Part shown: piece after piece, positions 1 through 54,255 of the stretch
Layout: each line of letters begins with the position of its first letter
How positions within the stretch are numbered: the stretch's first letter is position 1
Assembly (NCBI GenBank): GCA_903916325.1
Contig: CAIWWK010000156.1
Coordinates: forward strand, 1 to 54,255
Direction of reading: 5' to 3'
DNA length: 54,255 bases
Origin: Candidatus Firestoneibacteriota bacterium
Lineage (GTDB): Bacteria; Oederibacteriota; D2-FULL-39-29; CAIOVX01
Position numbers and translations under genes: made by a program
Notes under the pieces: model-generated
The model's input: only the letters and a program-made list of their open reading frames with translations
Database searches by the model: none
Told to the model about the DNA's origin: nothing

Positions 1-2
1 CG

Positions 3-977
3 AGCAAGCTTGAACCCGAAAAGGAAACACTTACCGGCACTTACGGGAAGTTCGTAGCGGAACCTTTTGAAAGAGGATACGGCCAGACCATCGGTACTGC
101 TTTAAGGCGCGTGCTTCTTTCTTCGATACAGGCTGCGGCAGTGACGAGCGTCAAAATAGACGGCGTCAGCCACGAATTCGGGACTCTTACCGGTGTATCG
201 GAAGACGTAACCGAGATAATACTCAACATTAAGCAGCTGAAACTCAGGCTAAACGGCTTCAATCAGAAGAAGATAGAACTTGAAGTCAAAGGACAGAAAG
301 TTGTCAAAGCGTCTGACATCAAGGAAGATGCTGAGATAGAGATTATCAACCCGGACCTTGTCATCTGCACGCTGTCAAACCCGAGCGCGAAGATACACAT
401 AGAGATGACGGTTGACTCCGGCAGGGGATATGTTACGGCTGAACAGAACAAGAAAGAGGATTCGCCGATCGGCGCCATCGCGGTAGATTCCATCTATACC
501 CCTGTCAACAAGGTTAATTTTAAAGTCGAGAACACCAGGGTCGGACAGATAACAGACTACGAAAAACTTGTGCTCGAAATATGGACGGACGGCAGGATAA
601 AACCGGAAGATGCGCTTTCCTTCGCGGCAAAGATAATGCGCGACCACCTTCCGATATTCATCAACATTGAAGAGGACATGGAAGTCGAAGAAGAAACGCC
701 TGTAGACAAGGACAAGGAAAAACTCAAGGAAATCCTTAAAAAGAGCGTAGATGAGCTGGAGCTTTCCGTCAGGTCCGCAAACTGTCTTAAAGTCGCCGGA
801 ATAAAGAGCATCGGCGAGTTGGTGTCAAAGAGCGAGTCGGATATGTTGAAATACAGGAATTTCGGCAAAAAGTCTCTCAAGGAGATTGCAGATATTCTCG
901 GCACAATGGGCCTTTCTTTCGGAATGAACCTGTCGCCGGAGATACTTGAAGAGTTTAGGACAGAAACACCGGAATAA
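3..977 (+). CDS. rpoA: DNA-directed RNA polymerase subunit alpha (5' end cut by window edge)
   Basis: The frame is open from base 3, upstream of track ORF 111..977. The translation ...[29 protein letters not shown]... is the conserved RpoA N-terminal motif. The C-terminal [16 protein letters not shown] looks like the alpha-CTD. rplQ follows, as in the conserved rpoA-rplQ pair. Confidence 0.93.
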
Positions 978-1047
978 AATACTGCAGCCCAAAGGCAGCC
1001 GGAGTTTGTTTCGAATGAAAAAGAGAAAAAGATAAAGGGAGCGGATT

Positions 1048-1497
1048 ATGAGGCATAGAGTTGCGGATAAAAAATTAGGCAGAACCTACGAGCATAAGAA
1101 AGCCCTGCTCAGCAACATGGCTATCTCTCTGTTTCGTTACGAGAGGATAGAAACCACGCTGGTGAAAGCGAAACTGCTCCGTGTCAAAGCAGAAAGGATG
1201 ATTACGTGGGCAAAGAGAGGCGGGCTGGCCAACATAAGACTGCTGGAAGGCGCCCTTCTCCATAACAAGGACACTGTCGGCAAGCTGGTAAAAGTGATAG
1301 CGCCCAGGTACAAAGACAGGAACGGCGGCTATACCAGGATAATGAAACTTAGGAACAGAAAAGGCGACAATGCTCTGATAGCAATAATAGAGCTTGTTGA
1401 CCGCGTGAAGAGGGAAAAGAAAGTAAAGAAGGAAGGAAAAGAAGTTGCGGCGGTTGAAGTAAAAGGCGCCAAAAAAGAAGAAGCCGCAAAGAAGTAA
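1048..1497 (+). CDS. rplQ: 50S ribosomal protein L17
   Basis: 149 aa. The N-terminus MRHRVADKKLGRTYEHKKALLSNMA is typical of L17. It has a lysine-rich tail and lies directly after rpoA. Confidence 0.93.
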   Translation: MRHRVADKKLGRTYEHKKALLSNMAISLFRYERIETTLVKAKLLRVKAERMITWAKRGGLANIRLLEGALLHNKDTVGKLVKVIAPRYKDRNGGYTRIMKLRNRKGDNALIAIIELVDRVKREKKVKKEGKEVAAVEVKGAKKEEAAKK

Positions 1498-1508
1498 TGA
1501 AAAACTAA

Positions 1509-1541
1509 AGGGCTTCCGCGAAAGCGGGAGCCCTTTTTTGT
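1509..1541 (+). terminator. Intrinsic terminator after rplQ
   Basis: GGGCTTCCGC-GAAA-GCGGGAGCCC stem-loop (one mismatch) followed by TTTTTTGTT. Confidence 0.75.
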
Positions 1542-1583
1542 TAGGCTCGCTTTTGCTGCAATGGATCATCATCCGGAGGGTAC

Positions 1584-2720
1584 ATGAAGAAGAATGATTT
1601 TGCCTGTTACACAGGACTCATAGACCTGATATCCGCAGTCAATAAATATCCGCTTTCATTCCTAAACGCGGGAAAGCAGACTGCTTCTGACTGGAGTGGA
1701 AAGGCCCGCCGCAAAATGTTTGAACTTCTGGCTTTTACCCCGAAAGATGTCCCGTTTTCTCAAAGACTAAAAGCAAAAGTAAAGAAAGACGGCGTCATAA
1801 TCGAGGCACTGGAATACTCTTTGTCCTACGGCCCAAAAACGGAAGCCTTCTTTCTGTATCCGGAGGGAGTAAAGGGCAAACTTCCAGGTATAGTCGCCCT
1901 GCATGACCACGGGGGTTTTAAGTATTTCGGAAAAGAAAAGGTCACGGAATTCCCCGGCGAGCACAGTATGCTCAAGGGATACAGGGACGAGTATTATGGC
2001 AGACGCGCTTACGCGAACGAACTTGCAAAACAGGGTTTTGCCGTCCTGGTACACGATTGCTTTATGTGGGGAAGCCGCCGGTTTCATGAGAGCGAGCTGT
2101 CCGATATCTTTCTTGAGCCGCTTAAAGGAAATAAACCTGGTTCTGAAGGCTTCATTAAGGCTTACAATTTAATGCAGCGCGACTACGAAAATGTAATAGC
2201 CAAGTACCTTATTACCCTTGGGACGACTATTCAGGGGGTCTTCTCTTACGAAGACAGGCGGGCAGTTGATTTCCTTCTTACTAGAAAGGAAGTTGACCCG
2301 GAAAGAATAGGCTGTTTAGGTCTATCGGGCGGAGGATTGAGGACCGCCTATCTGGCCGGTTTGGACGAAAGGATAAAATGCGCGGTTTGCGTTGGATTCA
2401 TGGACACCTTCGAAGGATTTCTCGACAATCGCATCAAGAATCACACCTGGATGCTCAATCTTCCTTACCAGTCGCAGTTTATGGATTTTACGGATATGGC
2501 TGCCATCAGAGTTCCCTCGCCGCTTATGGTCCAGTATGACATACACGACGGGCTCTACACGCTTAAAGGGCAGAAAGACGCAGACAAAAGGCTTGCCTCG
2601 ATATATAAAAAGGCCGGAGCGCCGGAAAATTACAGGGGAATGTTTTACCCCGGCCCGCATAAGTTTGATGTCCCGATGCAGGAAGACGCTTTCAGGTGGT
2701 TTGAACAGAAACTCAGGTGA
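1584..2720 (+). CDS. Alpha/beta hydrolase (dienelactone hydrolase / acetyl-xylan-esterase-like)
   Basis: 378 aa. It has a nucleophile elbow GLSGGG, and ALHDHGG precedes it. GGAGGG RBS before the ATG. Confidence 0.6.
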   Translation: MKKNDFACYTGLIDLISAVNKYPLSFLNAGKQTASDWSGKARRKMFELLAFTPKDVPFSQRLKAKVKKDGVIIEALEYSLSYGPKTEAFFLYPEGVKGKLPGIVALHDHGGFKYFGKEKVTEFPGEHSMLKGYRDEYYGRRAYANELAKQGFAVLVHDCFMWGSRRFHESELSDIFLEPLKGNKPGSEGFIKAYNLMQRDYENVIAKYLITLGTTIQGVFSYEDRRAVDFLLTRKEVDPERIGCLGLSGGGLRTAYLAGLDERIKCAVCVGFMDTFEGFLDNRIKNHTWMLNLPYQSQFMDFTDMAAIRVPSPLMVQYDIHDGLYTLKGQKDADKRLASIYKKAGAPENYRGMFYPGPHKFDVPMQEDAFRWFEQKLR

Positions 2721-2755
2721 GTATTCGGACCTGATTCAGCGTGATTTTCAAACCA

Positions 2756-2785
2756 TTGACATAGGGCGGTTTTTATTTATATAAT
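2756..2785 (+). promoter_or_regulatory. Sigma70-like promoter upstream of dprA
   Basis: TTGACA (2756-2761), 18-nt spacer, TATAAT (2780-2785). Confidence 0.6.
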
Positions 2786-2840
2786 GGGCTTGGCGTAAAA
2801 AAATATTTTTCGCAATAGTTTGAATAAGAAGGAGCGATTT

Positions 2841-3899
2841 TTGAGCATAAGGGAACTTGCCGCGCTTAACATTGCGGGAGTTACTCCCCTTATGTACCGG
2901 GAGCTTAAGGAGAAACTTGGCGATGACTCGCAGGTTCTTCGGGCAGCTCTCGCTCACAAGGGGAAGGAAGAGAAAGAAGCCCTTAACGCGGCCGACAAAG
3001 AGATAGTTTTTTCCGACAAATCACATGTGAAAATGCTCGCGATTGATGATCCCGGATACCCCGCGTCTTTACGATATATTCCGGATCCGCCGTATATAAT
3101 CTACGTAAAAGGCGGGCTCAAGCAGGAAGACCTAATCTCAATTGCCATTGTAGGAAGCAGGCGCCCTTCTGTTTACGGGAGAAGCCAGGCGGAAAAATTT
3201 TCCGCGGAGCTCTCGGCCCTTGGGTTTTGCATTGTCAGCGGGCTGGCAAAGGGAGTTGACGCGGCGGCGCATGGTGAGGTATTAAAGCGCGGAAACAGGA
3301 CTCTGGCGGTCCTTGGCAGCGGAATAATGAGGATTTATCCGGATGAGAACCGCGGGCTGGCCGAAAAGATCTGCGAGAACGGAGCGCTAATTTCAGAGTT
3401 TCCTCTGCTCAAGGGGCCGGAGAAGTGGAATTTCCCGCGCAGGAACAGGGTAATAAGCGGGCTTTCCCTCGGTTCTCTGGTAATCGAAGCAGGAGAAAAA
3501 AGCGGCGCGTTGATAACGGCAAAGTACGCGCTGGAACAGGGCCGGGAGGTATTTGCCATTCCCGGCAATATTACGAGCGTGATGAGTAAAGGCACTAACG
3601 GGCTGATAAAAGCCGGCGCGAAGCTGGCGGAGAGCGCTGAAGACATTGTCATAGAGCTTTCCGGTATCCTGCCTGACGGATTTCTTAACAAGACCGGTCA
3701 GGCTGACTTGCCGGTGGTCAGCCTCTCAGAAGATGAAAACAGGGTCTTCTCTGCCGTAGAAGGCGAGACGCACGTGGATGATATAGCGAAAACCTGCGGG
3801 ATGCAGGTGAGCAAGGTGCTTTCGGTGCTGGTAGGCTTGGAACTGAAGGGTTACTTGAAACAGTATCAGGGGAAGATCTTCGCAAAAGCTCTAAAATAG
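2841..3899 (+). CDS. dprA: DNA processing protein DprA/Smf
   Basis: Motifs IAIVGSRRPSVYG, SGLAKGVDAAAHG, FPRRNRVISGLS and GALITAKYALEQGREVFAIPG are DprA Rossmann-domain signatures. The start is placed at TTG 2841, 6 nt after AGGAG. The track start at 2820 is the alternative. Confidence 0.9.
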   Translation: MSIRELAALNIAGVTPLMYRELKEKLGDDSQVLRAALAHKGKEEKEALNAADKEIVFSDKSHVKMLAIDDPGYPASLRYIPDPPYIIYVKGGLKQEDLISIAIVGSRRPSVYGRSQAEKFSAELSALGFCIVSGLAKGVDAAAHGEVLKRGNRTLAVLGSGIMRIYPDENRGLAEKICENGALISEFPLLKGPEKWNFPRRNRVISGLSLGSLVIEAGEKSGALITAKYALEQGREVFAIPGNITSVMSKGTNGLIKAGAKLAESAEDIVIELSGILPDGFLNKTGQADLPVVSLSEDENRVFSAVEGETHVDDIAKTCGMQVSKVLSVLVGLELKGYLKQYQGKIFAKALK

Positions 3900-3920
3900 C
3901 GGCTAAAGGAGCAGCTAAGA

Positions 3921-6203
3921 ATGGCAAATAAGGTCAGCAAGGCAGATAAGATAACTAAGAAACTAATCCTGGTCGAATCTCCGACAAAAGTCCATACCAT
4001 CACACAGTTCCTGGACAAGTCCTATACGGTCCGGGCGACTATGGGGCATATTATTGACCTGCCAAAGAGCAAACTGGGGCTTGATGAAGAAAACAACTTT
4101 GAGCCATCATACATAGTCATGCGCACGAAGACCAAAATGCTTAAAGAGATAACCGCTGCGGCGGGCAAAGCGGATGTCATATACTTCGCGACCGACCCTG
4201 ACAGGGAAGGCGAAGCCATAAGTTATCATCTGAAGAACAAGCTCAAACTGGAGAAAAAAGAAACACACAGGATTGAGTTTAACGAGATTACAAAAAAGGC
4301 AGTGCTCGCGGCGCTTGCTTCTCCGCGGGAGATCAACTTGAACCTCTTTTACGCCCAGCAGGCAAGACGCATTTTAGACAGGCTGGTAGGTTATAAGCTG
4401 AGCCCGCTGCTCTGGAAGAGCATACAGCGCGGGCTTTCGGCCGGGCGCGTTCAGTCAGTGGCTCTCCGCATGATTTGCGAGCGGGAGAGGGAGATTGAAG
4501 CCTTCAAACCTGTTGAATACTGGAGCGTAATCGCTAGGCTTAAAAGCGATGCGACCGCGGAGTTCAATGCAAAGCTGATACAGATTAAAGGCGTCAAGGC
4601 CGCGATAAAGACAAAGGAAGAAGGCGACAAGATAGTTTCCGATTGCACCTCCGCTGAATATGTAGTCAGAAAAATTGACAGCCGCGAGAAGAACAGATAC
4701 ACCGCTCCTCCTTTTATAACCTCAACGCTTCAGCAGGAGGCGGCAAAAAAGCTTGGCTTTACCGCAAGAAAGACAATGATGATCGCGCAGAGCTTGTATG
4801 AAGGCGTGAATGTCGGAGAGGAAGGCGAGACCGGGCTCATAACCTACATGAGGACCGATTCGGTAAGGGTCTCGGAAGAAGCTCTGGCAGAAGTTAGAGG
4901 GCTTATCAAGGAAAAGTACGGAGCGGAGAGCCTTCCGGAAGTGCCGAATACATTTAAAAACAAGAAAAACTCCCAGGATGCGCATGAGGCTGTAAGGCCG
5001 TCGTCGGTTCTCCGCGAACCGGCGGGTATCAAGCAGTTTCTGAACCCGGACCAGTTTAAACTTTACGACTTGATCTGGAAAAGGTTTGTGGCTTCGCAAA
5101 TGAAAGCGGCGCTTCTTGAGGTTACTTCCATAGATATAGCCGCTGGCGAGTACCTCTTCAGGGCAACGGGCAATGTAATAAAATTCAAGGGGTTCCTCAG
5201 TGTATACGACATCACCGAGGATAAGGACGAAAAAAAGGAGGGCGAAGAGGATGAAGCCGAGGCGGACAAGAACGCGGTGCTGCCGAAACTTTCCGAAGGG
5301 CAGCTGCTGATACTGGTAAAGCTAATACCTGAGCAGCACTTTACCCAGCCGCCCCCGAGATTCAACGATGCATCGCTTGTCAAGGCGCTGGAAGAAAACA
5401 ACATCGGCCGTCCGAGCACTTACGCGGCCATTATAAGCACTATTTTGGACAGGAATTACATTGAACGGTTGGACAAGAGATTCAAACCGACGGAATTGGG
5501 TTTCCTCGTATGCGATATTCTGGTCAAGAACTTTCCGAATATTCTGAATGTGGAGTTTACCGCAGGTATGGAAGAGGAACTTGATACCGTGGAAGAAGGG
5601 ACTAACACCTGGCAGAAGGTCGTCGCGGACTTTTACAAGCCATTTTCTGAATCGCTGGCCAAAGCGGCGCTGACGCTTGGGGAGATGAAAAAAGAAGCGG
5701 ATCCCAACGCGGAAAAGTGCGAAAAGTGCGGCAAACCCATGGCCGTGAAGTTTGGTTTCCGCGGCAAGTTCCTCGCCTGCACCGGCTATCCGGAATGCAA
5801 GAGCACTAAATCCATAGGCGGGGAAGCCGCTGAAGATACAGCTCCGACCGGGGTGGTTTGCGAGAAATGCGGCGCGAATATGATTCTCAAATTCGGCAGA
5901 TTCGGCAAATTCCTGGCCTGCGAGAAGTACCCGGAATGCAAGAGCACGAAGTCCATCGGCATCGGGATCAAATGCCCGAAATGCGGCGGTGATGTGGTGT
6001 CGCGGCGCGGGAAGAAGGGATCTTTTTACGGCTGCGGCAATTACCCCAAGTGTGATTTCATTACCAACGCGAAACCGGTCGCCAAAGCCTGCACCAAATG
6101 CGGCTATCCGGTAACGACGCTTGTTAAAGGCAAGATAAAATGCCTCAACGCTGAATGCAAGCACGAGGAAGAAGCCAAGGAAGATGCGCCAGCTAAAGAA
6201 TAA
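3921..6203 (+). CDS. topA: DNA topoisomerase I with C-terminal zinc-ribbon repeats
   Basis: 760 aa. It has a TOPRIM-type N-terminus (LILVESPTKV, ATDPDREGEAI), the active-site region GLITYMRTDS, and four Cys4 ribbons at the C-terminus. The dprA-topA adjacency is a common arrangement. Confidence 0.95.
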   Translation: MANKVSKADKITKKLILVESPTKVHTITQFLDKSYTVRATMGHIIDLPKSKLGLDEENNFEPSYIVMRTKTKMLKEITAAAGKADVIYFATDPDREGEAISYHLKNKLKLEKKETHRIEFNEITKKAVLAALASPREINLNLFYAQQARRILDRLVGYKLSPLLWKSIQRGLSAGRVQSVALRMICEREREIEAFKPVEYWSVIARLKSDATAEFNAKLIQIKGVKAAIKTKEEGDKIVSDCTSAEYVVRKIDSREKNRYTAPPFITSTLQQEAAKKLGFTARKTMMIAQSLYEGVNVGEEGETGLITYMRTDSVRVSEEALAEVRGLIKEKYGAESLPEVPNTFKNKKNSQDAHEAVRPSSVLREPAGIKQFLNPDQFKLYDLIWKRFVASQMKAALLEVTSIDIAAGEYLFRATGNVIKFKGFLSVYDITEDKDEKKEGEEDEAEADKNAVLPKLSEGQLLILVKLIPEQHFTQPPPRFNDASLVKALEENNIGRPSTYAAIISTILDRNYIERLDKRFKPTELGFLVCDILVKNFPNILNVEFTAGMEEELDTVEEGTNTWQKVVADFYKPFSESLAKAALTLGEMKKEADPNAEKCEKCGKPMAVKFGFRGKFLACTGYPECKSTKSIGGEAAEDTAPTGVVCEKCGANMILKFGRFGKFLACEKYPECKSTKSIGIGIKCPKCGGDVVSRRGKKGSFYGCGNYPKCDFITNAKPVAKACTKCGYPVTTLVKGKIKCLNAECKHEEEAKEDAPAKE

Positions 6204-7044
6204 ATTCCTGAGCTACATCAAGGACGAGAAGAACTATTCGAACAATACGATTCTGGCTTATACCAACGATCTTGATGAATTTATCGCATTTCTTGATAAG
6301 AAGAAGTCAATGGAAGTGGAACCGGTAACCATCAGGGAATTTGTAGTTGGGATGAGCGGCAGGAATTATAGCAAGGCAACGATGGAACGCAAAATTGCAA
6401 CCCTGAAGAGTTTTTTTAAGTACTTAAAAAGAGAAGGTCTGAAGAAAATAAACCCCGCGGCCGGTATTTCTTTCCCAAGGAAAGAAAAGAAGCTCCCGCG
6501 GTTCCTTGAAGAGTCAGAAGCAAAACACCTGCTGGATTCGGTGGATATAAAAAAAAAGAACGGCGCCAGAGATCTTGCTGTCCTTGAACTGCTTTATTCC
6601 ACCGGCATGCGCGTGGGAGAACTTTCCGGCCTTAAAGTAAAGGATATGGACCTCGAAAACGCGATAGTCAGGGTCTTCGGCAAGGGCTCAAAGGAAAGAA
6701 TAGTGCCTGTAGGCTCAAAGGCGGTGGAAGCCGTAAGCGCCTATCTTGAGTCAAGAACACAAGATTCCGAATGGCTTTTTACCAACGACAAAGGCGGGCA
6801 GCTGGACCAGAGGATGGTACGCTTCCTTGTAGACAAGCAGGTAAAAGCCGCGAGCTTGAGCAAAAATATCAGCCCCCATTCTCTCCGCCACAGTTTTGCA
6901 ACGCACCTTTTAAACCACGGGGCGGATCTGAGAAGCGTTCAGGAACTGCTGGGACATTCCAATCTCACAACCACTCAGATTTACACGCATGTAACAACCG
7001 AACGGTTGAAGGAAATTTACAAAAAAGCGCACCCAAGAGCATAA
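6184..7044 (+). CDS. xerC: Tyrosine recombinase XerC/XerD family
   Basis: 286 aa. RHSFATHLLNHGADLRSVQELLGHSNLTTTQIYTHV is the catalytic R-H-R-Y C-terminal box. It overlaps the topA end by 20 nt. XerC and XerD cannot be told apart by eye. Confidence 0.85.
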   Translation: MRQLKNKFLSYIKDEKNYSNNTILAYTNDLDEFIAFLDKKKSMEVEPVTIREFVVGMSGRNYSKATMERKIATLKSFFKYLKREGLKKINPAAGISFPRKEKKLPRFLEESEAKHLLDSVDIKKKNGARDLAVLELLYSTGMRVGELSGLKVKDMDLENAIVRVFGKGSKERIVPVGSKAVEAVSAYLESRTQDSEWLFTNDKGGQLDQRMVRFLVDKQVKAASLSKNISPHSLRHSFATHLLNHGADLRSVQELLGHSNLTTTQIYTHVTTERLKEIYKKAHPRA

Positions 7045-7069
7045 AGCGAGCCCGAATATCGGAGGCGTC

Positions 7070-7903
7070 ATGGAAGAGATTATAAAGAAAGCCGGCGTGC
7101 TAATAGAAGCCCTGCCCTATCTGCGTGAATTTTCCGGAAAGACCTTTGTTATAAAGTACGGCGGCAAAGCCATGATAGACGAAGCGCTCAAGAACTCCGT
7201 CGTTCAGGATATAGTGCTAATGAAGTATATTGGCATCAACCCCGTGGTCGTTCACGGCGGCGGGCCGGAGATAACAACCGCGATGGAAAAGGCAGGGCTT
7301 AAGGCAAAGTTTGTGAACGGGCGGCGTGTGACCGACAAACAGACAATGAAGATAGTGGAATCGGTCCTGGCCGGAAAGACCAATAAAGAGATTGTCCGGA
7401 TGTTCAATACTCACGGCGGAAAGGCAAAAGGGTTCTCCGGAAAAGACGGCAAGCTGCTGGTAACTAAAATGCTGGATGCCGAACTCGGGTTCGTGGGAGA
7501 GATTGAGAAAGTTAATACCGGGGTGCTTGAAAAGCACAGGGAATTTATTCCGGTTATAGCGCCGATAGGCATAGACCTAGACGGCAATACCTACAACATT
7601 AACGCCGATGATGCGGCAGCCGCGCTTTCAGTGGCCGTAAAAGCCGAGAAGCTCATACTTATAACCGATGTTTCCGGCGTGCTTCACAACAAGGCCCTCG
7701 TTCATTCCATTACCATGAAGAACGCGAAGCAGATGATTAAGGACGGGATTATCACCGGCGGGATGATACCCAAAGTACTTTCCTGCATGACCGCGATAAC
7801 GGGCGGTGTGAAGAAGGCTCATATCATAAACGGTACGGTAAAGCATTCCCTGCTGCTTGAGATATTCACACAGACCGGCATAGGGACGGAGATAATAAGA
7901 TGA
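7070..7903 (+). CDS. argB: Acetylglutamate kinase
   Basis: 277 aa. Contains FVIKYGGKAM, VVHGGGPEI and NINADDAAAAL motifs. Confidence 0.93.
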   Translation: MEEIIKKAGVLIEALPYLREFSGKTFVIKYGGKAMIDEALKNSVVQDIVLMKYIGINPVVVHGGGPEITTAMEKAGLKAKFVNGRRVTDKQTMKIVESVLAGKTNKEIVRMFNTHGGKAKGFSGKDGKLLVTKMLDAELGFVGEIEKVNTGVLEKHREFIPVIAPIGIDLDGNTYNINADDAAAALSVAVKAEKLILITDVSGVLHNKALVHSITMKNAKQMIKDGIITGGMIPKVLSCMTAITGGVKKAHIINGTVKHSLLLEIFTQTGIGTEIIR

Positions 7904-8685
7904 AAAACATCGAACAGGCGCTTAAGTTCAGCAATAAGGGAGAAAGATTGTTTGGCGTTCTGCATCTGCCAAAGAAATCCGGCAAGTTCCCGTGCGTGGT
8001 CATGTTTCACGGTTTTACAGGGCACAAAGCGGAAGATCATTTTCTTTTCACCAAAACTGCGCGAAAGCTTGCCGAGAAAGGCATTGCCGCGTTTCGTTTT
8101 GATTTCCGCGGTTCCGGAGATTCTGAGGGGACTTTTGAACGTATGACTATCGGCACGGAGATAAGCGACGCGAAAGAGGCTGTTAGATTCATAAAAAAAC
8201 ACAGGAGCATTAAGAAAGAAAGCATAGGGGTCCTGGGATTGTCTATGGGAGGTTTTGTCGCGGCCTATATCTGCGGCAATGTCGCCGGCGTAAGAGCAGC
8301 AGTTCTGTGGAGCGCGGTAGGGCAGTATAAAAAAGTATTCGGCAAAAACCTAAAAGTAAACTTCAAAGCAAATAATCTGAAAGCGAAGGATGTCGGCGGT
8401 GTTGTGCTGGGGAAAGGGTTCTTCAAGGCAGGCATCTGGTATGACGGACTGAACCTGGTTTCTGTAAATGAATACAAAGAACCGCTGCTTATCGTTCACA
8501 GCGATAACGACAAGGCAGTCCCATTTTCCGACGCGCAGCTTTACTACAGGACCTCTGGTTCAGGGATAAAGGAATTGAAGAAAATAAACGGCGGCGGGCA
8601 TACTTACGGAGAAAACGGAATGGAACCGAAGGTTATCGATTACTCCGTTAAATGGCTTAAGAAGCATCTAAGTTCACGCGGGTGA
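7900..8685 (+). CDS. Alpha/beta hydrolase (serine esterase/amidase type) embedded in the arg cluster
   Basis: 261 aa. It has HGFTGH, the nucleophile elbow GLSMGG, a candidate acid in HSDNDKAVP and a candidate His in GGGHTY. Its start shares an ATGA overlap with the argB stop. Confidence 0.7.
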   Translation: MKNIEQALKFSNKGERLFGVLHLPKKSGKFPCVVMFHGFTGHKAEDHFLFTKTARKLAEKGIAAFRFDFRGSGDSEGTFERMTIGTEISDAKEAVRFIKKHRSIKKESIGVLGLSMGGFVAAYICGNVAGVRAAVLWSAVGQYKKVFGKNLKVNFKANNLKAKDVGGVVLGKGFFKAGIWYDGLNLVSVNEYKEPLLIVHSDNDKAVPFSDAQLYYRTSGSGIKELKKINGGGHTYGENGMEPKVIDYSVKWLKKHLSSRG

Positions 8686-8696
8686 CAGGAGTTAAA

Positions 8697-9896
8697 ATGA
8701 GAAGCACAGACATTTTTCTTGACGAGCAAAAGTATATCTTTCAGACCTATGCGCGTTTCCCGGTCCTTATAACGAAGGGCAAAGGAATGCATGTTACGGA
8801 TAACGAAGGGAAAGAGTATCTGGATTTCCTTTCAGGGATAGCGGTAAACGCCCTCGGGCACTGCCATCCCGCTGTCGTAAACGCGATAAGGAACCAGACG
8901 AAAAAGCTCTCCCATACCTCAAATCTTTATTACACTATTCCACAGGTCAAGCTCGCGAAGAAATTGGCGGCGTTGTCTGGTTTGAGTAAAAGCTTCTTTT
9001 GCAACAGCGGAGCAGAAGCGAACGAGGCGGCAATAAAACTTGCAAGAAAGTATGCCAAAGAGAACCTCGGCCCGGAGAAGTTTGAGATAATAACCATGCA
9101 CGGAGCCTTCCATGGAAGGACGTTGGCGACGCTGACTGCGACCCCGCACGAGAAATTTCACAAAGGCTACGAGCCTCTGCCTGCGGGTTTCAAATATGTC
9201 AATTACAATGATATTGAAGCCCTTAAAAAAGCAATAGACGAAAAAACCTGTGCTGTGCTGGTTGAACCGGTCCAGGGTGAAGGCGGGGTTCTGGTTCCGT
9301 CGCCGGGTTATCTGAAAGAGTTGCGGCTTCTCTGCGATGAAAAGAATATACTGCTGATCCTTGATGAAGTCCAGGTAGGCATGGGACGGACCGGAAAAAT
9401 GTTCGCTTTTCAGCAGGAAGGAATACTTCCCGACATACTTACGCTGGCCAAGACAATCGGAGCAGGCTTGCCTCTCGGTGTTATGATGGCTTCGGAAAAA
9501 GTCTCAAAAGGTTTTGTTCCGGGCAGTCATGGGAGTACCTTCGGCGGCGGCTCGATTGTGTGCGAAGCAGGGCTTGCGGTACTTGAGACTATTGAGAAGA
9601 AAGGCCTTTTGGAAAATGTCTCCGATATGGGTTCTTATCTGCTCTCAGAATTGAAGAAACTAAAAGAAAAATACCCTTCAATAAAGGAAGTTCGAGGCCT
9701 CGGCCTTATCTGCGGCATAGAACTTGAAATTCCCGGCAAGGAGATTGTAAGCGAAATGCTCCGCAGAGGTTTCCTGATAAACTGCACCAGCGATAAGGTC
9801 CTTCGTTTCCTGCCTCCTTTCATCGTCGCGAAGAAGCACATAGACCGGCTGATAGCAGCGCTTGACGCGGTGTTTTCAGAAAAGCAACAGGTTTGA
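8697..9896 (+). CDS. argD: Acetylornithine aminotransferase
   Basis: A class-III aminotransferase with GHCHPAVV, LILDEVQVGMGRTGKMFA and TLAKTIGAGLP (PLP lysine context). ATG 8697 lies 5 nt after AGGAG. Track ORF 8682 starts at a GTG that overlaps the previous stop. Confidence 0.9.
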   Translation: MRSTDIFLDEQKYIFQTYARFPVLITKGKGMHVTDNEGKEYLDFLSGIAVNALGHCHPAVVNAIRNQTKKLSHTSNLYYTIPQVKLAKKLAALSGLSKSFFCNSGAEANEAAIKLARKYAKENLGPEKFEIITMHGAFHGRTLATLTATPHEKFHKGYEPLPAGFKYVNYNDIEALKKAIDEKTCAVLVEPVQGEGGVLVPSPGYLKELRLLCDEKNILLILDEVQVGMGRTGKMFAFQQEGILPDILTLAKTIGAGLPLGVMMASEKVSKGFVPGSHGSTFGGGSIVCEAGLAVLETIEKKGLLENVSDMGSYLLSELKKLKEKYPSIKEVRGLGLICGIELEIPGKEIVSEMLRRGFLINCTSDKVLRFLPPFIVAKKHIDRLIAALDAVFSEKQQV

Positions 9897-9908
9897 GCAG
9901 GAGGGGTA

Positions 9909-10679
9909 ATGAAGAAGATACCGGCGGTTGTTATAATGCTCGGGCTGATTGCCTGCGGCGCTTCTTCTGAAGTTACGAGGAAGCTCACGGTAAATCCGGA
10001 TAAGACCAGGCTTATTCTTTTTTCTGATGAATCCGGGAAGGAAGTCGCGCGCCGGCAACTGGATAAAGACGGCGTTTTGCTGAAAGAAGCCGGCAAAGTG
10101 CCTGAAGGCCCCGTTAAGCAATATTTTAAAGACGGAAAGGTTCAGGCAGAATGGAACTTCAAGAACGGGAAAGAAGAAGGTTTGTTCAGGGAATACTGGG
10201 ATGACGGCAAGCTTTGCTGGGAAGGAAAATATTCCGGCGGGAAACCGGAGGGCATAAAAAGGTTTTACTATAAAACAGGCAAGCTTGGTTACGAAGATGA
10301 GTACAGGGCAGGTATTCAGACCGGAAGAAAAAGCTTTTATGAAAGCGGCAAGGTAAACACGGAAGGTGTTTTCAAGGACGGCAAGGAGATTGAGCGGAAA
10401 TGGCTCCGGGAGAACGGAAAACTGCAGGGTGAATGCGCCATATTGAACGGAAAGGAAACCGGAATAAGGAAAGAGTATTATGAGAACGGGTGCAGGGAAG
10501 AAAGCAATTACCGTGACGGCAAAAAAGACGGCGCCATGAATGTCTTTTCCAAGTCAGGTAACCTGAACCTTGAAACAAATTTCAAGGACGGGAAAGAGAA
10601 CGGGGTCAGGAGCTACTATTCGGCAGACGGCAGCCTGCAGAAGCAGGAAGTGTATAAGGATGATAAACTAGTAAAATAG
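9909..10679 (+). CDS. MORN-variant repeat lipoprotein (YwqK-like repeats)
   Basis: The signal peptide has a lipobox (GLIAC). It is followed by about 8 repeats of the pattern G-x-K/E-x-G-x(4)-Y/F-x(3)-G-K. Confidence 0.65.
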   Translation: MKKIPAVVIMLGLIACGASSEVTRKLTVNPDKTRLILFSDESGKEVARRQLDKDGVLLKEAGKVPEGPVKQYFKDGKVQAEWNFKNGKEEGLFREYWDDGKLCWEGKYSGGKPEGIKRFYYKTGKLGYEDEYRAGIQTGRKSFYESGKVNTEGVFKDGKEIERKWLRENGKLQGECAILNGKETGIRKEYYENGCREESNYRDGKKDGAMNVFSKSGNLNLETNFKDGKENGVRSYYSADGSLQKQEVYKDDKLVK

Positions 10680-10689
10680 CAAAGAAAAC

Positions 10690-10738
10690 AAAGGGGACTG
10701 AACCTGTTTTCGCAGGAAATAGCGGGTTTGTCCCCTTT
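10690..10738 (+). terminator. Hairpin after the MORN gene (weak terminator candidate)
   Basis: AAAGGGGAC ... GTCCCCTTT form a 9-bp perfect stem enclosing an inner CCTG/CAGG hairpin. Only a short T tract follows. Confidence 0.35.
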
Positions 10739-10836
10739 AAACAATGAAATAATCCCGCCTTTTGTGGTAAAATAATAATTCATTATGCCTTAAGGCGCAA
10801 AGCCAGAGGGTAATATTCCTTTCTTGGGAGCAGTTT

Positions 10837-11769
10837 ATGAAGCTTAAATCAAAAGATCTATTAGGCATAGCTCGGCTTACAAAAAGTGAGATTGAAGCTA
10901 TCTTCCGCGTGACTGAAGATTTCAAAGAGAAGAAGCGGACGGACAAGCCTCTTTCCGGAAAGACGCTTGCGATGATATTTGAAAAACCCTCAACACGCAC
11001 GCGGGTATCTTTTGAATGCGCCATTTACCAGCTCGGCGGTCTGCCGGTTGTCCTGAACTCCTCCGAGATACAGCTTTCGCGCGGTGAGACCATACCGGAT
11101 ACGGCAAGAGTGCTTTCAGGATACGTTGATGGAATAACTATCAGGACATTTGAGCATGAGAAAGTCTTGGAACTGGCGAAACACGCTTCGGTTCCGGTTA
11201 TCAACGCGCTTTCAGACTTTGAGCATCCGTGCCAGGCTCTTGCGGATCTATATACTGTTTACGAGAAAAAGGGCTTGAGCGGCATAAAGGTCGCGTATGT
11301 GGGCGACGGAGACAATAATGTAACCAACTCGCTGGTCTTTATATGCGCGCTGATGGGAATTCCGATAAGCGTTGCCGCGCCTAAAGGATACCAGCCGAAA
11401 AAAGAGGTTATTGAAACTGCGAAGAACTTGAATCCTAAGGCGAAAGTTGAGGTCACTACGGATCCGAAGGCTGCGGTAAATGACGCGGATGTGATCTATA
11501 CAGATGTTTGGGTAAGCATGGGGGCTGAAGGTGAGGCTTCAAAACGGAAAAAAGCTTTAAGGCCGTACCAGTTGAATAAGGCGTTGCTCGGCGCTTGCGG
11601 GAAGAAAGATTATATAGTGATGCACTGCCTGCCGGCTCACCGCGGCGATGAGATCACTGACGAAGTAATGGAAAGCAAAAATTCGGTTGTTTTCGAGCAG
11701 GCGGAGAACCGCATGCACGTGCAGAAAGCAGTGCTTTATTTCCTTTTAGGAGGGAAAGATGCAAATTAA
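10837..11769 (+). CDS. argF: Ornithine carbamoyltransferase
   Basis: 310 aa. Contains [17 protein letters not shown] and HCLPAHRG motifs. Confidence 0.93.
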
Positions 11770-12964
11770 AGCGAAAAAAGTCGTCCTCGCTTATTCCGGA
11801 GGACTTGATACTTCCATCATAATACCGTGGCTTAAAGAAACTTACGGTTGTGAAGTGATAGCTTGCGCTGTTGATGTCGGCCAGGGCGAAGAGCTGGCGC
11901 CGCTCCGCAAGAAAGCCATTAAAACCGGGGCAAGCAAGATATACATTATTGACGCGAAGAAAGAATTCGTAGAAGACTTCATCTTCCCGGTGCTCAAAGC
12001 GGGCGCTGTATATGAAGGGCGGTATCTTCTCGGCACTTCCTTCGCGCGTCCGGTTATAGCTAAAAAGATTGTAGACATAGCGAGAAAAGAGAAAGCGGAC
12101 GCTGTTTGCCACGGCGCAACAGGCAAAGGCAACGACCAGGTGCGTTTTGAGCTTACTTTTAAAGCGTTAATGCCGGAGGTTAAAATTATAGCCCCCTGGC
12201 GCGAGTGGGACATAAAGTCCCGCGAGGACGCAATGGATTACGCCGCAGCGCGCGGGATTCCTGTGCCTGTGACCAAGAAAAAACCCTACAGCATGGACCG
12301 CAACCTCTGGCACATAAGCTATGAAGGGGGGATACTTGAAGACCCCTGGTTCACGCTGCCGGAAGATATGTACCTGCTGACTAAGAGCCCTGAAAAGGCT
12401 CCGAACAAGCCGGAGTTCGTTGAGATAGAATTCTTAAAAGGCGAGCCGGTAAAACTTAACGGAAAAAAATACGGACCTGTAGAATTAATACAGAAGCTCA
12501 ATGTTACAGCGGGCCGGCATGGCGTCGGGCGCATTGATATAGTTGAGAACCGTCTTGTCGGAATGAAGTCCCGCGGGGTGTATGAAACACCGGCGGGAAC
12601 AGTGCTCATGGCGGCGCACAAGGATCTTGAGCTGTTGACAATGGAGCGCGATGCGTATCATTACAAGGAAACGATAGCTCCGAAGTACGCCGAGCTTGTC
12701 TATAACGGACAGTGGTACACCGACATCCGGCAGGCGCTTGATGAGTTTGTAAACTTCACTCAACGCACCGTGACCGGAACCGTCAGAATGAAGCTTTACA
12801 AGGGTTCCTGCATGGCTGTAGGCAGAAAATCAGCGTACTCCCTGTACGACGGGAATATAGCGAATTTCAAGAAGGATTCGCACTACGACCACAAGGATGC
12901 CGAAGGTTTCATAAATCTCTTCGGGCTTCCTATCAAGATAAAGGCAATGTTAAGGAAGAAATAA
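11759..12964 (+). CDS. argG: Argininosuccinate synthase
   Basis: 401 aa. Contains AYSGGLDTS (ATP-PPase motif), [13 protein letters not shown] and [14 protein letters not shown]. Confidence 0.95.
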
Positions 12965-13217
12965 GCACCAGTAGTGCAAGCACCAAATCACAAGTCCGTC
13001 CGCGTGCGGACGAGATCGCGCCACAATATTGAATTGTGGCGGACACCAAGCACCAAATAAACACCAAGAAACAAATAATAGAAATGGAAAGTACAGGTAA
13101 TTCTAAAAGCAGTTTGTGGTTTGTGTCTTTTGTTTTTATTTGGGATTTGGTGCTTGAGCTTAAGTGATTTGGTTCTTGGGATTTGTGATTTAAGTTTTGC
13201 AGTTTCTTGTACAGGAG
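12965..13217. repeat. Imperfect-palindromic intercistronic element, copy 1
   Basis: About 95% identical over 96 nt (12980-13075) to 30604-30699. The C/A-rich left arm is mirrored by a G/T-rich right arm. Two perfect short hairpins lie in the left arm. Confidence 0.9.
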
Positions 13218-13225
13218 AAAAAAAT

Positions 13226-14506
13226 ATGAAACTTTGGGGCGGACGTTTTGAGAAAAAGCCGTCTAAGGCGGCCGAGAAGTTTACAAGCTCCATTTTCTTT
13301 GACTACCGGCTTGCCGAGTATGATGTGCTCGGCAGTATTGCTCATGTCAAAATGCTCGGGAAACAGAAAATAATATCGAAAACGGACTCCGCGAAAATTG
13401 TCAAGGCTCTCTGGAAGGTGCTCGCGTCGGTAAAGTCGGGGAAATTTGTGCCGTATACTTCCTGCGAAGATATCCACACGGATATCGAAAAACGCGTGTT
13501 AAAACTGGCAGGGGAAGCGGGTAAAAAGATGCACACTGCCCGCAGCCGCAACGACCAGATAGCGCTCGACGAGCGGATGTATATGCGCTCCGAGGTTAAC
13601 GATATAACGGCCGGCCTGGAAGAACTTATTTCCGTCTTCGCGAAACTCACGAAAGAGAATAGCGACCTGGTATTACCGGGTTTCACCCACATGCAGCACG
13701 CCCAGCCGGTGAAGTTCTCTGCCTGGGCAGGCGCCTACTCAGCCATGTTTTCGCGCGATATTGAGCGTTTCAAAGACTGTTTCAAACGCGTGAATGCAAT
13801 GCCTCTCGGGGCCTGCGCGCTGGCCGGGACCTCGCTACCGATTGATAGAAATTATGTCGCGAAGCAGCTCGGGTTTCCTGCTCCTGTCAAGAATACCATT
13901 GACGCCGTTTCAGACCGCGACCATGTAGTTGAATTTATCGCGGACTCCGCAATGGTTTTCATGCATTTAAGCCGTCTTGCCGAGGAAATGGTTATCTGGT
14001 CAACAAAAGAGTTCAAATATATCGAGATTCCGGACGAATATTCCACGGGCTCCAGCATAATGCCGCAGAAGAAAAACCCGGACATATTTGAACTGCTCCG
14101 GGGAAAGACCGGCCGGGTTTACGGCAACCTTACGGGGATACTTACCATTATGAAAGGCCTGCCGCTTGCCTATAACAGCGATATGCAGGAAGACAAGATA
14201 CATCTATTCAGCGCGGCGGACGCCGTCAAGGAAGCTCTTGAAATTTGTTCCCTGGTAATGTCAGGAATTAAGTTCAATAAAGAGAATATTAAATATGCCA
14301 TGAATAATGATTTTTCTGATGCCGTCGAGGCGGCGAATTACCTGGTAAAGAAAGGCCTTGGTTTTAAGGACGCGCATAATGTTGTCGGGAAAATTGTTCT
14401 GCATTGCATAAAAGAAGAGATTGGTTTCAAGGACCTTTCGCTTTCCGAGTTGAAGGGGTTCTCTGAAAAGATCGGACAGGATTTTTACGGCGTACTGAAT
14501 AAATAG
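13226..14506 (+). CDS. argH: Argininosuccinate lyase
   Basis: [13 protein letters not shown] is a typical ArgH N-terminus, and [11 protein letters not shown] is the fumarate-lyase signature. ATG 13226 follows AGGAG. The track ORF start at 13121 reads through the repeat element. Confidence 0.93.
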
Positions 14507-14537
14507 GCGGGGAAAATTACATTTCACAGGGGTTCCA

Positions 14538-16088
14538 ATGGAAAAGTACGGCAAGGAAATAATAGCCATCCTCGATTTTGGTTCCCAATACAACCAGCTG
14601 ATCGCAAGGCGCGTGAGGGAACACAGCGTTTACTGCGAAATACTGCCCCCGACAACGACCGCGAAAGAGCTCAAAGAATTCAAAGGGCTTAAGGGTATTA
14701 TACTCTCCGGCGGTCCGGCAAGCGTTTACCAGGATGGCGCCCCGACGATGGACAAGGGTATTCTTGACCTGGGCGTGCCGGTGCTTGGCATCTGCTACGG
14801 CATGCAGCTCTTCACTTATCTGCTTGGCGGCAAGGTCCAGAAAGCCGAGAAGAGGGAGTACGGGCTTGCCAAGCTTATGATAAAGGATTTCAGCGACCTG
14901 ATGTGGAATATGAGATCAACTCTCAATGTTTGGATGAGCCATGGCGATCAGGTCTCAAAGACTCCCGAAGGATTTGAAGCTATCGGTTACACTCTAACCT
15001 GTCCCAACGCGGTTGTGCGTCACAAGCTTAAGAATATCTGGGGCGTGCAGTTTCACCCGGAAGTAGTTCACACCCAGGCGGGCAAGGACCTGATAAAGAA
15101 CTTTCTCTTGAAAATCTGCGGTTGCAAGGCAGACTGGACGATGAAATCTTTTGTGGAAGAATCCATAAATTCCATCAGGGCTCAGGTCGGAAACAAGAAG
15201 GTTATCTGCGGGCTGTCCGGAGGAGTGGATTCATCCGTTGCGGCAGTACTGATAAACAAGGCAATAGGAGATAACCTTCACTGTGTTTTTGTGAACAACG
15301 GCGTGCTGAGAAAGAATGAACCAGAGACGGTTGTCAGCACTTTTCGCGGCACTTATAAACTCAACCTGCATTATGTTGATGCCGAGGACAGGTTTATAGA
15401 AAAACTAAAAGGAATAACTAATCCCGAAGAAAAGAGAAAGATAATCGGACATGAGTTTATCCGCGTATTCGAAGAAGAGGCGAATAAACTTTCCAGCATA
15501 GAATTCCTTGCCCAGGGCACGCTCTATCCGGATGTTATAGAAAGCGTTTCCGTAAAAGGGCCGTCGGCGACAATAAAATCGCATCACAATGTAGGCGGGC
15601 TGCCGAAGGACCTCAAGTTCAAGTTGATAGAGCCTCTCCGCGAGCTTTTTAAGGACGAGGTAAGGCTTGTCGGCAAAGAACTCGGCATTCCCGAAGAAAT
15701 ACTTTGGCGCCAGCCTTTCCCGGGGCCGGGCCTGGCTGTAAGGATACTCGGGGAAGTGAACAAAGAACATACAGGTATCCTTAAAGAAGCCGACGCGATC
15801 GTAATCGAAGAGATAAAAAAAGCAGGACTTTACCGGAGCATCTGGCAGTCCTTCGCGGTACTTCTGCCGATCAAAACAGTCGGCGTCATGGGAGACGAAA
15901 GGACTTATGAGAATGTCGTGGCTCTTCGCGCTGTTGAAAGCATTGACGGCATGACGGCAGACTGGGTGAAGCTTCCATACGAAGTCATGAGTTCTATCTC
16001 AAATAGAATTATAAACGAAGTCCGCGGGGTTAACAGGGTTGTTTATGATATCAGCAGCAAGCCGCCCGCGACGATAGAGTGGGAATAA
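14538..16088 (+). CDS. guaA: GMP synthase (glutamine-hydrolysing)
   Basis: 516 aa. It has the GATase motif GICYGMQ, the ATP-PPase motif GLSGGVDSS, and a C-terminal ...PPATIEWE. Confidence 0.95.
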
Positions 16089-16097
16089 CCTCTTTCA

Positions 16098-16214
16098 CTC
16101 CCCCTTCAACATAAGGGGGAGCCGGAGGGGGATAAAACAGGAATAGCTGGAATGTTTTTCCCGGGGGGATTTCAACCCCACCCCGGCCCTCCCCTTATCA
16201 TGAAGGGGAGGGGG
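16098..16214. repeat. G/C-rich hairpin repeats (CTCCCCCT..AGGGGGAG and CCCTCCCC-TTATCATGAA-GGGGAGGG)
   Basis: There are perfect 8-bp stems at 16098-16121 and 16187-16214. The second is related to the 12-bp-stem hairpin at 49201-49235. Confidence 0.8.
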
Positions 16215-16223
16215 AGAATAGGA

Positions 16224-17090
16224 ATGCCTGAAGTCAAGAACCCCCGTGAAATAAAAAAACGAATCAAGAGTGTCGGCGACACCGAACAGCTTACCAAGGC
16301 CATGAAGATGGTTGCTTCGGTGCGTTTCAAGCGCGCATTCCAGATGGTTTCGGCTGGACGCCCCTATTCTAAGAGTATCAGGGATATGGTGGCGGATGTC
16401 GGCGGCAGCCTGGGAGATTCCTACGAGAACCCGTTTTTTGAGGCGGATAAAAAAGCAAAGAAGGAACTTTTGCTTGTAGTCGGTTCCGACAAAGGGCTTT
16501 GCGGAAGCTACAACAGCAATGTCCTGCGCGCGGCCATGAAATACCTTTCGTCCAGAGGCAGGGATAAAGTTGATGTTATAGCGGCAGGAAAGAAGATAAA
16601 GGACTATCTTTCGCGCAGAGGCTGGAATGTCGTAGATTCCTTCCTAAACCTCTATCAGGATTTCAATTACGGTTCAGCGATGCAGGTTTCAGAAAGGCTG
16701 ACCTATGCTTTTACAAGCGGTGAATATTATGAAGTAACGCTTATGTACAGCGAGTTCAAAAACGCCGCTCAGGCGGTCTTAAAAACAGAAAGGCTCTTCC
16801 CTCTGAAGCTAAAAGGCGGAAAGAAACAACCGGTGGATTATATCTACGAGCCGAAGCTGGAGCAGATAATGGAAGTGCTCCTTCCAAAATACATCAAGGT
16901 TAGTGTCTATGAAATGCTCGTCGAGGCTAACGCTTCCGAACAGGGTTTGCGCATGACCAGCATGGAGCAGGCAAACCGGAACGCGAGGGATATGATACGC
17001 GACCTTACTCTGGTTTATAACAAAGCCAGGCAGGGAAGCATCACGAGGGAGCTCGCGGACCTCGTGGGCGGAGCAGCAGCGGTTAGTTAA
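16224..17090 (+). CDS. atpG: F1 ATP synthase gamma subunit
   Basis: The sequence MPEVKNPREIKKRIKSVGDTEQLTKAMKMVA ... ITRELADLVGGAAAV is typical of gamma. The track ORF start at 16152 translates the hairpin repeat. Confidence 0.9.
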   Translation: MPEVKNPREIKKRIKSVGDTEQLTKAMKMVASVRFKRAFQMVSAGRPYSKSIRDMVADVGGSLGDSYENPFFEADKKAKKELLLVVGSDKGLCGSYNSNVLRAAMKYLSSRGRDKVDVIAAGKKIKDYLSRRGWNVVDSFLNLYQDFNYGSAMQVSERLTYAFTSGEYYEVTLMYSEFKNAAQAVLKTERLFPLKLKGGKKQPVDYIYEPKLEQIMEVLLPKYIKVSVYEMLVEANASEQGLRMTSMEQANRNARDMIRDLTLVYNKARQGSITRELADLVGGAAAVS

Positions 17091-17094
17091 GATC

Positions 17095-17200
17095 AAAAGT
17101 TTGTAAAGTTCTTAAGGTTCATAAGGTTTATAAGGTCAAGGCTTCTGTTTTGCGGGACCTTATAAACTTTACAAACCTTATAAACCTTATAAACTTTTTT
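17095..17200. repeat. Palindrome built from TTATAAGGT-like 9-mers between atpG and atpD
   Basis: The left arm GTTTGTAAAGTTCTTAAGGTTCATAAGGTTTATAAGGTC is mirrored by GACCTTATAAACTTTACAAACCTTATAAACCTTATAAAC. Confidence 0.85.
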
Positions 17201-17202
17201 GA

Positions 17203-18901
<1,699 letters not shown>

Positions 18902-18902
<1 letters not shown>

Positions 18903-20006
18903 TGGCAGATCTGAAGTACGAATACGCGGCGCTGGAAAAGAGAGTCCTGGAGTTACGGGGGCATCTTTGACATTGACGGAAAGCTTGAAGAAGTAAAAAA
19001 AATTGACGTTGAGTCCTCGGGGGACAACTTTTGGGGGGATAACGAGAAAGCCAGGAAACTGCTTAAGAAAAGAGAGCAGTACCTCCGCGATATAGACGGC
19101 TGGAAGAAGCTCCACGCCGACCAAGAAGACCTGAAAGCCGGGCTGGAACTTCTTGCCCTTGAAAATGACGAGACCTTTCTGAAAGAGCTCGAAGCAAAAG
19201 CCGCGAAACTCCTCAAAGACATTGAAGCCAGAGAGCTTTACGTTTACTTCACCGATGAATACGACGGCAACAACGCTTTCCTGTCAATACATCCGGGAGC
19301 CGGCGGGACAGAGTCGCAGGACTGGGCTTCCATGCTGCTCCGCATGTACTCCAGGTGGATAGAGCGCAGGGGCTTTAAAGTTGAGACCATTGATCTTCTG
19401 CCGGGAGAAGAAGCAGGTGTAAAAGACGCGACACTGCTGGTTTCGGGCCCAAACGCTTACGGCTACCTTAAATCGGAAAAAGGCGTTCACCGCCTTGTCC
19501 GAATCTCACCGTTTGACGCCAACAAGAGAAGGCATACCTCTTTTGCTTCCGTGGATATCTCTCCTGAGGTAGACGACGTTCAGATCGAAGTGAAGGAAGA
19601 GGATTACCGGCTTGATACCTTTAGGGCCTCCGGAGCAGGCGGCCAGCACATAAACAGGACCGATTCCGCCGTGAGAATGACACACTACGCGACGAACATT
19701 GTAGTTACTTGCCAGAGCGAAAGATCCCAGCTCAAGAATAAAATAATTGCCATGAAAGTCCTTAAGTCAAGGCTTTATGAATATTACAAAGCGCAGCAGG
19801 ATGAGAAAATGAGCAAGGTTGGCGGCGAGAAAAAAGATATTGAGTGGGGAAGCCAGATAAGATCCTATGTTCTCCAGCCGTACCAGATGGTTAAGGATGT
19901 CCGTACCGGCTATGAAACAAGCAATACGCAGGGAATGATGGACGGCGAGATCGACGGTTTTATTGAGGCGTATCTAAAAATGAAGGCTGGGGCAAAGAAA
20001 AGTTAA
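18902..20006 (+). CDS. prfB: Peptide chain release factor 2, requires programmed +1 frameshift at CTT TGA C (18965-18971)
   Basis: Frame 0 runs from ATG 18902 to TGA 18968-18970 and is preceded by the SD-like GGGGG. The +1 frame from 18969 is open and joins track ORF 19332..20006 in the same frame. That ORF carries SPFD..KRRHTSFA and the SGAGGQHINRTDSAVR motif. Confidence 0.92.
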
Positions 20007-20135
20007 AAAGTTTGTAAGGTCCGTAAGGTTTATAAGCCGCACTTCGTGCGTCTTGTTTTGTAAGGAAAGATATTATGCATGCCAGACTCCGTCCGGCATA
20101 GCAGAATAAGGTTCATAAAGTTTGTAAGGTACACT
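20007..20135. repeat. GTTTGTAAGGT / TTATAAGG motif cluster with internal hairpins
   Basis: GTTTGTAAGGT occurs at 20010-20020 and 20120-20130. CGCAC-TTC-GTGCG and ATGCC..GGCAT hairpins lie between them. It belongs to the same motif family as 17095-17200 and 24004-24028. Confidence 0.7.
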
Positions 20136-20165
20136 ATGCGGGTGTAGCAGGAACGCGGAGGATTT

Positions 20166-20714
20166 ATGATGATAATCGGGACGCTAATGATTGAGCACCG
20201 ATTGATTGAGCGGATGGTAAAGATCCTGGACAGAGAACTTGATAAGGCCGGCAAAGACGGCTTGATCAATCCCGCGGATCTGGATTCTTTTGTTGATTTC
20301 ATGCGCGTGTACGCCGACAAATGCCATCACGGAAAAGAAGAGGGGATTCTCTTCGCGGAGCTTGACAGGAAGGATGTCTCGCGCGAGCACAGGAAAATAA
20401 CCGGAGAGCTAGTTTCGGATCATATTTTCGGCAGGAGCCTGGTAAATAAACTTGTTGCACTTAACGCGGAGTACAAATCCGGAGACAAAGGAAAACTCAA
20501 AGAGATTACCGGGGTCTTCTCCGGGCTCGCCGAATTTTATAGCGCGCATATACGCAAAGAAGACAAAAGCTATTTTATCCCCGTAATGAAGTATTTTAGT
20601 CCTCAGGAACACGAAGCAATGCTCAACGCTTTCAATGATTTTGATTCAAGAATGGACCTTGCAAAATACCAGGAAATGGTGGTTTCCATGGAAAAAACCC
20701 TGAAATCGTTGTAA
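20166..20714 (+). CDS. Hemerythrin-like (HHE cation-binding) domain protein
   Basis: 182 aa. It has paired His/Glu motifs (IEHRLIERM, CHHGKEEGILF, SDHIF, SAHIRKED). GGAGG RBS. Confidence 0.65.
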   Translation: MMIIGTLMIEHRLIERMVKILDRELDKAGKDGLINPADLDSFVDFMRVYADKCHHGKEEGILFAELDRKDVSREHRKITGELVSDHIFGRSLVNKLVALNAEYKSGDKGKLKEITGVFSGLAEFYSAHIRKEDKSYFIPVMKYFSPQEHEAMLNAFNDFDSRMDLAKYQEMVVSMEKTLKSL

Positions 20715-20777
20715 TACAACAGGTTGTGCCTTCCGAAAACCCTCACACAAGAAAAACCCCTGAGAACCAACTTTCCA

Positions 20778-20805
20778 TTGACAAAACCTTTAAAATAGCT
20801 ATACT
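20778..20805 (+). promoter_or_regulatory. Sigma70-like promoter upstream of smc
   Basis: TTGACA (20778-20783), 16-nt spacer, TATACT (20800-20805). Confidence 0.5.
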
Positions 20806-20916
20806 ATATGTTGTATAGGCTAGGCGATAGCCATACTACAGTAACTTTCTGTGTTTTACCGGCAGAACAAGACTGGGATTCAGGTAAAGTCGCATCTTTT
20901 GGGGGACCGGACAGGC

Positions 20917-23913
20917 TTGAAGCTAAAAAAACTTGAAATATACGGGTTCAAATCCTTTGCGGATAAGACCGTGATAAACTTTGAACCCGGGATTACCTGC
21001 ATTGTCGGCCCAAACGGCGCCGGCAAATCTAATGTCGTTGATTCCATCCGCTGGGTGCTCGGCGAGCAGAGCGCCAAATCCTTAAGATCAACCCAGATGG
21101 ATAATGTAATATTCAACGGCACCGATACCAGGCGCCAGCTTGGCATGGCAGAGGTCGGACTGACCTTCTCCGAGACCAAAGGACAGCTCTCCCTTGATTT
21201 CGAAGAAGCCACAATTATGCGCCAGATCTTCCGCGGCGCGGACTGTGAATACTTCATCAATAAATCACCCTGCCGCTTAAAAGACATCAACGAATTATTC
21301 CTCGATACCGGCGTCGGCACAGACACTTACTACATCATGGAGCAGGGGAAGATGGACGCGATCCTCTCCGCCAGGCCCATGGAGAGAAGAGCAATATTTG
21401 AAGAGGCCGCGGGCATCTCAAAGTATAAGCTCCGCAGGGATGAAGCCTTAAAGAAACTTGACGCGACAGAACAGAACCTGCTGCGCATCAAGGATATCAT
21501 CGGCGAAGTTAAGAGACAGGTAGGAAGCCTTGAGCGTTACGCGAAGAAAGCGGAAAAGAGCAAGAAGCTCAACGAAGAACTCCGCGAGGTTGAAGTTTCA
21601 CTGCGCCATTTTGAATACAGCTCTCTTATGGCTGAGCTTGAAAAGCTCATTTCAGGCGAGGCTGCCCTGAAAGCGGAAGTTGAAGCGCTGGAAAAAGGCA
21701 TAACGGACGAGGAAACTAGGCTTGTCGAAGGACGCAAGAAACTCTTTGAAGAAGAGAAGAGCCTCTCCGGAAAGCAGGACGAGTATTACCGGCTCGCCGC
21801 CGAGCTGAATAATGTCTTCAGTAAAATTAATATGCTCGGCGAAACAAAAGAGCGCATTGCCCGCGAAACCGAAGAGATAAATGCCAGGATAGCGGACCTG
21901 GACAGCAAGGCGGGTAACGCTAAGTCCCTGGCCGACAGGTCGACCGCCGAATACAACGAAACCGTTGCCTCCCTTGCCTCGGAAAAAGAAAAGATAGCTA
22001 AGCAGATGGACGCAATCCGGGAGGCGAAAGATAAGTACAAGCACGATGTTAAAAATCTGGAAGAGTTCAAGGTCCAGCTCTTTGACATTATGAACGAGGC
22101 GGTGCATTTAAGGAACGACCTGAAGAACTGTGAGAACCGCTCGGCGGAACTTTCCGCGGCTAAAGAGAAAAAACTCGCGCAGAAACAGGAGTACGTAAAT
22201 CAGCGCGAAGTTTTAGACGCCAAGCTGAGAGAGCTCAGAAAAACGCTCTCGGCTCTCGGCGACAGCGGCAAGTTCTCTTCTTCGGAAAAGATATATGAGT
22301 ATACCGCCGACGAAGTTGTGAAAGCAGGCGAAGCGGAAGTTTCCATGGAAGCTGACTTTCGGGCAGCGGCGAAAGCTGGCGATTTTGCGGCGCTTAAAGC
22401 GATAGTTTCAGGCCTCCGCGAAAAATGGAATTCCTATCTAAAGAAAGTTAAACCTCTTTTCCTTATTCTTCAGGATGTTGAAGGCACAGTCGCCAAAAAG
22501 CATGAAGAACAGACGCTTATTACGGATCTGGAGCGGGCGGGCAAATTTGAGAGGGTCATTGAGGCGGAAATAGCCCAGCTTGACGGAGAAATCGCAGGTC
22601 TTGCCGGGACCTCGGCAGCGGTAAAAGAAAAAATGACCTGGGTTGACGACAAGCATGCCGGGCATAACGCGAAGATAAAGGACCTGGAAAGTTCCATAGC
22701 GGACGCCAGAAAAAACGAAGAAGCGGATAGCATGGCCTTTACCGACCTTAAGGTGAGGCTTACATTCCTTGAGCAGAAAGAGATAAACCTGAAGAATGAT
22801 ATTGACCGGCTTGCGCTGAATCTCGAAGAGATTCAGGTCAGCAGAAAGATGTACCTTAAGGAGATAGAAGCCAAGAGCTCGTCCGTCGTGAAGAACGCGG
22901 AGGAGGCGCTGGAGCTTCAAAAGTTCCTTAACCAGAACAAGGAAAGGAAAGAACAGCTTGAAAACTCTGTCAACGAAGAAAGAAAGAGCAACGAAACCAT
23001 CAGGGAAGCCTTCTATCGGGACGAGGAAAGGCTCCGGTTGCTCCGCAAGGATCACGAAGTAAAACAGAAGAAGTCTTTTGAGAACCTGATAAGCATCAGC
23101 CGCATGCAGTCAAAGACGGGCGGCATCAGAGAGCAGGTCAAGAAGGATTACCGGTTGGAGCTTGAAGGTTTCACTCCGGAAAAGGATTACCTTGCGCTCA
23201 ATTCCCTCACAACTGAGACTGCGGCGGAAAAAATAGCGGAACTTAAAAGGTTAATAGACGAGATAGGCCCGGTCAATATGCTGGCTATGGATGAGTACGC
23301 TGAACTTACAGAGCGCTATAACACGCTCTCAACCCAGGAAAAGGACCTTTCCGAGGCAAAGAGCTCTCTCGTAAAGACCATTAACCAGCTTAACACAACT
23401 ACCAAGCAGCTTTTCCTTGAGACCTTCGTGAAGATCAAGAACAATTTCAACGAGGTTTTCAGGAAACTCTTTAACGGCGGGCATGCAGACCTGATACTCC
23501 TTGACGAGGAGAATCTTCTGGAGACCGGCATAGAAGTTATCGCAAGGCCGCCGGGGAAACGCCCGCAGAATGTCGCCATGCTTTCCGGCGGAGAACGCGC
23601 AATGACCGCCATCGGGCTGCTCTTCGCGGTATTTATGGTCAAGCCTTCGCCGTTCTGCATACTGGACGAAATAGACGCGCCGCTTGACGATTCAAATGTG
23701 ATAAGGTTCCGGGATATGCTTACCGGCTCTTTCCCGAACGTTCAGTTCATAATGATAACCCACAACAAGATAACCATGGAAACCGCCGACGTGCTCTACG
23801 GGGTCACCCAGACCGAACCCGGAGTTTCCAGGATAATCTCCGTCAAGCTGAAAGAGATTGACGAATCAGGCCTGGCAAAGGCGCCCGAAGCTACCAAAGA
23901 GAACGCCGGCTAA
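20917..23913 (+). CDS. smc: SMC-family chromosome segregation ATPase, short (998 aa), no recognisable hinge
   Basis: The heads are canonical: KLKKLEIYGFKSFADK, Walker A GPNGAGKSN, signature LSGGERAMTAIGLLFA, Walker B ILDEIDAPLDD. The start is placed at TTG 20917, 11 nt after GGGGGA. The track start is 20851. Confidence 0.85.
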   Translation: MKLKKLEIYGFKSFADKTVINFEPGITCIVGPNGAGKSNVVDSIRWVLGEQSAKSLRSTQMDNVIFNGTDTRRQLGMAEVGLTFSETKGQLSLDFEEATIMRQIFRGADCEYFINKSPCRLKDINELFLDTGVGTDTYYIMEQGKMDAILSARPMERRAIFEEAAGISKYKLRRDEALKKLDATEQNLLRIKDIIGEVKRQVGSLERYAKKAEKSKKLNEELREVEVSLRHFEYSSLMAELEKLISGEAALKAEVEALEKGITDEETRLVEGRKKLFEEEKSLSGKQDEYYRLAAELNNVFSKINMLGETKERIARETEEINARIADLDSKAGNAKSLADRSTAEYNETVASLASEKEKIAKQMDAIREAKDKYKHDVKNLEEFKVQLFDIMNEAVHLRNDLKNCENRSAELSAAKEKKLAQKQEYVNQREVLDAKLRELRKTLSALGDSGKFSSSEKIYEYTADEVVKAGEAEVSMEADFRAAAKAGDFAALKAIVSGLREKWNSYLKKVKPLFLILQDVEGTVAKKHEEQTLITDLERAGKFERVIEAEIAQLDGEIAGLAGTSAAVKEKMTWVDDKHAGHNAKIKDLESSIADARKNEEADSMAFTDLKVRLTFLEQKEINLKNDIDRLALNLEEIQVSRKMYLKEIEAKSSSVVKNAEEALELQKFLNQNKERKEQLENSVNEERKSNETIREAFYRDEERLRLLRKDHEVKQKKSFENLISISRMQSKTGGIREQVKKDYRLELEGFTPEKDYLALNSLTTETAAEKIAELKRLIDEIGPVNMLAMDEYAELTERYNTLSTQEKDLSEAKSSLVKTINQLNTTTKQLFLETFVKIKNNFNEVFRKLFNGGHADLILLDEENLLETGIEVIARPPGKRPQNVAMLSGGERAMTAIGLLFAVFMVKPSPFCILDEIDAPLDDSNVIRFRDMLTGSFPNVQFIMITHNKITMETADVLYGVTQTEPGVSRIISVKLKEIDESGLAKAPEATKENAG

Positions 23914-24003
23914 TCTGAGGGGCAAGTAGCAACGAATTATTTCGCATGCATCCTTCGTAAATCCCGTAACCACATACGCCTTCCCGGTCTCATTTGTTTT
24001 ACG

Positions 24004-24028
24004 TTATAAACCTTATGAACTTTATCCT
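24004..24028. repeat. AACCTTATAA-type motif fragment (complement orientation)
   Basis: TTATAAACCTTATGAACTTTATCC is related to the right arm of the 17095-17200 palindrome. Confidence 0.5.
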
Positions 24029-24040
24029 TCCCCTTATTTC

Positions 24041-24070
24041 TTGAAAATTCCCGACGCCTTCTGTTATACT
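24041..24070 (+). promoter_or_regulatory. Sigma70-like promoter upstream of purE
   Basis: TTGAAA (24041-24046), 18-nt spacer, TATACT (24065-24070). Confidence 0.5.
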
Positions 24071-24126
24071 AATTATCATGCTGTACATGTCGTAATGCTT
24101 GCATCGTAAATATTTAAGGGGTGACT

Positions 24127-24660
24127 ATGGCTAAGCCTTTGGTTGCTATATTCCTGGGCTCGGATTCTGACCTTCCTGTAATGGCCGAAACGGCAGTTAT
24201 CCTTGAAAAAGCAGGAGTGCCTTACGAATTTGTCATTGCTTCCGCTCACAGGAGCATCAGTTTTGTTCAGCAGAGGGTTAAGGAACTCGAAGCCGAAGGC
24301 GTAAAAGTCTTCATAGCCGCTGCAGGTATGGCCGCTGCATTGCCGGGTGTTATTTCAGCCGAGACAACTCTCCCTGTGATAGGTGTTCCTCTCGACGGTT
24401 CCTCTCTTAAAGGTATTGACGCTCTCTACGCTATAGTCCAGATGCCCGGCGGAATTCCTGTGGCTACTATGGCCATCGGAAAAGCAGGCGCCGTGAATGC
24501 CGCTGTGTTTGCCGTGCAGATACTCGCGCTTTCGGAAGCCAAATACGGGAAATGGATGGTGCAGCACAAGAAGAAACTGGCTGAAATTATTGTGGCAAAG
24601 TCACAGTCTTTGAAGGCAAAAGGTTACAGAAAATATATAGAGGAAATGGGAAAGAAATGA
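24127..24660 (+). CDS. purE: N5-carboxyaminoimidazole ribonucleotide mutase
   Basis: Contains VAIFLGSDSDLPVM, ASAHRS and AAGMAAALPGV motifs. ATG 24127 is better spaced from AAGGGG than the track GTG at 24121. Confidence 0.9.
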   Translation: MAKPLVAIFLGSDSDLPVMAETAVILEKAGVPYEFVIASAHRSISFVQQRVKELEAEGVKVFIAAAGMAAALPGVISAETTLPVIGVPLDGSSLKGIDALYAIVQMPGGIPVATMAIGKAGAVNAAVFAVQILALSEAKYGKWMVQHKKKLAEIIVAKSQSLKAKGYRKYIEEMGKK

Positions 24661-25295
24661 ACCAGTCCGCGCATCAAAATAAGGTAGTTGATAAATCCAA
24701 GATCAAATTTTTGGTCGAGAAATTGAAAGAAGGGGCGGTTATTGGAATCCCTACCGATACTGTTTACGGAATAGCGGCCAGGATGAAAGACCTGAAGGCT
24801 GTCGACCGCATCTACAGGATAAAGAACAGGCCCAGGACCAAGCCTTTGATAATTTTTGTCAGTGACCCGCATCAGGTTGATGATTTTGTTGAGGAGATGC
24901 CTCCGTTTGCATATGACCTGATGGAAACCTTCTGGCCGGGTCCGCTTACTTTGATATTTCCGGCGGCGGAAACACTTTCCAGGGAAATCACAGCCGGTTT
25001 GAATACCATAGGCGTCCGCATCCCGGATTGCAAACCGGTGATAGATATTTTGAAGGCAATAAATGAGCCTCTTGTTGTAACAAGCGCGAATATTTCCGGC
25101 AAGAAGGATCCCGTGACCGCCGCCGAAGTGCTTGCGGAGTTAGGCGACAGCCTGGATTATATTCTCGATACGGGAACGACGCTGCACCAGGTGGTATCAA
25201 CGATAGTGGATGTTACGGGGGAGCACCCCAAAATCACCAGGCAGGGCGCTCTGAAAAAGTCAAAACTGGAAGACGTGGCAATAGATATAAGATGA
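24657..25295 (+). CDS. tsaC: L-threonylcarbamoyladenylate synthase (YrdC/Sua5 family)
   Basis: 212 aa. Contains GAVIGIPTDTVYGIAA, FWPGPLTLI and VTSANISG. ATGA overlap with purE. Confidence 0.85.
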   Translation: MNQSAHQNKVVDKSKIKFLVEKLKEGAVIGIPTDTVYGIAARMKDLKAVDRIYRIKNRPRTKPLIIFVSDPHQVDDFVEEMPPFAYDLMETFWPGPLTLIFPAAETLSREITAGLNTIGVRIPDCKPVIDILKAINEPLVVTSANISGKKDPVTAAEVLAELGDSLDYILDTGTTLHQVVSTIVDVTGEHPKITRQGALKKSKLEDVAIDIR

Positions 25296-25723
25296 ACATC
25301 CTCTTTGTCTGCACCGGCAACTCCTGCCGCAGCGTTATGGCGGAATACATACTGAAAAAGCGGCTTTTCGACCTAAAAGTCTCGGGTGTTGATGTTTCTT
25401 CCGCTGGAACAGGGGCGTTGGACGGCCAACCGGCATCGGCGCACGCGGCAGCGCTTATCAAGGAACTTGGAATAAGCGCGGAGAAGCATCGCGCCAGAAT
25501 GATTACCGGAAAAATTGCGGGTCAAGCAGAACTGATATTCGCGCTTTCCCGGAACCATCTTGATCAGATAATATTCATGTTTCCTGAAGCAAAGTTTAAG
25601 TCGCTGACTCTCTGCAAAGAAGATATAGCGGACCCGATTGGCGCTGGCCTTGAGGCCTACAAGAAAGTGTTTGAAGAAATACGGCAGGCTATAGAGAAGA
25701 ATGTACTGCCAAAGGTGTTATAG
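25292..25723 (+). CDS. Low-molecular-weight protein phosphatase (YwlE-like)
   Basis: 143 aa. It has the P-loop ILFVCTGNSCRS and a DIADP motif. ATGA overlap with tsaC. Confidence 0.85.
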   Translation: MNILFVCTGNSCRSVMAEYILKKRLFDLKVSGVDVSSAGTGALDGQPASAHAAALIKELGISAEKHRARMITGKIAGQAELIFALSRNHLDQIIFMFPEAKFKSLTLCKEDIADPIGAGLEAYKKVFEEIRQAIEKNVLPKVL

Positions 25724-25726
25724 GGC

Positions 25727-25755
25727 GGATGCTCGGAAGTTCGGAGGGTCAGAGG
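25727..25755. repeat. GATGCTCGGAAGTTCGGAGG-type low-complexity repeat
   Basis: Related strings occur at 48271-48352 (both orientations). Weaker ones occur at 26241-26276 and 38993-39019. Confidence 0.5.
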
Positions 25756-25790
25756 CCCGGCAAGCGACGGAAGGGACAAGGAGAATTATA

Positions 25791-26237
25791 ATGCTAGTGA
25801 TAGCTTCGGATCATGCCGGTTTTGAAGGCAAAGAGTTCATAAAAAAGGTTCTTGACGAGAACAAAGTTCCATATAAAGACCTTGGTCCGGCCGGTAACGA
25901 TAGGGTTGATTATCCGGAGTACGGCGCGTCGGTGGCCGGCGCCGTCAGCAGGGGGGAATCGGAAAGGGGAATTCTCGTCTGTGGTTCCGGAATAGGCATG
26001 TCCATAGTGGCAAACAAGTTCCCGAAGGTCAGGGCAACGCTTGTTTACGATAAATACACCGCAGAGATGAGCCGCCAGCACAATGATTCAAATATTTTGG
26101 TGGTCGGCGGCAGGACCACAAAACAGGAAGCCTTAAAAGAGATAGTAAACATCTGGCTTAAAACGGATTTTGACGGCGGCAGGCACGCTGACCGGATTTT
26201 GCAGATAGATGAATTGGAAAAGAAGCTGATGAAGTAA
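25791..26237 (+). CDS. rpiB: Ribose-5-phosphate isomerase B
   Basis: Contains MLVIASDHAGFEGKE and CGSGIGMSIVANK. ATG 25791 lies 7 nt after AAGGAG. The track start at 25701 reads through the repeat. Confidence 0.9.
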   Translation: MLVIASDHAGFEGKEFIKKVLDENKVPYKDLGPAGNDRVDYPEYGASVAGAVSRGESERGILVCGSGIGMSIVANKFPKVRATLVYDKYTAEMSRQHNDSNILVVGGRTTKQEALKEIVNIWLKTDFDGGRHADRILQIDELEKKLMK

Positions 26238-26373
26238 TACGGATGCGCAGAGGTGCAAATGCTCTGATGCGCGGCGACACGGAATTTGGGAACGGATAAT
26301 ATGTTTGAGAAAGAGTCTGTGCGTCCGAGCATTCGACCTTCAAACTGAAAGAATCATTACCTAAGGAGTTTAT

Positions 26374-27627
26374 ATGTATAGAGGGTATTTTGAGAATTTC
26401 CTGCAGAAAGAGGATCAAAAGATAGCGAAGCTCGTGAACGAAGAGTTTAAAAGGCAGGATACGAAGCTTCAGATGATAGCCTCCGAGAATTATACCAGCA
26501 AAGCCGTAATGGCCGTGCAAGGTTCCGTGCTTACCAATAAATACGCCGAAGGTTACCCGGAGAAAAGATTCTATCAGGGATGCGAATATCTGGATAAAGT
26601 TGAAGCCGAAGCAATAAACAGGCTGAAGAAAATGTTCGGGGCAGAGCACGCCAATGTGCAGCCTCATGCCGGCTCCCAGGCAAATATGGGCATATATTTG
26701 TCCTGCCTGAATCCCGGCGACACTATCATGGGCATGGACCTGGCGGCAGGGGGGCATTTGACGCACGGGGCTTCTGTCAGTTTCTCGGGAAAGTTCTTTA
26801 AGTCTGTTCCTTACGGCGTCAGCGAGCACACAAATTTGCTCGATTATGAAGCCATCAGAAACCTTGCAAAAAAACATAAGCCAAAACTGCTGATAGCGGG
26901 GGCGAGTTCCTATCCGCGCCAGATTGATTTCAAAAAATTTCACGATATCGCGAAAGAGGTCGGAGCTCTCTTTATGGCGGATATCGCGCACATTGCGGGT
27001 TTAATAGTCGGGAAGGTCCACCCGGACCCGGTGCCGTACTGCGATTTCATAGGCGGAACGACTCACAAGACTTTGAGGGGGCCGAGAGGAGGTTTTATCC
27101 TCTGCAAGAAAGAATGGATGAAGAAGGTTGATTCCGCGATATTCCCCGGGATACAGGGCGGACCGTTGATGCATGTGGTAGCGGCAAAGGCCGTCGCTTT
27201 TAAGGAAGCGCTCCAGCCTGAGTTTAAGGAATACCAGAAGCAGATAGTCCGGAACGCCAAAGTCATAGCGGACTACCTGTCAAAGAACGGGTTCAACCTT
27301 GTGACCGGCGGAACAGACAACCACATGCTGCTGGTGGACCTTAGGAACAAGCAGTTGACCGGCAGGGATGCAGCCCTGGCGCTCGATAAAGCCGGTATCA
27401 CTGCCAATAAGAACAGGATACCTTTTGATCCGCTCGGGGCTTCTGAAGCGAGCGGGGTCAGGCTTGGGACTCCCGCGTTGACCACGCGCGGCATGAAAGA
27501 AGACCAGTGCCTGGAAATCGCGGAACTGATAGCTGACATACTCAATCACTCTGCCAGCGCCAAAGTAACAGCGGGAGCGCGGAAGAAGGTTAAGATTCTT
27601 TGCAACAAGTTCCCGGTGGAGATTTAA
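26374..27627 (+). CDS. glyA: Serine hydroxymethyltransferase
   Basis: 417 aa. Contains MIASENYTS, the PLP-lysine region [12 protein letters not shown], and [11 protein letters not shown]. Confidence 0.96.
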
Positions 27628-28101
27628 ATGGTGAAAAAAACTTTGGAAAATAAAAGGCCCGGCTGGAACGAATATTTTATGAACATGGCTCAGCTGGTTT
27701 CCACCAGGACCACCTGCATAAGGCGGGGAGTCGGAGCGGTGATAGTAAAAGAGAAACGGGTGCTTGCCACCGGTTATAACGGCGTGCCCAAGGGTATTGA
27801 GCATTGCCTGGTCCGGGGCTGTCTTCGGGAGAAGCTGGGTATTCCTTCCGGGCAGAGGCAGGAAATTTGCCGAGGGCTCCATGCGGAGCAGAACGCGATT
27901 ATTCAGGCCGCCAGGTTCGGCATCTCGATAAAGGATTCCGTTATCTATTGCACGCACCAGCCCTGCGTCACCTGCGCCAAGATGATAATTAACGCCGGAA
28001 TTGTCGAAGTTATTTTCGGCGGCGAATACCCGGACAAGCTCGCCATAGAAATGCTTAAAGAGGCAAAGATAAGACTTACAAAATACGGCGTCCGCGCCTG
28101 A
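27628..28101 (+). CDS. dCMP deaminase (ComEB-like)
   Basis: 157 aa. It has the zinc motifs HAEQNAI and PCVTCAKMI. It starts directly after the glyA stop. Confidence 0.85.
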
Positions 28102-28143
28102 CGTCCGTAGCCGCTTCCAGTGAACAGGCCCGGTTGAGGCAGT

Positions 28144-29223
28144 ATGTTTAGTTACGCTATCCTTTTCATAAGTTCTTTCCTGCTCTGTGTCCTGACCGTG
28201 CCCCGTATCATTAAAAAAGCGGTCAAGCTTGATGTCGTTGACAAGCCAACTACGCGCAAGGTACACAGAAAAACTATCCCGCTTTGGGGCGGCGTCGCGA
28301 TATTTTCGTCCTTTGCGGCGGTACTCGTCTTCTTCTATCTCATCGGTTCAGACATTTTCCCGTTCAACCTCCTAAATGGCACGGAATTTTCGAGATTCAG
28401 TTTCAGTTTCAGAGCCCGCCTCGGTCTTAATTCCGGAGTTTTGGGCCTTAAGCTCGCGGGGCTCCTGCTTGGCGGTTTCGTCGTGATAATAACAGGGATG
28501 ATAGACGACAAGACCGGGCTTTCCCCAAAGAAAAAACTATTGGGCCAGCTGATTGCCGCGCTTATAGTGGTTTCATTCGGAGTACGCGTTCAGGGGTTTA
28601 ACATTCCGTTCATGAACCATTATGTCAGCCTGACTTCCGGTCAAGGTTTTGCGGGGGGCGCGCTCTTTGTCCTATCTGCGGCAGTCTCGCTTATTTGGAT
28701 TCTTGCGGTAATTAATTCCATGAACTTTATAGACGGCCTGGACGGGCTTGCCGGCGGTATTTCCCTGGTTTCAGCGTTAACTTTCTTTTCTCTGGCCTTT
28801 TTCAAACCTTCAACTTCGTTGGCCGGAGAGAACATTTCAGCGTTCATCGCCGTAGTCACGGCCGTCCTTTGCGGCAGTATAATCGGTTTTCTCTTCTTTA
28901 ATTTCCGGCCCGCAAAAATATTCATGGGGGACGCCGGCTCGATGTTCCTGGGGTTTATGCTCGCTTCGCTTTCCCTCATAGGCTCTTTCAAAGGGGTCAC
29001 GGCAATCACGCTTTTTACACCGGCTCTCATCCTGAGCGTCCCAATTTTCGACATCATTTTCGCGGTAATTCGAAGGATCAAAAATGGAGTTCCGGTCTCG
29101 TTGGCCGACAAATCCCACCTGCACCACAGGCTGCTGGCGCTCGGACTTTCACCTCTCCAGGTAGTCCTGATAATCTGGCTGATAGCCGCATTTTTCAATG
29201 TCATTGCTTTCCTGCTTGCCTGA
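28144..29223 (+). CDS. Polyprenyl-phosphate N-acetylhexosamine-1-phosphate transferase (MraY/WecA/TagO family)
   Basis: 359 aa polytopic membrane protein. Contains GMIDDK, NFIDGLDGLAGG and FMGDAGSMFLGF motifs. Confidence 0.8.
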   Translation: MFSYAILFISSFLLCVLTVPRIIKKAVKLDVVDKPTTRKVHRKTIPLWGGVAIFSSFAAVLVFFYLIGSDIFPFNLLNGTEFSRFSFSFRARLGLNSGVLGLKLAGLLLGGFVVIITGMIDDKTGLSPKKKLLGQLIAALIVVSFGVRVQGFNIPFMNHYVSLTSGQGFAGGALFVLSAAVSLIWILAVINSMNFIDGLDGLAGGISLVSALTFFSLAFFKPSTSLAGENISAFIAVVTAVLCGSIIGFLFFNFRPAKIFMGDAGSMFLGFMLASLSLIGSFKGVTAITLFTPALILSVPIFDIIFAVIRRIKNGVPVSLADKSHLHHRLLALGLSPLQVVLIIWLIAAFFNVIAFLLA

Positions 29224-29267
29224 TAAGCTCCATTGCCGTCCTTAACGCCTGCAAAGTAATCCGTTTC

Positions 29268-29296
29268 TTGAAAACCTGTGTTATACATGTTATTAT
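29268..29296 (+). promoter_or_regulatory. Possible promoter immediately upstream of xseA
   Basis: TTGAAA, 17-nt spacer, TATTAT. It would leave ATG 29305 nearly leaderless. Confidence 0.3.
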
Positions 29297-29304
29297 TAAA
29301 TGTT

Positions 29305-30603
29305 ATGACAGAAACCGATAAAGCTCTTACCGTTACTGAATTAACCAGAGGAATCAAAAATGTCCTCTCGGACGAATTTGACGATATTAGAGTTGAAGGC
29401 GAGCTCTCTAATTTTCTTATTCATTCGTCAGGCCACCTGTATGCTTCCTTGAAGGACGAGAATTCCGTAATCAAGCTCGTGATGTTCAAGGGCGCGAACC
29501 TGAAGCTCAAGTTCAAACCGGCGAGCGGAATGAATGTCATTGTTCACGGCCGAGTTGACGTCTATGAAAAGAGCGGCCAGTACCAGGTAATTGCCGATTA
29601 TATGGAAGAGGCAGAGGGCCGGGGCAGCCTGCAGAAGAAGTTTGAAGATCTCCGGGACAAACTTGTCAAGGAAGGGCTGATTGTCAGGAAAAGCGATGGT
29701 ACTCACCACAGGTTGAACCCGCGGCCAATTCCCGGCTTTCCGGAAAAAATAGGTATAGTGACCTCGCCAACCGGGGCTGCAATACAAGACATACTAAATA
29801 TAATAGACCGCAGGTTTTCAAATGTAACGGTAGTCCTGGATCCGGTAAAGGTTCAGGGCGACGGCGCGGCCGAAGATATTGCGGCAGCCGTGGCGCGGTT
29901 GAATTCTCTCGGCGGATTTGATGTCATCATAGTGGGAAGGGGCGGGGGTTCCATAGAGGACCTCTGGGCTTTCAATGAGGAAGTTGTAGCGAGAGCGATT
30001 TGCGCTTCGGAAGCGCCGGTTATTTCGGCGGTAGGGCATGAGATAGATTTCACCATCGCTGATTTTGTGGCGGACCTTCGGGCTCCGACGCCATCGGCCG
30101 CCGCGGAACTTGTGGTCAAGGACAAGAACGATATCGCGTCTGTGCTTGAGGGAAATTGGGCCAGGCTGAATCAGGCGCTTTCGGCGCTGACGCAAAGGCA
30201 CGGGGAAAGGCTTGCGTGGCTCGGAAAAACCGGGCTGGCATCGGCCCTCAGGCAAACAGTCGAGGTTTTCAAGGAAAGGATCAACAGTTTGCGGAAGAAC
30301 CGGGTGCTTTCAAAACCCTCGGAATTGATAGACGAACTCAGGCAGGAGCTTGACGACCTGGAGCAGAGGGGAGAAAAGGCCTACAGGCATTTTAGGGAAC
30401 TTAAGAGCCGCGAGCTGATACTTGCCAAAAGCATGCTTGAAGGGCTGAATCCGCTTAAGATACTGGAAAGGGGTTATAGCGTCACGCTGAGTAAGTCGAG
30501 CGGGGCAATAATTAGGGATTCCAAAGACCTGAAAAAGGGCGATAAGGTGGAGCTTAGATTCGCCAAGGGCTCCGCCGGCGCTGAAATAACAGAAACTAAA
30601 TAA
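29305..30603 (+). CDS. xseA: Exodeoxyribonuclease VII large subunit
   Basis: It has an OB-fold N-terminus (LTVTELTRGIKNVL...VEGELSNF) and the catalytic-region motifs GIVTSPTGAAIQD, RGGGSIEDLWAFN and SAVGHEIDFTI. The track start at 29278 is the alternative. Confidence 0.9.
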   Translation: MTETDKALTVTELTRGIKNVLSDEFDDIRVEGELSNFLIHSSGHLYASLKDENSVIKLVMFKGANLKLKFKPASGMNVIVHGRVDVYEKSGQYQVIADYMEEAEGRGSLQKKFEDLRDKLVKEGLIVRKSDGTHHRLNPRPIPGFPEKIGIVTSPTGAAIQDILNIIDRRFSNVTVVLDPVKVQGDGAAEDIAAAVARLNSLGGFDVIIVGRGGGSIEDLWAFNEEVVARAICASEAPVISAVGHEIDFTIADFVADLRAPTPSAAAELVVKDKNDIASVLEGNWARLNQALSALTQRHGERLAWLGKTGLASALRQTVEVFKERINSLRKNRVLSKPSELIDELRQELDDLEQRGEKAYRHFRELKSRELILAKSMLEGLNPLKILERGYSVTLSKSSGAIIRDSKDLKKGDKVELRFAKGSAGAEITETK

Positions 30604-30838
30604 GCACCAAATCACAAGTCCGTCCGCAAGCGGACGAGATCGCGCCACAATATTAAATTGTGGCGGACACCAAGCGCCAAATAAGCACCAAGAAACAAAA
30701 AATCAAAAGTCCAAATACGGGCAATTATAAAGGCAGTTTGTAGTTTGTGTTTTTGTGTCTTTATTTGGGATTTGGTGCTTGAGATTTGAGATTTGAACTT
30801 AAGTGATTTGAATTATTGTCATTTAGTCTTACAGGAGG
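30604..30838. repeat. Imperfect-palindromic intercistronic element, copy 2
   Basis: It has the same orientation and architecture as 12965-13217. It fills the xseA-xseB spacer from the TAA stop to the AGGAGG SD. Confidence 0.9.
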
Positions 30839-30842
30839 CTGT

Positions 30843-31082
30843 ATGCCGGAAGAAATTAAGTTTGAAGACGCTTTGAAGAAACTTGAAAAGATTGTGGAGA
30901 CGCTGGAGAGCGGAGATGTCGGCCTGGATGATTCTCTCAAGAAATATGAAGAAGGCGTCAGGCTGCTCCGTTTGTGCACAATCAAGCTGGAAGAGGCGGA
31001 GAAGAAGATTGAGGTGCTGACGAAAGACAAGAACGGCAAGGCAACGGGAACCAAGGAATTCAACAAACCGGAAGGAAAATAA
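30843..31082 (+). CDS. xseB: Exodeoxyribonuclease VII small subunit
   Basis: MPEEIKFEDALKKLEKIVETLESGDVGLDDSLKKYEEGVRL is typical of XseB. ATG 30843 follows AGGAGG. Confidence 0.9.
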   Translation: MPEEIKFEDALKKLEKIVETLESGDVGLDDSLKKYEEGVRLLRLCTIKLEEAEKKIEVLTKDKNGKATGTKEFNKPEGK

Positions 31083-31111
31083 GAACCGTAAACGGAGCAG
31101 AAAGAGGGGCC

Positions 31112-32002
31112 ATGGATATCAAGTCGTATTTAAAGTCGCGCGGAAAAATTGTTGACGCGGCGCTGGACAAATACCTGCCGGGCGGCAAGTCTTATCCGTC
31201 TGTTATTCACGAGGCGATGCGCTATTCAGTTTTCGCCGGCGGGAAAAGGGTCAGACCCATATTGGCAATCATGGCCGCGGAAACCCTGGGCTGTAAAGCT
31301 CAGCGGGTGCTCCCGGCTGCCTGTTCCCTTGAGTTGATCCATACCTATTCGCTCATTCACGACGACCTTCCCTGCATGGATGACGATGATTTTAGAAGAG
31401 GCAAGCCCACAAACCATAAGGTCTTTGGCGAAGCCGTGGCAGTTCTTAGCGGAGACGCGCTCCTGACCTTTGCTTTTGAACTTATAACAAGGAACGCTGA
31501 CGTTAAAGGAGTAAAGCCGGGCGCCGTAATTGAAGCTTTGCGCGTAATTTCCGCCGCTTCCGGCGCGGGCGGCATGGTCGGGGGGCAGGTTGTTGATATG
31601 CTCTCCGAGAAGCAGGAACCGACGCTTCCGGTCCTTCAGTACATACACACGCATAAGACGGGAGCGCTGATACTTGCCCCCATAATGGCCGCGGCCTTGC
31701 TTTGCGGAGCCGGCTTAAAGGAAAAGAAAGCTCTCCGGATATACGGGGAGAACCTCGGTCTTTTGTTCCAGATAGTTGACGACATTCTTAATGTGACCGG
31801 CGACGCAAAGAAACTCGGAAAGAGCGTCGGAAGCGACGCCGCGAGAAAGAAGGTAACCTACCCGGCCCTTTTTGGAATAGAGAACAGCAGGCGGAAGGCA
31901 GGAGACCTAAAGGTTCGGGCCAAAGAAGCGGCTGCATATTTCGGGAAGAAGGCCGCGCTGTTGAACGGGCTTGCAGATTTTGTGTCAGAGAGGGAATCGT
32001 AA
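31112..32002 (+). CDS. ispA: Farnesyl/geranyl diphosphate synthase
   Basis: It has the first Asp-rich motif DDLPCMDDDDFRRG and the second, DDILN. The xseB-ispA-dxs order is conserved. Confidence 0.9.
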   Translation: MDIKSYLKSRGKIVDAALDKYLPGGKSYPSVIHEAMRYSVFAGGKRVRPILAIMAAETLGCKAQRVLPAACSLELIHTYSLIHDDLPCMDDDDFRRGKPTNHKVFGEAVAVLSGDALLTFAFELITRNADVKGVKPGAVIEALRVISAASGAGGMVGGQVVDMLSEKQEPTLPVLQYIHTHKTGALILAPIMAAALLCGAGLKEKKALRIYGENLGLLFQIVDDILNVTGDAKKLGKSVGSDAARKKVTYPALFGIENSRRKAGDLKVRAKEAAAYFGKKAALLNGLADFVSERES

Positions 32003-33865
32003 ATGGCTTTTTTAGATAATATAAAATCGCCGGCGGATCTTCGGAAACTCGGCATTGAATCGCTGGACTCTCTGTCGGCGGAACTGCGCGAGCGCCTGGT
32101 AAAGGTAATCTCGCAGACCGGCGGGCATCTTGCCTCTAATCTCGGAGTGACGGAACTGACAGTCGCTCTTCATTATGTTTTTAATACCCCCGAAGACAGG
32201 ATAGTATGGGATGTGGGGCATCAGGCCTATGTCCACAAACTGCTCACCTGCCGGGCGGACAAGTTCCATACAATAAGGCAGTACGGCGGGTTAAGCGGGT
32301 TCCCGAAAAGGTGCGAGAGCGAGTACGACACCTTTGATACCGGGCATTCCGGCACTTCCATCTCCGCGGCGCTCGGAATGGCCTGCGCCAGGGACCTGGA
32401 CCAGAAGAACTACAAGGTGATAGCGGTTACTGGCGACGCGAGCCTTTCAAACGGCATGTCTTTTGAGGCGATAAACAACGCTGGACACCTTCAAAAAGAC
32501 CTGATTGTAATTCTTAACGACAATGAAATGTCCATCTCGGCCAATGTAGGAGCCCTCGCGAATTACCTTGATAAAATAGGCACTGACGACCGTTACCTTA
32601 AGGTTAAAGAAAACATTAAACGGATAATCAAGAAGTCAAAGTTCCTCGGAGTCCCGCTTGTCCGCGTCGGGCGGGTGTTAGAGGAGAGCGTAAAAGGCGT
32701 AATTTCCAGCGGGATGCTTTTTGAGGAACTTGGTTTTAGGTATTTCGGCCCCATTGACGGGCATAACATAAAAACTCTGGTCGACACCCTGCGCAGTATC
32801 AAGAGGTTTAAAGAGCCGGTGCTCCTGCATGTGGTGACCACGAAAGGAAAAGGCTATAAGCCGGCAGAGAATGACCCGACTTCTTTTCACGGAACGCCAG
32901 CATTTGAAATAGAGAGCGGCGAAGCCAACGCTACCTCAAAGAGGACTTATACCAAGGCCTTCGGCGATTGTATTGTCGAGCTTGGAAAGGAAAACAAGAA
33001 ACTGGTTGCCATTACCGCGGCTATGTCCTCAGGAACCGGGTTGGAGGCCTTCAAGGAAAAGTATCCGGAGAGGTTCTTTGATGTTGGCATCGCCGAGGAG
33101 CATGCCGTGACTTTTGCCGCCGGGATGGCTGTTGACGGTTATCTCCCGGTAGTTGCCATGTATTCTTCCTTCCTGCAAAGGGCTTATGACCAGGTGCTCC
33201 ACGATGTGGCCACGCAGGACCTGCATGTGATCTTTGCGATAGACCGCGCCGGCATCGTAGGCGATGACGGAGAGACGCACCAGGGTGTTTTTGATATTTC
33301 CTTTATGCGTCACATCCCCAATATGACCATTATGGCCCCGGCTGATGAGCCGGAATTCAGGGAAATGCTTGCTCTTGCGGTGGATATGGAAGGCGCGGTA
33401 GCAATCCGTTATCCCAGGGGAGAAGTCGTAACAGAGCGCATTGGAGGAAAGAGCCCGGTGCAGGCAGGGAAATCGGCGGCCGTAAAGACAGGTTCGGAGG
33501 CTTGTATTATTTCGCTCGGCTCAAAACTCCGCGAGGCGCTTAAAGCGTCAACGCTCCTGAAAGTAAAAGGAATCAAAGCGGCGGTAATCAATGCCAGGTT
33601 TGTAAAACCGCTGGACACGGTAATGCTAAAAAGCGCCGCGAAGCGCTATAAGACGATTATAGTAGTAGAAGAGAATATGCTTGCCGGAGGTTTCGGCAGC
33701 GCCATACTGGAATATTACAACGCGGGCGGAATAAAGGCCAATGTAAAACTGCTGGGCCTTCCGGACAAATTCATAGAACACGGTCCCAGAAGCCTGCTTC
33801 TAAAAAAATACGGCATCAGCGGAGAAGGCATAGCGGCTGCTGTTGAGGAAGCTCTCGGAAAATGA
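32003..33865 (+). CDS. dxs: 1-deoxy-D-xylulose-5-phosphate synthase
   Basis: 620 aa. Contains GGHLASNLGVTELTVALH, the ThDP motif GDASLSNGMSFEA..NDN, and FDVGIAEEHAV. Confidence 0.96.
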   Translation: MAFLDNIKSPADLRKLGIESLDSLSAELRERLVKVISQTGGHLASNLGVTELTVALHYVFNTPEDRIVWDVGHQAYVHKLLTCRADKFHTIRQYGGLSGFPKRCESEYDTFDTGHSGTSISAALGMACARDLDQKNYKVIAVTGDASLSNGMSFEAINNAGHLQKDLIVILNDNEMSISANVGALANYLDKIGTDDRYLKVKENIKRIIKKSKFLGVPLVRVGRVLEESVKGVISSGMLFEELGFRYFGPIDGHNIKTLVDTLRSIKRFKEPVLLHVVTTKGKGYKPAENDPTSFHGTPAFEIESGEANATSKRTYTKAFGDCIVELGKENKKLVAITAAMSSGTGLEAFKEKYPERFFDVGIAEEHAVTFAAGMAVDGYLPVVAMYSSFLQRAYDQVLHDVATQDLHVIFAIDRAGIVGDDGETHQGVFDISFMRHIPNMTIMAPADEPEFREMLALAVDMEGAVAIRYPRGEVVTERIGGKSPVQAGKSAAVKTGSEACIISLGSKLREALKASTLLKVKGIKAAVINARFVKPLDTVMLKSAAKRYKTIIVVEENMLAGGFGSAILEYYNAGGIKANVKLLGLPDKFIEHGPRSLLLKKYGISGEGIAAAVEEALGK

Positions 33866-34689
33866 TAAAGAAAGTATTCATAGAAGCAAATCCCGGAAAG
33901 AAGCACGTCGCCGGGACGCTTGCAGCGCTTCAAAAGCTTTTCATTAAGAAGAATATTGAGGTTTTCTTCGGGCCAGGGGCCGGATTAATCGCCGGGAAGA
34001 AATATTCTAACCCTCTCAAGTCCGGAGCCGAGCTTTATATCTCACTGGGAGGCGACGGCACCTTCCTTAAGCTGGCGCGTTCCGTATTTCCGTCTTCATC
34101 CCCTATGCTTGGCATTAACCTGGGATCTCTCGGTTTTCTTGCCGAGATCAAACTCCCGGAAATGAAGAAAGCTGTAGGGAAGGTTTTGGGCGGAGATTAT
34201 CATATAGACGAGAGGATGGCGCTTGAGGCTTGTTTCGGGCAGGGGAAGAAACTTACCGCTCTAAACGAGTTTGTGATCTCGGGAACTACCGGCCGGGTCA
34301 TCAGCCTTTCCGTGAGCGTTGACGGAGAATTTGTAAACACCTACAGCGCTGACGGAATAATCATTTCCACTCCCACCGGCTCCACCGCATATTCGCTCTC
34401 AGCCGGAGGCCCGATTGTAGCGCCAAATGTAAAAGGCATCATAATAACGCCCATCTGCCCCCATTCGCTGACCAACAGGCCCCTGCTTGTCCCGGAAGAA
34501 AGCATTATTGAGTTGAACCTTGAGCTGCGCGGGGGTACGACCGTTATCGCGACGGACGGGCAGGAGAGATTTGAACTGAAAAAGAACGCCGTCCTTGCCG
34601 TCAAGAAGGCAAAAGGCACGGTTAAAATGATTATCCCTTCTAAGAACAGTTATTTCAGGATTCTGCGTGAAAAATTGAGATGGGGCTGA
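33862..34689 (+). CDS. nadK: NAD kinase
   Basis: 275 aa. Contains GGDGTFL, and the STPTGSTAYSLSAGGPIV motif. Confidence 0.9.
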   Translation: MIKKVFIEANPGKKHVAGTLAALQKLFIKKNIEVFFGPGAGLIAGKKYSNPLKSGAELYISLGGDGTFLKLARSVFPSSSPMLGINLGSLGFLAEIKLPEMKKAVGKVLGGDYHIDERMALEACFGQGKKLTALNEFVISGTTGRVISLSVSVDGEFVNTYSADGIIISTPTGSTAYSLSAGGPIVAPNVKGIIITPICPHSLTNRPLLVPEESIIELNLELRGGTTVIATDGQERFELKKNAVLAVKKAKGTVKMIIPSKNSYFRILREKLRWG

Positions 34690-34704
34690 GGAATAAAGAG
34701 GGCT

Positions 34705-36402
34705 ATGCCGCTTAGAGAACTTCACATAAAGAACTTCGCGCTGATTGACGATATGGCCGTTCAGTTTAACGAGGGCTTTAATGTCATGACCGGAGAGACC
34801 GGCGCGGGCAAATCCATTATCATTGACGCAGTAAACTGCGTGCTTGGGGAAAGGGCCGATTCGGAGCTTATCAGGACGGGGCAGGAAACGGCAACCGTGC
34901 AGGGGTTGTTTGAAGGAATCGGTAAAAATACCGTTGAAAAACTTAGTGTAGCCGGAGTGGAGTCAGGAGACACGTTAATAATTAAACGCGAAATCTCCAG
35001 GTCCGGGAAAAATAAATGTTATGTGAACAACAGTCTGGTGACGCTTTCTGCGCTCAAGGCAATCGGCGAATTCCTCGCGGATGTGCACGGCCAGCACGAG
35101 CATCAGACCCTCCTTAATCCGGAAAACCAGCTTGACCTGCTTGACGCTTTCGCAAAAGTCTCAAAAGAAAAAGCGGCTTTTGCCGAACGGTTCGCCAAAC
35201 TCTCCGCGCTGACAGCGGAGCGGGATTCCTTGGTAATGAGCGAATCGGAGAAGCAGAGAAAAACTGACATGCTGGGCTATCAGGTGAAGGAAATTGAAGG
35301 CGCCGGGCTTGTCCCGGGTGAGGACGAAGAGATAGAGAACCGCAGAAATATGATGATAAACTCCGAAAAAGCCGCGGTTTCCGTAAACGAAGCCCACGGG
35401 CTTCTTCTCGGCGATGAAAACACTCCCGGGGCGCTTGCGGGAATTGAAGAGGCGATAAAAAGGGTGCAGTATCTTTCCGGGCTGGACAGCGGCTTAAAGA
35501 CCGCTCTGGAAGAACTGACCGACGCCGCGGCAAAGGTCAAGGACGCTTCGGATTCGGTCTCAGACCTGAAAGAAAAACTCGATTTCGACCCCAAAGAGCT
35601 TGAAACCCTTGAAGACAGAAGGGATCAGCTTATAAAGCTTAAAAAGAAGTACGGCGGAAGCCTCGCGGAAGTTCTCGAGTTCCTCTCAAAGATAAAGGGA
35701 GAGTTAAGGAATATCACAAAGAACGAAGAAGCAATTGAAGCGCTTAATATTGAGCTTGAAGCGGTCAGGAAGGAAACGGCAAAACTGGCGGAAATCCTCT
35801 CCGGGAAAAGAAAGGCGGCTGCCCGGGAATTCGAAAAGAAGGTCGTGAAGGAACTGCAGGATCTGGGCATGGCAAAAATAAAGTTCAAGTCCGATATCTC
35901 CCGGGCCGAAAGTGACGTGGGTCATATTGAGCTTGATGGGAAAAAATATATACTCACAAAGGAAGGCGTTGACCTGGTCCGATTTCTTATCTCTCCGAAC
36001 CTGGGCGAAGATCTTAAGCCTCTTGATAAGATAGCGTCCGGCGGAGAACTCTCAAGGATAATGCTGGCTCTTAAGGTAATACTCGGCGACAGCGATAAGG
36101 TCGCTACCCTGATATTTGACGAGATAGACACAGGGCTTGGCGGGAATATGGGCTCCACAATCGGGGAAAAGATTGCGAGCGTCGCAAAGAGTCACCAGGT
36201 GGTTTGCATCACGCATTTGCCGCAGATAGCCGCAAGAGCCTCTACGCACCTGAATGTCCGCAAGGAAGCGGTGAAAGGCAGAACGCAGGTCTTCGTGGAT
36301 AAGCTCGATCGCGAAGAGAGGGTCAAAGAAGTGGCAAGAATGCTCGGGGACGCTAGTAAAGAAATATCAATCAAGCACGCCAAGGAGCTATTGAAGAAAT
36401 AG
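34705..36402 (+). CDS. recN: DNA repair protein RecN
   Basis: 565 aa. Contains LHIKNFALIDD, Walker A GETGAGKS, signature ASGGELSRIMLALK and FDEIDTGLGG. Confidence 0.95.
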   Translation: MPLRELHIKNFALIDDMAVQFNEGFNVMTGETGAGKSIIIDAVNCVLGERADSELIRTGQETATVQGLFEGIGKNTVEKLSVAGVESGDTLIIKREISRSGKNKCYVNNSLVTLSALKAIGEFLADVHGQHEHQTLLNPENQLDLLDAFAKVSKEKAAFAERFAKLSALTAERDSLVMSESEKQRKTDMLGYQVKEIEGAGLVPGEDEEIENRRNMMINSEKAAVSVNEAHGLLLGDENTPGALAGIEEAIKRVQYLSGLDSGLKTALEELTDAAAKVKDASDSVSDLKEKLDFDPKELETLEDRRDQLIKLKKKYGGSLAEVLEFLSKIKGELRNITKNEEAIEALNIELEAVRKETAKLAEILSGKRKAAAREFEKKVVKELQDLGMAKIKFKSDISRAESDVGHIELDGKKYILTKEGVDLVRFLISPNLGEDLKPLDKIASGGELSRIMLALKVILGDSDKVATLIFDEIDTGLGGNMGSTIGEKIASVAKSHQVVCITHLPQIAARASTHLNVRKEAVKGRTQVFVDKLDREERVKEVARMLGDASKEISIKHAKELLKK

Positions 36403-36403
36403 C

Positions 36404-37045
36404 ATGCAAAACAAGTATAGAGAGCTCTGGAAGGACATACTTTCATTCAAGAAACGCACACTTTCGTTAGGGATATTTATCCTTGTCTTGATACTTTTGA
36501 ATTTTCTACCGTTTGCAATCACGCGAGTTGTCGGCTTTTTGGCGATTATTGCCGGAATTTATGGTTTATTAGTTTGGGCCGTGACTGGGGTTGTGTTCAT
36601 TGTCTTCGGTGTATTGTGGCTGATATCTGCCAGGTATTCTCGCACGCTGGCGTTCCTGATAATTGTGAACCTGGTATTTTTATTTACTTTCGTTTGTTAT
36701 TCCGTCACATTGGAGACATCGGAATGGATAACCGGCAGTTACTGTATCTTTCGTGCTGAGAAGATGATAGATTATCTTGAAAGTTACAAGAAAGAGAAAG
36801 GGGCGTATCCGGAGCATTTCAATCCTAATTCAATGGTCAAAATGGGAATATTTGATCTTCCGCAATACTCATATTACACAGACAAAGAGTGTGGTTATGT
36901 GCTGTGTTTTAATCAGTCACGCGGATATTTTCTTGATTTCCGGGTTTATGCGTACTCTCCGCTGCCTCGAACGGAATACCACCGGAAGATAGGGGAATTA
37001 AGAGAAAGCCCGGCTGGCTGGAAGAATTATATGGAACACTTTTGA
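36404..37045 (+). CDS. Hypothetical membrane protein
   Basis: 213 aa. It has about 3-4 hydrophobic helices in the N-terminal half and a Cys/Tyr-rich soluble C-terminal half. It starts 1 nt after the recN stop. I recognise no family. Confidence 0.5.
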   Translation: MQNKYRELWKDILSFKKRTLSLGIFILVLILLNFLPFAITRVVGFLAIIAGIYGLLVWAVTGVVFIVFGVLWLISARYSRTLAFLIIVNLVFLFTFVCYSVTLETSEWITGSYCIFRAEKMIDYLESYKKEKGAYPEHFNPNSMVKMGIFDLPQYSYYTDKECGYVLCFNQSRGYFLDFRVYAYSPLPRTEYHRKIGELRESPAGWKNYMEHF

Positions 37046-37055
37046 AAGGAGCTAT

Positions 37056-38234
37056 ATGAAAAGAATATACTTAGACCACGCAGCCACTACCCCTGTGCAT
37101 CCGGAGGTTTTGGCGGCTATGACGCCTTACTTTACGGAGAAGTTCGGCAACCCTTCGACCATTTACTATTTTGGGCGCGAAGCGAAAGAAGGCATAGAAA
37201 TCGCAAGGGAGAAGTTCGCGAAAGCCATAAACGCCGATGTCTCGGAGATAGTTTTCACCAGCGGCGGAACGGAAGCGGATAATAACGCAATCATAGGGGC
37301 CGTCAGGGCTTCAGGCAGGAAAGCCGCGCATATAGTCACTTCAAAAATCGAACACCATGCCGTCCTTGAGACTTGCCATTTCCTTGAAAAGGAAGGGTGC
37401 AAAGTGACCTACCTGCCCGTTGACCGCGATGGGTTAGTTGACCCGGTGGAGGTCAAAAAGGCGCTGAATAAAGAAACGGTTATCGTCTCAATAATGTTCG
37501 CCAACAATGAAATCGGGAGCGTTCAGCCTGTCAGGGAAATCGGCGCTGTCTGCCGCGAGAACGGAGTGATTTTTCACACGGACGCGGTGCAAGCGCTCGG
37601 CAGCCTTCCGATAGATGTGGAAGCGCAAAACCTTGATTTGCTCTCTGTTTCCGCCCATAAACTCTACGGCCCGAAGGGTGTAGGAGCTCTTTATATCAGG
37701 AAAGGCGTGAAGTGCTCAAAACTGATGCACGGCGGCGAGCAGGAAAGAAGAAGAAGGGCGGGAACGGAAAATACAGCCGGGATAATAGGGTTCGGAAAGG
37801 CGGTGGAACTGGCGGTTGCCGCGCTGCCTGCGGAAAGCAAGCGGCTTTCGGCGCTCCGCGACGGAATGATAGCGAAGCTTATGAAGAAGATACCCGAAAT
37901 TAAATTGAACGGGCACGCGGTAAAGAGGCTGCCCGGAAACATTAACATCGCGGTCAAATACATAGAGGGTGAATCAATGCTTTTGAACCTGGATATGGAC
38001 GGCATCTGCGCCTCCACGGGCTCCGCCTGCACCTCGGGTTCCCTTGAACCGTCGCACGTGCTGTCCGCCATAGGCATTCCCCCCGAGCTGGCCCACGGTT
38101 CCATCAGGTTCTCGCTCGGAAAGTCCTCCACTAAAGAGGATATGGATTTCGTCGTTGAAAAATTCTCGGAAATCGTAGACAGGCTCAGGAAACTCTCCCC
38201 GCTTTACAAGGGGAACGGCTGCAAAATAAAATAA
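37056..38234 (+). CDS. nifS: Cysteine desulfurase (NifS/IscS family)
   Basis: 392 aa. Contains FTSGGTEADN, the PLP-lysine region SAHKLYGPKGVGALY, and the active-site loop STGSACTSG. Confidence 0.9.
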   Translation: MKRIYLDHAATTPVHPEVLAAMTPYFTEKFGNPSTIYYFGREAKEGIEIAREKFAKAINADVSEIVFTSGGTEADNNAIIGAVRASGRKAAHIVTSKIEHHAVLETCHFLEKEGCKVTYLPVDRDGLVDPVEVKKALNKETVIVSIMFANNEIGSVQPVREIGAVCRENGVIFHTDAVQALGSLPIDVEAQNLDLLSVSAHKLYGPKGVGALYIRKGVKCSKLMHGGEQERRRRAGTENTAGIIGFGKAVELAVAALPAESKRLSALRDGMIAKLMKKIPEIKLNGHAVKRLPGNINIAVKYIEGESMLLNLDMDGICASTGSACTSGSLEPSHVLSAIGIPPELAHGSIRFSLGKSSTKEDMDFVVEKFSEIVDRLRKLSPLYKGNGCKIK

Positions 38235-38250
38235 CTTTTGGAGGAAAACA

Positions 38251-38988
38251 ATGGAAGTAATAATAACAAATTCAGCGGATGAAATGTCAAAGAAAGGGGC
38301 TGAGCTTGTCGCGGCCGCGGTAAAAAAGAATCCTAAAGCCGTGCTCGGGCTGGCCACCGGCGGAACGCCGGTAAAGATGTACGCGGAACTCATAAAACTT
38401 TACAAAAGCGGCGCTCTGGACTTTAAAAAGGTAAGGTCATTCAACCTTGACGAGTATGTGGGGCTGCCGGGAACGCACGACCAGAGTTACAGGTGTTTTA
38501 TGAACGAAAACCTGTTTAACCATATAAACATTGACAAGAAGAACACCAATGTTCCCGACGGGCTCGCGAAGGACATAGAAAAATCCTGCGCGGAATACGA
38601 GGCGAAAATCAAGGCGTGGGGTGGCATAGACCTGCAGGTACTCGGCATAGGAAGCAACGGGCATATCGCGTTCAACGAGCCGCTTTCCGGCGCGATGTCT
38701 AAGACCAGAAAAGTGGCGATATCTCAGAGAACTATATCCGATAACGCGAGGTTTTTCAAGACAATGGATGAAGTTCCGAAAACCGCGGTAACTATGGGTA
38801 TCGGCACCATACTTGAGGCGAGAAAAATAGTATTGCTAGCCAGCGGCGGCAACAAAGCGGACGTCATAGCCGCGGCGGTGGAAGGCCCGGTGACCCAGCT
38901 GGTTCCGGCGAGTTTCCTTCAGCTTCACGCCGACACGGTTTTTGTCGTTGAAAAAGAGGCGGCTTCTAAACTAAAAGGGAAATATTAA
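38251..38988 (+). CDS. nagB: Glucosamine-6-phosphate deaminase
   Basis: 245 aa. Contains GLATGGTP, FNLDEYVGL and GIGSNGHIAFNEP. Confidence 0.9.
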   Translation: MEVIITNSADEMSKKGAELVAAAVKKNPKAVLGLATGGTPVKMYAELIKLYKSGALDFKKVRSFNLDEYVGLPGTHDQSYRCFMNENLFNHINIDKKNTNVPDGLAKDIEKSCAEYEAKIKAWGGIDLQVLGIGSNGHIAFNEPLSGAMSKTRKVAISQRTISDNARFFKTMDEVPKTAVTMGIGTILEARKIVLLASGGNKADVIAAAVEGPVTQLVPASFLQLHADTVFVVEKEAASKLKGKY

Positions 38989-39019
38989 TTACGCGGATGC
39001 GCAGTAAAGGCGGAGGACG

Positions 39020-39055
<36 letters not shown>

Positions 39056-39081
39056 TGGACCGATAGACCCCATGAGTACTT

Positions 39082-39113
39082 AATTAGCAATTAGCAATCA
39101 GTAATTAGTAATC
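39082..39113. repeat. Degenerate tandem heptamer AATTAGC/AATCAGT/AATTAGT x4.5
   Basis: AATTAGC AATTAGC AATCAGT AATTAGT AATC, read directly from the sequence. Confidence 0.85.
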
Positions 39114-39180
39114 CGCGGAGCGGCAGACCGATGCACAACAGCTTTAATAAATTTGCTTAATCTTATGGAGTGAATTGACA

Positions 39181-39495
39181 ATGTCAATTCGCCAAGGTGC
39201 ATCGGAGCGGAGCCGGCAGCGAGGCCAAATGCTAATCAATTGTCAGCGTGAAAGGTCCGAAATCGTCGCGTTCAGTACAGATATTGAAGAATACCGCATG
39301 GATTTACCAAAAGATATGCATATTACAAACCCAAATGGTATACATACTAATTCGGGTGGGAATTGGAATGCAGTATGGCAAGATTTCTTTAATTCATATG
39401 GCAATGGAACCCCATCTTCTAATGAAATCTTAGATAATATGAACAGTATGATTAATGATTTTGGTTTACAAGATTATGAATGGGGTGGAAAATGA
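39181..39495 (+). CDS. Small ORF, possible truncated polymorphic-toxin C-terminal tip (HNH/EndoVII-like tail)
   Basis: The C-terminal half reads DMHITNPNGIHTNSGGNWNAVWQDFF..TPSSNEILDNMNSMINDFGL. From memory, it resembles the tail of HNH-type toxin domains paired with Imm11. No upstream HH catalytic motif or delivery domain is present. Its ATGA overlap with the next gene suggests translational coupling. The real start is uncertain (ATG 39181 or ATG 39298). Confidence 0.35.
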   Translation: MSIRQGASERSRQRGQMLINCQRERSEIVAFSTDIEEYRMDLPKDMHITNPNGIHTNSGGNWNAVWQDFFNSYGNGTPSSNEILDNMNSMINDFGLQDYEWGGK

Positions 39496-40169
39496 GATTC
39501 TACATAATTACCTCTGACAGAGCTTTTCCACTGGCCGAATGGTCCGAGAAAATGAGCTACAGAACGACTATAAGGTGTGTGTCTAACCCGGGGCATCAAA
39601 GAGCCGGCGACAGACAAGACATATTAAGAATTAATGTGCTTTCCACAAAATACATCGATGTTATTTGGACATGGTATAGTGAATTATTATTCAGCGAGAA
39701 AATTGTGGAAATGTTTCGAAAGGAAAACATTACAGGCTACGTTGTATCTACAGTTGTTGTAGATAATGTCTTTAGTTCTGCTGAAAGACAGAATCTATTG
39801 CTAATCAACAAGAAGCCATGTGTGGTATCAGAAAAATACGATAATAATAATCAAAATATTATCGAAAAACTTTCAGAAATAAAGATTATTGGGAAGGGTG
39901 GTTTTGCTGATAAGCATACTGGAATACTTTTATTAGAGCAATGCAATGAATGTGGATATAAGAAATACACTCCCTTTAGAAATGGTATTTTTATTGATGA
40001 AAAGCAATGGGACGGTTCCGATATGTTTCGAGTAGAACCATTTGGATATGCAGTTGTTTCTGAGAGATTTAAGATGGTAGTAGAAAAGAACAAGATATTA
40101 AATATATGCTTCAGGGAAACAAAAGACATAATTCATCCATCAAGGCGAAACATTGGTAAGAATACTTGA
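39492..40169 (+). CDS. Imm11-like (DUF1629 / double-CXXCG family) immunity protein
   Basis: 225 aa. It has the N-terminus MRFYIITSD, a CNECG motif, and WDGSDMFRVEPFGYAVVSERFK near the C-terminus. This is recognised by recollection of the family, not by a search. The gene is AT-rich. Confidence 0.5.
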   Translation: MRFYIITSDRAFPLAEWSEKMSYRTTIRCVSNPGHQRAGDRQDILRINVLSTKYIDVIWTWYSELLFSEKIVEMFRKENITGYVVSTVVVDNVFSSAERQNLLLINKKPCVVSEKYDNNNQNIIEKLSEIKIIGKGGFADKHTGILLLEQCNECGYKKYTPFRNGIFIDEKQWDGSDMFRVEPFGYAVVSERFKMVVEKNKILNICFRETKDIIHPSRRNIGKNT

Positions 40170-40328
40170 AGGCTGAACAACCGCCTACAATGACTGTAAT
40201 GCCAGGAAAGAAGATAGTGTAACTTATTATACAATGACGTCTACGGTCGCAGTGTAATTGTAAAGCACTAAGAGGACAGCTGCCCCTGTTACTACTTATG
40301 ATATAAGTACTATTCACGGAAAAGAGTC

Positions 40329-40357
40329 TTGACAACCCTGGAATATTGACATATAAT
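40329..40357 (+). promoter_or_regulatory. Perfect consensus sigma70 promoter upstream of the AAA ATPase
   Basis: TTGACA (40329-40334), exactly 17 nt, TATAAT (40352-40357). Confidence 0.7.
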
Positions 40358-40390
40358 AATGGAAACGCTAACTCCAATAAGGCAGGTATA

Positions 40391-41539
40391 ATGGAACCAG
40401 CTATTCCAAGAATATTTAACCCTCCGCAAGGCGGATATTTCCTTTTCGGGCCAAGAGGTACAGGGAAAACCACATTGTTGAAACAAAGATACAGCGAGGC
40501 TCTTTGGGTTAACCTTCTGGAGCCGGATCTCTTCCGGCAGTTAAGCGCCAGGCCTGAAAGACTGAAGGAAATGGTAGAAGGGGCCGGAAAGAAAGTGGTT
40601 GTAGTAGATGAGATACAAAAGATCCCGGAGCTGATAGATGTTATTCACAAACTAATTGAAGACAACAAAGACGTTAAATTTATCCTTACAGGTTCAAGCG
40701 CGAGAAAGTTAAAATCGACGGGAGCCGGATTGCTGGGAGGCAGGCTTGCCAAACAGTCATTATACCCGTTTATGGCTTTTGAGCTGGGAGACAAATTCAA
40801 ACTTGAGCAGGTTCTTGAAACGGGGCTTGTGCCGGTTGTTTATTCATCCGCTGACAGGGCTGAATTTCTGAAAGCTTATGCCGCTATGTATGTGAAAGAA
40901 GAGGTTCAGGCTGAAGGTTTGGTGAGAAATATCGGCAGTTTTTCCAGGTTTCTTGAATCCGTAAGTTTCTCGCACGGTTCTGAATTGAATATCAGCAGTG
41001 TTGCCAGGGACTGCCAGGTTGAAAGAAAGACAGTTGAGGGATTTGTTAACATACTCGAAGATCTTTTGATAGCATATCGTATACCGGTTTTTCGGAAGAA
41101 GGCAAAACGGCAGGTTGTGTCGCACCCAAAGTTTTATTTGTTTGACACGGGGCTGTTTCGGGTATTGAGACCTTCCGGCCCGTTGGATGATACCGGAAGC
41201 ATCGAAGGCTGCGCCCTTGAAGGATTGGTTGCCCAGCATCTTATCGCATGGTGTTCTTACGGCGGCGCGCGGAGCAGTGTTTATTACCATGAAACAAAAT
41301 CAGGCAGTGAAGTGGATTTTGTTGTTTACGGTCAGAATTCATTCTTTGCAATTGAAGTAAAGAACAGCCGGAAGGTCCGACAGGAAGATCTGGTGCCTTT
41401 AAGAAACTTTATAGAAGACTATCCCGAGAGTAAAGGCATATTTTTATACAGAGGCAAAGAAAAACTAAAAATATCAAATATCTACTGTGTTCCGGTTGAT
41501 GAATTCCTTAGAACTCTTGAGCCAGGCAAGAACCCATAA
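40391..41539 (+). CDS. AAA+ ATPase of the AAA_14/DUF4143 type
   Basis: It has the Walker A motif GPRGTGKTTL and the Walker B motif VVVVDEIQK, with a C-terminal region typical of DUF4143 proteins. ATG 40391 follows AAGGCAGG. The track start at 40346 lies inside the promoter. Confidence 0.75.
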   Translation: MEPAIPRIFNPPQGGYFLFGPRGTGKTTLLKQRYSEALWVNLLEPDLFRQLSARPERLKEMVEGAGKKVVVVDEIQKIPELIDVIHKLIEDNKDVKFILTGSSARKLKSTGAGLLGGRLAKQSLYPFMAFELGDKFKLEQVLETGLVPVVYSSADRAEFLKAYAAMYVKEEVQAEGLVRNIGSFSRFLESVSFSHGSELNISSVARDCQVERKTVEGFVNILEDLLIAYRIPVFRKKAKRQVVSHPKFYLFDTGLFRVLRPSGPLDDTGSIEGCALEGLVAQHLIAWCSYGGARSSVYYHETKSGSEVDFVVYGQNSFFAIEVKNSRKVRQEDLVPLRNFIEDYPESKGIFLYRGKEKLKISNIYCVPVDEFLRTLEPGKNP

Positions 41540-41545
41540 ACAATA

Positions 41546-41578
41546 AAATACTGCGGCCTGAAGGCCGAGAGTATTTCA
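41546..41578 (+). terminator. Hairpin terminator candidate after the ATPase
   Basis: AAATACTGCGGCC-TGAA-GGCCGAGAGTATTT (bulged stem of about 12 bp) followed by TTTC. Confidence 0.5.
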
Positions 41579-41727
41579 TAATGTGAGTAATCTCTTTCTG
41601 TAGTATCCGGGGGATGTCGCCATTAACCGAGGCCCAATGCCAACAAAATGTCAGCGTGAAGAGTCTGGTACTGTTTCAGCTTTATGACGCTGATATTCCA
41701 GATGACCTTGGAAACGGAGAATAGATA

Positions 41728-43200
41728 ATGAAAAGATATGTTTTAAGGGTGTTTCTCTTTCTTACGGCGCTGTTTGTATTTGTTGCCGCCGCTTCTGCGG
41801 GCTCGGTTTACTTCGTTTCAACCTCAGGCAGTGACAGAACCGGCGATGGTTCAGAGTCGCGGCCGTTCGCCTCTATTATGAAAGCTGTTCTGGCGGTGCC
41901 GGATGACGGCTCCCGTATTCTCGTGGAACCCGGGACCTACAAAGGGACCTGCAGTATTGCCCGAGCCTTCAAGAACAGGCTTTTTGTAGAATCCAAAGAA
42001 CCTTACCGCGCCAGGCTCGTCAACCTCCCCGGCGGGATCGTTAAGGTATTATATATCGCCGGAAGCAATATCACTCTAAGCGGGTTTGAAATAACAAACG
42101 AAGGGGAGATCCCTCCGGATTATTCTTCGAAAAACGAGTACCTGGTCCAGATTACGGGGCCCGCGGCGGATATTACCGTCAATGACTGTATCCTCCACGA
42201 CAACTTTATTAATGATATGGTCAAGATAAACTCCGGCGCGGAACGGATATTGTTCAGCGGGAATGTGTGCTACAACCAGGGCAGAGACTTGCAGTATAAA
42301 AAGCCGAAAGGTTTTCAGCATATGGATATTAACACGGTAAGTTATGTTACAGTGCAGGATTGCATTTTCTTTAACAATTACAGGGACAACCGCTCAAAGA
42401 CCTGCAACGGCTCCTTCATAGTCTGCAAAAACTCGGAAAAAACTTTCCACACGCACGATAATCTTTTTCAGCGCAATATATTCTTGAATTGGCAGGGCCC
42501 GTCCGACCAGGCTATGCTGTTGTTCGGCGAGGACACTCACGCCATGATTTACGGCCTCGTGAACGGCACGGCCCAGAACAACCTTTTCATTATGAATGAC
42601 ACGGGTTTGGGCGGAAGCGGAGCTTTCACCGTGAAAGGCTGCAAGGACATTATCTTCCGCGCCAATACGGTCGTGGGAAACGCCTTCAACGGCAGGACCT
42701 GGCCGTTTGCGTTCAGGGTATGCACAGAAAAAGGCGAACTGACGGTGGACGGGGTGGGGTTCTTCAATAATGTATTTGCCAGCACGGACGGCAGGATGAC
42801 CAAATTCAACTTTGGTGATGACGCGCAATCCGAAAATGTCTCCTATGACGCAAACTGCTACTGGAACAACGGCAAAGCTATACCGGTTGATCCCGGTTCC
42901 AATGTCCATTTTAAAGCCGTGTCGGTTGACGCGCGCGCGGTAACTTCAGACCCTATGCTTCCCAAGCCGGGCGCTCCGCCTGTTCTGCCTGAATGGGACA
43001 GCGCGAAGCTAAAGTTCGCTTCAGGCGCCGGCACAATAAGGGAAGAGTTTGTGCGTCTCGTAAACGGATACGGGAAGGTACCTCAAGGCAGCGGGCTTGC
43101 CGGCAAAGCCGTAAGAAATAATATGCCCGAAGACGACATCCTCGGAAAAAAGCGGAAAGCTGCTCCGGATATCGGCTGTTTTGAACTTGAGGCGAATTAA
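41728..43200 (+). CDS. Secreted right-handed parallel beta-helix protein (pectate-lyase-fold / DUF1565-like)
   Basis: It has a signal peptide, then VYFVSTSGSDRTGDGSESRPFASIMKAV. Repeated PbH1-like rungs follow (VNDCILHDN, VQDCIFFNN, FQRNIFLN, QNNLFIMN, FRANTVVGN, FFNNVFAS). It ends in ...APDIGCFE. Confidence 0.7.
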   Translation: MKRYVLRVFLFLTALFVFVAAASAGSVYFVSTSGSDRTGDGSESRPFASIMKAVLAVPDDGSRILVEPGTYKGTCSIARAFKNRLFVESKEPYRARLVNLPGGIVKVLYIAGSNITLSGFEITNEGEIPPDYSSKNEYLVQITGPAADITVNDCILHDNFINDMVKINSGAERILFSGNVCYNQGRDLQYKKPKGFQHMDINTVSYVTVQDCIFFNNYRDNRSKTCNGSFIVCKNSEKTFHTHDNLFQRNIFLNWQGPSDQAMLLFGEDTHAMIYGLVNGTAQNNLFIMNDTGLGGSGAFTVKGCKDIIFRANTVVGNAFNGRTWPFAFRVCTEKGELTVDGVGFFNNVFASTDGRMTKFNFGDDAQSENVSYDANCYWNNGKAIPVDPGSNVHFKAVSVDARAVTSDPMLPKPGAPPVLPEWDSAKLKFASGAGTIREEFVRLVNGYGKVPQGSGLAGKAVRNNMPEDDILGKKRKAAPDIGCFELEAN

Positions 43201-43293
43201 CCCCGCCGAGTCAACCTGCGGAAGCTATATCCTAATAGTTGCGCCACTCCTGTCTCAGATAAATGAAAGAAAGCCGCAGCCGGTATTATTGTC

Positions 43294-43322
43294 TTGCGAA
43301 CTTCCGCTCCAAATAATATAAT
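43294..43322 (+). promoter_or_regulatory. Sigma70-like promoter for the 43355-48270 gene pair
   Basis: TTGCGA (43294-43299), 17 nt, TATAAT (43317-43322). Confidence 0.6.
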
Positions 43323-43354
43323 TTAAAGGTTGCTATTCCTATAACGGGGGACGA

Positions 43355-44809
43355 ATGAAAAGAATCCTAATCCCGATACTGCTCCTGACTGCCGCTTCAT
43401 TTGCTTTTGCCCAAACACTGCCTGAAATTGTCGAGAAAGGAAAGGCAAAATATGAAGACCTGATAGTAGATGTCGGAAGTTTTGATGTTTTTTACGCGGT
43501 CGCGAAAGAAATTGGGAACCAGGTCTTAACTTTATCGAGAGACAATAAATATGAAGAAATCATTGAAGTTTTCGCGAAAGATGCGAATATGCAAATAGCC
43601 GAATATTGCGCGGGAAAAAAGAGCAGAGCGCAGGTTACTGATAAGGAAGCCTTAACTTCAACCGTGTACACCAGGTTTGTAAAAATATATAAAGGGGACG
43701 AGGAATATTTGTTCCCGGCTCCGAGCGATAAAGAGCAAAGAGTGGAACTTGAATTAATATGGTTGTGGTGGAAAAAGATTGGCCCCGGCTCACAACTGCA
43801 GGGAACGGTTAAGGTGGACGGCTTGGAGTGCTACAAAATACTTGTTAATCCGGTCAACGAATACTATTTTTATATCGATAAAGGGACGTTCAATATCAAA
43901 AAAATGGAAAGAAAGGATAAGGCCTTATACCTGAAAAGCGACAAAGCCGCGCAAGAAACGATAATTTTCGGAGCATTTTATCCAATGAGGAAGCAGGGTG
44001 ACAAGGGCGCTGTTTTCCGGTCAAGGAAGGAAGCAGAGGAAGCTTTCAAGCAGAAGTCTTGCTTTCCTAATACTTTCAGGAGAAAAGTGTTTAATGACAA
44101 GACTTCTGCCGTGCAGGAGACTCCATATATGATGTTTCCCGCGGAAATTGCAAACGTAAAACATGAAGCTCTGGATGAAACTGTGTTTGACAAAACGCGT
44201 TGGGAGTCATTTAAACAGGGTTCTTTCTCAAAATTCATTGAAGATGTAAATAATGAAGGCAAGTTGCCTGCCCCGATAGAAATAGACAAAGCAAAAGAAT
44301 TAGTCCAGATATATGTTAATCTGACAGAATTCAAAAAAGAAACCCAAACATTTCCGGAAAGGACAATTAATAGCGGCGGGCGCACCATAACAATTAAATA
44401 CGCCAATAGAGATAATTATTCCTGCAAGACGGAAAGCGAAGGGATAACCCCCACAGTCAAAATCGGCAAGGATTCGCTGAGTATGATTTTCGGCCAGGAA
44501 GTTAAGGTGGAAAGGATAGTATTGCAGGGAACCGGTTTGTATGAGACAAATATATACGGGGCAAAAATGTCAGATACAAACACTTTCGCAAACTTTGAAC
44601 TTGCCTATGTTAATATTCGTAATGAATCAAAATCCTTCAGAAAATACGAAAATAATTCAAGCCGGTCTATGGAGTTAAAAGAGAGTTTCAAAGCAACAGC
44701 GATAAGTTTTAATTCCCTGCCTGCCAAGTCCGCTTTTGACAAAAACTATGGTTTGCCTATGGAGTTTATCGTAAGAATCGCGATTTGGGGCAAGGCGGCT
44801 TCCAGGTGA
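43355..44809 (+). CDS. Secreted hypothetical protein (LolA-like segment plus C-terminal beta-sandwich-like segment)
   Basis: 484 aa with the signal peptide MKRILIPILLLTAASFAFAQ. The segment WWKKIGPGSQLQGTVKVDGLECYKILV is paralogous to WWWQFGTEFKIVGTDKFLDYECYVITG in the next gene. The fold assignments are guesses. Confidence 0.6.
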   Translation: MKRILIPILLLTAASFAFAQTLPEIVEKGKAKYEDLIVDVGSFDVFYAVAKEIGNQVLTLSRDNKYEEIIEVFAKDANMQIAEYCAGKKSRAQVTDKEALTSTVYTRFVKIYKGDEEYLFPAPSDKEQRVELELIWLWWKKIGPGSQLQGTVKVDGLECYKILVNPVNEYYFYIDKGTFNIKKMERKDKALYLKSDKAAQETIIFGAFYPMRKQGDKGAVFRSRKEAEEAFKQKSCFPNTFRRKVFNDKTSAVQETPYMMFPAEIANVKHEALDETVFDKTRWESFKQGSFSKFIEDVNNEGKLPAPIEIDKAKELVQIYVNLTEFKKETQTFPERTINSGGRTITIKYANRDNYSCKTESEGITPTVKIGKDSLSMIFGQEVKVERIVLQGTGLYETNIYGAKMSDTNTFANFELAYVNIRNESKSFRKYENNSSRSMELKESFKATAISFNSLPAKSAFDKNYGLPMEFIVRIAIWGKAASR

Positions 44810-44811
44810 AA

Positions 44812-47800
44812 ATGAACAGAAGGCATACAAAAACATCGGGTTTTCGTTTTCATTTTATTCTTCTGTTGTTTTTGTGTGTGTTGCAGACGGGCGCATTATG
44901 GGCCGCCCGGCCGATAGATGCGATCTTTATTCCGGTCAAAGACAAACCTTCCACGCTGGAGACCCCATTTTACGATGGCTATATGAAAGTAAAGATATCA
45001 AACTTGTTCGGATTGGATGTTAAATATTCCCGTTCGGTGAAAGTCTCAAACCTTATTCTGGAATGGGACAGCGGAGCAATAACTCAGCCTGTCAATCTTG
45101 AATTTAGTTGTTTTGACAGTCTGGGAACGGAGACTTTGATGAAGGCGGCAATCCCTGCCAATAGCACTATTTTTACAATAGAAATAAACAGGGAAGCTTT
45201 GAACCTCAAGATGCGCGATAACGTCTCTTCCGGTGCGGCCGGCTATAGCCGTATAAAAAATGGGCTTAAAGCCGTAAAGGTTTCGGCGACTCTCATTGAG
45301 CCTGAAGTCCCGGCAGGAATGTTGCCTGCATCGGCTGTTTCCCCGGCTGCGGTCTCGGCGCCGGGAAACATAGACCGCAATTTCAGAATCTCGCTTCAGC
45401 GGCCGTTGAAGCAGGCCTGCGCTGTTCTTCTTGACAGAGAGGTGACCGTTACCTGTCAGGAGAAATACGATGAAAGGAAATATATATTCTCGGAAAAAGT
45501 CTTGATATCTAAAATAATAATGTTTTTCCCGGGAATATTAACGAGGTCACCGTACGGCGGTTTAATGTCATCAAACGGCTGTAACGTGATAGTATCCTGT
45601 TCAAATGATTCCGGCAATCTCAAGGAGAAGGAAACTTTTTCGGTAGACGGGAAAACGTCTTTAACTGTTTCCCTTGAACAGGTGACTGACTGTATTGTGC
45701 TAAGGGATAAACCGGAGTTTGATAAAGACGGAAAGCGGTTCCCGCCGCAGGGCTTGAAATGCTTGTCCGAAGGACGGATTGTGTTTCAAGGTTCAGTTAA
45801 GCCTCTGGAACTTAATTCCACAGCGGTGACGTCGGGTAAGGTGAAAAACGCGTTGAACCTAAGCAAGCAGGAATCGGACGCCTTCATTGAGAGAGTGAAA
45901 AAGAAAGCGATTCTGACAAAAGACGATTCATTCTTTGAAATAAGATGCGAGTCCTATCCTCGGAACAGAAAGTTCTACGAAGGCCGTATCTATAGGATGG
46001 CGAAGGACCTTGACTGCGGATACTACTACTGCAAAGATTTAGTTGTTACATTTGTTAATGGCAGAGAATCTCCGATCTTTCCCGGCTCAGTAGATATAGA
46101 AAAGGGGCTGGCTTCGGTTTCGGATGAGTTGAAGAATTCGGGATGGGACAAGCTCGGAAATATTTCAGGCCCGGAATTGGCTGGCTGGTGGTGGCAGTTT
46201 GGGACAGAGTTTAAGATTGTAGGAACAGATAAATTCCTTGATTATGAGTGCTATGTGATTACCGGCAAAGGATTGAAGGACGCCGGTGTGGAAGTCTGGG
46301 TGGAAAAAGAGAGCGGAAAATTAAGGAAGCTGATAAGGCAGGTTGTCACAAAAGGCGCTTTTCAAACGGGACTGCAGGCAACCGAGTACTATAACTACTT
46401 TTCAGGAAAGAACGGTTTTGAGTTTCCAGGATTGGTGCAATACAACAGCGGACTGAAAATCTGGTGCTGGCCGGAAAAAAAAGCTTCGCTGGCTGATATT
46501 GGTTTTTCAGGCAGGGAATCTGACTCTCCGGTAAAAACGCGCGCAATCAACAGGAAAAACGAACTCTACCAAAAGGAAGAGCAGGAACGGGAAGAACGCG
46601 CGGACGATAACGCGCGCGATACCAGGTATAACACAAGAAGTCTTTCTCTTTCCCGGTACGTGGACCCGCTTACGGGGATCTGGTTTTTTATTCCGGAAGG
46701 TTTTAAAAACAAAGGCAACTACAGCAATTGTTTTGAATATACCGGCGAGACGAAGCAGAACGGCGCGAAGACCGGAGGAACAAAAGTCTCGGATTCGGGC
46801 GCCGCCTCAAAGAAAGGCGTCAAAGACCATTTGATAATCACAAAGTTCTATTCAACAAAGGATTTTGAAGCGCTTGCTGCCCAGATCAAGCAGGAAAACG
46901 AGAAGAAGAATCCTGAGACAACCATAAAGTATTCCGAAAAGAGGCAGATAAAGGAGCATGAAGCGATAATACTGGATATTGCAGGCCCTGACGACTACGG
47001 GATAAGCTCAAAGACAAAAGAATTATTCGTCCGGAAAGGCAATGCCGTAATAGATATAGAGCTGGTTTATTACAAAATGAGCGACGAAACAGCCGGCAAG
47101 ATAATTGACAAAATAATTGAGAAGCTGCAATTCGGCGAGTCGAGTATAATAGCCCATTCTTTTGGAAGCGCCCGGCTTGGCGAGCTGGCGGAATTAATGG
47201 GGGACAATAAGGACAAAGAAGCCCTGGAAATGATAAATTCGGAACTAAAGAAAAACCCCCGGGATGGCGAGCTGCTTTACAACGAAGGAGTCCTGCTCGG
47301 GAAGCAGGGCGATAAAGCGGAAGCGTCACGGCTTATAAAGGCGGCTTTTGAGAACGGTTACTGTGATTTTTCCGGCCTTTTTGAAACAAAGGAAGGAAAG
47401 AGGATGGTCGACGACGCTGTCGCGCAGGAAGTGATGAAGGATCGGGCAAAGTATTATGGGCAAGGGCGCAAAGTCCTGCTGGAGAAAATAAAGAAAGAAC
47501 TGGCCAGCTATTATGAAGTCAAGATGAAAGAAAGCAATATAATTATGTACACCGACATAAGAGATAACGGCATACTTGACATAATAAATGAAGCCTTAAA
47601 GACCACCGGAGAATTAGCCAGGAACAACATAAAGGCGGCAAATACCCCGTATCCGGTAATTTGGGTCTTGTCCAATAAGAACGAAGTGAACGAGGCTATG
47701 ATCGGAAGCCTGACCGGCAGCAGCGGCTACTTCAGCGGCTTGTTTGTCCCCGCGTACGGGATGCTCTTTACCGACGCGGACAGCGGGTTTGGAACGGTTG

Positions 47801-48270
47801 TGCACGAATATATGCACGCCATACACAGGGCGGACTCCGCCGAAAGCTTTGAAAAGCACCCCCGCTGGCTTTCTGAAATGCTCAGCACTTCTGTGGAAGA
47901 ACTGGAATGGAACGAAGCAAAGCAGAAGCCGGAAATTAAATATTTCTCGGGTAGATATCCCGGGCTGCTGGACGCTATTATTTACGACGATGTCCTGCCG
48001 ATTGAAAAGCTCGTCAGCATGACCGACAAGGACCTTATGTCGGACAAGAATATAGATGTTTTTTACGCCACGGTGCGCTATCTTGGCCTTTATCTTTCGG
48101 CAAACAATCTCACCGCGAAATTCTACGAAGAGTATAAGAAAGACTACCGGGAAGACGCAACGGGTAGATTGGCGCTTGAAAAAGTCCTAAACACGAACCT
48201 GAAAGACTTTCAAAGTGTATGGGAAAATTGGGCTGTTACAACGCCTTTAATAAAATTAACTAAGAAGTAA
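44812..48270 (+). CDS. Large secreted multidomain protein with C-terminal HExxH (DUF1570-like peptidase MA) domain
   Basis: 1152 aa from ATG 44812, which lies 2 nt after the previous stop. It has a signal-like N-terminus FHFILLLFLCVLQTGALWA. It has a TPR-like stretch, then VVHEYMHAIH (47803-47817 encodes HEYMH), followed by PRWLSEMLSTSVE. Confidence 0.7.
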   Translation: MNRRHTKTSGFRFHFILLLFLCVLQTGALWAARPIDAIFIPVKDKPSTLETPFYDGYMKVKISNLFGLDVKYSRSVKVSNLILEWDSGAITQPVNLEFSCFDSLGTETLMKAAIPANSTIFTIEINREALNLKMRDNVSSGAAGYSRIKNGLKAVKVSATLIEPEVPAGMLPASAVSPAAVSAPGNIDRNFRISLQRPLKQACAVLLDREVTVTCQEKYDERKYIFSEKVLISKIIMFFPGILTRSPYGGLMSSNGCNVIVSCSNDSGNLKEKETFSVDGKTSLTVSLEQVTDCIVLRDKPEFDKDGKRFPPQGLKCLSEGRIVFQGSVKPLELNSTAVTSGKVKNALNLSKQESDAFIERVKKKAILTKDDSFFEIRCESYPRNRKFYEGRIYRMAKDLDCGYYYCKDLVVTFVNGRESPIFPGSVDIEKGLASVSDELKNSGWDKLGNISGPELAGWWWQFGTEFKIVGTDKFLDYECYVITGKGLKDAGVEVWVEKESGKLRKLIRQVVTKGAFQTGLQATEYYNYFSGKNGFEFPGLVQYNSGLKIWCWPEKKASLADIGFSGRESDSPVKTRAINRKNELYQKEEQEREERADDNARDTRYNTRSLSLSRYVDPLTGIWFFIPEGFKNKGNYSNCFEYTGETKQNGAKTGGTKVSDSGAASKKGVKDHLIITKFYSTKDFEALAAQIKQENEKKNPETTIKYSEKRQIKEHEAIILDIAGPDDYGISSKTKELFVRKGNAVIDIELVYYKMSDETAGKIIDKIIEKLQFGESSIIAHSFGSARLGELAELMGDNKDKEALEMINSELKKNPRDGELLYNEGVLLGKQGDKAEASRLIKAAFENGYCDFSGLFETKEGKRMVDDAVAQEVMKDRAKYYGQGRKVLLEKIKKELASYYEVKMKESNIIMYTDIRDNGILDIINEALKTTGELARNNIKAANTPYPVIWVLSNKNEVNEAMIGSLTGSSGYFSGLFVPAYGMLFTDADSGFGTVVHEYMHAIHRADSAESFEKHPRWLSEMLSTSVEELEWNEAKQKPEIKYFSGRYPGLLDAIIYDDVLPIEKLVSMTDKDLMSDKNIDVFYATVRYLGLYLSANNLTAKFYEEYKKDYREDATGRLALEKVLNTNLKDFQSVWENWAVTTPLIKLTKK

Positions 48271-48352
48271 AGCCAGAAGTTCGGAAGATTAGAGGATATG
48301 GGGGCTACATTCTTATGAGCCCGAGCCTCTGAACATCTGAGCATCAGGCCTC
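48271..48352. repeat. Imperfect inverted repeat of the GAAGTTCGGAAG..AGAGG family
   Basis: CAGAAGTTCGGAAGATTAGAGG ... CCTCTGAACATCTGAGCATC is related to 25727-25755. Confidence 0.45.
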
Positions 48353-48403
48353 AAATACATGGGATAGAGACTATTTTGCATCTTAGGAGGGAACAAGAGG
48401 GGC

Positions 48404-48432
48404 TTGATGTTAATGCGCTAATAGTATATAAT
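48404..48432 (+). promoter_or_regulatory. Sigma70-like promoter for the vapBC-like pair
   Basis: TTGATG (48404-48409), 17 nt, TATAAT (48427-48432). Confidence 0.55.
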
Positions 48433-48473
48433 GACAGCATAGGTGTTATAGCACGGGAAGGGAGACAGCCAAT

Positions 48474-48731
48474 ATGAAGAAGATAAAGACTATGGTGTAT
48501 ATAAATGCTGATTATAAAAAGCGTGCCCTTGCGTTAAGAAGTATTGCCCATAAAAGTATGAGCTCCTTGGTGGACGAAGGGCTGGAAGCTGTCTTTATGA
48601 AATACACTAACACGCCTAAAACCATAAAGGAAGCGGTCGCTTCCACATACGGAGCAAGTAACACAATAGAATTCAAACGCGATGAATTCAACAAGGATTT
48701 TGAAAAACGCGAAAAAAGAAGAGGTAAATAA
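48474..48731 (+). CDS. Antitoxin, ribbon-helix-helix-like
   Basis: 85 aa. The N-terminal part MVYINADYKKRALALRSIAHKSMSSLVDEGLEAV fits a strand-helix-helix pattern. The tail is basic. The TAATG overlap links it to the downstream PIN gene. Confidence 0.6.
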   Translation: MKKIKTMVYINADYKKRALALRSIAHKSMSSLVDEGLEAVFMKYTNTPKTIKEAVASTYGASNTIEFKRDEFNKDFEKREKRRGK

Positions 48732-49138
48732 TGGAAGCTCGCTCGAAAGCAGGCCCTGAGAAACAAAAATATCTTATAGACAGCGATGTTCTAATTAATC
48801 ATATTCATAAGAAAAGAGATACATTGGTGAAACTTATTGAGAAAGATAATATAGAGGTGTCCGCAAGCGTGCTGAATAAGATAGAGTTGTACCGGGGCGC
48901 GAGGAATGAAAAGGATAAAGTTATAATAGACGATCTTTTACGGTATTTCTTTATTTACGAAGTAGAAGAGCTGATAGCTGACAAAGTTTATGAGTTATGC
49001 TCAATAAACAAGCTGGGCTCTTTAGGGCCTATGGATTTGATGATTGCGGCCACCTGTTTAGTAAATAATTTGGTTTTAGTCACACATAATCTGAAACATT
49101 TCAGCCCGGTTCCGGAGCTAAAGATTTACAAGGAGTAA
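48731..49138 (+). CDS. vapC: PIN-domain toxin (VapC-like)
   Basis: 135 aa. It has YLIDSDVLINH (first acidic residue) and MDLMIAATCLVNNLVLVTHNLKHF (distal Asp context), typical of VapC. Confidence 0.75.
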   Translation: MEARSKAGPEKQKYLIDSDVLINHIHKKRDTLVKLIEKDNIEVSASVLNKIELYRGARNEKDKVIIDDLLRYFFIYEVEELIADKVYELCSINKLGSLGPMDLMIAATCLVNNLVLVTHNLKHFSPVPELKIYKE

Positions 49139-49200
49139 AGAGGATAAACAAAGGCGGCATGTCAAAGCCAGGTGTAACTGCGATGCTTCTGGAAAAACCC

Positions 49201-49235
49201 TTGCCCCCTCCCCTTATGATGAATGGGAGGGGGCA
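49201..49235. repeat. Perfect 12-bp-stem hairpin TTGCCCCCTCCC-CTTATGATGAAT-GGGAGGGGGCAA
   Basis: The reverse complement of the left arm equals the right arm exactly. It shares a core with 16187-16214. Confidence 0.85.
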
Positions 49236-49249
49236 ATTAGGTAAAACAA

Positions 49250-49295
49250 AGAGATTACACGGTTTAGCTGCTTTAATCCGCGTAATCTCTTTTTC
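49250..49295. terminator. Bidirectional terminator candidate between vapC and the convergent phosphohexomutase gene
   Basis: AGAGATTAC ... GTAATCTCT form a 9-bp stem. It is flanked by AAAACAA on the left and TTTTTC on the right. Confidence 0.55.
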
Positions 49296-49317
49296 TAATC
49301 TGCTTAATCAGTGTACT

Positions 49318-50685
49318 TTAGATGTTCATCAATGCTTTAACTTTCTTTTTGTAATCCGCCACCAGTTTCTTAGATTTTGCCTCTGATTTGGATTCCGCGA
49401 AAATCCTGATGATGGGTTCCGTGTTGGACGGCCTTATATTTACCTTGACCTCTCTGGCGGAAAGAGAGATGCCGTCTATAGTTTCCAGCTTAAACTTGCC
49501 CGCCTCGCCTTTGAGTCTCTCCATTATTTTGAACCCGTTGTTCTTGGTGAGGTTGATCTTGTCTTTCACGATAAAGTATTTGGGAATATCCGCCGAAAGA
49601 GCCCTTATGGACTTGCCGGATTCCGCCATGTACTGAAGTACCAGCGCGATGCCGATCAGCGAATCCCTTCCCGGGTGAACGAGCGGGTACATTACTCCGC
49701 CGTTGCCTTCGCCGCCTATAATCCCGTTCTCTTTAAGCATTGCTTCGGCCACGTGAACCTCGCCGACCTTTGTCCTGATGAGTTTTGACTTGTATTTTCT
49801 GCAGATATCTTCCATCGCTATGGTGGTTGACATGTTTACAACAGCGGTCTTCCCCGGGTTCTTCCTGAGGATGTAATCCGAGGTCAGGCAGACGGAGTAT
49901 TCCTCGCCGATATAATGGCCGGTGTGGTCTATCAGCGCCAGCCTGTCAGCGTCCGGATCCTGCGCGAAGCCTATGTCGGAATTAGTGGATTTGACCTTGG
50001 CGCAGAGTTCTTTGAGGTTGACGATGGTCGGTTCCGGATTGTGCGCGAAGTTTCCGTTCGGCTCGCAGTTTATGCATTCAACATCGCAGCCAAGCTCTGA
50101 GAGCAGCGAGGGAGTAATGACGGCCCCCGCTCCGTTGCAGGAATCAAGCACAACCTTGAAGCGCTTGCTTCTTATCAGATCTACATCAACAATATCCAGG
50201 ACTTTCTTGATATGAATTTTTATACCATCATAGTCGTTGTTGACAATGCCCAGTCCGTCCCACGCGACCGTTCTGAAAGCGTTCTGGTAATAGGCGTTGA
50301 GCATCTGCTTGCCTTCCTCGTCGTTCAGGAAGACGCCGTTGCTTTTCAGGAATTTAAGGGCGTTCCACTGAACGGGGTTATGACTGCCTGTTATTATGAC
50401 CCCGCCGGCGGCTTTAAGTTCTTCCACCATGAGCGCGCAGGTGGGCGTTGTGGCAATATCCAGGTCCATTACCTCGCAGCCGGTTGAAAGCAGTGCCCCA
50501 AGGACGGAGTGTTTTATCATAAGGCCTGAAATTCTGGTATCCCGCCCGACTACCACGCGCCCTCCGTTAAGATATGTTCCGAAGGCCATACAAAGCCGGG
50601 TTACTACCTCAGGCGTAAGTGTCTCCCCGATAACTCCGCGGACGCCGGAAACGCCTATCATCAGAGTGCTTTTTGCTGTGCTCAT
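49318..50685 (-). CDS. Alpha-D-phosphohexomutase (phosphoglucosamine mutase / PMM-PGM type)
   Basis: 455 aa. It has GVRGVIGE, the phosphoserine loop TGSHNP, the metal loop DPDADR and the sugar loop GGEGNGG. Confidence 0.85.
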   Translation of the reverse strand: MSTAKSTLMIGVSGVRGVIGETLTPEVVTRLCMAFGTYLNGGRVVVGRDTRISGLMIKHSVLGALLSTGCEVMDLDIATTPTCALMVEELKAAGGVIITGSHNPVQWNALKFLKSNGVFLNDEEGKQMLNAYYQNAFRTVAWDGLGIVNNDYDGIKIHIKKVLDIVDVDLIRSKRFKVVLDSCNGAGAVITPSLLSELGCDVECINCEPNGNFAHNPEPTIVNLKELCAKVKSTNSDIGFAQDPDADRLALIDHTGHYIGEEYSVCLTSDYILRKNPGKTAVVNMSTTIAMEDICRKYKSKLIRTKVGEVHVAEAMLKENGIIGGEGNGGVMYPLVHPGRDSLIGIALVLQYMAESGKSIRALSADIPKYFIVKDKINLTKNNGFKIMERLKGEAGKFKLETIDGISLSAREVKVNIRPSNTEPIIRIFAESKSEAKSKKLVADYKKKVKALMNI

Positions 50686-50705
50686 TTTTACCTTCCTTTA
50701 TACTA

Positions 50706-51995
50706 TTATACGATTAACCGCATTACGGCTTTTGCGAGTTTGTGCGTGTCGTGCCTGACCAGACCGTTTGCGATATAGGTGAGATCGTCTCCCACGGTCT
50801 TTATGCCAAGCTCGTGTATTGCTTTGTAATCTATACGGACTGGTTCCGAGCCTTTCTTGCGGTAATTCTTTATAACGGCTTCCGGAATTTCGCCGGTGTT
50901 GATGATGACATAATTGATAAAGTTCTCTCCTGCATGCTTGATGATGGCGTTTATGTGTCCGGAAACGGAGAGTGTCTTGGTCTCTCCGGGCTGAGTCATT
51001 ATGTTGCAAACATAGACAACTTTGGCTTTGGTGTTCCTTAACTCTTCACAGATTCCCTTGACCAAAAGGTTTGGGATAATGCTCGTGTACAGGCTGCCGG
51101 GGCCCATTACTATAAGATTTGCCTTCCGGATGGCCTGCAGGGCTTCGGGGGAGGGAATGGGAGCTTCAGGCACGATATTGACCCTGCTGATTGGTTTTCC
51201 TATTTTAGTTATAGCGCTCTGCCCTTTTATGAATTGTCCGTTCTTGAGGCGGGCTGTCAGCGTGACTTTCTCAAGGGTGACCGGAAGCACGCGCCCGCGG
51301 ATGGAGAGAATATTCCCTGATTCTTTTACCGCTTTTTCAAAACTTCCGGATAACGTTGTGAGCGCGCCGATGAAGAGATTTCCAAAACTGTGGCCGTTAA
51401 GTTCCCTGCCTTTTCCTTTGAACCTGTGCTGGAATATTTTTCCCATGAGGTCGGAAGAGTCAGCGAGCGCCACCATACAGCTCCTGATGTCTCCCGGAGG
51501 GGGAATCTTCATATCTTTGCGGAGGCGTCCGGAACTTCCTCCGTCATCCGCCACAGTGACAACCGCGGTGATGTTGCTGGTGTAGCGTTTTACGCCTTTG
51601 AGCAGCGTAGAAAGCCCCGTGCCGCCGCCGATTACCACGAGTCTCGGCCCTTTGCCAAGGCGTATCTCGTCGTATACGGCTTTTTCCGCGTCCGCTCTTT
51701 CCGGATAGACAGCCCTGATATATCTGGAAAAACTCTTTATTACATAATATAGGCCGAATCCGCCAAGCACGACGACTATTATGTCTATGGTCACGAGCTT
51801 TGTGGATTTTAGCAGAAAGTCACGCAGGGGGTTAATATATCTGTCTATCTTGAAGTAGGGCAGGTTAAAGCTGATCAGGCCTTTGCCGATCGCGCCGGTT
51901 ATGCCTATGGAAAAAGGGATGAAGCTCAGGATAAAGAGGAATATCCAGCGTTTCAGCCTGACACCGGGATAAAAGAAGCGGGTTAATCTGCTCAT
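50706..51995 (-). CDS. yvcK: YvcK/CofD-family (UPF0052) protein with N-terminal membrane anchor
   Basis: 429 aa. VVIGGGTGLSTLLKGVK and TAVVTVADDGGSSGRLR are YvcK signatures. The first roughly 90 aa contain two hydrophobic helices. Confidence 0.8.
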   Translation of the reverse strand: MSRLTRFFYPGVRLKRWIFLFILSFIPFSIGITGAIGKGLISFNLPYFKIDRYINPLRDFLLKSTKLVTIDIIVVVLGGFGLYYVIKSFSRYIRAVYPERADAEKAVYDEIRLGKGPRLVVIGGGTGLSTLLKGVKRYTSNITAVVTVADDGGSSGRLRKDMKIPPPGDIRSCMVALADSSDLMGKIFQHRFKGKGRELNGHSFGNLFIGALTTLSGSFEKAVKESGNILSIRGRVLPVTLEKVTLTARLKNGQFIKGQSAITKIGKPISRVNIVPEAPIPSPEALQAIRKANLIVMGPGSLYTSIIPNLLVKGICEELRNTKAKVVYVCNIMTQPGETKTLSVSGHINAIIKHAGENFINYVIINTGEIPEAVIKNYRKKGSEPVRIDYKAIHELGIKTVGDDLTYIANGLVRHDTHKLAKAVMRLIV

Positions 51996-52075
51996 CGTAA
52001 AAATATTATCACCGAAATCATTACATTACAAGTATTTTATTGGAAATAAGCGCTTCCAAATGTCATAATTGTCGG

Positions 52076-53821
52076 ATGGCTGCCCTGATAATCCTGATAC
52101 TGCTCTTAACTCCGTTGCTCTATCTGCCTGTCGCGAAAGACGCCTTTAGCGCGCCCAAGAATCTGTTTGTTATTTTCATGTGCGCTCTGCTCGGGATTTT
52201 GCTCGCAAAGAGAGCGGCTTTCAAGAAAATCAAATTATCCCTCCCGGCGCTTCTGCTTTTCGGGACTTTTTTCCTTATTTCCGCAGTTTCCTGTTTTTAT
52301 TCTTCAAACATTCTGGTTTCCCTGAAATATGCAGGGGACATTCTTCTCTACGGCGTGCTTGTCCTGGCCGCGGCCCATTGCGCCGCTGCGGACAGAAAGA
52401 ACATAACTGCTTTCGGCAATGCTGTCTGCGCCGCGACGATCGCCGTATCCGTGCTGGGTTTATTACAGGCATTTCATATCGATTTTTTTGAACTGACCAT
52501 GAACCTGCTCTTTTCGGAACGCTCAACCGCGTTTCTGAGCTTCAAGGAAAGGATATCCTCCACGATGGGCAACGCCAATTTTTTCGGAGGATACCTGGTA
52601 ATGTCCGTTCCTGCGGCCTTTGCGCTCTTTATAGGAACTGACGGTTTGAAACGGGGTCTCTTTTACGGTTCAGCTTCCCTGCTGGGTCTGCTCTGTCTGG
52701 TTAAGACCGAGACCGCGAACGCCTGGGCTGCCGCGGCCCTCGGGCTGCTTCTCTTTGTATTTCTTGCTGCAATCTACGCGGGGGAGAGAAGGAAAAAACT
52801 CTGCGTTTCTCTGCTGGTCCTCGCAGCGCTCGGAATCTGCGCGGTTGCGGTACTGCATCCAAGGGAAGCTATATTAAAAATAAGGAACGCCGGAAGTTTC
52901 AGCACGCTTTCGGAGCGGGGCCGGCTTGTGATGTGGAAGGCCGGGCTTGAGATGGTAAAGGAACGGCCGGTGACCGGTTTCGGCGCCGCATCCTACAAAA
53001 TATATGTGTCAAAATACGAGGGGCGGGTACTCCACTCGCCGGGTTACACTGATTACCCCTACCAGATGACCAAGGACGCGCATAATGACTACATTCAGAT
53101 CTGGGCAGAACTGGGAATATTCGGTTTACTTGTCTTCCTCCTGACAATAGCGTTATCTCTGGCGTTCGGGTACTCTTTCGCGAAAGAAAAAAATACTCAG
53201 GAACGAATAATGTTTTTTGGCCTGCTTGCCGCCTTGGCAGGCTACGCCGTGCACGCGTTCTTCAATTTTCCGATGAAGATAGCGCCTATTTTCACAGTGT
53301 TCTGCGTTTATTGCGGGATACTTTTGTCGGGATCGCCGGCGCAAGTCGGGCTGAAGAACCGCCCAGGCGGAAAGATAATTGTTGTGGTTGCCGTCCTGGT
53401 TGGCGGAGCGCTCTCGGCCGTCGCGGTTCTTTTCTTCGCAGCAAACCTGGAAACCGGATACGGAATACTGATGTATGACAGGAGCAGGTACAATGAAGCG
53501 TTGTCGCATTTTAACAGGTCGTTGGTCAACAGCGAGCGGCTCGACTACACAAGGGATTTGCGGACGCATTTCTATAAAGGAAATATTTATTATGTGAGAG
53601 GAGAATACGCGGAGGCCAGGAACGAGTTTAATAAAGAGATAGCCTTGAATCCGTATAACGCTGACGCGCGGTACAATATGGGGCTGATTCTCGACAGGCT
53701 GGGCCTAAAAGAAGAGGCAGTGGAATCCTACAAAAAGGCGCTGGAATTGGAAAAAACTTTCGCCCCCGCGGCTGAAAAGCTGGCAGAGCACGGAGTTAAA
53801 TGGCCGGCAGCTCCCCTGTGA
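52076..53821 (+). CDS. O-antigen ligase/Wzy_C-like polytopic membrane protein with C-terminal TPR repeats
   Basis: Many TM helices. The loop motif is KDAHNDYIQIWAELGIFGL. The C-terminal TPR-like part reads YNEALSHFNRSL..., YAEARNEFNKEIALNPYNADARYNMGL..., EEAVESYKKALEL. The start is uncertain (TTG 52040 in the track, ATG 52076 here). Confidence 0.7.
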   Translation: MAALIILILLLTPLLYLPVAKDAFSAPKNLFVIFMCALLGILLAKRAAFKKIKLSLPALLLFGTFFLISAVSCFYSSNILVSLKYAGDILLYGVLVLAAAHCAAADRKNITAFGNAVCAATIAVSVLGLLQAFHIDFFELTMNLLFSERSTAFLSFKERISSTMGNANFFGGYLVMSVPAAFALFIGTDGLKRGLFYGSASLLGLLCLVKTETANAWAAAALGLLLFVFLAAIYAGERRKKLCVSLLVLAALGICAVAVLHPREAILKIRNAGSFSTLSERGRLVMWKAGLEMVKERPVTGFGAASYKIYVSKYEGRVLHSPGYTDYPYQMTKDAHNDYIQIWAELGIFGLLVFLLTIALSLAFGYSFAKEKNTQERIMFFGLLAALAGYAVHAFFNFPMKIAPIFTVFCVYCGILLSGSPAQVGLKNRPGGKIIVVVAVLVGGALSAVAVLFFAANLETGYGILMYDRSRYNEALSHFNRSLVNSERLDYTRDLRTHFYKGNIYYVRGEYAEARNEFNKEIALNPYNADARYNMGLILDRLGLKEEAVESYKKALELEKTFAPAAEKLAEHGVKWPAAPL

Positions 53822-53880
53822 AGTTTGTTGCAGTGATTTTCGCTTAAAAAGACGTTTATTTGAGGGAAATAGCGGCTTGG

Positions 53881-53903
53881 GGCGCCTGAAAAGGCGCTGT
53901 TTT
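53881..53903 (+). terminator. Terminator candidate after the Wzy/TPR gene
   Basis: GGCGCC-TGAAAA-GGCGCT stem followed by GTTTT. Confidence 0.5.
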
Positions 53904-53916
53904 CCGTCAGGAGTAC

Positions 53917-53945
53917 TTGACAAGCAGTACCCTCTATTATATAAT
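53917..53945 (+). promoter_or_regulatory. Perfect consensus sigma70 promoter
   Basis: TTGACA (53917-53922), exactly 17 nt, TATAAT (53940-53945). Confidence 0.7.
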
Positions 53946-53975
53946 CAACATACAAAGATGTGGCAGACAATGATG

Positions 53976-54012
53976 TCCGCCGCGGTTAAAAGCCGCGGCG
54001 GATATTTTTTTT
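53976..54012 (+). terminator. Strong intrinsic terminator inside the leader of the downstream gene
   Basis: TCCGCCGCGG-TTAAAAG-CCGCGGCGGA is a perfect 10-bp GC-rich stem. TA plus eight T residues follow it. It ends 19 nt before ATG 54031. Confidence 0.8.
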
Positions 54013-54030
54013 GGAAAACAGGAGAACAAG

Positions 54031-54255
54031 ATGTTAAGACCTTTAGATGACAGGCTTCACAAGATACCTTCCGGCTGCGGCGTCACCGGCATTATGGACA
54101 GGAGCGGCGCGGTTTTTTCCGGAGGGGACATCGTCGCTTCCATCTGCAACATGATGGAAAGGGGCAACGGGCTCGGTTCCGGTTACGCGGCATACGGAAT
54201 ATATCCGGAACAAAAAGACTATTATTGCTTCCATATGATGTTCGGAAGAGAGGCC
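54031..54255 (+). CDS. Class-II glutamine amidotransferase domain protein (glutamate-synthase-like), 3' end cut by window
   Basis: The ATG lies 6 nt after AGGAG. The translation [58 protein letters not shown] is open to the window end. The CG(V/I) nucleophile context and the NGLGSGYA motif resemble archaeal-type GltB N-domain proteins, recognised by eye only. Confidence 0.5.

Follow-up and report, generated by a model that had tools for sequence, protein, structure and literature searches.

The argG and argH genes in the 54,255-nt stretch of DNA analysed here (the window) are separated by a spacer of 261 nt (12965-13225) that lies between the argG stop codon at 12962-12964 and the argH ATG at 13226 and is occupied by a strongly structured element. 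Does this element control the arginine genes, does it act on mRNA or DNA in some more general way, or is it a repeat that spreads through spacers of this kind? A preliminary description, made from the letters of the window, offered three candidate roles: an mRNA processing or stability module, a mobile intergenic repeat, and a protein or nucleoid binding site.

The element in the argG-argH and xseA-xseB spacers

The identities of ArgG and ArgH on either side of the element were confirmed by Pfam. The spacer had been described as one structured unit in which a C/A-rich left arm is complementary to a G/T-rich right arm and two hairpins stand in the left arm only. Our analysis agreed on each count: the sequences quoted were all in place, the arms are complementary, and the orthologous element of the relative L070 lacks exactly the 56-nt module that holds the two hairpins. 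The parts of the element, its second copy in the window, the copies found elsewhere and the spacers at orthologous junctions are listed in Table 1.

Table 1. Parts of the element in the window, copies in other genomes and spacers at orthologous junctions
Feature or locus	Position or spacer length	Strand	Remarks
Resident small hairpin GCAC-CAGTA-GTGC	12965..12977	+	directly 3' of argG stop codon
Copy 1 core, family-profile match	12978..13191	+	nhmmer 12977-13189, E = 3e-65; fold z = -4.26
5' terminal repeat AAGCACCAAATCACAAG	12978..12994	+	complementary to 13140-13156 and also to 13161-13179
56-nt two-hairpin module	12995..13050	+	CAAG at either side; missing en bloc from orthologous L070 element
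Hairpin 1, CGTCCG-CGTG-CGGACG	12997-13012	+	perfect; left arm only
Hairpin 2, CGCCACAAT-ATTGA-ATTGTGGCG	13019-13041	+	perfect; left arm only
Inner C/A-rich left arm	13044..13075	+	units of about 7-8 nt (CACCAAG, CACCAAAT, AAACACCAAG); part of inverted repeat
Apical region, A-rich	13076..13112	+	differs among family members in the alignment
G/T-rich right arm	13113..13191	+	units ATTTGGG, ATTTGGTG, CTTGAG, CTTAAGTGATTTGG...
Spacer 3' tail	13192..13225	+	argH Shine-Dalgarno AGGAGA 13214-13219; ATG 13226
Copy 2	30602..30811	+	nhmmer 30601-30811, E = 1.7e-66; fold z = -5.20; xseA-xseB spacer
Copy 2, parts	module 30619-30674; hairpin 1 30621-30636; hairpin 2 30643-30665	+	module BLAST match
argG-argH, window	261 nt		full element
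argG-argH, L070	178 nt		same element without 56-nt module (one block) and without 22 nt of right arm
argG-argH, L068/L069	113 nt		left arm and apex; right arm missing
argG-argH, L067	91 nt		unrelated spacer
argG-argH, L076 (71% ArgH)	0 nt		overlapping stop/start codons
argG-argH, L075 (63% ArgH)	288 nt		element absent; AT-rich spacer with a terminator-like hairpin
xseA-xseB, window	230 nt		copy 2
xseA-xseB, L071 (84% XseA)	65 nt		no element
xseA-xseB, P0122 contig (87% XseA)	13 nt		spacer length alone
xseA-xseB, P0124 contig (78% XseA)	218 nt		spacer length alone
L009 copy			between GAPDH-like (gap) and pgk-like gene
L006 copy			upstream of GDP-mannose-dehydratase-like (gmd-like) gene
L007/L045 copy and orthologous L008			between two minus-strand oxidoreductase-like genes
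L059/L050			further metagenome-contig copies

The small hairpin that follows the argG stop codon is part of the resident spacer and lies outside the repeat, since it is kept in L068 and L070 and has a counterpart, GCACTG...GTTGTGC, in the element-free spacer of L067. The element itself begins with the 5' terminal repeat, whose inverted repeat is 94% complementary and which forms helix 1 of the consensus structure with two compensatory pairs. In the hairpin module the stems were invariant and the loops variable among the six copies aligned. A period of 18 was reported by TRF at 13043-13078 in the inner left arm, and in the right arm the block missing from L070 lies at about 13159-13180.

That the element generates spurious open reading frames had also been proposed, and these were present in the ORF list: 13121-14506, which uses a TTG start, and two minus-strand frames at 12988-13293 and 30761-31066. 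Relatives of ArgH are mostly 418-460 aa long and the seven closest have 426 aa, which matches a start at ATG 13226. A false N-terminal extension of ArgH was present in one public gene call (L003, 450 aa), so that the element accounts for wrongly called ORFs and for false N-terminal extensions among public gene calls. At 18957-18972 of the window, prfB carries the canonical +1 programmed frameshift site of RF2 (GGGGG CAT CTT TGA C), which explains the mere 224-aa release factor fragment that gene callers report.

A second copy in the same orientation, noted earlier as lying inside another operon, was located in the 230-nt spacer (30604-30833) between xseA and xseB, both of whose products were confirmed by Pfam. 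Copies 1 and 2 are 88% identical over a gap-free repeat of 153 nt and 87% identical over 193 nt; the final ~50 nt are divergent. Their hairpin stems are identical and the loops differ. Relative to L071, homology ends at 30603 and restarts at 30821. No matches to the element motif are expected in shuffles, and motif and nhmmer profile searches of the 54-kb window found these two copies only. The profile search found no copies in the compact ribosomal-protein cluster upstream of the window.

Copies elsewhere and variation at orthologous junctions

Had these been the only two copies, a local duplication would have been indicated. Three other MAGs of Candidatus Firestonebacteria carry further copies, as do metagenome contigs. 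A pattern scan of the genome collection with hairpin 2 returned four loci in the three MAGs. With hairpin 1, a scan of metagenomes returned 57 loci, among which the element was present in L045 (a duplicate of the L007 locus), L050 and L059 only; the remaining pattern matches were rejected as chance matches in unrelated GC-rich DNA. The module-bearing subfamily is rare, with one or two exact pattern matches per MAG. All copies lie in spacers between co-directional genes and usually start 0-15 nt after the upstream stop codon. Of the seven independent copies, six run in the same direction as the genes beside them, and the seventh, in L007, is antisense to the ORFs on either side. Compared with its orthologue L007, L008 has lost a portion of the right arm.

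Because copies occur at unrelated junctions in other genomes, the element is neither a local duplication nor specific to arginine genes. The position between argG and argH and the strong predicted structure would suit a gene-specific cis-regulator of the arginine operon, such as an attenuator, a riboswitch or a leader. Against this, and equally against a plain duplication in two copies, stands the occurrence of the same element at xseA-xseB and, in other genomes, at gap-pgk and further unrelated junctions. Relatives have argG-argH junctions without the element, and a promoter and terminator scan found no promoter or plus-strand terminator signal within it. The preliminary description had recognised no known RNA family, and Rfam gave the same answer, with no match at gathering thresholds in the whole window and only noise (at most 18 bits, E at least 1.7) when the element was searched in E-value mode. 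We regard an arginine-specific regulator, or a simple local duplication, as highly improbable.

Relatives beyond strain level were found through their ArgH and XseA homologues (Table 1). In strain-level relatives, whose ArgG protein is identical to that of the window, the element is identical too, and identities of the flanking genes give the tree (L067,(window,(L068,L070))). Given the presence, absence and truncation of the element across orthologous junctions, the cell tolerates its absence, its truncation and the loss of its module at these junctions. In search of target-site duplications, filled and empty sites were compared at argG-argH, xseA-xseB and hydrolase-argD; none could be demonstrated, as the empty sites had diverged too far for the ends of the element to be located. 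Direct CAAG repeats flank the nested 56-nt module only: the L070 junction reads ...CGCAAG/CACCAAAT, compared with ...CACAAG/TCCG...CACCAAG/CACCAAAT in the window. On the flanking-gene tree, a duplication of 3-4 bp on insertion of the module and its microhomology-mediated deletion would be equally parsimonious. The arginine clusters of the relatives differ from that of the window in gene content as well. A 256-aa ORF without a Pfam match (9909-10679) lies between argD and argF in the window lineage and is missing from the clusters of L067, L068 and L070; the 157-nt spacer that follows it (10680-10836) is strongly structured (z = -4.8).

Alignment of all copies showed a conserved core composed of the 5' terminal repeat, the hairpin module and AAGCACCAAATAARCACCAA, followed on the right by TTTATTTGKGATTTGGTGCTTG. 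Copies differ in how many 7-8-nt units make up the arms, in the apex, of which there are at least three types, and in their outer extensions, with extra outer arms of the AAATTCGAAG type in L006 and L007. The apex of L068 is closer to copy 2 than to copy 1, its positional orthologue, a likeness that suggests exchange between copies. In L067, L068 and L070, a family profile built from the six full copies also detected a sister subfamily, which occupies the hydrolase-argD spacer and whose termini have co-varied (AAGCACTAAAT ... ATTTAGTGCTT); remnants occur in the smc-purE spacer. The corresponding hydrolase-argD site of the window has a 24-nt spacer and no element. In relatives of the L067/L068/L070 type, a member of the broad family occurs roughly every 5-10 kb across the region that was sampled.

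The atpG-atpD spacer holds a hairpin-less relative of the element in L002, L067 and L070, and a different palindrome, built of TAAGGTTNA units, in the window and L068. The hairpin-less relative is 100% identical among its three carriers; this was set aside as uninformative, because the identity continues for more than 2.5 kb around it, through recombination or chimeric assembly. The 100% tract covers the atp region of L002, L067 and L070, and a comparable tract of 4.2 kb, 99% identical, links window positions 37046-41216 with L071 positions 17147-21317 amid neighbouring DNA of only 78-80% identity. Such tracts, between lineages that are otherwise 78-88% identical, stem either from recent inter-lineage recombination or from chimeras made in metagenome assembly.

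Taken together, the junctions show copies that have been gained, lost, truncated and rearranged in spacers after the stop codons of co-directional genes. Dispersed copies, presence, absence and decay at orthologous sites and the one antisense copy favour the mobile intergenic repeat among the three roles first proposed. Against it speak the low number of module-bearing copies retrieved, the co-orientation of six of the seven independent copies and the high conservation of copy 1 in L070 described below. We conclude that the element probably represents a family of short palindromic repeats, modular and non-coding, that is specific to the Candidatus Firestonebacteria lineage and similar in kind to MITE, BOX, BIME and ERIC. 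Each unit ends in AAGCAC(C/T)AAAT ... ATTT(G/A)GTGCTT and is built of arms with variable numbers of C/A-rich 7-8-nt units and their G/T-rich complements, a variable apex and, in one subfamily, the 56-nt module. The family was previously undescribed, although the kind of bacterial repeat is well known; its uncommon features, arms made of complementary short-unit arrays and a nested two-hairpin module, are variations on a known theme. Its spread would need a transposase acting in trans or recombination between copies, so that the element may be mobilised in trans now, may have been so earlier, or may have spread by copy-copy recombination. No transposase was found in the window or in the retrieved loci, and the element was unmatched in phage and plasmid collections searched by BLAST and in viral contigs searched by pattern scan.

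These results document an undescribed repeat family in an uncultivated phylum. In metagenomes of Firestonebacteria the element can be used to type strains and to reveal chimeric assemblies, and the full, module-less, arm-less and empty junctions provide a natural series for testing the effect of long intercistronic hairpins in polycistronic mRNA.

Folding, covariation and conservation

Copy 1 was predicted to fold at -80.7 kcal/mol and copy 2 at -77.9 kcal/mol (z-scores against dinucleotide shuffles are in Table 1), and none of 200 shuffles folded as well as either spacer. The full copies all fold at -74 to -100 kcal/mol. Since the spacers lie inside operons, the element would be co-transcribed with its neighbours and would form an imperfect hairpin of about 50-60 bp with two side hairpins. 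Its likely effect is a generic one, in which the hairpin would act as an RNase III-type cleavage site, as a barrier to 3' exonucleases or as both, and would uncouple the fates of the flanking cistrons. Such an effect on mRNA would not amount to arginine-specific control.

Has this structure been selected as RNA? The element could be a domesticated intercistronic device, in which the long hairpin and a module resembling a four-way junction are selected for mRNA processing or stability and set the ratio of cistrons whose products are needed unequally (for example atpG:atpD and xseA:xseB). In the consensus structure 95% of cells are paired and three of 45 pairs are compensatory, which, with the invariant hairpin stems and variable loops, is consistent with such a device. 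The covariation is weak, as 20 of 500 shuffles also reach three compensatory pairs, and in hairpin 2 of L059 one pair is altered on both sides to give a G-A mismatch. Moreover, covariation of the termini is equally expected for inverted repeats recognised by one transposase. The location of all copies between co-directional genes, mostly within 0-15 nt of a stop codon and in six of seven cases co-oriented, would also suit a device that acts in the transcript; the antisense copy in L007 argues against it.

The predicted MFE was lower for the transcribed strand at every locus, antisense L007 included, as would be expected of a structure that works as RNA. We dropped this asymmetry as evidence of RNA-level selection. 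When the left arm was aligned with the reverse-complemented right arm in a strand-symmetric way, 19 G.T and 15 A.C mismatches were counted, so that the arm mismatches have no RNA-strand bias; the gain in MFE comes from surplus GU-rich units in the tail, which self-pair on the plus strand only.

Conservation can be read in more than one way. Over the shared element, copy 1 and its L070 orthologue are identical at 130 of 134 positions (97%), while third codon positions of the flanking argG and argH are only 70.7% identical between the same two genomes. Neutral junk would be expected to be less conserved than this, which suggests that selection, gene conversion or recombination over a short patch has been at work. 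High identity between the window and L070 is also seen in the final 50 nt of argG (96%), and identity tracts are common nearby, so that conservation of the element, which would otherwise speak for an RNA device, can be accounted for by conversion or recombination over a short stretch. Close relatives that lack the element, its module or the entire right arm at the same junctions also weigh against selection of this kind. The mRNA processing or stability module of the preliminary description thus keeps a possible RNA-level function, set against weak covariation, the absence of RNA-strand bias and the relatives without the element or its right arm. We judge the domesticated device unlikely; a new category of biology would be at hand only if that reading were true.

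A wider form of the same thought, which takes its selection from sequence conservation well above that of synonymous sites, is that these repeats are exchangeable, selected intercistronic RNA cassettes of the whole lineage. Hairpins with CA/GU arms, hairpins of the TAAGGTT type and the nested module would then be swapped between strains at junctions such as atpG-atpD, xseA-xseB and gap-pgk to tune subunit ratios, and the module would be either a mini-element with site-specific insertion of its own or a docking site for a protein or RNase. We consider this quite unlikely.

The element might also act as DNA, as a REP/BIME-like site for binding of gyrase or IHF or as a cruciform that organises the nucleoid, with the 7-8-nt units as protein-binding iterons. 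Arms that are arrays of short periodic units, the strand symmetry of their mismatches and the tolerance of an antisense copy are what such a site would predict, and hairpin 1 is a near-perfect 16-bp DNA palindrome with a restriction-site-like centre in some copies (GCATGC and GAATTC). The copies are dispensable at orthologous sites, however, nothing links the units to a known motif and no candidate binding protein is known. A DNA-level site is therefore very unlikely, and we return to the mobile repeat as the preferred reading.

Comparison with known repeat families

The features that define MITEs and BOX elements, and the effects of RNase III and RNase E on Correia and ERIC repeats, have been described (PMC3049150, PMC10969869). 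Like MITEs, which are small (below about 400 bp) and non-coding, the Firestonebacteria units measure 150-310 nt and contain only spurious ORFs that run into flanking genes. They have terminal inverted repeats, in which AAGCACCAAATCAC(AAG) pairs with (CTTAA)GTGATTTGGTKCTT or GATTTGGTGCTT; these are 94% complementary, are kept in six copies and have co-varied in the sister subfamily. The structure is highly base-paired (z = -4.3 and -5.2), copies are dispersed, and insertion is polymorphic between relatives. Viewed instead as a structured cis-regulatory RNA, the element is missing or cut down in orthologous spacers, has compensatory changes at three of 45 pairs and, in copy 1, is 97% identical to L070.

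Among the classical bacterial MITEs, the Correia repeats of Neisseria and the ERIC/IRU repeats of Enterobacteria resemble the element in being imperfect palindromes of 100-300 nt with terminal inverted repeats, which are intergenic, often lie inside transcription units and show insertion polymorphism between strains. They differ from it in their arms, which are of unique sequence rather than tandem short units, and in having an internal promoter or IHF site, neither of which was detected in the element, for which no IS partner is known. The target-site duplication of Correia is TA, whereas the empty sites of the element are too diverged to place its ends. Transcribed Correia hairpins are cut by RNase III and ERIC repeats expose RNase E sites (PMC10969869), and this processing provides the model for the effect that we propose in Firestonebacteria. 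A role as RNase III substrate or 3'-exonuclease barrier is established for Correia, ERIC and REP and has been proposed for BOX (PMC10969869, PMC3049150).

The BOX repeat of Streptococcus pneumoniae (boxA-boxB(n)-boxC) is likewise a composite, modular, small interspersed repeat, with complementary terminal modules, a varying number of internal units and extensive predicted secondary structure (PMC3049150). It is often co-transcribed with its neighbours, as we infer here, and creates spurious ORFs on both strands (PMC3049150). In Firestonebacteria, by contrast, the arms are low-complexity arrays of C/A and G/T units, an extra two-hairpin module is present in one arm and far fewer copies were retrieved. 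Given the different phylum, membership in BOX is implausible and kinship of sequence would not be expected; the likeness lies in modular architecture alone.

REP and BIME repeats are clustered imperfect palindromes of 20-40 nt with a conserved GTAG-like 5' tetranucleotide and an associated RAYT gene; strictly taken, the element is not one of them. Its side hairpins, perfect palindromes of 16 nt and 23 nt whose loops vary, are of REP size and form part of a mosaic in operon spacers. The two are unrelated to each other, however, lack a shared adjacent tetranucleotide of the GTAG type, and occur once per element rather than in inverted clusters. REPs are said, from the work of Newbury et al. in 1987, to stabilise mRNA 3' ends. 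We also considered an IS200/IS605-like or PATE-like nature of the hairpin module and rejected it as unsupported, the two hairpins having unrelated sequences.

The STRR repeats of heterocystous cyanobacteria and the MIRU repeats of mycobacteria consist of tandem units of 7-9 nt, largely in one orientation relative to transcription. As in the element, short tandem units fill intercistronic spacers; the arrays of the element differ in forming two complementary arms that pair as a hairpin, and it lacks the small overlapping ORFs of the MIRU type.

Other repeats were observed in the window and its relatives. A second palindromic family, with 9-nt units of TAAGGTTNA and its complement, occupies 17095-17198 and is also found at 20000-20130 and 24001-24025; in the atpG-atpD spacer of the window these units build a stem of 43 bp with T6 behind it, an arrangement that resembles a terminator or attenuator. 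A G/C-rich hairpin repeat, CCCTCCCCTTATCATGAAGGGGAGGGGG, occurs twice, at 16101-16222 (guaA-atpG spacer) and 49206-49241, with 86% identity, and may represent a further small family. In L076 (71% ArgH identity), a G/T-rich tandem array with a period of 14 nt (GTGTGTTTGAATCT-like) fills the argH-guaA spacer at 3170-3270; it recalls the right arm of the element but has no complementary arm. Finally, an intergenic spacer at 39016-39112 of the window contains heptamer tandem arrays, GACAGAA (5.7 units) and AATTAGC (4.4 units), that recall the STRR of cyanobacteria.

Follow-up and report, generated by a model that had tools for sequence, protein, structure and literature searches.

An intercistronic repeat in two operons

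The spacer between xseA and xseB probably represents one insertion of a small, noncoding, modular palindromic repeat that is MITE/ERIC-like and specific to one clade of "Candidatus Firestonebacteria." The insertion slot is the few bases between the stop codon of one gene and the Shine-Dalgarno (SD) sequence of the next in tightly packed operons. Within the window (the whole stretch of 54,255 nucleotides that was analyzed), the element was found between argG and argH (copy 1) and between xseA and xseB (copy 2) (Table 1). Positions 12978 to 13130 and 30602 to 30754 were reported by a repeat finder as a direct repeat with 88% identity, and the whole argG-argH and xseA-xseB spacers were ~82% identical over ~240 nt (BLAST E value, 1e-55), with the repeat accounting for ~230 bases of the xseA-xseB spacer. 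A chance similarity or an assembly artifact as the source of the two copies was rejected and is given next to no probability: it is contradicted by this level of identity over this length, by the recovery of identical copy 2 sequences in independent assemblies from several samples, and by related copies in other assemblies, and no point was found in its favor.

Genes flanking the copies were identified by Pfam as argF-argG and argH-guaA around copy 1 and as xseA and xseB-ispA-dxs around copy 2, in agreement with the names given to argG, argH, xseA, and xseB in the original prediction; the xseA ORF (29278 to 30603) matched Exonuc_VII_L. A Pfam search of 20 ORFs in the window returned housekeeping genes, an AAA_14/DUF4143 ATPase, and a PIN protein, with no transposase, TnpA, or RAYT. 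No ORF or Pfam-bearing product was found in the interior of the element, which is 215 to 280 nt long.

Table 1. Coordinates of the two copies, their parts, and adjoining features in the window
Feature	Position	Strand	Remarks
Mini-hairpin GCACCAGTAGTGC after the argG stop	12965-12977	+	Native flank, outside the element
Copy 1 of the repeat	12978-13208	+	Between argG and argH; same element as copy 2
Copy 1, 5' arm	12978-12994		
Copy 1, module	12995-13050		
Copy 1, inner hairpin	13048-13155		
Copy 1, 3' arm	13159-13177		
Copy 1, tail	13178-13208		
argH SD region GTACAGGAG, A-rich spacer, and ATG	13209-13228	+	ATG at 13226
xseA stop TAA	30601-30603	+	Native; same C terminus and TAA in L012 without the core
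Copy 2 of the repeat	30602-30830	+	Between xseA and xseB
Copy 2, 5' outer arm AAGCACCAAATCACAAG	30602-30618	+	Pairs with 30798-30810 (RNA folds)
Copy 2, two-hairpin module (56 nt)	30619-30674	+	CAAG at both sides
Copy 2, hairpin 1	30621-30636	+	CGTCCG-CAAG-CGGACG
Copy 2, hairpin 2	30643-30665	+	CGCCACAAT-ATTAA-ATTGTGGCG
Copy 2, inner long hairpin	30672-30780	+	AC-rich arm (AAGCGCCAAATAAGCACCAAGAAACAAA) pairs with GU-rich arm (…TTTATTTGGGATTTGGTGCTT)
Copy 2, 3' outer arm CTTAAGTGATTTG	30798-30810	+	Degenerate partner of the 5' arm
Copy 2, U-rich unpaired 3' tail AATTATTGTCATTTAGTCTT	30811-30830	+	3' end of the element (…TCTT)
xseB SD ACAGGAGG, spacer, and ATG	30831-30845	+	Probably native to xseB; ATG at 30843

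Several strings that the original prediction had singled out were recovered in searches of the window. The string said to recur inside the element, AAATAAGCACCA, was found at four sites when one mismatch was allowed (12959, 13055, 30598, and 30679; 0.32 expected), and the shared 3' string preceding the downstream genes, TACAGGAG, was found at 13210 and 30830 only. The junction of a stop codon with GCACCA, with which both copies were said to begin, is literally present in both but is homologous in copy 2 only, where the final two A's of the xseA TAA are the AA of the first motif of the element, AAGCACCAAAT. By homology, copy 1 begins at 12978, 13 nt past the argG stop. The mini-hairpin that fills these 13 nt is kept in the related loci L018 and L028 and is recognizable in the element-free L016 (TAGCACTGC...GTGC).

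Distribution in related genomes

The host of the window was assigned to "Candidatus Firestonebacteria" because the relatives of its XseA, ArgH, and PGK proteins carry that name, and syntenic loci of relatives were retrieved through the same three proteins. A 19-mer from the hairpin linker had five matches among 185,579 species genomes, one of which was true; the other four were coding-sequence coincidences in unrelated phyla. The true match (L004) was to a Firestonebacteria metagenome-assembled genome (MAG) with a full element in sense orientation between gap and pgk, and the sequence of this element was identical in two other assemblies. The sequence surveyed comprised the 54-kb window and about 390 kb from relatives, in which ~5 independent element loci are known, and an nhmmer search over 441 kb of related loci returned no further full copies. 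The orientation was sense in 4 of 4 cases, a small number for an element that is itself nearly palindromic.

A 20-mer from the 5' arm, compared to metagenome contigs, matched three contigs with AAGCACCAAATCACAAGTCCCAAAT in intergenic hairpins of an AC arm and a GT arm, without the hairpin module; these are distant relatives at best (nhmmer E values, 4e-4 to 3e-3). Two scans of viral contigs returned coding coincidences only and no phage link, and nothing relevant was found in a literature search for the element motifs as strings.

Predicted fold and anatomy of the element

The sense strand of both copies was predicted to fold into a four-way junction composed of an outer stem, two short GC-rich hairpins, and a long inner hairpin (folding z-scores, -4.1 and -5.9). 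The 5' outer arm is identical across copy 2, copy 1, and L004, and the 5' arm of the inner hairpin is A/C rich, with CACCAAG/CACCAAA motifs. The two halves of a 14-nt inverted repeat (AAGCACCAAATCAC/GTGATTTGGTGCTT) match perfectly in L004 but are degenerate in copies 1 and 2. Outside the 3' arm lies a nonpalindromic U-rich tail of about 20 to 45 nt (20 to 30 nt in copies 1 and 2), whose final TCTT, present in 4 of 4 loci compared, abuts the SD sequence. The tail is part of the element, because the tails of independent loci are more alike than background: over the last 40 nt before the start codon, local alignment gave 14 for copy 1 with copy 2 and 14 for copy 2 with L004, compared to a 99th percentile of 11 to 12 among 66 other upstream regions. 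The family unit consists of an AC-rich 5' arm with motifs of the CACCAA(A/G) type, which may or may not be followed by the 56-nt module, and then of the long inner hairpin, the GU-rich arm on the 3' side, and the TCTT tail. The module follows ATCACAAG in 3 of 3 copies that have it, with two hairpins and CAAG on each side, although these three are perhaps not independent events; it is absent from the L028 argG-argH copy and from the copies between atpG and atpD.

No Rfam family matched anywhere in the window at the gathering threshold, and a permissive Rfam search of positions 30560 to 30880 returned chance-level miRNA and lncRNA matches only (E values, 0.5 to 8). No tRNA or tmRNA was found in the window. 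On the sense strand, neither a promoter nor a terminator was predicted inside either copy, including any structure of the intrinsic terminator or attenuator type, and a role of the element as promoter or terminator was therefore dropped. Terminator-like matches within the element were confined to the minus strand, at hairpin 1.

Constraint on stems, loops, and strand

Alignment of the two copies confirmed exactly five differences over the first 96 nt, three of them in the loops of the small hairpins, as originally reported. Two adjacent differences (13004/30628 and 13005/30629) fall in the loop of hairpin 1 (CGTG versus CAAG) and one (13031/30655) in the loop of hairpin 2 (ATTGA versus ATTAA); of the others, one (13061/30685) lies in an internal loop, and one (13052/30676) is an A-to-G change in a stem, where a G-U pair replaces an A-U pair and pairing is kept. 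With 31 of the 96 positions unpaired, the probability that at least four of five changes fall at unpaired positions by chance is low (P = 0.04).

Adding the third copy sharpened this contrast considerably. L004 differs from copy 1 at 7 of 9 loop positions and at 0 of 69 positions in the stems, linkers, and 5' arm (Fisher's exact test, P = 1e-8), and the element outside that block is ~60% identical. In this respect the original prediction is supported: the two-hairpin core is under a constraint from which the loops are exempt. No compensatory double changes were found in the small hairpins across the three copies, because the stems never vary; structure and sequence therefore cannot be separated, and the constraint may lie on sequence, as in recognition by a protein, as much as on structure.

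The predicted fold also differs between strands. The sense fold was more stable than the antisense fold by 5.7 to 9 kcal/mol in 5 of 5 copies and was richer in G-U pairs in 4 of 5. In an alignment fold of five copies, an 11-bp basal helix was kept, and all three one-sided changes in it gave G-U pairs. These comparisons hint at a constraint at the RNA level in the transcribed orientation, although the excess of G-U pairs in the sense strand, with so few copies, could partly reflect strand-biased mutation.

Gain and loss at orthologous junctions

The original prediction had offered mobility as one explanation for the shared spacers and had proposed a comparison of orthologous argG-argH and xseA-xseB junctions; this comparison revealed an interspersed element, with gains and losses among close relatives. 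The xseA-xseB gap measures 239 nt in the window species, across many samples, and 65 nt in L012 (84% XseA identity), in which the core is absent; judged by gap length alone, it is 13 nt in a relative at 87% identity (ENA ERZ1426851) and 218 nt in a relative at 78% (ERZ1426815). The argG-argH gap measures 261 nt in the window. It is 178 nt in L028 (92% ArgH identity), which lacks exactly the 56-nt module and the outer 3' arm, 113 nt in L018 (93%), in which the GU arm has also been lost through a deletion between two TTGTAGTTT repeats, and 91 nt in L016 (87%), which has no element. In Firestonebacteria at a greater distance (63% ArgH identity), the argG-argH gap is long and contains a terminator, together with a promoter that is conserved (AAAAAGTGAAAA…GTGATATAAT), and no element.

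Three further junctions are likewise variable. The slot between a hydrolase gene and argD has no element in the window (TGA-CAGGAGTTAAA-ATG); L016, L018, and L028 have a sibling of the AC/GU type there, ~135 nt long, which lies between the stop codon and CCAGGAG. L004, L029, and L030 carry the element in the gap-pgk slot, and L031 and L032 do not; in a relative with 82% PGK identity, this slot holds only a native GC hairpin, a TGCTATAAT box, and an SD sequence, with no element. Between atpG and atpD, L016 and L028 carry a copy without the module directly after the stop codon (AGTTAA/AAGCACCAAATAAAC), and the same slot in the window and L018 is occupied by an unrelated palindrome made of TAAGGTT-type units.

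Present, truncated, or absent at the same junctions of relatives with 84 to 93% protein identity, the element behaves as an interspersed insertional repeat with fast turnover, which decays through deletions that run from one of its short direct repeats to another. Copies also exchange sequence, since the central loop of the L018 argG-argH copy matches copy 2 and not its own orthologues. A pattern of filled, deleted, and empty junctions is not what marks a conserved operon-internal regulator.

Origin of the stop codon and Shine-Dalgarno sequence

According to the original prediction, stop context, structured core, and ribosome-binding site travel as one intercistronic cassette. This proposal is only partly supported: the tail is homologous between copies, the stop codons do not travel with it, and the SD sequences lean against carriage. 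The stop codons are native rather than carried, because XseA has the same C terminus (…AEITETK-stop) and the same end codon in L012, from which the core is missing, its length (438 amino acids) is no different in the relative with the 13-nt gap, the length of ArgG is unchanged among close relatives, and the gap-pgk copy of L004 begins ~45 nt past the stop codon, behind a native GC hairpin. The distance of copy 1 from its own stop codon likewise takes the stop context out of any cassette.

For the SD sequence, the evidence is divided. Homology between the tails of independent copies extends to its very edge, and ACAGGAG occurs upstream of 3 of 44 genes in the window, all three at element-associated junctions. 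CAGGAG was found at 3 of 5 element sites and at 1 of 41 other genes (P = 0.0025), and among 62 gene starts of relatives it was found at element-associated junctions only. In the argH lineage, ACAGGAG accompanies the element in the window, L018, and L028, and the element-free L016 has GAGGAG. Against carriage, the gap-pgk and atpG-atpD copies have the same TCTT tail followed by AGGGGG and TGGAGG, respectively. The SD context of L004 (ATTAGGGGGT) resembles the SD of the empty site in L031 (ATTAGTCGGAGGT), and the empty hydrolase-argD site of the window already has CAGGAG. The same SD is kept in two clean pairs of empty and filled sites, hydrolase-argD (window versus L018) and gap-pgk (L031 versus L004).

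The flanking strings were also sought where the element is missing. L012 has GTCTTACAGGAGGCT upstream of xseB without the core, and GTCTTACAGGAGGCTTTATG of the xseB SD region is found there as well. This is a case that the original prediction had named as refuting it, and it argues against a cassette, although the L012 spacer is not pristine. Its 65 nt are themselves a small AC/GU hairpin followed by a TCTT tail, and L012 was for this reason dropped as a clean empty site that would refute carriage of the SD. The 13-nt gap of the relative at 87% identity fits a bare SD spacer. Predicted accessibility of the SD with the element native, deleted, or inverted was 0.51, 0.50, and 0.44 for copy 1 and 0.44, 0.64, and 0.57 for copy 2, with no consistent direction.

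On balance, the sequence comparisons lean toward native SD sequences, combined with either preferential targeting of strong ones or a filter that favors them, a reading that does not in itself account for the association of ACAGGAG with element sites. It is considered unlikely that the element is a portable cassette that brings its own U-rich standby tail and SD (…TCTT-ACAGGAG) and so splits coupled genes without silencing the downstream one. Still less likely is a self-sufficient "operon splitter," in which a mobile palindrome, equipped with a ribosome-binding site (ACAGGAG) and a U-rich standby tail of its own and so able to insert between translationally coupled genes, would be joined to an invariant two-hairpin, four-way-junction RNA acting on the operon transcript as a new protein-recognized or catalytic module.

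Proposed mechanism and alternative explanations

Under the preferred explanation, that of an inserted palindromic repeat, the element would be cotranscribed within the operon mRNA, with its sense strand modeled as the four-way junction. Its survival may be limited to sites and to an orientation without polar effects: in the sense orientation, the GC-rich hairpins are followed by AC-rich sequence and would not form a terminator, while in the antisense orientation U-rich runs would follow them. The U-rich tail may hold the structure at a distance from the native SD. If the host is affected at all, this would most likely be a by-product, by analogy with ERIC and Correia repeats, and would consist in altered mRNA processing or stability and in a loss of coupling between the two cistrons. 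Recognition by a candidate protein, either a mobilizing enzyme or an RNase or RNA-binding protein, is suggested by the invariant stems and linkers of the module; conservation this extreme is as compatible with a function selected in the host as with recognition for mobility.

A host-selected function is the core of an alternative in which the element has been recruited as an intercistronic RNA, serving as a selected RNase III/E processing site or stabilizer that sets the ratios XseA:XseB, AtpG:AtpD, GapA:Pgk, and ArgG:ArgH. Sense orientation of all copies inside conserved operons is consistent with it, as are the folding advantage of the sense strand with its G-U-only changes and the contrast between invariant stems and linkers of the module and its hypervariable loops. 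By established stoichiometries, XseB and AtpD are required in excess over the upstream product, so in two of the four operons such an RNA may serve a need for more of the downstream protein. The same junctions nevertheless work without the element in relatives with 84 to 93% protein identity, and elsewhere the element is half deleted (L018 and L028) or swapped for an unrelated palindrome (atpG-atpD). The use of a terminator and promoter between argG and argH by more distant Firestonebacteria, the absence of Rfam matches, and the lack of compensatory double changes in the small hairpins also argue against recruitment, which is regarded as improbable.

Recognition for mobility could instead concern the 56-nt module by itself, as a separate and younger site-specific mobile unit of the IS200/IS605 or REP type, recognized through its hairpins and inserted into older AC/GU palindromes after …ATCACAAG. 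The module is present in copy 1 and absent from the orthologous L028 copy with a clean junction (GCAAG/CACC), is bounded by CAAG on both sides, and has the same position in 3 of 3 carriers. Outside its loops it is ~100% conserved, compared to ~60 to 72% identity of the carrier arms, and it is GC rich in an AT-rich carrier. The three carriers may, however, share one composite ancestor, and the loss in L028 can equally be a slip between CAAG or CACCAA repeats. A young module should have identical loops, yet 7 of 9 loop positions differ; the 19-nt module probe matched a single true place in 185,579 species genomes; and the window encodes no TnpA or RAYT. A nested origin of the module is thus doubtful, to about the same degree as recruitment by the host or carriage of the SD.

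The insertion of palindromic repeats reveals dynamic intercistronic sequence in a candidate phylum without cultured members, where the slot between stop codon and SD is filled in arg, xse, atp, and gap-pgk operons. Full, half-deleted, and empty sites in close relatives amount to a natural experiment on the tolerance of operon junctions for insertions. Gaps of 200 to 300 nt inside operons of these MAGs should, for annotation, be read as repeats and not as missed genes or promoters. The sequence-invariant two-hairpin module with its hypervariable loops and the ACAGGAG association are features worth following up, and if the module or the tail with its SD is functional, it would be a compact portable RNA part for uncoupling cistrons.

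Comparison with known repeat families

The original prediction had called an intercistronic position unusual for REP-like repeats. This was overstated, since ERIC and Correia/NEMIS repeats also occupy cotranscribed intercistronic regions (PMC2229807). ERIC RNA is cotranscribed and affects the stability of the flanking cistrons through RNase E in an orientation-dependent manner, and Correia/NEMIS is a cotranscribed palindromic insertion whose RNA hairpin has been proposed as an RNase III target (PMC2229807). Like ERIC/IRU of the Enterobacteriaceae and Yersinia, the element is a noncoding imperfect palindrome (100 to 250 nt for ERIC/IRU) that is dispersed, intercistronic, and variable at orthologous sites, and the genes around its copies are co-oriented operon genes with no sense promoter or terminator predicted. 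The likeness is only functional and positional; no sequence similarity is apparent, Rfam gave no match, and the host belongs to a different phylum. Unlike ERIC, the element is modular, with AC and GU arms that contain 7-nt motifs; two GC-rich hairpins are embedded in it, and its U-rich nonpalindromic tail abuts the SD.

With Correia/NEMIS, a MITE of Neisseria, the element shares small size, palindromic structure, an insertional nature, and length variants that arise by internal deletion. Correia repeats have 26-nt terminal inverted repeats, a TA target duplication, IHF sites, and promoter parts, none of which was found in the element. Its true ends share AAG…CTT only, and the 14-nt inverted repeat stops short of the 3' end. 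As in MITEs generally, it is noncoding, shorter than ~500 bp, and polymorphic for presence at xseA-xseB, argG-argH, hydrolase-argD, gap-pgk, and atpG-atpD, but no target-site duplication was seen by eye at the flanks of four loci.

BOX, RUP, and SPRITE repeats of Streptococcus pneumoniae resemble the element in being intergenic, hairpin-forming, often transcribed, and modular, BOX being a combination of A, B, and C modules whose numbers vary; their sequences are unrelated, and we know of no described bias of these repeats toward the slot between stop codon and SD. REP/REPIN sequences with their RAYT and the hairpin elements of IS200/IS605 have hairpins with conserved stems, no target duplication, and possible precise loss, and they resemble the 56-nt module in these respects as well as in its short GC-rich hairpins and free loops. 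The module differs from a REPIN in that hairpins 1 (CGTCCG/CGGACG) and 2 (CGCCACAAT/ATTGTGGCG) are dissimilar, tandem rather than inverted, and without a GTAG head, and it differs from REP/REPIN sequences in being embedded in a much larger AT-rich palindrome with neither RAYT nor TnpA in the window. Judged by these comparisons, the element is of the ERIC/Correia/BOX type in behavior and appears by sequence to be a member of none of these families; it is a previously undescribed repeat family of an uncultivated phylum.

Element insertion and the Shine-Dalgarno variant

The hydrolase-argD junction forms a clean empty/filled pair between the window and three close relatives. The window junction contains no element and reads TGA-CAGGAGTTAAA-ATG, whereas in the relatives a sibling element of ~135 nt, with an AC arm and a GU arm, lies between the stop codon and CCAGGAG. 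The Shine-Dalgarno (SD) variant (A)CAGGAG was almost confined to junctions that bear these elements themselves or do so in relatives, and its frequency in the window was 3/5 at element sites versus 1/41 at other genes. Carriage of the SD by the element, a target preference, and a filter for strong SDs are alternative explanations of this association.

Other intercistronic signals and repeats

Palindromes of a second family, unrelated to the AC/GU element (the palindromic repeat with an AC-rich 5' arm and a GU-rich 3' arm), were found at the atpG-atpD junction of the window. They are built of 9-nt units of the TAAGGTT/TAACGTT type, with arms of 43 nt that are 84% complementary, and had a fold z-score of -10.6. 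The same slot between stop codon and SD is occupied by the AC/GU element in two close relatives (L016 and L028).

In more distant Firestonebacteria, a conserved promoter-like box, AAAAAGTGAAAA-N13-15-GTGATATAAT, lies 3' of a terminator and upstream of argH, and argH is therefore transcribed separately there.

A C/G-run hairpin, CCCTCCCCTTATxATGAAxGGGGAGGGGG, occurs at two window sites (86% identity), the first just within the start of atpG. A similar, differently placed hairpin occupies the guaA-atpG gap, and these hairpins are possibly another small repeat family. An intergenic region contains five tandem copies of the 7-nt repeat GAAGACA followed by TTAGCAAT/TTAGTAAT-type repeats, and a 38-nt direct repeat lies close to the 5' ends of two genes.

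In the window, a classical programmed +1 frameshift apparently splits prfB (RF2); CTTTGAC, preceded by GGGGG, lies inside a 429-nt "gap" before a 224-amino-acid PCRF/RF-1 ORF. In L016, prfB was called as a single gene of 353 amino acids.

Coordinates of features in the window and in other loci
Feature	Locus	Positions
Empty hydrolase-argD junction	Window	8683-8700
Filled hydrolase-argD junction	L018; L016; L028	6265-6417; 6284-6441; 2403-2551
(A)CAGGAG	Window	Upstream of 8698, 13226, 30843; also 9909
(A)CAGGAG	L012; L016; L018	11383; 6439; 6415 and 10001
atpG-atpD palindromes	Window	17091-17214
Related units	Window	20000-20036; 23998-24024
TAAGGTT/TAACGTT-type family	L012	16936-17157
Promoter-like box	L021; L024; L027	9830-9875; 9875-9915; 9885-9920
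C/G-run hairpin	Window	16187-16222; 49204-49241
atpG ORF	Window	16152-17090
guaA-atpG gap	Window	16089-16151
GAAGACA and following repeats	Window	38989-39174
38-nt direct repeat	Window	39220; 41628
prfB	Window	18903-20006
prfB frameshift site	Window	~18965-18971
AAGCACCAAATCACAAGTCCCAAAT-bearing hairpins	L006; L007; L008	76-95; 385-404; 180-199

Similar hairpins on metagenome contigs

Three metagenome contigs of very different G+C content share the 25-mer AAGCACCAAATCACAAGTCCCAAAT, located within AC-arm/GT-arm intergenic hairpins in the 5' regions of genes. The two-hairpin module, an optional 56-nt part of the AC/GU element, was absent from the hairpins on all three contigs. These hairpins could represent a much wider family or a convergent motif grammar.

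What the first reader, a model, noticed from the sequence alone, without database searches (positions are those of the whole stretch)
39140..49309. Integrase-less accessory segment of about 10 kb between two amino-sugar genes, bounded by a 13-bp near-identical direct repeat
nagB (GlcN-6-P deaminase) and the convergent phosphohexomutase are functionally related, yet about 10 kb of non-housekeeping genes separate them. Those genes are a toxin fragment with an immunity gene, a DUF4143 ATPase, three secreted proteins and a VapBC pair. GC is variable and clearly lower at the left end (14-21 G+C per sampled 60-nt line against 33 in a sampled core line). The edges carry GCTTTAAT..AATTTGCTTAATC (39130-39152) and GCTTTAAT..AATCTGCTTAATC (49269-49309) in direct orientation. 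By rough estimate, a 12/13 match between two spacers of about 180 nt is unlikely by chance (expected on the order of 0.02 to 0.05). This resembles att-like scars of an insertion, but no recombinase remains.
Basis: partly seen in the sequence, partly recalled or inferred. Interest (0 to 1): 0.6.

Follow-up and report, generated by a model that had tools for sequence, protein, structure and literature searches.

The report
Strain-variable gene islet, not att-bounded
About 10 kb of accessory genes (a dead toxin stub with its immunity gene, a candidate phage-defence ATPase, secreted proteins and a VapBC pair) really does sit between nagB and a phosphohexomutase gene in an uncultured Firestonebacteria genome, but the 13-base "direct repeat" is not an insertion scar: both copies belong to repeat families scattered through this genome.

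Summary
The accessory segment is real. A congener (G002) has nagB and the phosphohexomutase gene 130 bp apart. A second (G001) keeps only the spacer ends. A near-identical strain contig (binned in G003) lacks the two largest genes. The segment is a compositional mosaic: toxin stub and immunity gene 35-39% GC, vapBC 38%, sec2 41%, sec1 51%, genome 48.9%.

They do not bound anything. The breakpoints are 38992/49247 against G002, 39280/49176 against G001 and 43215/48361 against G003.

- **Right copy:** a variant unit of a REP-like palindromic family (AATC[CT]G[CT]GTAATC, 75 copies in the genome). It lies beyond the native hairpin behind the mutase gene, and that hairpin is also present in the empty site.
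- **Left copy:** it lies in the loop of a genus-specific 78-nt structured repeat with 11-28 copies per genome.
- **Chance:** random pairs of real spacers from this genome share a match this good 4% of the time.

There is no integrase, tRNA, or plasmid or phage match. My best reading is a non-self-mobile, strain-variable competition/defence islet, turned over by illegitimate indels and probably carried between strains by homologous recombination in its conserved flanks. It is ordinary in kind.

The parts
38251..38988 (+). nagB (glucosamine-6-phosphate deaminase), the conserved left flank
   Evidence: Pfam Glucosamine_iso, E=1.4e-25. It is 88% identical at protein level in G002, directly next to the mutase gene.
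38992..49247 (+). DNA present in the window but absent from congener G002 (10.26 kb), i.e. the accessory segment including its repeat-filled spacers
   Evidence: blastn homology to G002:C60 stops at 38991 and resumes at 49248. G002 has 51 unrelated nt in its place.
39020..39115 (+). Two heptamer arrays, (GAAGACA)x5 and an AATTAGC/AATCAGT-type array; both are dispersed repeat modules
   Evidence: Read directly from the sequence. There are 20-41 other matches in the genome per 10-nt bin. The copy number differs in G001 and G003.
39128..39205 (+). 78-nt structured dispersed repeat (outer stem CGATGCAC/GTGCATCG, inner covarying hairpin). The left 13-mer lies in its loop, and it also supplies the GGAG and the ATG of the toxin-stub ORF.
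   Evidence: Alignment of 5 copies with 5 covarying pairs. Fold z-score -3.4. The covariance model finds 11, 20, 28 and 19 copies in the four genomes of the genus and none in four other genera. No Rfam match.
39150..39162 (+). Left 13-mer, AATTTGCTTAATC
   Evidence: The identical 13-mer with 44 nt of flanks at 91% identity is at C128:2177-2220. Other copies of the repeat read TTTGCTTAAG at this position.
39207..39280 (+). A further dispersed module, with copies at C125:428-503 and inside the islet at 41628-41665. It ends where homology to G001 ends.
   Evidence: (D4).
39181..39495 (+). Toxin stub: the C-terminal part of a DUF2380/SitA6-type (AHH-nuclease-like) toxin domain, lacking the HH motif. 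Its N-terminal ~30 codons are encoded by the dispersed repeats.
   Evidence: Pfam DUF2380, 33.1 bits (cut-off 26.3), profile positions 119-179 of 187. NCBIfam SitA6, positions 143-202 of 209. It aligns (E=8e-13) with the tip of an RHS-type protein that has THHLLP where the window has RERSEI.
39480..40169 (+). Immunity gene (double-CXXCG family-like); it overlaps the stub's stop codon
   Evidence: Pfam Gmx_para_CXXCG, E=4e-5, 23.5 bits against a cut-off of 25. A 35%-identical homologue lies directly behind the full RHS-tip toxin in L038. GC 35%.
40346..41539 (+). AAA_14 + DUF4143 ATPase (PADLOC candidate defence family PDC-S01) behind a perfect TTGACA-17-TATAAT promoter match
   Evidence: Pfam. 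PADLOC PDC-S01, E=6e-55. Promoter-like site at 40329-40357.
41728..43200 (+). sec1: secreted right-handed beta-helix protein with native-like GC (51%)
   Evidence: Weak DUF1565 match. Homologues carry Beta_helix domains and include a Ca. Firestonebacteria protein at 46% identity. GC.
43215..48361 (+). 5.1-kb indel (sec2 + sec3), present in the window and absent from an otherwise ~100% identical contig binned in G003
   Evidence: blastn breakpoints. Junction sequences show no repeat. Flanks are 99-100% identical.
43355..44809 (+). sec2: secreted protein with no family match, GC 41%
44785..48270 (+). sec3: a large secreted protein. The N-terminal ~680 aa have no relatives. The C-terminal ~350-470 aa form a TPR + HExxH (peptidase-MA-like) domain that is widespread elsewhere.
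   Evidence: Only itself found in the 5.8-billion-protein search. 448 representatives match residues ~690-1161. Several of them carry TPR, Peptidase_MA_2 and PDZ domains. The window's own Peptidase_MA_2 match has E=0.038, below threshold.
48474..49138 (+). VapBC-like type II toxin-antitoxin pair (85-aa antitoxin candidate and 135-aa PIN toxin, overlapping by 1 nt)
   Evidence: PIN, E=1.7e-11. VapC NCBIfam models match below their cut-offs. GC 38%.
49239..49309 (.). REP-like palindromic unit behind the mutase gene, acting as a terminator-like hairpin, plus the right 13-mer (49297-49309). It is native and also present in the empty site of G002.
   Evidence: Inverted repeat I1. Present in G002, G001 and G003 with AATCTGCGCAATC, AATCTGCTTAATC and AATCTGCGTAATC respectively. 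More than 40 similar copies in the genome, and 75 matches to AATC[CT]G[CT]GTAATC.
49318..50685 (-). Phosphohexomutase (four PGM_PMM domains), the conserved right flank
   Evidence: It is 96% identical at protein level in G001 and G002.

Best explanation
The segment is a strain-variable chromosomal islet that cannot move by itself. It occupies the nagB|phosphohexomutase junction of one genus of Candidatus Firestonebacteria.

It is a mosaic of at least three modules:
- a decayed polymorphic-toxin stub with an intact immunity gene, plus a PDC-S01-type ATPase;
- a lineage-typical beta-helix protein (sec1);
- a recently gained or lost pair of secreted proteins (sec2, sec3), plus a VapBC pair.

Shown: the modules come and go by indels whose breakpoints carry no repeats.

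Inferred: the whole block spreads between related strains by homologous recombination in the conserved flanks (iscS-nagB on one side, the mutase gene and yvcK on the other).

Inferred function: protection against neighbours' AHH-type nuclease toxins (immunity gene), candidate phage defence (ATPase, VapBC) and surface or extracellular functions (secreted proteins).

The two 13-mers are incidental. The right one is a slightly deviant unit of a REP-like palindrome that forms the native hairpin behind the mutase gene and predates the islet. The left one lies in the loop of a genus-specific 78-nt structured repeat that fills the spacer after nagB.
For: - Empty site: in G002 nagB and the mutase gene are 130 bp apart on a 170-kb contig.
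- Nested variants: G001 lacks 39280-49176 and the G003-binned contig lacks 43215-48361. No junction carries a direct repeat.
- The same 10-kb arrangement with both flanks appears in three independent metagenome assemblies at 99.6-99.95% identity.
- Mosaic GC and tetranucleotide outliers.
- The native hairpin lies between the cargo and the right 13-mer, and is present in G002.
- The right unit belongs to a 75-copy family. The left 13-mer lies inside a repeat with 11-28 copies per genome.
- Empirical chance of such a match between real spacers is 0.042.
- No island integrase, no tRNA, and no plasmid or phage match.
- Identity to the G003 contigs is about 99-100% from ~37300 to ~49050, against 76-91% on neighbouring G003 contigs.
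- The toxin stub lacks the HH motif that the full RHS-tip homologue has. SitA6 toxins are described as AHH nucleases (PMC8546572).
Against: - Direction of events is not proven. G002 could have lost everything, and G001 could be either a pre-insertion state or a deletion.
- The homologous-recombination inference rests on MAG contigs. G003 holds two different alleles of the same mutase segment (~99% and ~91% identical to the window in the overlap 49966-50106), so the near-identical contigs may simply come from a co-binned strain of the window's own species.
- A sibling contig (ENA, no DNA held) has an IS3-family transposase immediately left of the immunity gene, so transposition may contribute at this locus.
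- No expression or function data exist for any gene.
Confidence: 0.75

Rival explanations
1. The island entered in one step by site-specific recombination at a 13-bp att core, the integrase has since been lost, and the two 13-mers are attL and attR.
For: - There is a 12/13 direct match between the two spacers.
- G002's empty site carries one related unit, AATCTGCGCAATC.
- The segment is accessory and has low GC.
Against: - The geometry is wrong. The 48-nt native hairpin that lies left of the unit in the empty site lies left of the right copy in the window, so the cargo ends 50 nt before that copy.
- About 160 nt absent from G002 separate nagB from the left copy.
- Both copies are parts of multi-copy repeat families.
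- The T that creates the match is absent from G002 and G003 at the right copy.
- The empirical probability is only 0.04.
- The content is a compositional mosaic with nested indels, not a single block.
- There is no integrase and no tRNA.
Confidence: 0.04
2. IS or transposon activity built the islet. An IS3-family element (or the Y1/RAYT-like transposases of the genome acting on the REP-like repeats) brought in or rearranged the modules.
For: - An ENA contig with the identical immunity protein has IS3-type orfA/orfB (HTH_Tnp_1 + rve) directly to its left, and a 32-aa ORF in place of the 104-aa stub.
- The genome has three Y1_Tnp genes.
- Dispersed repeat modules sit at both margins and in the 41540-41665 spacer.
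Against: - There is no transposase, terminal inverted repeat or target duplication in the window's copy.
- G000 has a single rve hit, on another contig.
- No DNA of the IS-bearing contig was available, so its junctions are unknown.
Confidence: 0.1
3. Nothing was inserted. The gene set is ancestral to the genus, and G002 and G001 are deletion derivatives (differential loss at a decaying locus).
For: - The locus was already remodelled. Other genera carry pta-ackA-glmU-like-acp-acpS here; all four genomes of this genus lack the GlmU-like gene, and pta and ackA gave no match in G000.
- G001 retains both spacer ends at its genome-typical 88-90% identity.
- sec1 has native GC and Firestonebacteria relatives.
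Against: - The toxin stub/immunity pair (35-39% GC), vapBC (38%) and sec2 (41%) are compositional outliers.
- The sec3 N-terminal 680 aa have no relatives among 1.8 billion representatives.
- The sec2-sec3 indel lies between ~100% identical flanks, so it is recent.
- The nearest immunity homologues are only 35-36% identical and come from unrelated metagenome contigs.
Confidence: 0.1
4. This is an assembly or binning artefact: the contig is chimeric and the island does not really lie between nagB and the mutase gene.
For: - The genome is a fragmented MAG (295 contigs, 5.5% contamination).
- Many contigs break in the repeat-rich left spacer.
Against: - Three independent JGI assemblies contain the nagB end, the island and the mutase gene collinearly at 99.6-99.95% identity, one of them on a 72.6-kb contig.
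- G003:C160 also spans both flanks.
Confidence: 0.01

Closest known systems
Strain-variable chromosomal islets or 'integration hotspots' between conserved core genes, turned over by homologous recombination of the flanks (as described for defence islands and hotspots in enterobacteria and Pseudomonas; from my own knowledge)
   Same: - It lies between two conserved core genes.
- Its content differs among close relatives, including an empty state.
- Its cargo is immunity, toxin-antitoxin and candidate defence genes.
- It has no integrase and a mosaic composition.
   Different: - The host is an uncultured candidate phylum.
- Only four congeneric MAGs were available, so hotspot status rests on few genomes.
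- Half of the cargo is secreted proteins of unknown role.
Orphan toxin-tip/immunity modules of polymorphic toxin systems (Rhs/CdiA orphan arrays; myxobacterial SitA6/SitI6)
   Same: - A C-terminal toxin-domain remnant is directly followed by, and overlaps, an intact immunity gene.
- The homologous full domain is found as the tip of an RHS-type protein followed by the homologous immunity gene.
   Different: - There is no full-length rhs, cdi or sitA gene upstream.
- There is no lipoprotein signal.
- The stub lacks the HH motif and is fused to a dispersed repeat that supplies its start.
- The immunity match to Gmx_para_CXXCG is just below the Pfam cut-off.
REP/BIME elements and REPINs (palindromic extragenic repeats, mobilised by RAYT Y1 transposases)
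   Same: - The right 13-mer belongs to a short palindromic unit repeated about 75 times.
- The units are intergenic and often lie behind convergent genes, forming terminator-like hairpins.
- Y1_Tnp genes exist in the genome.
   Different: - The unit sequence (TAATCYGCGTAATC with a T-rich linker) is unrelated to enterobacterial REP.
- No link between these units and the Y1 transposases was tested.
tRNA- or gene-targeted integrative islands with att direct repeats
   Same: An accessory block of low GC, absent from a relative.
   Different: - There is no integrase.
- There is no tRNA.
- The repeats are not at the junctions.
- The content is nested and mosaic.

Membership tests
Integrative island bounded by att direct repeats | Direct repeats lie exactly at the junctions between inserted and native DNA | tested here: not met
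   The junctions against G002 are 38991/38992 and 49247/49248. The 13-mers are at 39150 and 49297.
Integrative island bounded by att direct repeats | A site-specific recombinase (integrase) in or next to the island | tested here: not met
   The only PF00589 hits in the genome are two Xer-like genes (C156:6502-7002 and C216). None lies in 38992-49247.
Integrative island bounded by att direct repeats | An empty site with a single att copy contiguous with both flanks | tested here: not met
   G002 has one related unit (11/13). However, its left neighbour, the native hairpin, stays with the right copy in the window, and the left copy has no G002-like left flank.
Integrative island bounded by att direct repeats | An excised circular form or junction reads | not testable with these tools
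Polymorphic-toxin orphan module (SitA6/DUF2380 toxin + CXXCG immunity) | Toxin-domain homology | tested here: met
   Pfam DUF2380, 33.1 bits against a cut-off of 26.3, covering only profile positions 119-179. BLASTP to the RHS-tip protein P0005, E=8e-13.
Polymorphic-toxin orphan module (SitA6/DUF2380 toxin + CXXCG immunity) | Catalytic HH motif and an N-terminal delivery part (an intact toxin) | tested here: not met
   There is no HH in the 104-aa ORF; P0005 has THHLLP at the aligned place. The upstream frame is closed by stops. It is therefore a stub, not a toxin.
Polymorphic-toxin orphan module (SitA6/DUF2380 toxin + CXXCG immunity) | A cognate immunity gene immediately downstream | tested here: inconclusive
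   Adjacency and overlap are met. The homologue P0002 follows a full toxin tip. The Pfam Gmx_para_CXXCG score of 23.5 is below the cut-off of 25, and there is no NCBIfam hit.
VapBC type II toxin-antitoxin | A PIN-domain toxin preceded by a small overlapping antitoxin gene | tested here: met
   PIN, E=1.7e-11, above the cut-off. The 85-aa ORF overlaps it by 1 nt. The antitoxin has no family match, and the VapC NCBIfam scores are below their cut-offs.
PADLOC candidate defence system PDC-S01 | A match to the PDC-S01 protein models | tested here: met
   E=6.1e-55, plus six further PDC-S01 models. Defence activity of this family is only a candidate and was not tested here.
REP/BIME-like extragenic palindromes (right 13-mer) | A short palindromic unit present in many copies in intergenic DNA | tested here: met
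   75 matches to AATC[CT]G[CT]GTAATC, 36 of them the exact AATCTGCGTAATC. Copies aligned. Arms 79% complementary (I1).
REP/BIME-like extragenic palindromes (right 13-mer) | An associated RAYT (Y1) transposase | tested here: inconclusive
   Three Y1_Tnp genes in G000 and 1-3 in the congeners. No link to the repeats was examined.

The most novel reading that the evidence does not exclude
The genus-specific repeats would be the actual substrates of an integrase-less cassette turnover at this hotspot. These repeats are the 78-nt structured element, the module repeated at 39220-39257 and 41628-41665, and the REP-like palindromes. They sit at both margins of the islet and at the one internal spacer where composition switches. 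The genome's Y1/RAYT-like transposases, or repeat-mediated recombination, would do the cutting and joining. The 78-nt element would also donate a ribosome-binding site and start codon to incoming promoter-less fragments, as it does for the toxin stub.
Probability: 0.1. Interest if true: 0.6.

Novelty: new member of a known kind. Interest (0 to 1): 0.25.

Why it matters
The report removes a false lead. In repeat-rich genomes such as these Firestonebacteria, short "direct repeats" at island edges are expected from dispersed repeat families and should not be read as att sites without checking the empty-site geometry.

It also documents, for an uncultured candidate phylum, a small hotspot where immunity, toxin-antitoxin, candidate defence and secreted-protein genes are exchanged among close strains. 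One 5-kb indel is caught between virtually identical flanks. The orphan immunity gene suggests that these bacteria face RHS-type AHH-nuclease toxins in their habitat.

None of this is new in kind.

Tried and rejected
- **Rfam:** a scan of 38000-50500 at E<=5 gave no match, so the 78-nt element is not a known RNA family.
- **sec2 against sec3:** BLASTP gave no significant similarity (best E=0.04), so I could not confirm that they are paralogues.
- **Pfam, NCBIfam and PADLOC for sec2, the sec3 N-terminus and vapB:** nothing found.
- **PDB sequence search with sec3:** it found only TPR repeats at residues ~750-856.
- **Plasmid and phage collections:** no match to the 10-kb cargo.
- **tRNA scan of the whole window:** none.
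- **Repeats or microhomology at the three pairs of breakpoints:** none seen.
- **ENA contigs carrying the immunity gene, including the IS3-bearing variant, and the 83%-identical sec1 homologue:** gene tables only, no DNA, so the junctions could not be read.
- **G003 as evidence of inter-species transfer:** I considered this and downgraded it. The bin holds two alleles of the same mutase segment, so the near-identical contigs may come from a co-binned strain.

Full report
**What is in the sequence.** The window is one whole contig (C156) of a 2.24-Mb, 295-contig MAG with 48.9% GC. A near-identical contig of a related bin is named Candidatus Firestonebacteria.

Between nagB (38251-38988, +) and a convergent four-domain phosphohexomutase gene (49318-50685, -) lie these genes:
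- a 104-aa ORF matching only the C-terminal third of DUF2380/SitA6;
- a 225-229-aa gene with a near-threshold match to the double-CXXCG family;
- an AAA_14/DUF4143 ATPase that matches the PADLOC candidate defence family PDC-S01 (E=6e-55);
- three proteins with signal-like N-termini (sec1 490 aa, sec2 484 aa, sec3 1161 aa);
- a PIN-domain gene (vapC) preceded by a small overlapping ORF (vapB).

The two 13-mers exist at 39150-39162 (AATTTGCTTAATC) and 49297-49309 (AATCTGCTTAATC), each preceded by GCTTTAAT.

**Is the 12/13 match more than chance?**
- With mononucleotide shuffles of the two spacers, a 13-nt match with at most one mismatch arises in 1.6% of trials, or 2.2% if either orientation is allowed.
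- With random pairs of 180-nt pieces of 354 real intergenic stretches of this genome, it arises in 4.2%.

**The segment is accessory.** I searched 40 relatives with the mutase protein, fetched the loci and mapped the window's genes onto them.
- **G002** (same genus, a 170-kb contig): nagB and the mutase gene are adjacent, 130 bp apart. DNA homology to the window stops at 38991 and resumes at 49248.
- **G001** (same genus): a 420-bp spacer made of the window's left ~290 nt and right ~140 nt. It lacks 39280-49176.
- **Contig C160, binned in G003:** it has the stub, immunity gene, ATPase, sec1 and vapBC but lacks 43215-48361 (sec2 + sec3). It also has a different 124-nt piece in place of the window's 49227-49244.
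- None of the three pairs of breakpoints shows a direct repeat or clear microhomology.
- Three independent JGI assemblies contain the window's full arrangement with both flanks at 99.6-99.95% identity, so it is not an assembly artefact.

**The locus in other genera.** In three other genera of the order, the nagB-mutase interval holds housekeeping genes: pta, ackA, a GlmU-like hexapeptide protein, an acyl carrier protein and acpS. All four genomes of the window's genus lack the GlmU-like gene, and pta and ackA gave no match in G000. The nagB|mutase adjacency is therefore a derived deletion junction, not an old functional pairing interrupted by an island.

**Why the 13-mers are not att or duplication scars.**
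- **Right side.** The stretch 49239-49301 is an imperfect palindrome (28-nt arms, 79% complementary). G002, G001 and G003 all carry it directly behind the mutase gene. It is native DNA, and the cargo ends to its left at about 49247. The 13-mer follows it, 8 nt before the mutase stop codon. Its sequence is AATCTGCGCAATC in G002 and AATCTGCGTAATC in G003, so the T that makes the 12/13 match is absent from both at this position.
- **The right unit is a repeat family.** More than 40 similar copies are scattered over the contigs. AATCTGCGTAATC occurs 36 times and AATC[CT]G[CT]GTAATC 75 times.
- **Left side.** About 160 nt absent from G002 separate nagB from the 13-mer. The 13-mer lies in the loop of a 78-nt element (39128-39205) with an outer stem CGATGCAC/GTGCATCG and an inner hairpin. 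The hairpin changes by compensatory substitutions between copies: GAATTGAC/GTCAATTC, GCAGCGTC/GACGCTGC and GCAACGAC/GTCGTTGC.
- **The left element is also a repeat family.** A covariance model built from five copies finds 11, 20, 28 and 19 copies in the four genomes of the genus, including tandem arrays in G001. It finds none in four genomes of other genera.
- **Origin of the left 13-mer.** The copy at C128 has the identical 13-mer within 44 nt at 91% identity. Most copies read TTTGCTTAAG there. The left 13-mer therefore came with a dispersed repeat.
- **Other att signatures are missing.** The left spacer also holds two heptamer arrays and another module, all multi-copy. The only tyrosine recombinases of the genome are two Xer-like genes. 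The window has no tRNA. The cargo matches no plasmid or phage record.

**What the cargo is.**
- **Toxin stub.** It aligns (E=8e-13) with the tip of an RHS-type protein from an unrelated metagenome contig (L038). That protein ends in ...THHLLPVAF...GIHTGPENWNKLWGEFF and is followed, with a 4-nt overlap, by a 35%-identical homologue of the window's immunity gene. The window's ORF keeps the GIHT...NWN..W..FF part but has no HH. Its first ~30 codons, its GGAG and its ATG lie in the dispersed repeats, and other copies have no ATG at that place. SitA6 toxins are described as AHH nucleases (PMC8546572). This is a dead stub with an intact orphan immunity gene.
- **sec1.** It belongs to a beta-helix family with Firestonebacteria relatives.
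- **sec3.** Its N-terminal ~680 residues have no relatives among 1.8 billion representatives. Residues ~690-1161 belong to a widespread TPR + HExxH family whose members often end in a PDZ domain. The peptidase-MA match of the window's own protein is below threshold.
- **sec2.** It matches nothing, and I could not confirm that it is a paralogue of sec3.

**Composition is a mosaic.** By gene, GC is 39% for the stub, 35% for the immunity gene, 44% for the ATPase, 51% for sec1, 41% for sec2, 46% for sec3 and 38% for vapBC. The flanks are 50-53%. The 39001-41000 window is at the 0.3rd GC percentile and the 99.2nd tetranucleotide-distance percentile of the genome. Dispersed repeats occur at both margins and in the ATPase|sec1 spacer, where composition switches, but not in the other internal spacers. 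This fits several separate acquisitions.

**How it moves (inferred).**
- The G003-binned contigs C226 and C160 are about 99-100% identical to the window from ~37300 to ~49050, apart from the repeat-rich spacers. Neighbouring G003 contigs are 76-91% identical.
- One reading is that the block with its flanks was exchanged by homologous recombination.
- The other is that these contigs belong to a co-binned strain of the window's own species. G003 holds two alleles of the same mutase segment, which favours at least some strain mixing.
- On either reading, the sec2-sec3 indel lies between virtually identical flanks and is therefore recent.
- An ENA contig with the identical immunity protein has an IS3-type transposase immediately to its left and a 32-aa ORF in place of the stub. 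No DNA was available for it, so IS activity at this border in sibling strains remains a lead.

**Verdict.** The accessory segment and the 13-mers are real, but the repeat is neither significant nor at the boundaries. The "integrase-less accessory segment" reading stands. The "att-like scars" reading does not.

The islet is an ordinary example of a strain-variable competition/defence hotspot, in an unusual and repeat-rich phylum.

Noticed in passing
window 39128-39205; also G000 C49:1932-2009, C53:83-160, C81:1467-1544, C225:4434-4512; G001:C245:154-529: A genus-specific 78-nt structured repeat: an outer 9-bp stem, a conserved ATGGAGTG, and an inner 10-bp hairpin that covaries between copies. 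It occurs 11-28 times per genome in four congeners and in none of four other genera tested. It is always co-oriented with the flanking genes. In G001 it forms a tandem array of five units with a ~75-nt period. There is no Rfam match.
   Followed up: partly
window 49239-49309, and more than 40 other places in G000 (e.g. C202:1425-1479, C55:26418-26444): A REP-like palindromic family built from TAATCYGCGTAATC units joined by a TCTTTTTC linker. There are 75 unit matches in the genome. The genome also has three Y1_Tnp (IS200/RAYT-like) genes (C216, C254, C72), but no link between them and the repeats was examined.
   Followed up: partly
window 36387-37045: The 213-aa membrane-protein ORF (36404-37045) between the recN-like gene and iscS is absent from G002, which has 223 unrelated nt there. 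This is a second small indel 2 kb left of the islet.
   Followed up: no
L025 2842-7650, L026 8635-13367, L027 9450-11545 (other genera): In other genera of the order, the nagB-mutase interval holds pta, ackA, a 416-420-aa GlmU-like hexapeptide protein, a second acyl carrier protein and an AcpS-like gene. All four genomes of the window's genus lack the GlmU-like gene. In G000, pta and ackA gave no tblastn match.
   Followed up: partly
ENA sample ERZ1426676, 3886-nt contig (no DNA held): A sibling contig encoding the identical immunity protein has IS3-type orfA/orfB and a ClpB_D2-small fragment to its left instead of nagB. A 32-aa ORF replaces the 104-aa toxin stub.
   Followed up: no
ENA sample ERZ1426815, 5545-nt contig (no DNA held): An 83%-identical sec1 homologue sits between a DUF3857/transglutaminase-like gene and a HAD hydrolase. 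The contig has partial ORFs at its ends in the same orientations as nagB and the mutase gene. It may be yet another allele of the same hotspot.
   Followed up: no
G003 contigs C160/C226 versus C84/C97: The G003 bin holds two alleles of the same mutase segment (window 49966-50106), one ~99% and one ~91% identical to the window. The bin mixes strains or lineages, so comparisons with it need care.
   Followed up: partly
window 49201-49236: A GC-rich hairpin (TTGCCCCCTCCCCTT / AATGGGAGGGGGCAA, 93% complementary) lies behind vapC. It is shared with G001 but not with G002, and a similar 28-nt stretch lies at 16187-16214 of the window.
   Followed up: no

Follow-up and report, generated by a model that had tools for sequence, protein, structure and literature searches.

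In a 54,255-nucleotide contig (hereafter the window) from a Candidatus Firestonebacteria population, an uncultured lake bacterium of a candidate phylum without cultured members, two adjacent genes, P2 and P3, probably constitute a self-contained accessory operon for an exported protease, in which P3 is a fused zinc metallopeptidase and the upstream gene P1 is unrelated; we assign this reading a probability of about 0.55. As judged by homology searches, the novel part of P3 is its front half, and its peptidase half belongs to a known kind. If this reading is correct, a periplasmic TPR-metalloprotease typical of the lineage has been re-used by fusion to ~580 orphan residues, accompanied by an orphan partner, and is carried as a dispensable cassette segregating within a natural lake population. 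The finding reveals no new kind of system and opens no long-standing question. Coordinates of all features are collected in Table 1.

Table 1 Features of the variable island and the P2–P3 cassette, in window coordinates.
Feature	Position	Strand	Description
pgl	38251–38988		Island flank
Variable island	39280–49176		9.9 kb, between pgl and glmM
P1	41728–43200	+	490 aa; predicted exported right-handed beta-helix-type protein, independent of the cassette
Presence/absence cassette	43215–48361	+	5147 bp; promoter-like site, P2, P3 and 3′ hairpin
Candidate sigma-70-like promoter for P2–P3	43294–43322	+	TTGCGA-17-TATAAT; consensus match only, 10/12; within cassette
P2	43355–44809	+	484 aa; predicted exported orphan protein, signal-like N-terminus
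P2 WW...ECY.I segment	43766–43840	+	P2 residues 138–162; common to P3; regex, BLASTP, hhalign
P2 segment weakly similar to P3 211–306	44444–44746	+	P2 residues 364–464; BLASTP, shuffle, hhalign
P3	44812–48270	+	1152 aa (1154 aa if initiated at the alternative GTG, 44806); predicted exported multidomain protein
P3 orphan N-terminal region	44905–46491	+	Residues 32–560; includes WW...ECY.I at 46186–46260
P3 charged low-complexity linker	46492–46647	+	Residues 561–612; between orphan region and conserved module
P3 DcrB/PsbP-like beta domain (weak assignment)	46648–47166	+	Residues 613–785
P3 TPR repeats	47167–47451	+	Residues ~786–880
P3 putative gluzincin-type metallopeptidase domain	47452–48267	+	Residues 881–1152
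HEYMH	47803–47817	+	P3 residues 998–1002
E1022	47875–47877	+	P3; putative third zinc ligand
Stable extended hairpin	48267–48379	+	Directly after P3 stop, at cassette 3′ end
glmM	49318–50685	−	Island flank

A coupled gene pair in a present/absent cassette

P2 and P3 were described in an earlier note as a tightly coupled pair, and measurement bears this out: the genes are 2 nt apart, the P2 stop codon sits inside AGGTGA, the Shine-Dalgarno-like sequence of P3, and initiation at the alternative GTG codon of P3 would overlap the P2 stop by 4 nt. The promoter that the same note placed upstream of P2 is likewise present as a consensus match, in a region where promoter-like sites are barely enriched (22 observed vs 15.8 ± 3.0 expected). 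Downstream of P3, positions 48265–48380 fold with −39 kcal/mol (z = −3.3) into a hairpin that has no T-run downstream and that may act as a terminator. By eye and by hydropathy, all three proteins begin with the Sec-type signal features attributed to them earlier, namely a basic stretch (n-region), a hydrophobic one (h-region) and an AxA-like site, with predicted cleavage at ASA|G, AFA|Q and LWA|A for P1, P2 and P3, respectively, and no lipobox in any of the three N-termini. From these features, export of P2 and P3 to the periplasm or cell envelope is predicted.

Comparison with related contigs places the operon inside two nested variable segments. At the outer level, the whole 9.9-kb island is missing from more distant related Firestonebacteria MAG contigs: in one (L004, 88–90% identity by blastn), ~16 bp replace window positions 39280–49176, and in another (L005, ~80% identity), pgl directly adjoins glmM; GC content is 0.441 in the island vs 0.494 in the remaining window. 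Other genes of the island include a DUF2380 fragment with a Gmx_para_CXXCG protein, a VapBC-like pair and an AAA_14/DUF4143 ATPase that matches PADLOC PDC-S01 (E = 6e-55).

At the inner level, 15 bp occupy the position of the P2–P3 cassette in contig L006, which is collinear with the window over 38799–43214 and 48362–49226 at 98–98.8% identity. This cassette-free haplotype was found in at least two assemblies, and two contigs (L028 and L030) stop at window position 43206, near the cassette junction. The cassette has a low GC content (0.447), and its junctions carry short imperfect direct repeats that are too weak to tell insertion from deletion. The P2 and P3 ORFs are intact in at least 10 independent assemblies, the two genes are always present together (at least 10 contigs), and their DNA is identical across every contig recovered, leaving zero sequence diversity among copies. 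Given the coupling signals and the joint presence or absence of both genes in the 5147-bp indel, P2–P3 is a translationally coupled, co-inherited operon and a 5.1-kb accessory cassette nested within a larger variable island.

The predicted beta-helix neighbor

The earlier description of P1 as a secreted pectate-lyase-fold beta-helix protein is partly backed, as to the right-handed beta-helix type, by a Pfam DUF1565 match above cut-off that covers residues 33–72 only (23.7 bits vs 20.3). Beta_helix (E = 0.056) and DUF5123 (E = 4e-4) match weakly, each below its cut-off; three PbH1-like repeats were counted by a strict pattern, the N-terminus matches a PHROG tail protein, and a search of the PDB gave no match at E ≤ 0.01. 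With DUF1565/pectin-lyase-fold surface proteins, among them the LIC10774 family of Leptospira, P1 shares an N-terminal cap motif, but only ~50 of its N-terminal residues match significantly. Residues 26–73 match the NCBIfam LIC10774 model at E = 1.8e-6; membership of that family is ruled out by a score of 27 bits against a 380-bit cut-off.

That P1, P2 and P3 jointly form a surface or secreted machine capturing and degrading glycan or protein, as the earlier note had suggested in treating them as one unit, is very improbable. The three genes are neighbors on the same strand, all encode signal-like N-termini, and the P1–P2 interval has no terminator-like structure. Largely refuting such a machine, however, is the empty-site haplotype, in which P1 persists at 99.2% identity where P2–P3 is missing. 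The cassette also contains its own promoter-like site, codon usage is unequal (GC3 of 0.61 for P1, in line with native usage, 0.45 for P2 and 0.54 for P3), and no similarity was found between P1 and either P2 or P3. The three genes, whose co-occurrence had been proposed as a check on the unit, do not co-occur outside this population, and among genes adjoining relatives of the P3 C-terminal module none is P1-like and none P2-like. P1 is an unrelated gene next to the P2–P3 operon and not part of the system.

The peptidase half of P3 and its relatives

A full HMMER search with P3 returned 448 matches, the best 150 of which all fall within residues 667–1152 and leave residues 1–660 untouched. The nearest relatives, 45–53% identical, lie on contigs (L018, L019 and L015) that break off at positions corresponding to P3 residues 734–874. 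Sequence comparison identifies residues 613–1152 as the putative zinc peptidase half of a widespread DUF1570/Peptidase_MA_2-related family, and the TPR-like repeats and metallopeptidase-like domain reported earlier are present in it, whereas the PsbP/DcrB-like segment is a weak, tentative assignment. Residues 613–785 align with the domain that follows the signal peptide in the homologues P0004–P0006, and the Pfam DcrB model matches P0006 below cut-off (E = 0.008); an EagT6/PA0094 match of the same residues, obtained with the A2 profile, has E = 0.3. The TPR region (residues ~788–847) matches a consensus TPR in the PDB at E = 3e-8 alone (residues 788–842) and at E = 5e-10 with the family profile, and Pfam TPR models stay below cut-off on P3 itself.

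In the peptidase domain, HExxH and HPxW..E are unchanged across six close relatives, HExxH is nearly invariant in 78 family members, and strict invariance across those 78 is confined to the columns of W1019 and E1022. A profile comparison with the PDB aligned residues 122–176 of the thermolysin-like structure 1npc across HExxH...E (E = 0.05), and this alignment suggests the role of E1022 as a zinc ligand. The usual W..EG.A motif reads WLSEMLS in P3, where Met replaces Gly after the Glu. P3 reaches no Pfam peptidase cut-off (Peptidase_MA_2, 13.7 bits vs 32.4, E = 0.056), so its MA-clan membership is proposed by transitive homology through P0021, which P3 matches at E = 1.2e-18 and whose DUF1570 score of 30.5 bits exceeds the cut-off of 22. 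At E ≤ 0.001, 29 of the 78 family members match DUF1570 and 26 match Peptidase_MA_2; TPR models are also matched in the family, and PDZ domains occur in 45 of the 78. The DUF1570 (PF07607)/Peptidase_MA_2 (PF13485) proteins are homologous to P3 over residues ~795–1145 (E from 1e-15 to 1e-23) and have the same HExxH...W..E core, but most have a C-terminal PDZ domain that is absent from P3, and the P3-type N-terminal region occurs in none of those listed. The N-terminal extensions of longer family members (700–900 aa) were compared with that of P3 and rejected as P3-like.

The closest comparison is with four standalone proteins of uncultured bacteria (P0004, P0005, P0006 and P0152), which are 34–37% identical to P3 613–1152 over their whole mature length, have the same domain order and keep HExxH, H, D and HPxW..EM invariant, yet have no Pfam model of their own. 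They differ from P3 in length (546–562 aa; P0006, truncated by the end of its contig, 470 aa) and in lacking the 580-residue N-terminal region. They carry their own signal peptides, and homology to P3 starts at residue 613–615. Their genes lie between mnmE and mnmG with no P2-like neighbor, in the order yidC-X-mnmE-[homologue]-mnmG-rsmG-parA-parB, with gene identities assigned solely by gene order and the N-termini of the encoded proteins. Genes adjoining these homologues were compared with P2 and the P3 N-terminal half and rejected as counterparts of either. P3 is probably a fusion: its C-terminal 540 residues are the counterpart of an entire mature standalone protein of this exported type, whose signal peptide is replaced in P3 by the ~580-residue orphan region and the charged linker.

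Orphan sequence and possible roles of the operon

P2 has no match in Pfam, NCBIfam, the PDB, PADLOC or PHROG, and P3 32–612, searched domain by domain, has no profile-library or solved-structure match in Pfam, NCBIfam (both at E ≤ 10) or the PDB; PHROGs gave nothing for P3. Word-indexed homologue searches with P2 and P3 recovered only the query itself, with a limited sensitivity illustrated by their missing 45%-identical P3 relatives that HMMER found. A scan of genome contigs with P3 found nothing. The WW...ECY.I segment, earlier read as LolA/RseB-like, does recur in both proteins by regex (P2 138–162 and P3 459–483). No LolA-like, MucB_RseB or DUF4367 match was obtained in Pfam, NCBIfam or the PDB with whole proteins, with the WW...ECY segments or with a two-sequence profile, and the sole profile match of these segments was DUF6759 (E = 0.044); the LolA-like resemblance is one of pattern recognition. 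Similarly, the proposed beta-sandwich/jelly-roll segments (the P2 C-terminus and P3 domains 1 and 2) matched no profile or PDB entry, also as a three-sequence alignment. AlphaFold2 single-sequence models were too poor to use (pLDDT of 31.7 for mature P2 and 33.7 for P3 32–612).

The earlier note called P2 and P3 a paralogous pair, of which two short, borderline shared segments stand, and paralogy of the whole genes is not supported. The 25-aa WW...ECY motif aligns between the proteins with E = 0.04 by BLASTP, and P2 364–464 aligns to P3 211–306 with E = 0.25; hhalign gave E values of 0.008 and 0.06 for these two, and a third value of 0.29. Shuffling yielded z-scores of 4.9 and 5.3 (the latter for P2 364–464) for segments picked after the fact and p ~0.02 for the whole-protein comparison, and similarity was not above chance between P3 domains 1 and 2 or between the P2 C-terminus and P3 domain 1. 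Two independent matches make chance unlikely, and the case for homology between P2 and the P3 N-terminal half is borderline and falls short of proof; at most, the proteins appear to have two short module-like segments in common. A BLASTP match of P2 34–82 to P3 helices 1073–1121 (E = 0.04) was rejected, as family profiles score P2 at ~0 bits.

The lack of recovered homologues for P2, in a search of limited sensitivity, and for P3 1–612, together with the zero diversity that leaves no variation for testing selection, might be taken to mean that P2–P3 is ORFan DNA without function or in decay, and that its fusion arose by chance. This is the least probable of the readings considered: the ORFs run uninterrupted for 484 and 1152 codons, signal-like N-termini, a Shine-Dalgarno-like sequence and translational coupling are present, the catalytic residues are intact, and several studies yielded dozens of assemblies with an identical sequence.

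Under the preferred reading, an accessory exported-protease operon, we infer a partnership in which P2 and the orphan N-terminal region of P3 would serve in binding or targeting. Together they would bring the substrate, a protein or peptide, to the TPR-peptidase module of P3 for cleavage. Searches of the literature on Firestonebacteria and on DUF1570 found nothing functional. BepA, a Sec-exported zinc HExxH protease of E. coli that belongs to M48, carries a TPR domain and is encoded by a core gene, may serve as a model of TPR-protease action in the envelope. The joining of TPR to a zinc HExxH protease, putative in P3, is common to both as a likeness of architecture, whereas P3 belongs to another peptidase family, has the reverse domain order and lies in a cassette.

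Two further roles for P2–P3 were weighed. The operon might be a conflict cassette, acquired horizontally into a defense and competition island, with P3 an exported antagonistic effector (for instance, a lytic protease or one directed at competitors) or an envelope-level anti-phage factor and P2 its inhibitor, immunity protein or chaperone. Effector/partner pairs are typically tightly coupled small-plus-large gene pairs, as P2–P3 is, and the DUF2380/Gmx_para_CXXCG, PDC-S01-matching and VapBC-like neighbors, the presence/absence polymorphism and the low GC all fit. This is nevertheless unlikely, as PADLOC anti-phage defense models match none of the three proteins and no toxin-family or immunity-family match was found; plasmid searches yielded no relatives of P1, P2 or P3, viral contig scans none of P1, P2 or the P3 N-terminal half, and a phage search none of P1. 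Relatives of the catalytic module lie in a housekeeping neighborhood, and neither a dedicated secretion-system gene nor a sorting signal was seen.

Somewhat less likely again is envelope quality control, in which P3 would be a BepA-like periplasmic TPR-metalloprotease whose extra domains bind hydrophobic clients (lipoproteins, outer-membrane proteins), with P2 as an accessory. The TPR and zinc peptidase architecture, the frequency of PDZ in the family, as in periplasmic quality-control proteases, the yidC, mnmE and mnmG setting of the standalone homologues and the Sec type-I signal-like N-termini with no surface-sorting signal are consistent with such a role. A strain-variable, dispensable cassette is, however, unexpected for core envelope upkeep, the LolA-like label of the presumed client-binding domain has no Pfam, NCBIfam or PDB match, and the P3 family differs from M48.

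More specifically, and with a lower probability than either of these roles, P2–P3 could be a mobile, self-contained two-protein exported capture-and-cleave module, with undescribed binding folds in ~1000 orphan residues (P2 and P3 32–612), that a Firestonebacteria subpopulation uses when interacting with other microbes or phages. A role in interaction with microbes or phages would explain both the conflict-island location and the present/absent polymorphism. Apart from the cassette, the haplotypes that carry it and those that lack it are ~99% identical and constitute a natural experiment on its function.

A cassette-borne gene pair and its neighbour P1

Three adjacent ORFs encode a beta-helix-type protein (P1), a putatively exported orphan protein (P2) and a large, putatively exported metallopeptidase-type protein (P3), and their extents and the 2-nt gap between P2 and P3 are as the earlier note described. 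Some gene callers instead start P3 at a GTG at 44806, which gives a 4-nt overlap with the P2 stop, and the AGGTGA Shine-Dalgarno-like sequence for P3 encloses the P2 stop codon; this arrangement suggests that the two genes are translationally coupled. By eye and by hydropathy, all three N-termini are signal-like as claimed, with basic residues, a hydrophobic core and an AxA-type site (putative cleavage at ASA↓G, AFA↓Q and LWA↓A in P1, P2 and P3, respectively), and the same inspection revealed no lipobox or second membrane-spanning segment. The promoter-like site noted ahead of P2 is present, as a kind of match that is just mildly enriched in the region. The hairpin following P3 lies mostly within the cassette, the folded stretch passing the cassette end (48361) by about 18 nt, and has no T-run 3' of it.

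Features of the island between pgl and glmM
Feature	Position	Strand	Description
DUF2380 fragment and Gmx_para_CXXCG-like pair	39175-40169		left island edge; GC 0.39 and 0.35
AAA_14/DUF4143 ATPase	40346-41539		immediately upstream of P1; PADLOC PDC-S01 match, E=6e-55
P1	41728-43200	+	ORF, 490 aa
Promoter-like site	43294-43322	+	TTGCGA-17-TATAAT, consensus match
P2	43355-44809	+	ORF, 484 aa
P3	44812-48270	+	ORF, 1152 aa
Hairpin, extended, stable	48267-48379	+	-39 kcal/mol, z=-3.3; directly 3' of P3 stop
VapBC-like toxin-antitoxin pair	48474-49138		right island edge; 85-aa ORF and 135-aa PIN-domain gene

The proposal that all three genes form one unit is contradicted by a contig from a Firestonebacteria MAG (L006) that keeps P1 without P2-P3. 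This contig matches the window at 98-98.8% identity to the left and right of a gap in which 15 bp stand in place of 43215-48361 (5147 bp), the missing stretch being exactly the promoter-like site, P2, P3 and the 3' hairpin, and the VapB-like and PIN genes come immediately after its P1 (99.2% identity). At least two independent assemblies contain the cassette-free haplotype, and several P1-carrying contigs end at 43206, just short of the cassette junction, which is the expected behaviour of an assembler when both haplotypes co-exist in one sample. All recovered copies of P2 and P3 are DNA-identical, come only from this population, and are always paired at the same locus. Codon usage is native in P1, non-native in P2 and intermediate in P3 (GC3 of 0.61, 0.45 and 0.54, respectively).

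P1, earlier proposed to be a beta-helix protein, can reasonably be read as a secreted right-handed one, given a DUF1565 match above cut-off, just over the N-terminal cap (residues 33-72), and a few PbH1-like repeats. Its Beta_helix and DUF5123 matches are weak, and a PHROG tail-protein match also covers the N-terminal motif. The P1 copies of the window and L006 differ by four non-synonymous and no synonymous changes, three of them within residues 451-457 (43078-43098) and the other at residue 353.

P2 matched nothing in Pfam, NCBIfam, PDB, PADLOC or PHROGs. Its similarity to P3 is confined to two segments, both delimited after being seen: a 25-residue WW...ECY.I segment (BLASTP E=0.04, hhalign E=0.008, shuffle z=4.9) and P2 364-464 against P3 211-306 (BLASTP E=0.25, hhalign E=0.06, shuffle z=5.3). 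Because these are two independent local matches, pure chance is an unlikely source (joint probability on the order of 1e-4, roughly estimated from a whole-protein p of about 0.02), and the other module pairings claimed were at chance level in shuffle comparisons. The suggested paralogous pair was rejected at the level of whole genes; at best, two diverged modules in different order are common to both. For the segments of P2 and P3 whose sequence patterns make the LolA/RseB-like and beta-sandwich labels plausible, no profile or structure match of either kind was found, and single-sequence AlphaFold models were unusable.

P3 and its standalone homologues

A filter-free HMMER search with P3 against 1.84 billion representative proteins gave 448 matches; all 150 listed fall on residues 667-1152, and among these no relative of residues 32-560 was detected. 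The nearest complete relatives among the matches listed (P0004, P0005 and P0152; 34-37% identity) are standalone, about 550 aa long and equipped with signal peptides of their own; their mature forms align with P3 from residue 613, directly after a charged linker (561-612), to its end. As judged from these alignments, an orphan half is fused in P3 to a half of known type. Contig ends truncate the two nearest relatives of P3 (L018; L019/L015; 45-53% identity) at its residues 734-874.

The earlier reading of the C-terminal half as DcrB-like, TPR and metallopeptidase segments is supported by conserved catalytic residues, Pfam matches within the family and profile matches, to differing degrees. For TPR the support is strong (consensus TPR structures matched by the family profile at E=5e-10), for the DcrB-like part weak (DUF1795/EagT6, E=0.3 over the first domain). 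For the metallopeptidase it is good by transitive homology, P3 itself falling below Pfam cut-offs: close relatives share invariant HExxH (P3 998-1002), H1005, D1008 and HPxW..EM, invariance in 78 family members is confined to the columns of W1019 and E1022, and the family profile weakly matches a thermolysin-like neutral protease across HExxH...Glu (E=0.05). Among these 78, DUF1570 is matched by 29 and Peptidase_MA_2 by 26, with PDZ domains in 45 and TPR models in about 33. The catalytic module adds a new member to a peptidase superfamily that is large and recognisable though uncharacterised.

On four metagenome contigs of uncultured bacteria (L010, L012, L014, L016), standalone homologues are consistently placed between mnmE and mnmG, in the origin-proximal order yidC, 690-aa protein, mnmE, homologue, mnmG, rsmG, parA, parB, with N-terminal sequences and gene order as the sole basis for these gene names. 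Nothing resembling P2 or the N-terminal half of P3 is encoded in their vicinity. The protein of about 690 aa in the yidC-mnmE gap is conserved and exported. This housekeeping neighbourhood and the PDZ/TPR architecture of the family favour the view that P3 may be an envelope quality-control protease.

Going beyond gene structure, homology and conserved residues, we infer that P2-P3 would be an accessory operon for two exported proteins. In P3, a TPR domain precedes an intact gluzincin active site, an arrangement found in many periplasmic proteases, and the orphan N-terminal half, like P2, would most likely serve in binding or targeting. Candidate phyla commonly encode exported multidomain orphans; three features are new here, namely fusion with an orphan region, pairing with an orphan partner and behaviour as a cassette.

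Island and chromosomal setting

The cassette lies within a larger variable island (39280-49176), replaced by about 16 bp in one more distantly related contig (L004; 88-90% identity) and wholly missing from another (L005; about 80% identity), where pgl directly adjoins glmM. At its left edge, a 106-aa ORF, whose DUF2380 match is limited to the C-terminal part of that family, overlaps the gene for a 229-aa Gmx_para_CXXCG-like protein; the two families are chiefly known as Myxococcus paralogous families, and the pair looks like a toxin/immunity-type remnant. PDC-S01, matched by the ATPase, is a PADLOC candidate single-gene defence system. At the right edge, the 85-aa VapB-like ORF overlaps the start of the PIN-domain gene by 1 nt, and this pair is kept in the haplotype without P2-P3. 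Such island context, together with the presence/absence polymorphism, favours a second, narrower reading of the accessory operon, beside the quality-control one, in which P2-P3 may be a conflict or effector cassette.

Two copies of a 38-nt motif (CGAGGCCCAATGCCAA..AA.TGTCAGCGTGAA.AGTC) are present in the window, one at the left island boundary (39220-39257) and one about 65 nt upstream of P1 (41628-41665), and the island-free L004 has a single copy (about 3860-3900), against none expected by chance; the motif may serve in regulation or recombination. Close to the left boundary, a short tandem array at 39007-39055 (AAGACAGAAGACAG..., 14-nt period) is found a short distance downstream of pgl.

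The window is chromosomal, carrying rpoA, topA, arg genes, atpGD, prfB, smc, glyA, dxs, recN, pgl, glmM and a cofD-like gene, and its GlmM shares 95-98% identity with proteins encoded on contigs from MAGs labelled Candidatus Firestonebacteria. Programmed +1 frameshifting in prfB (RF2) is a known phenomenon, and an apparent classical site, CTTTGAC, lies at 18965-18971, the downstream ORF (annotated 19332-20006) being in frame starting at 18969. Between recN and a cysteine desulfurase gene, a low-GC (0.41) 213-aa ORF (36387-37045) with no Pfam match is missing from L005 and from a further contig, L027, which is 99.5% identical to the window downstream and just 82% in recN, a pattern that indicates another small indel, the second, along with a recombination breakpoint in this population.
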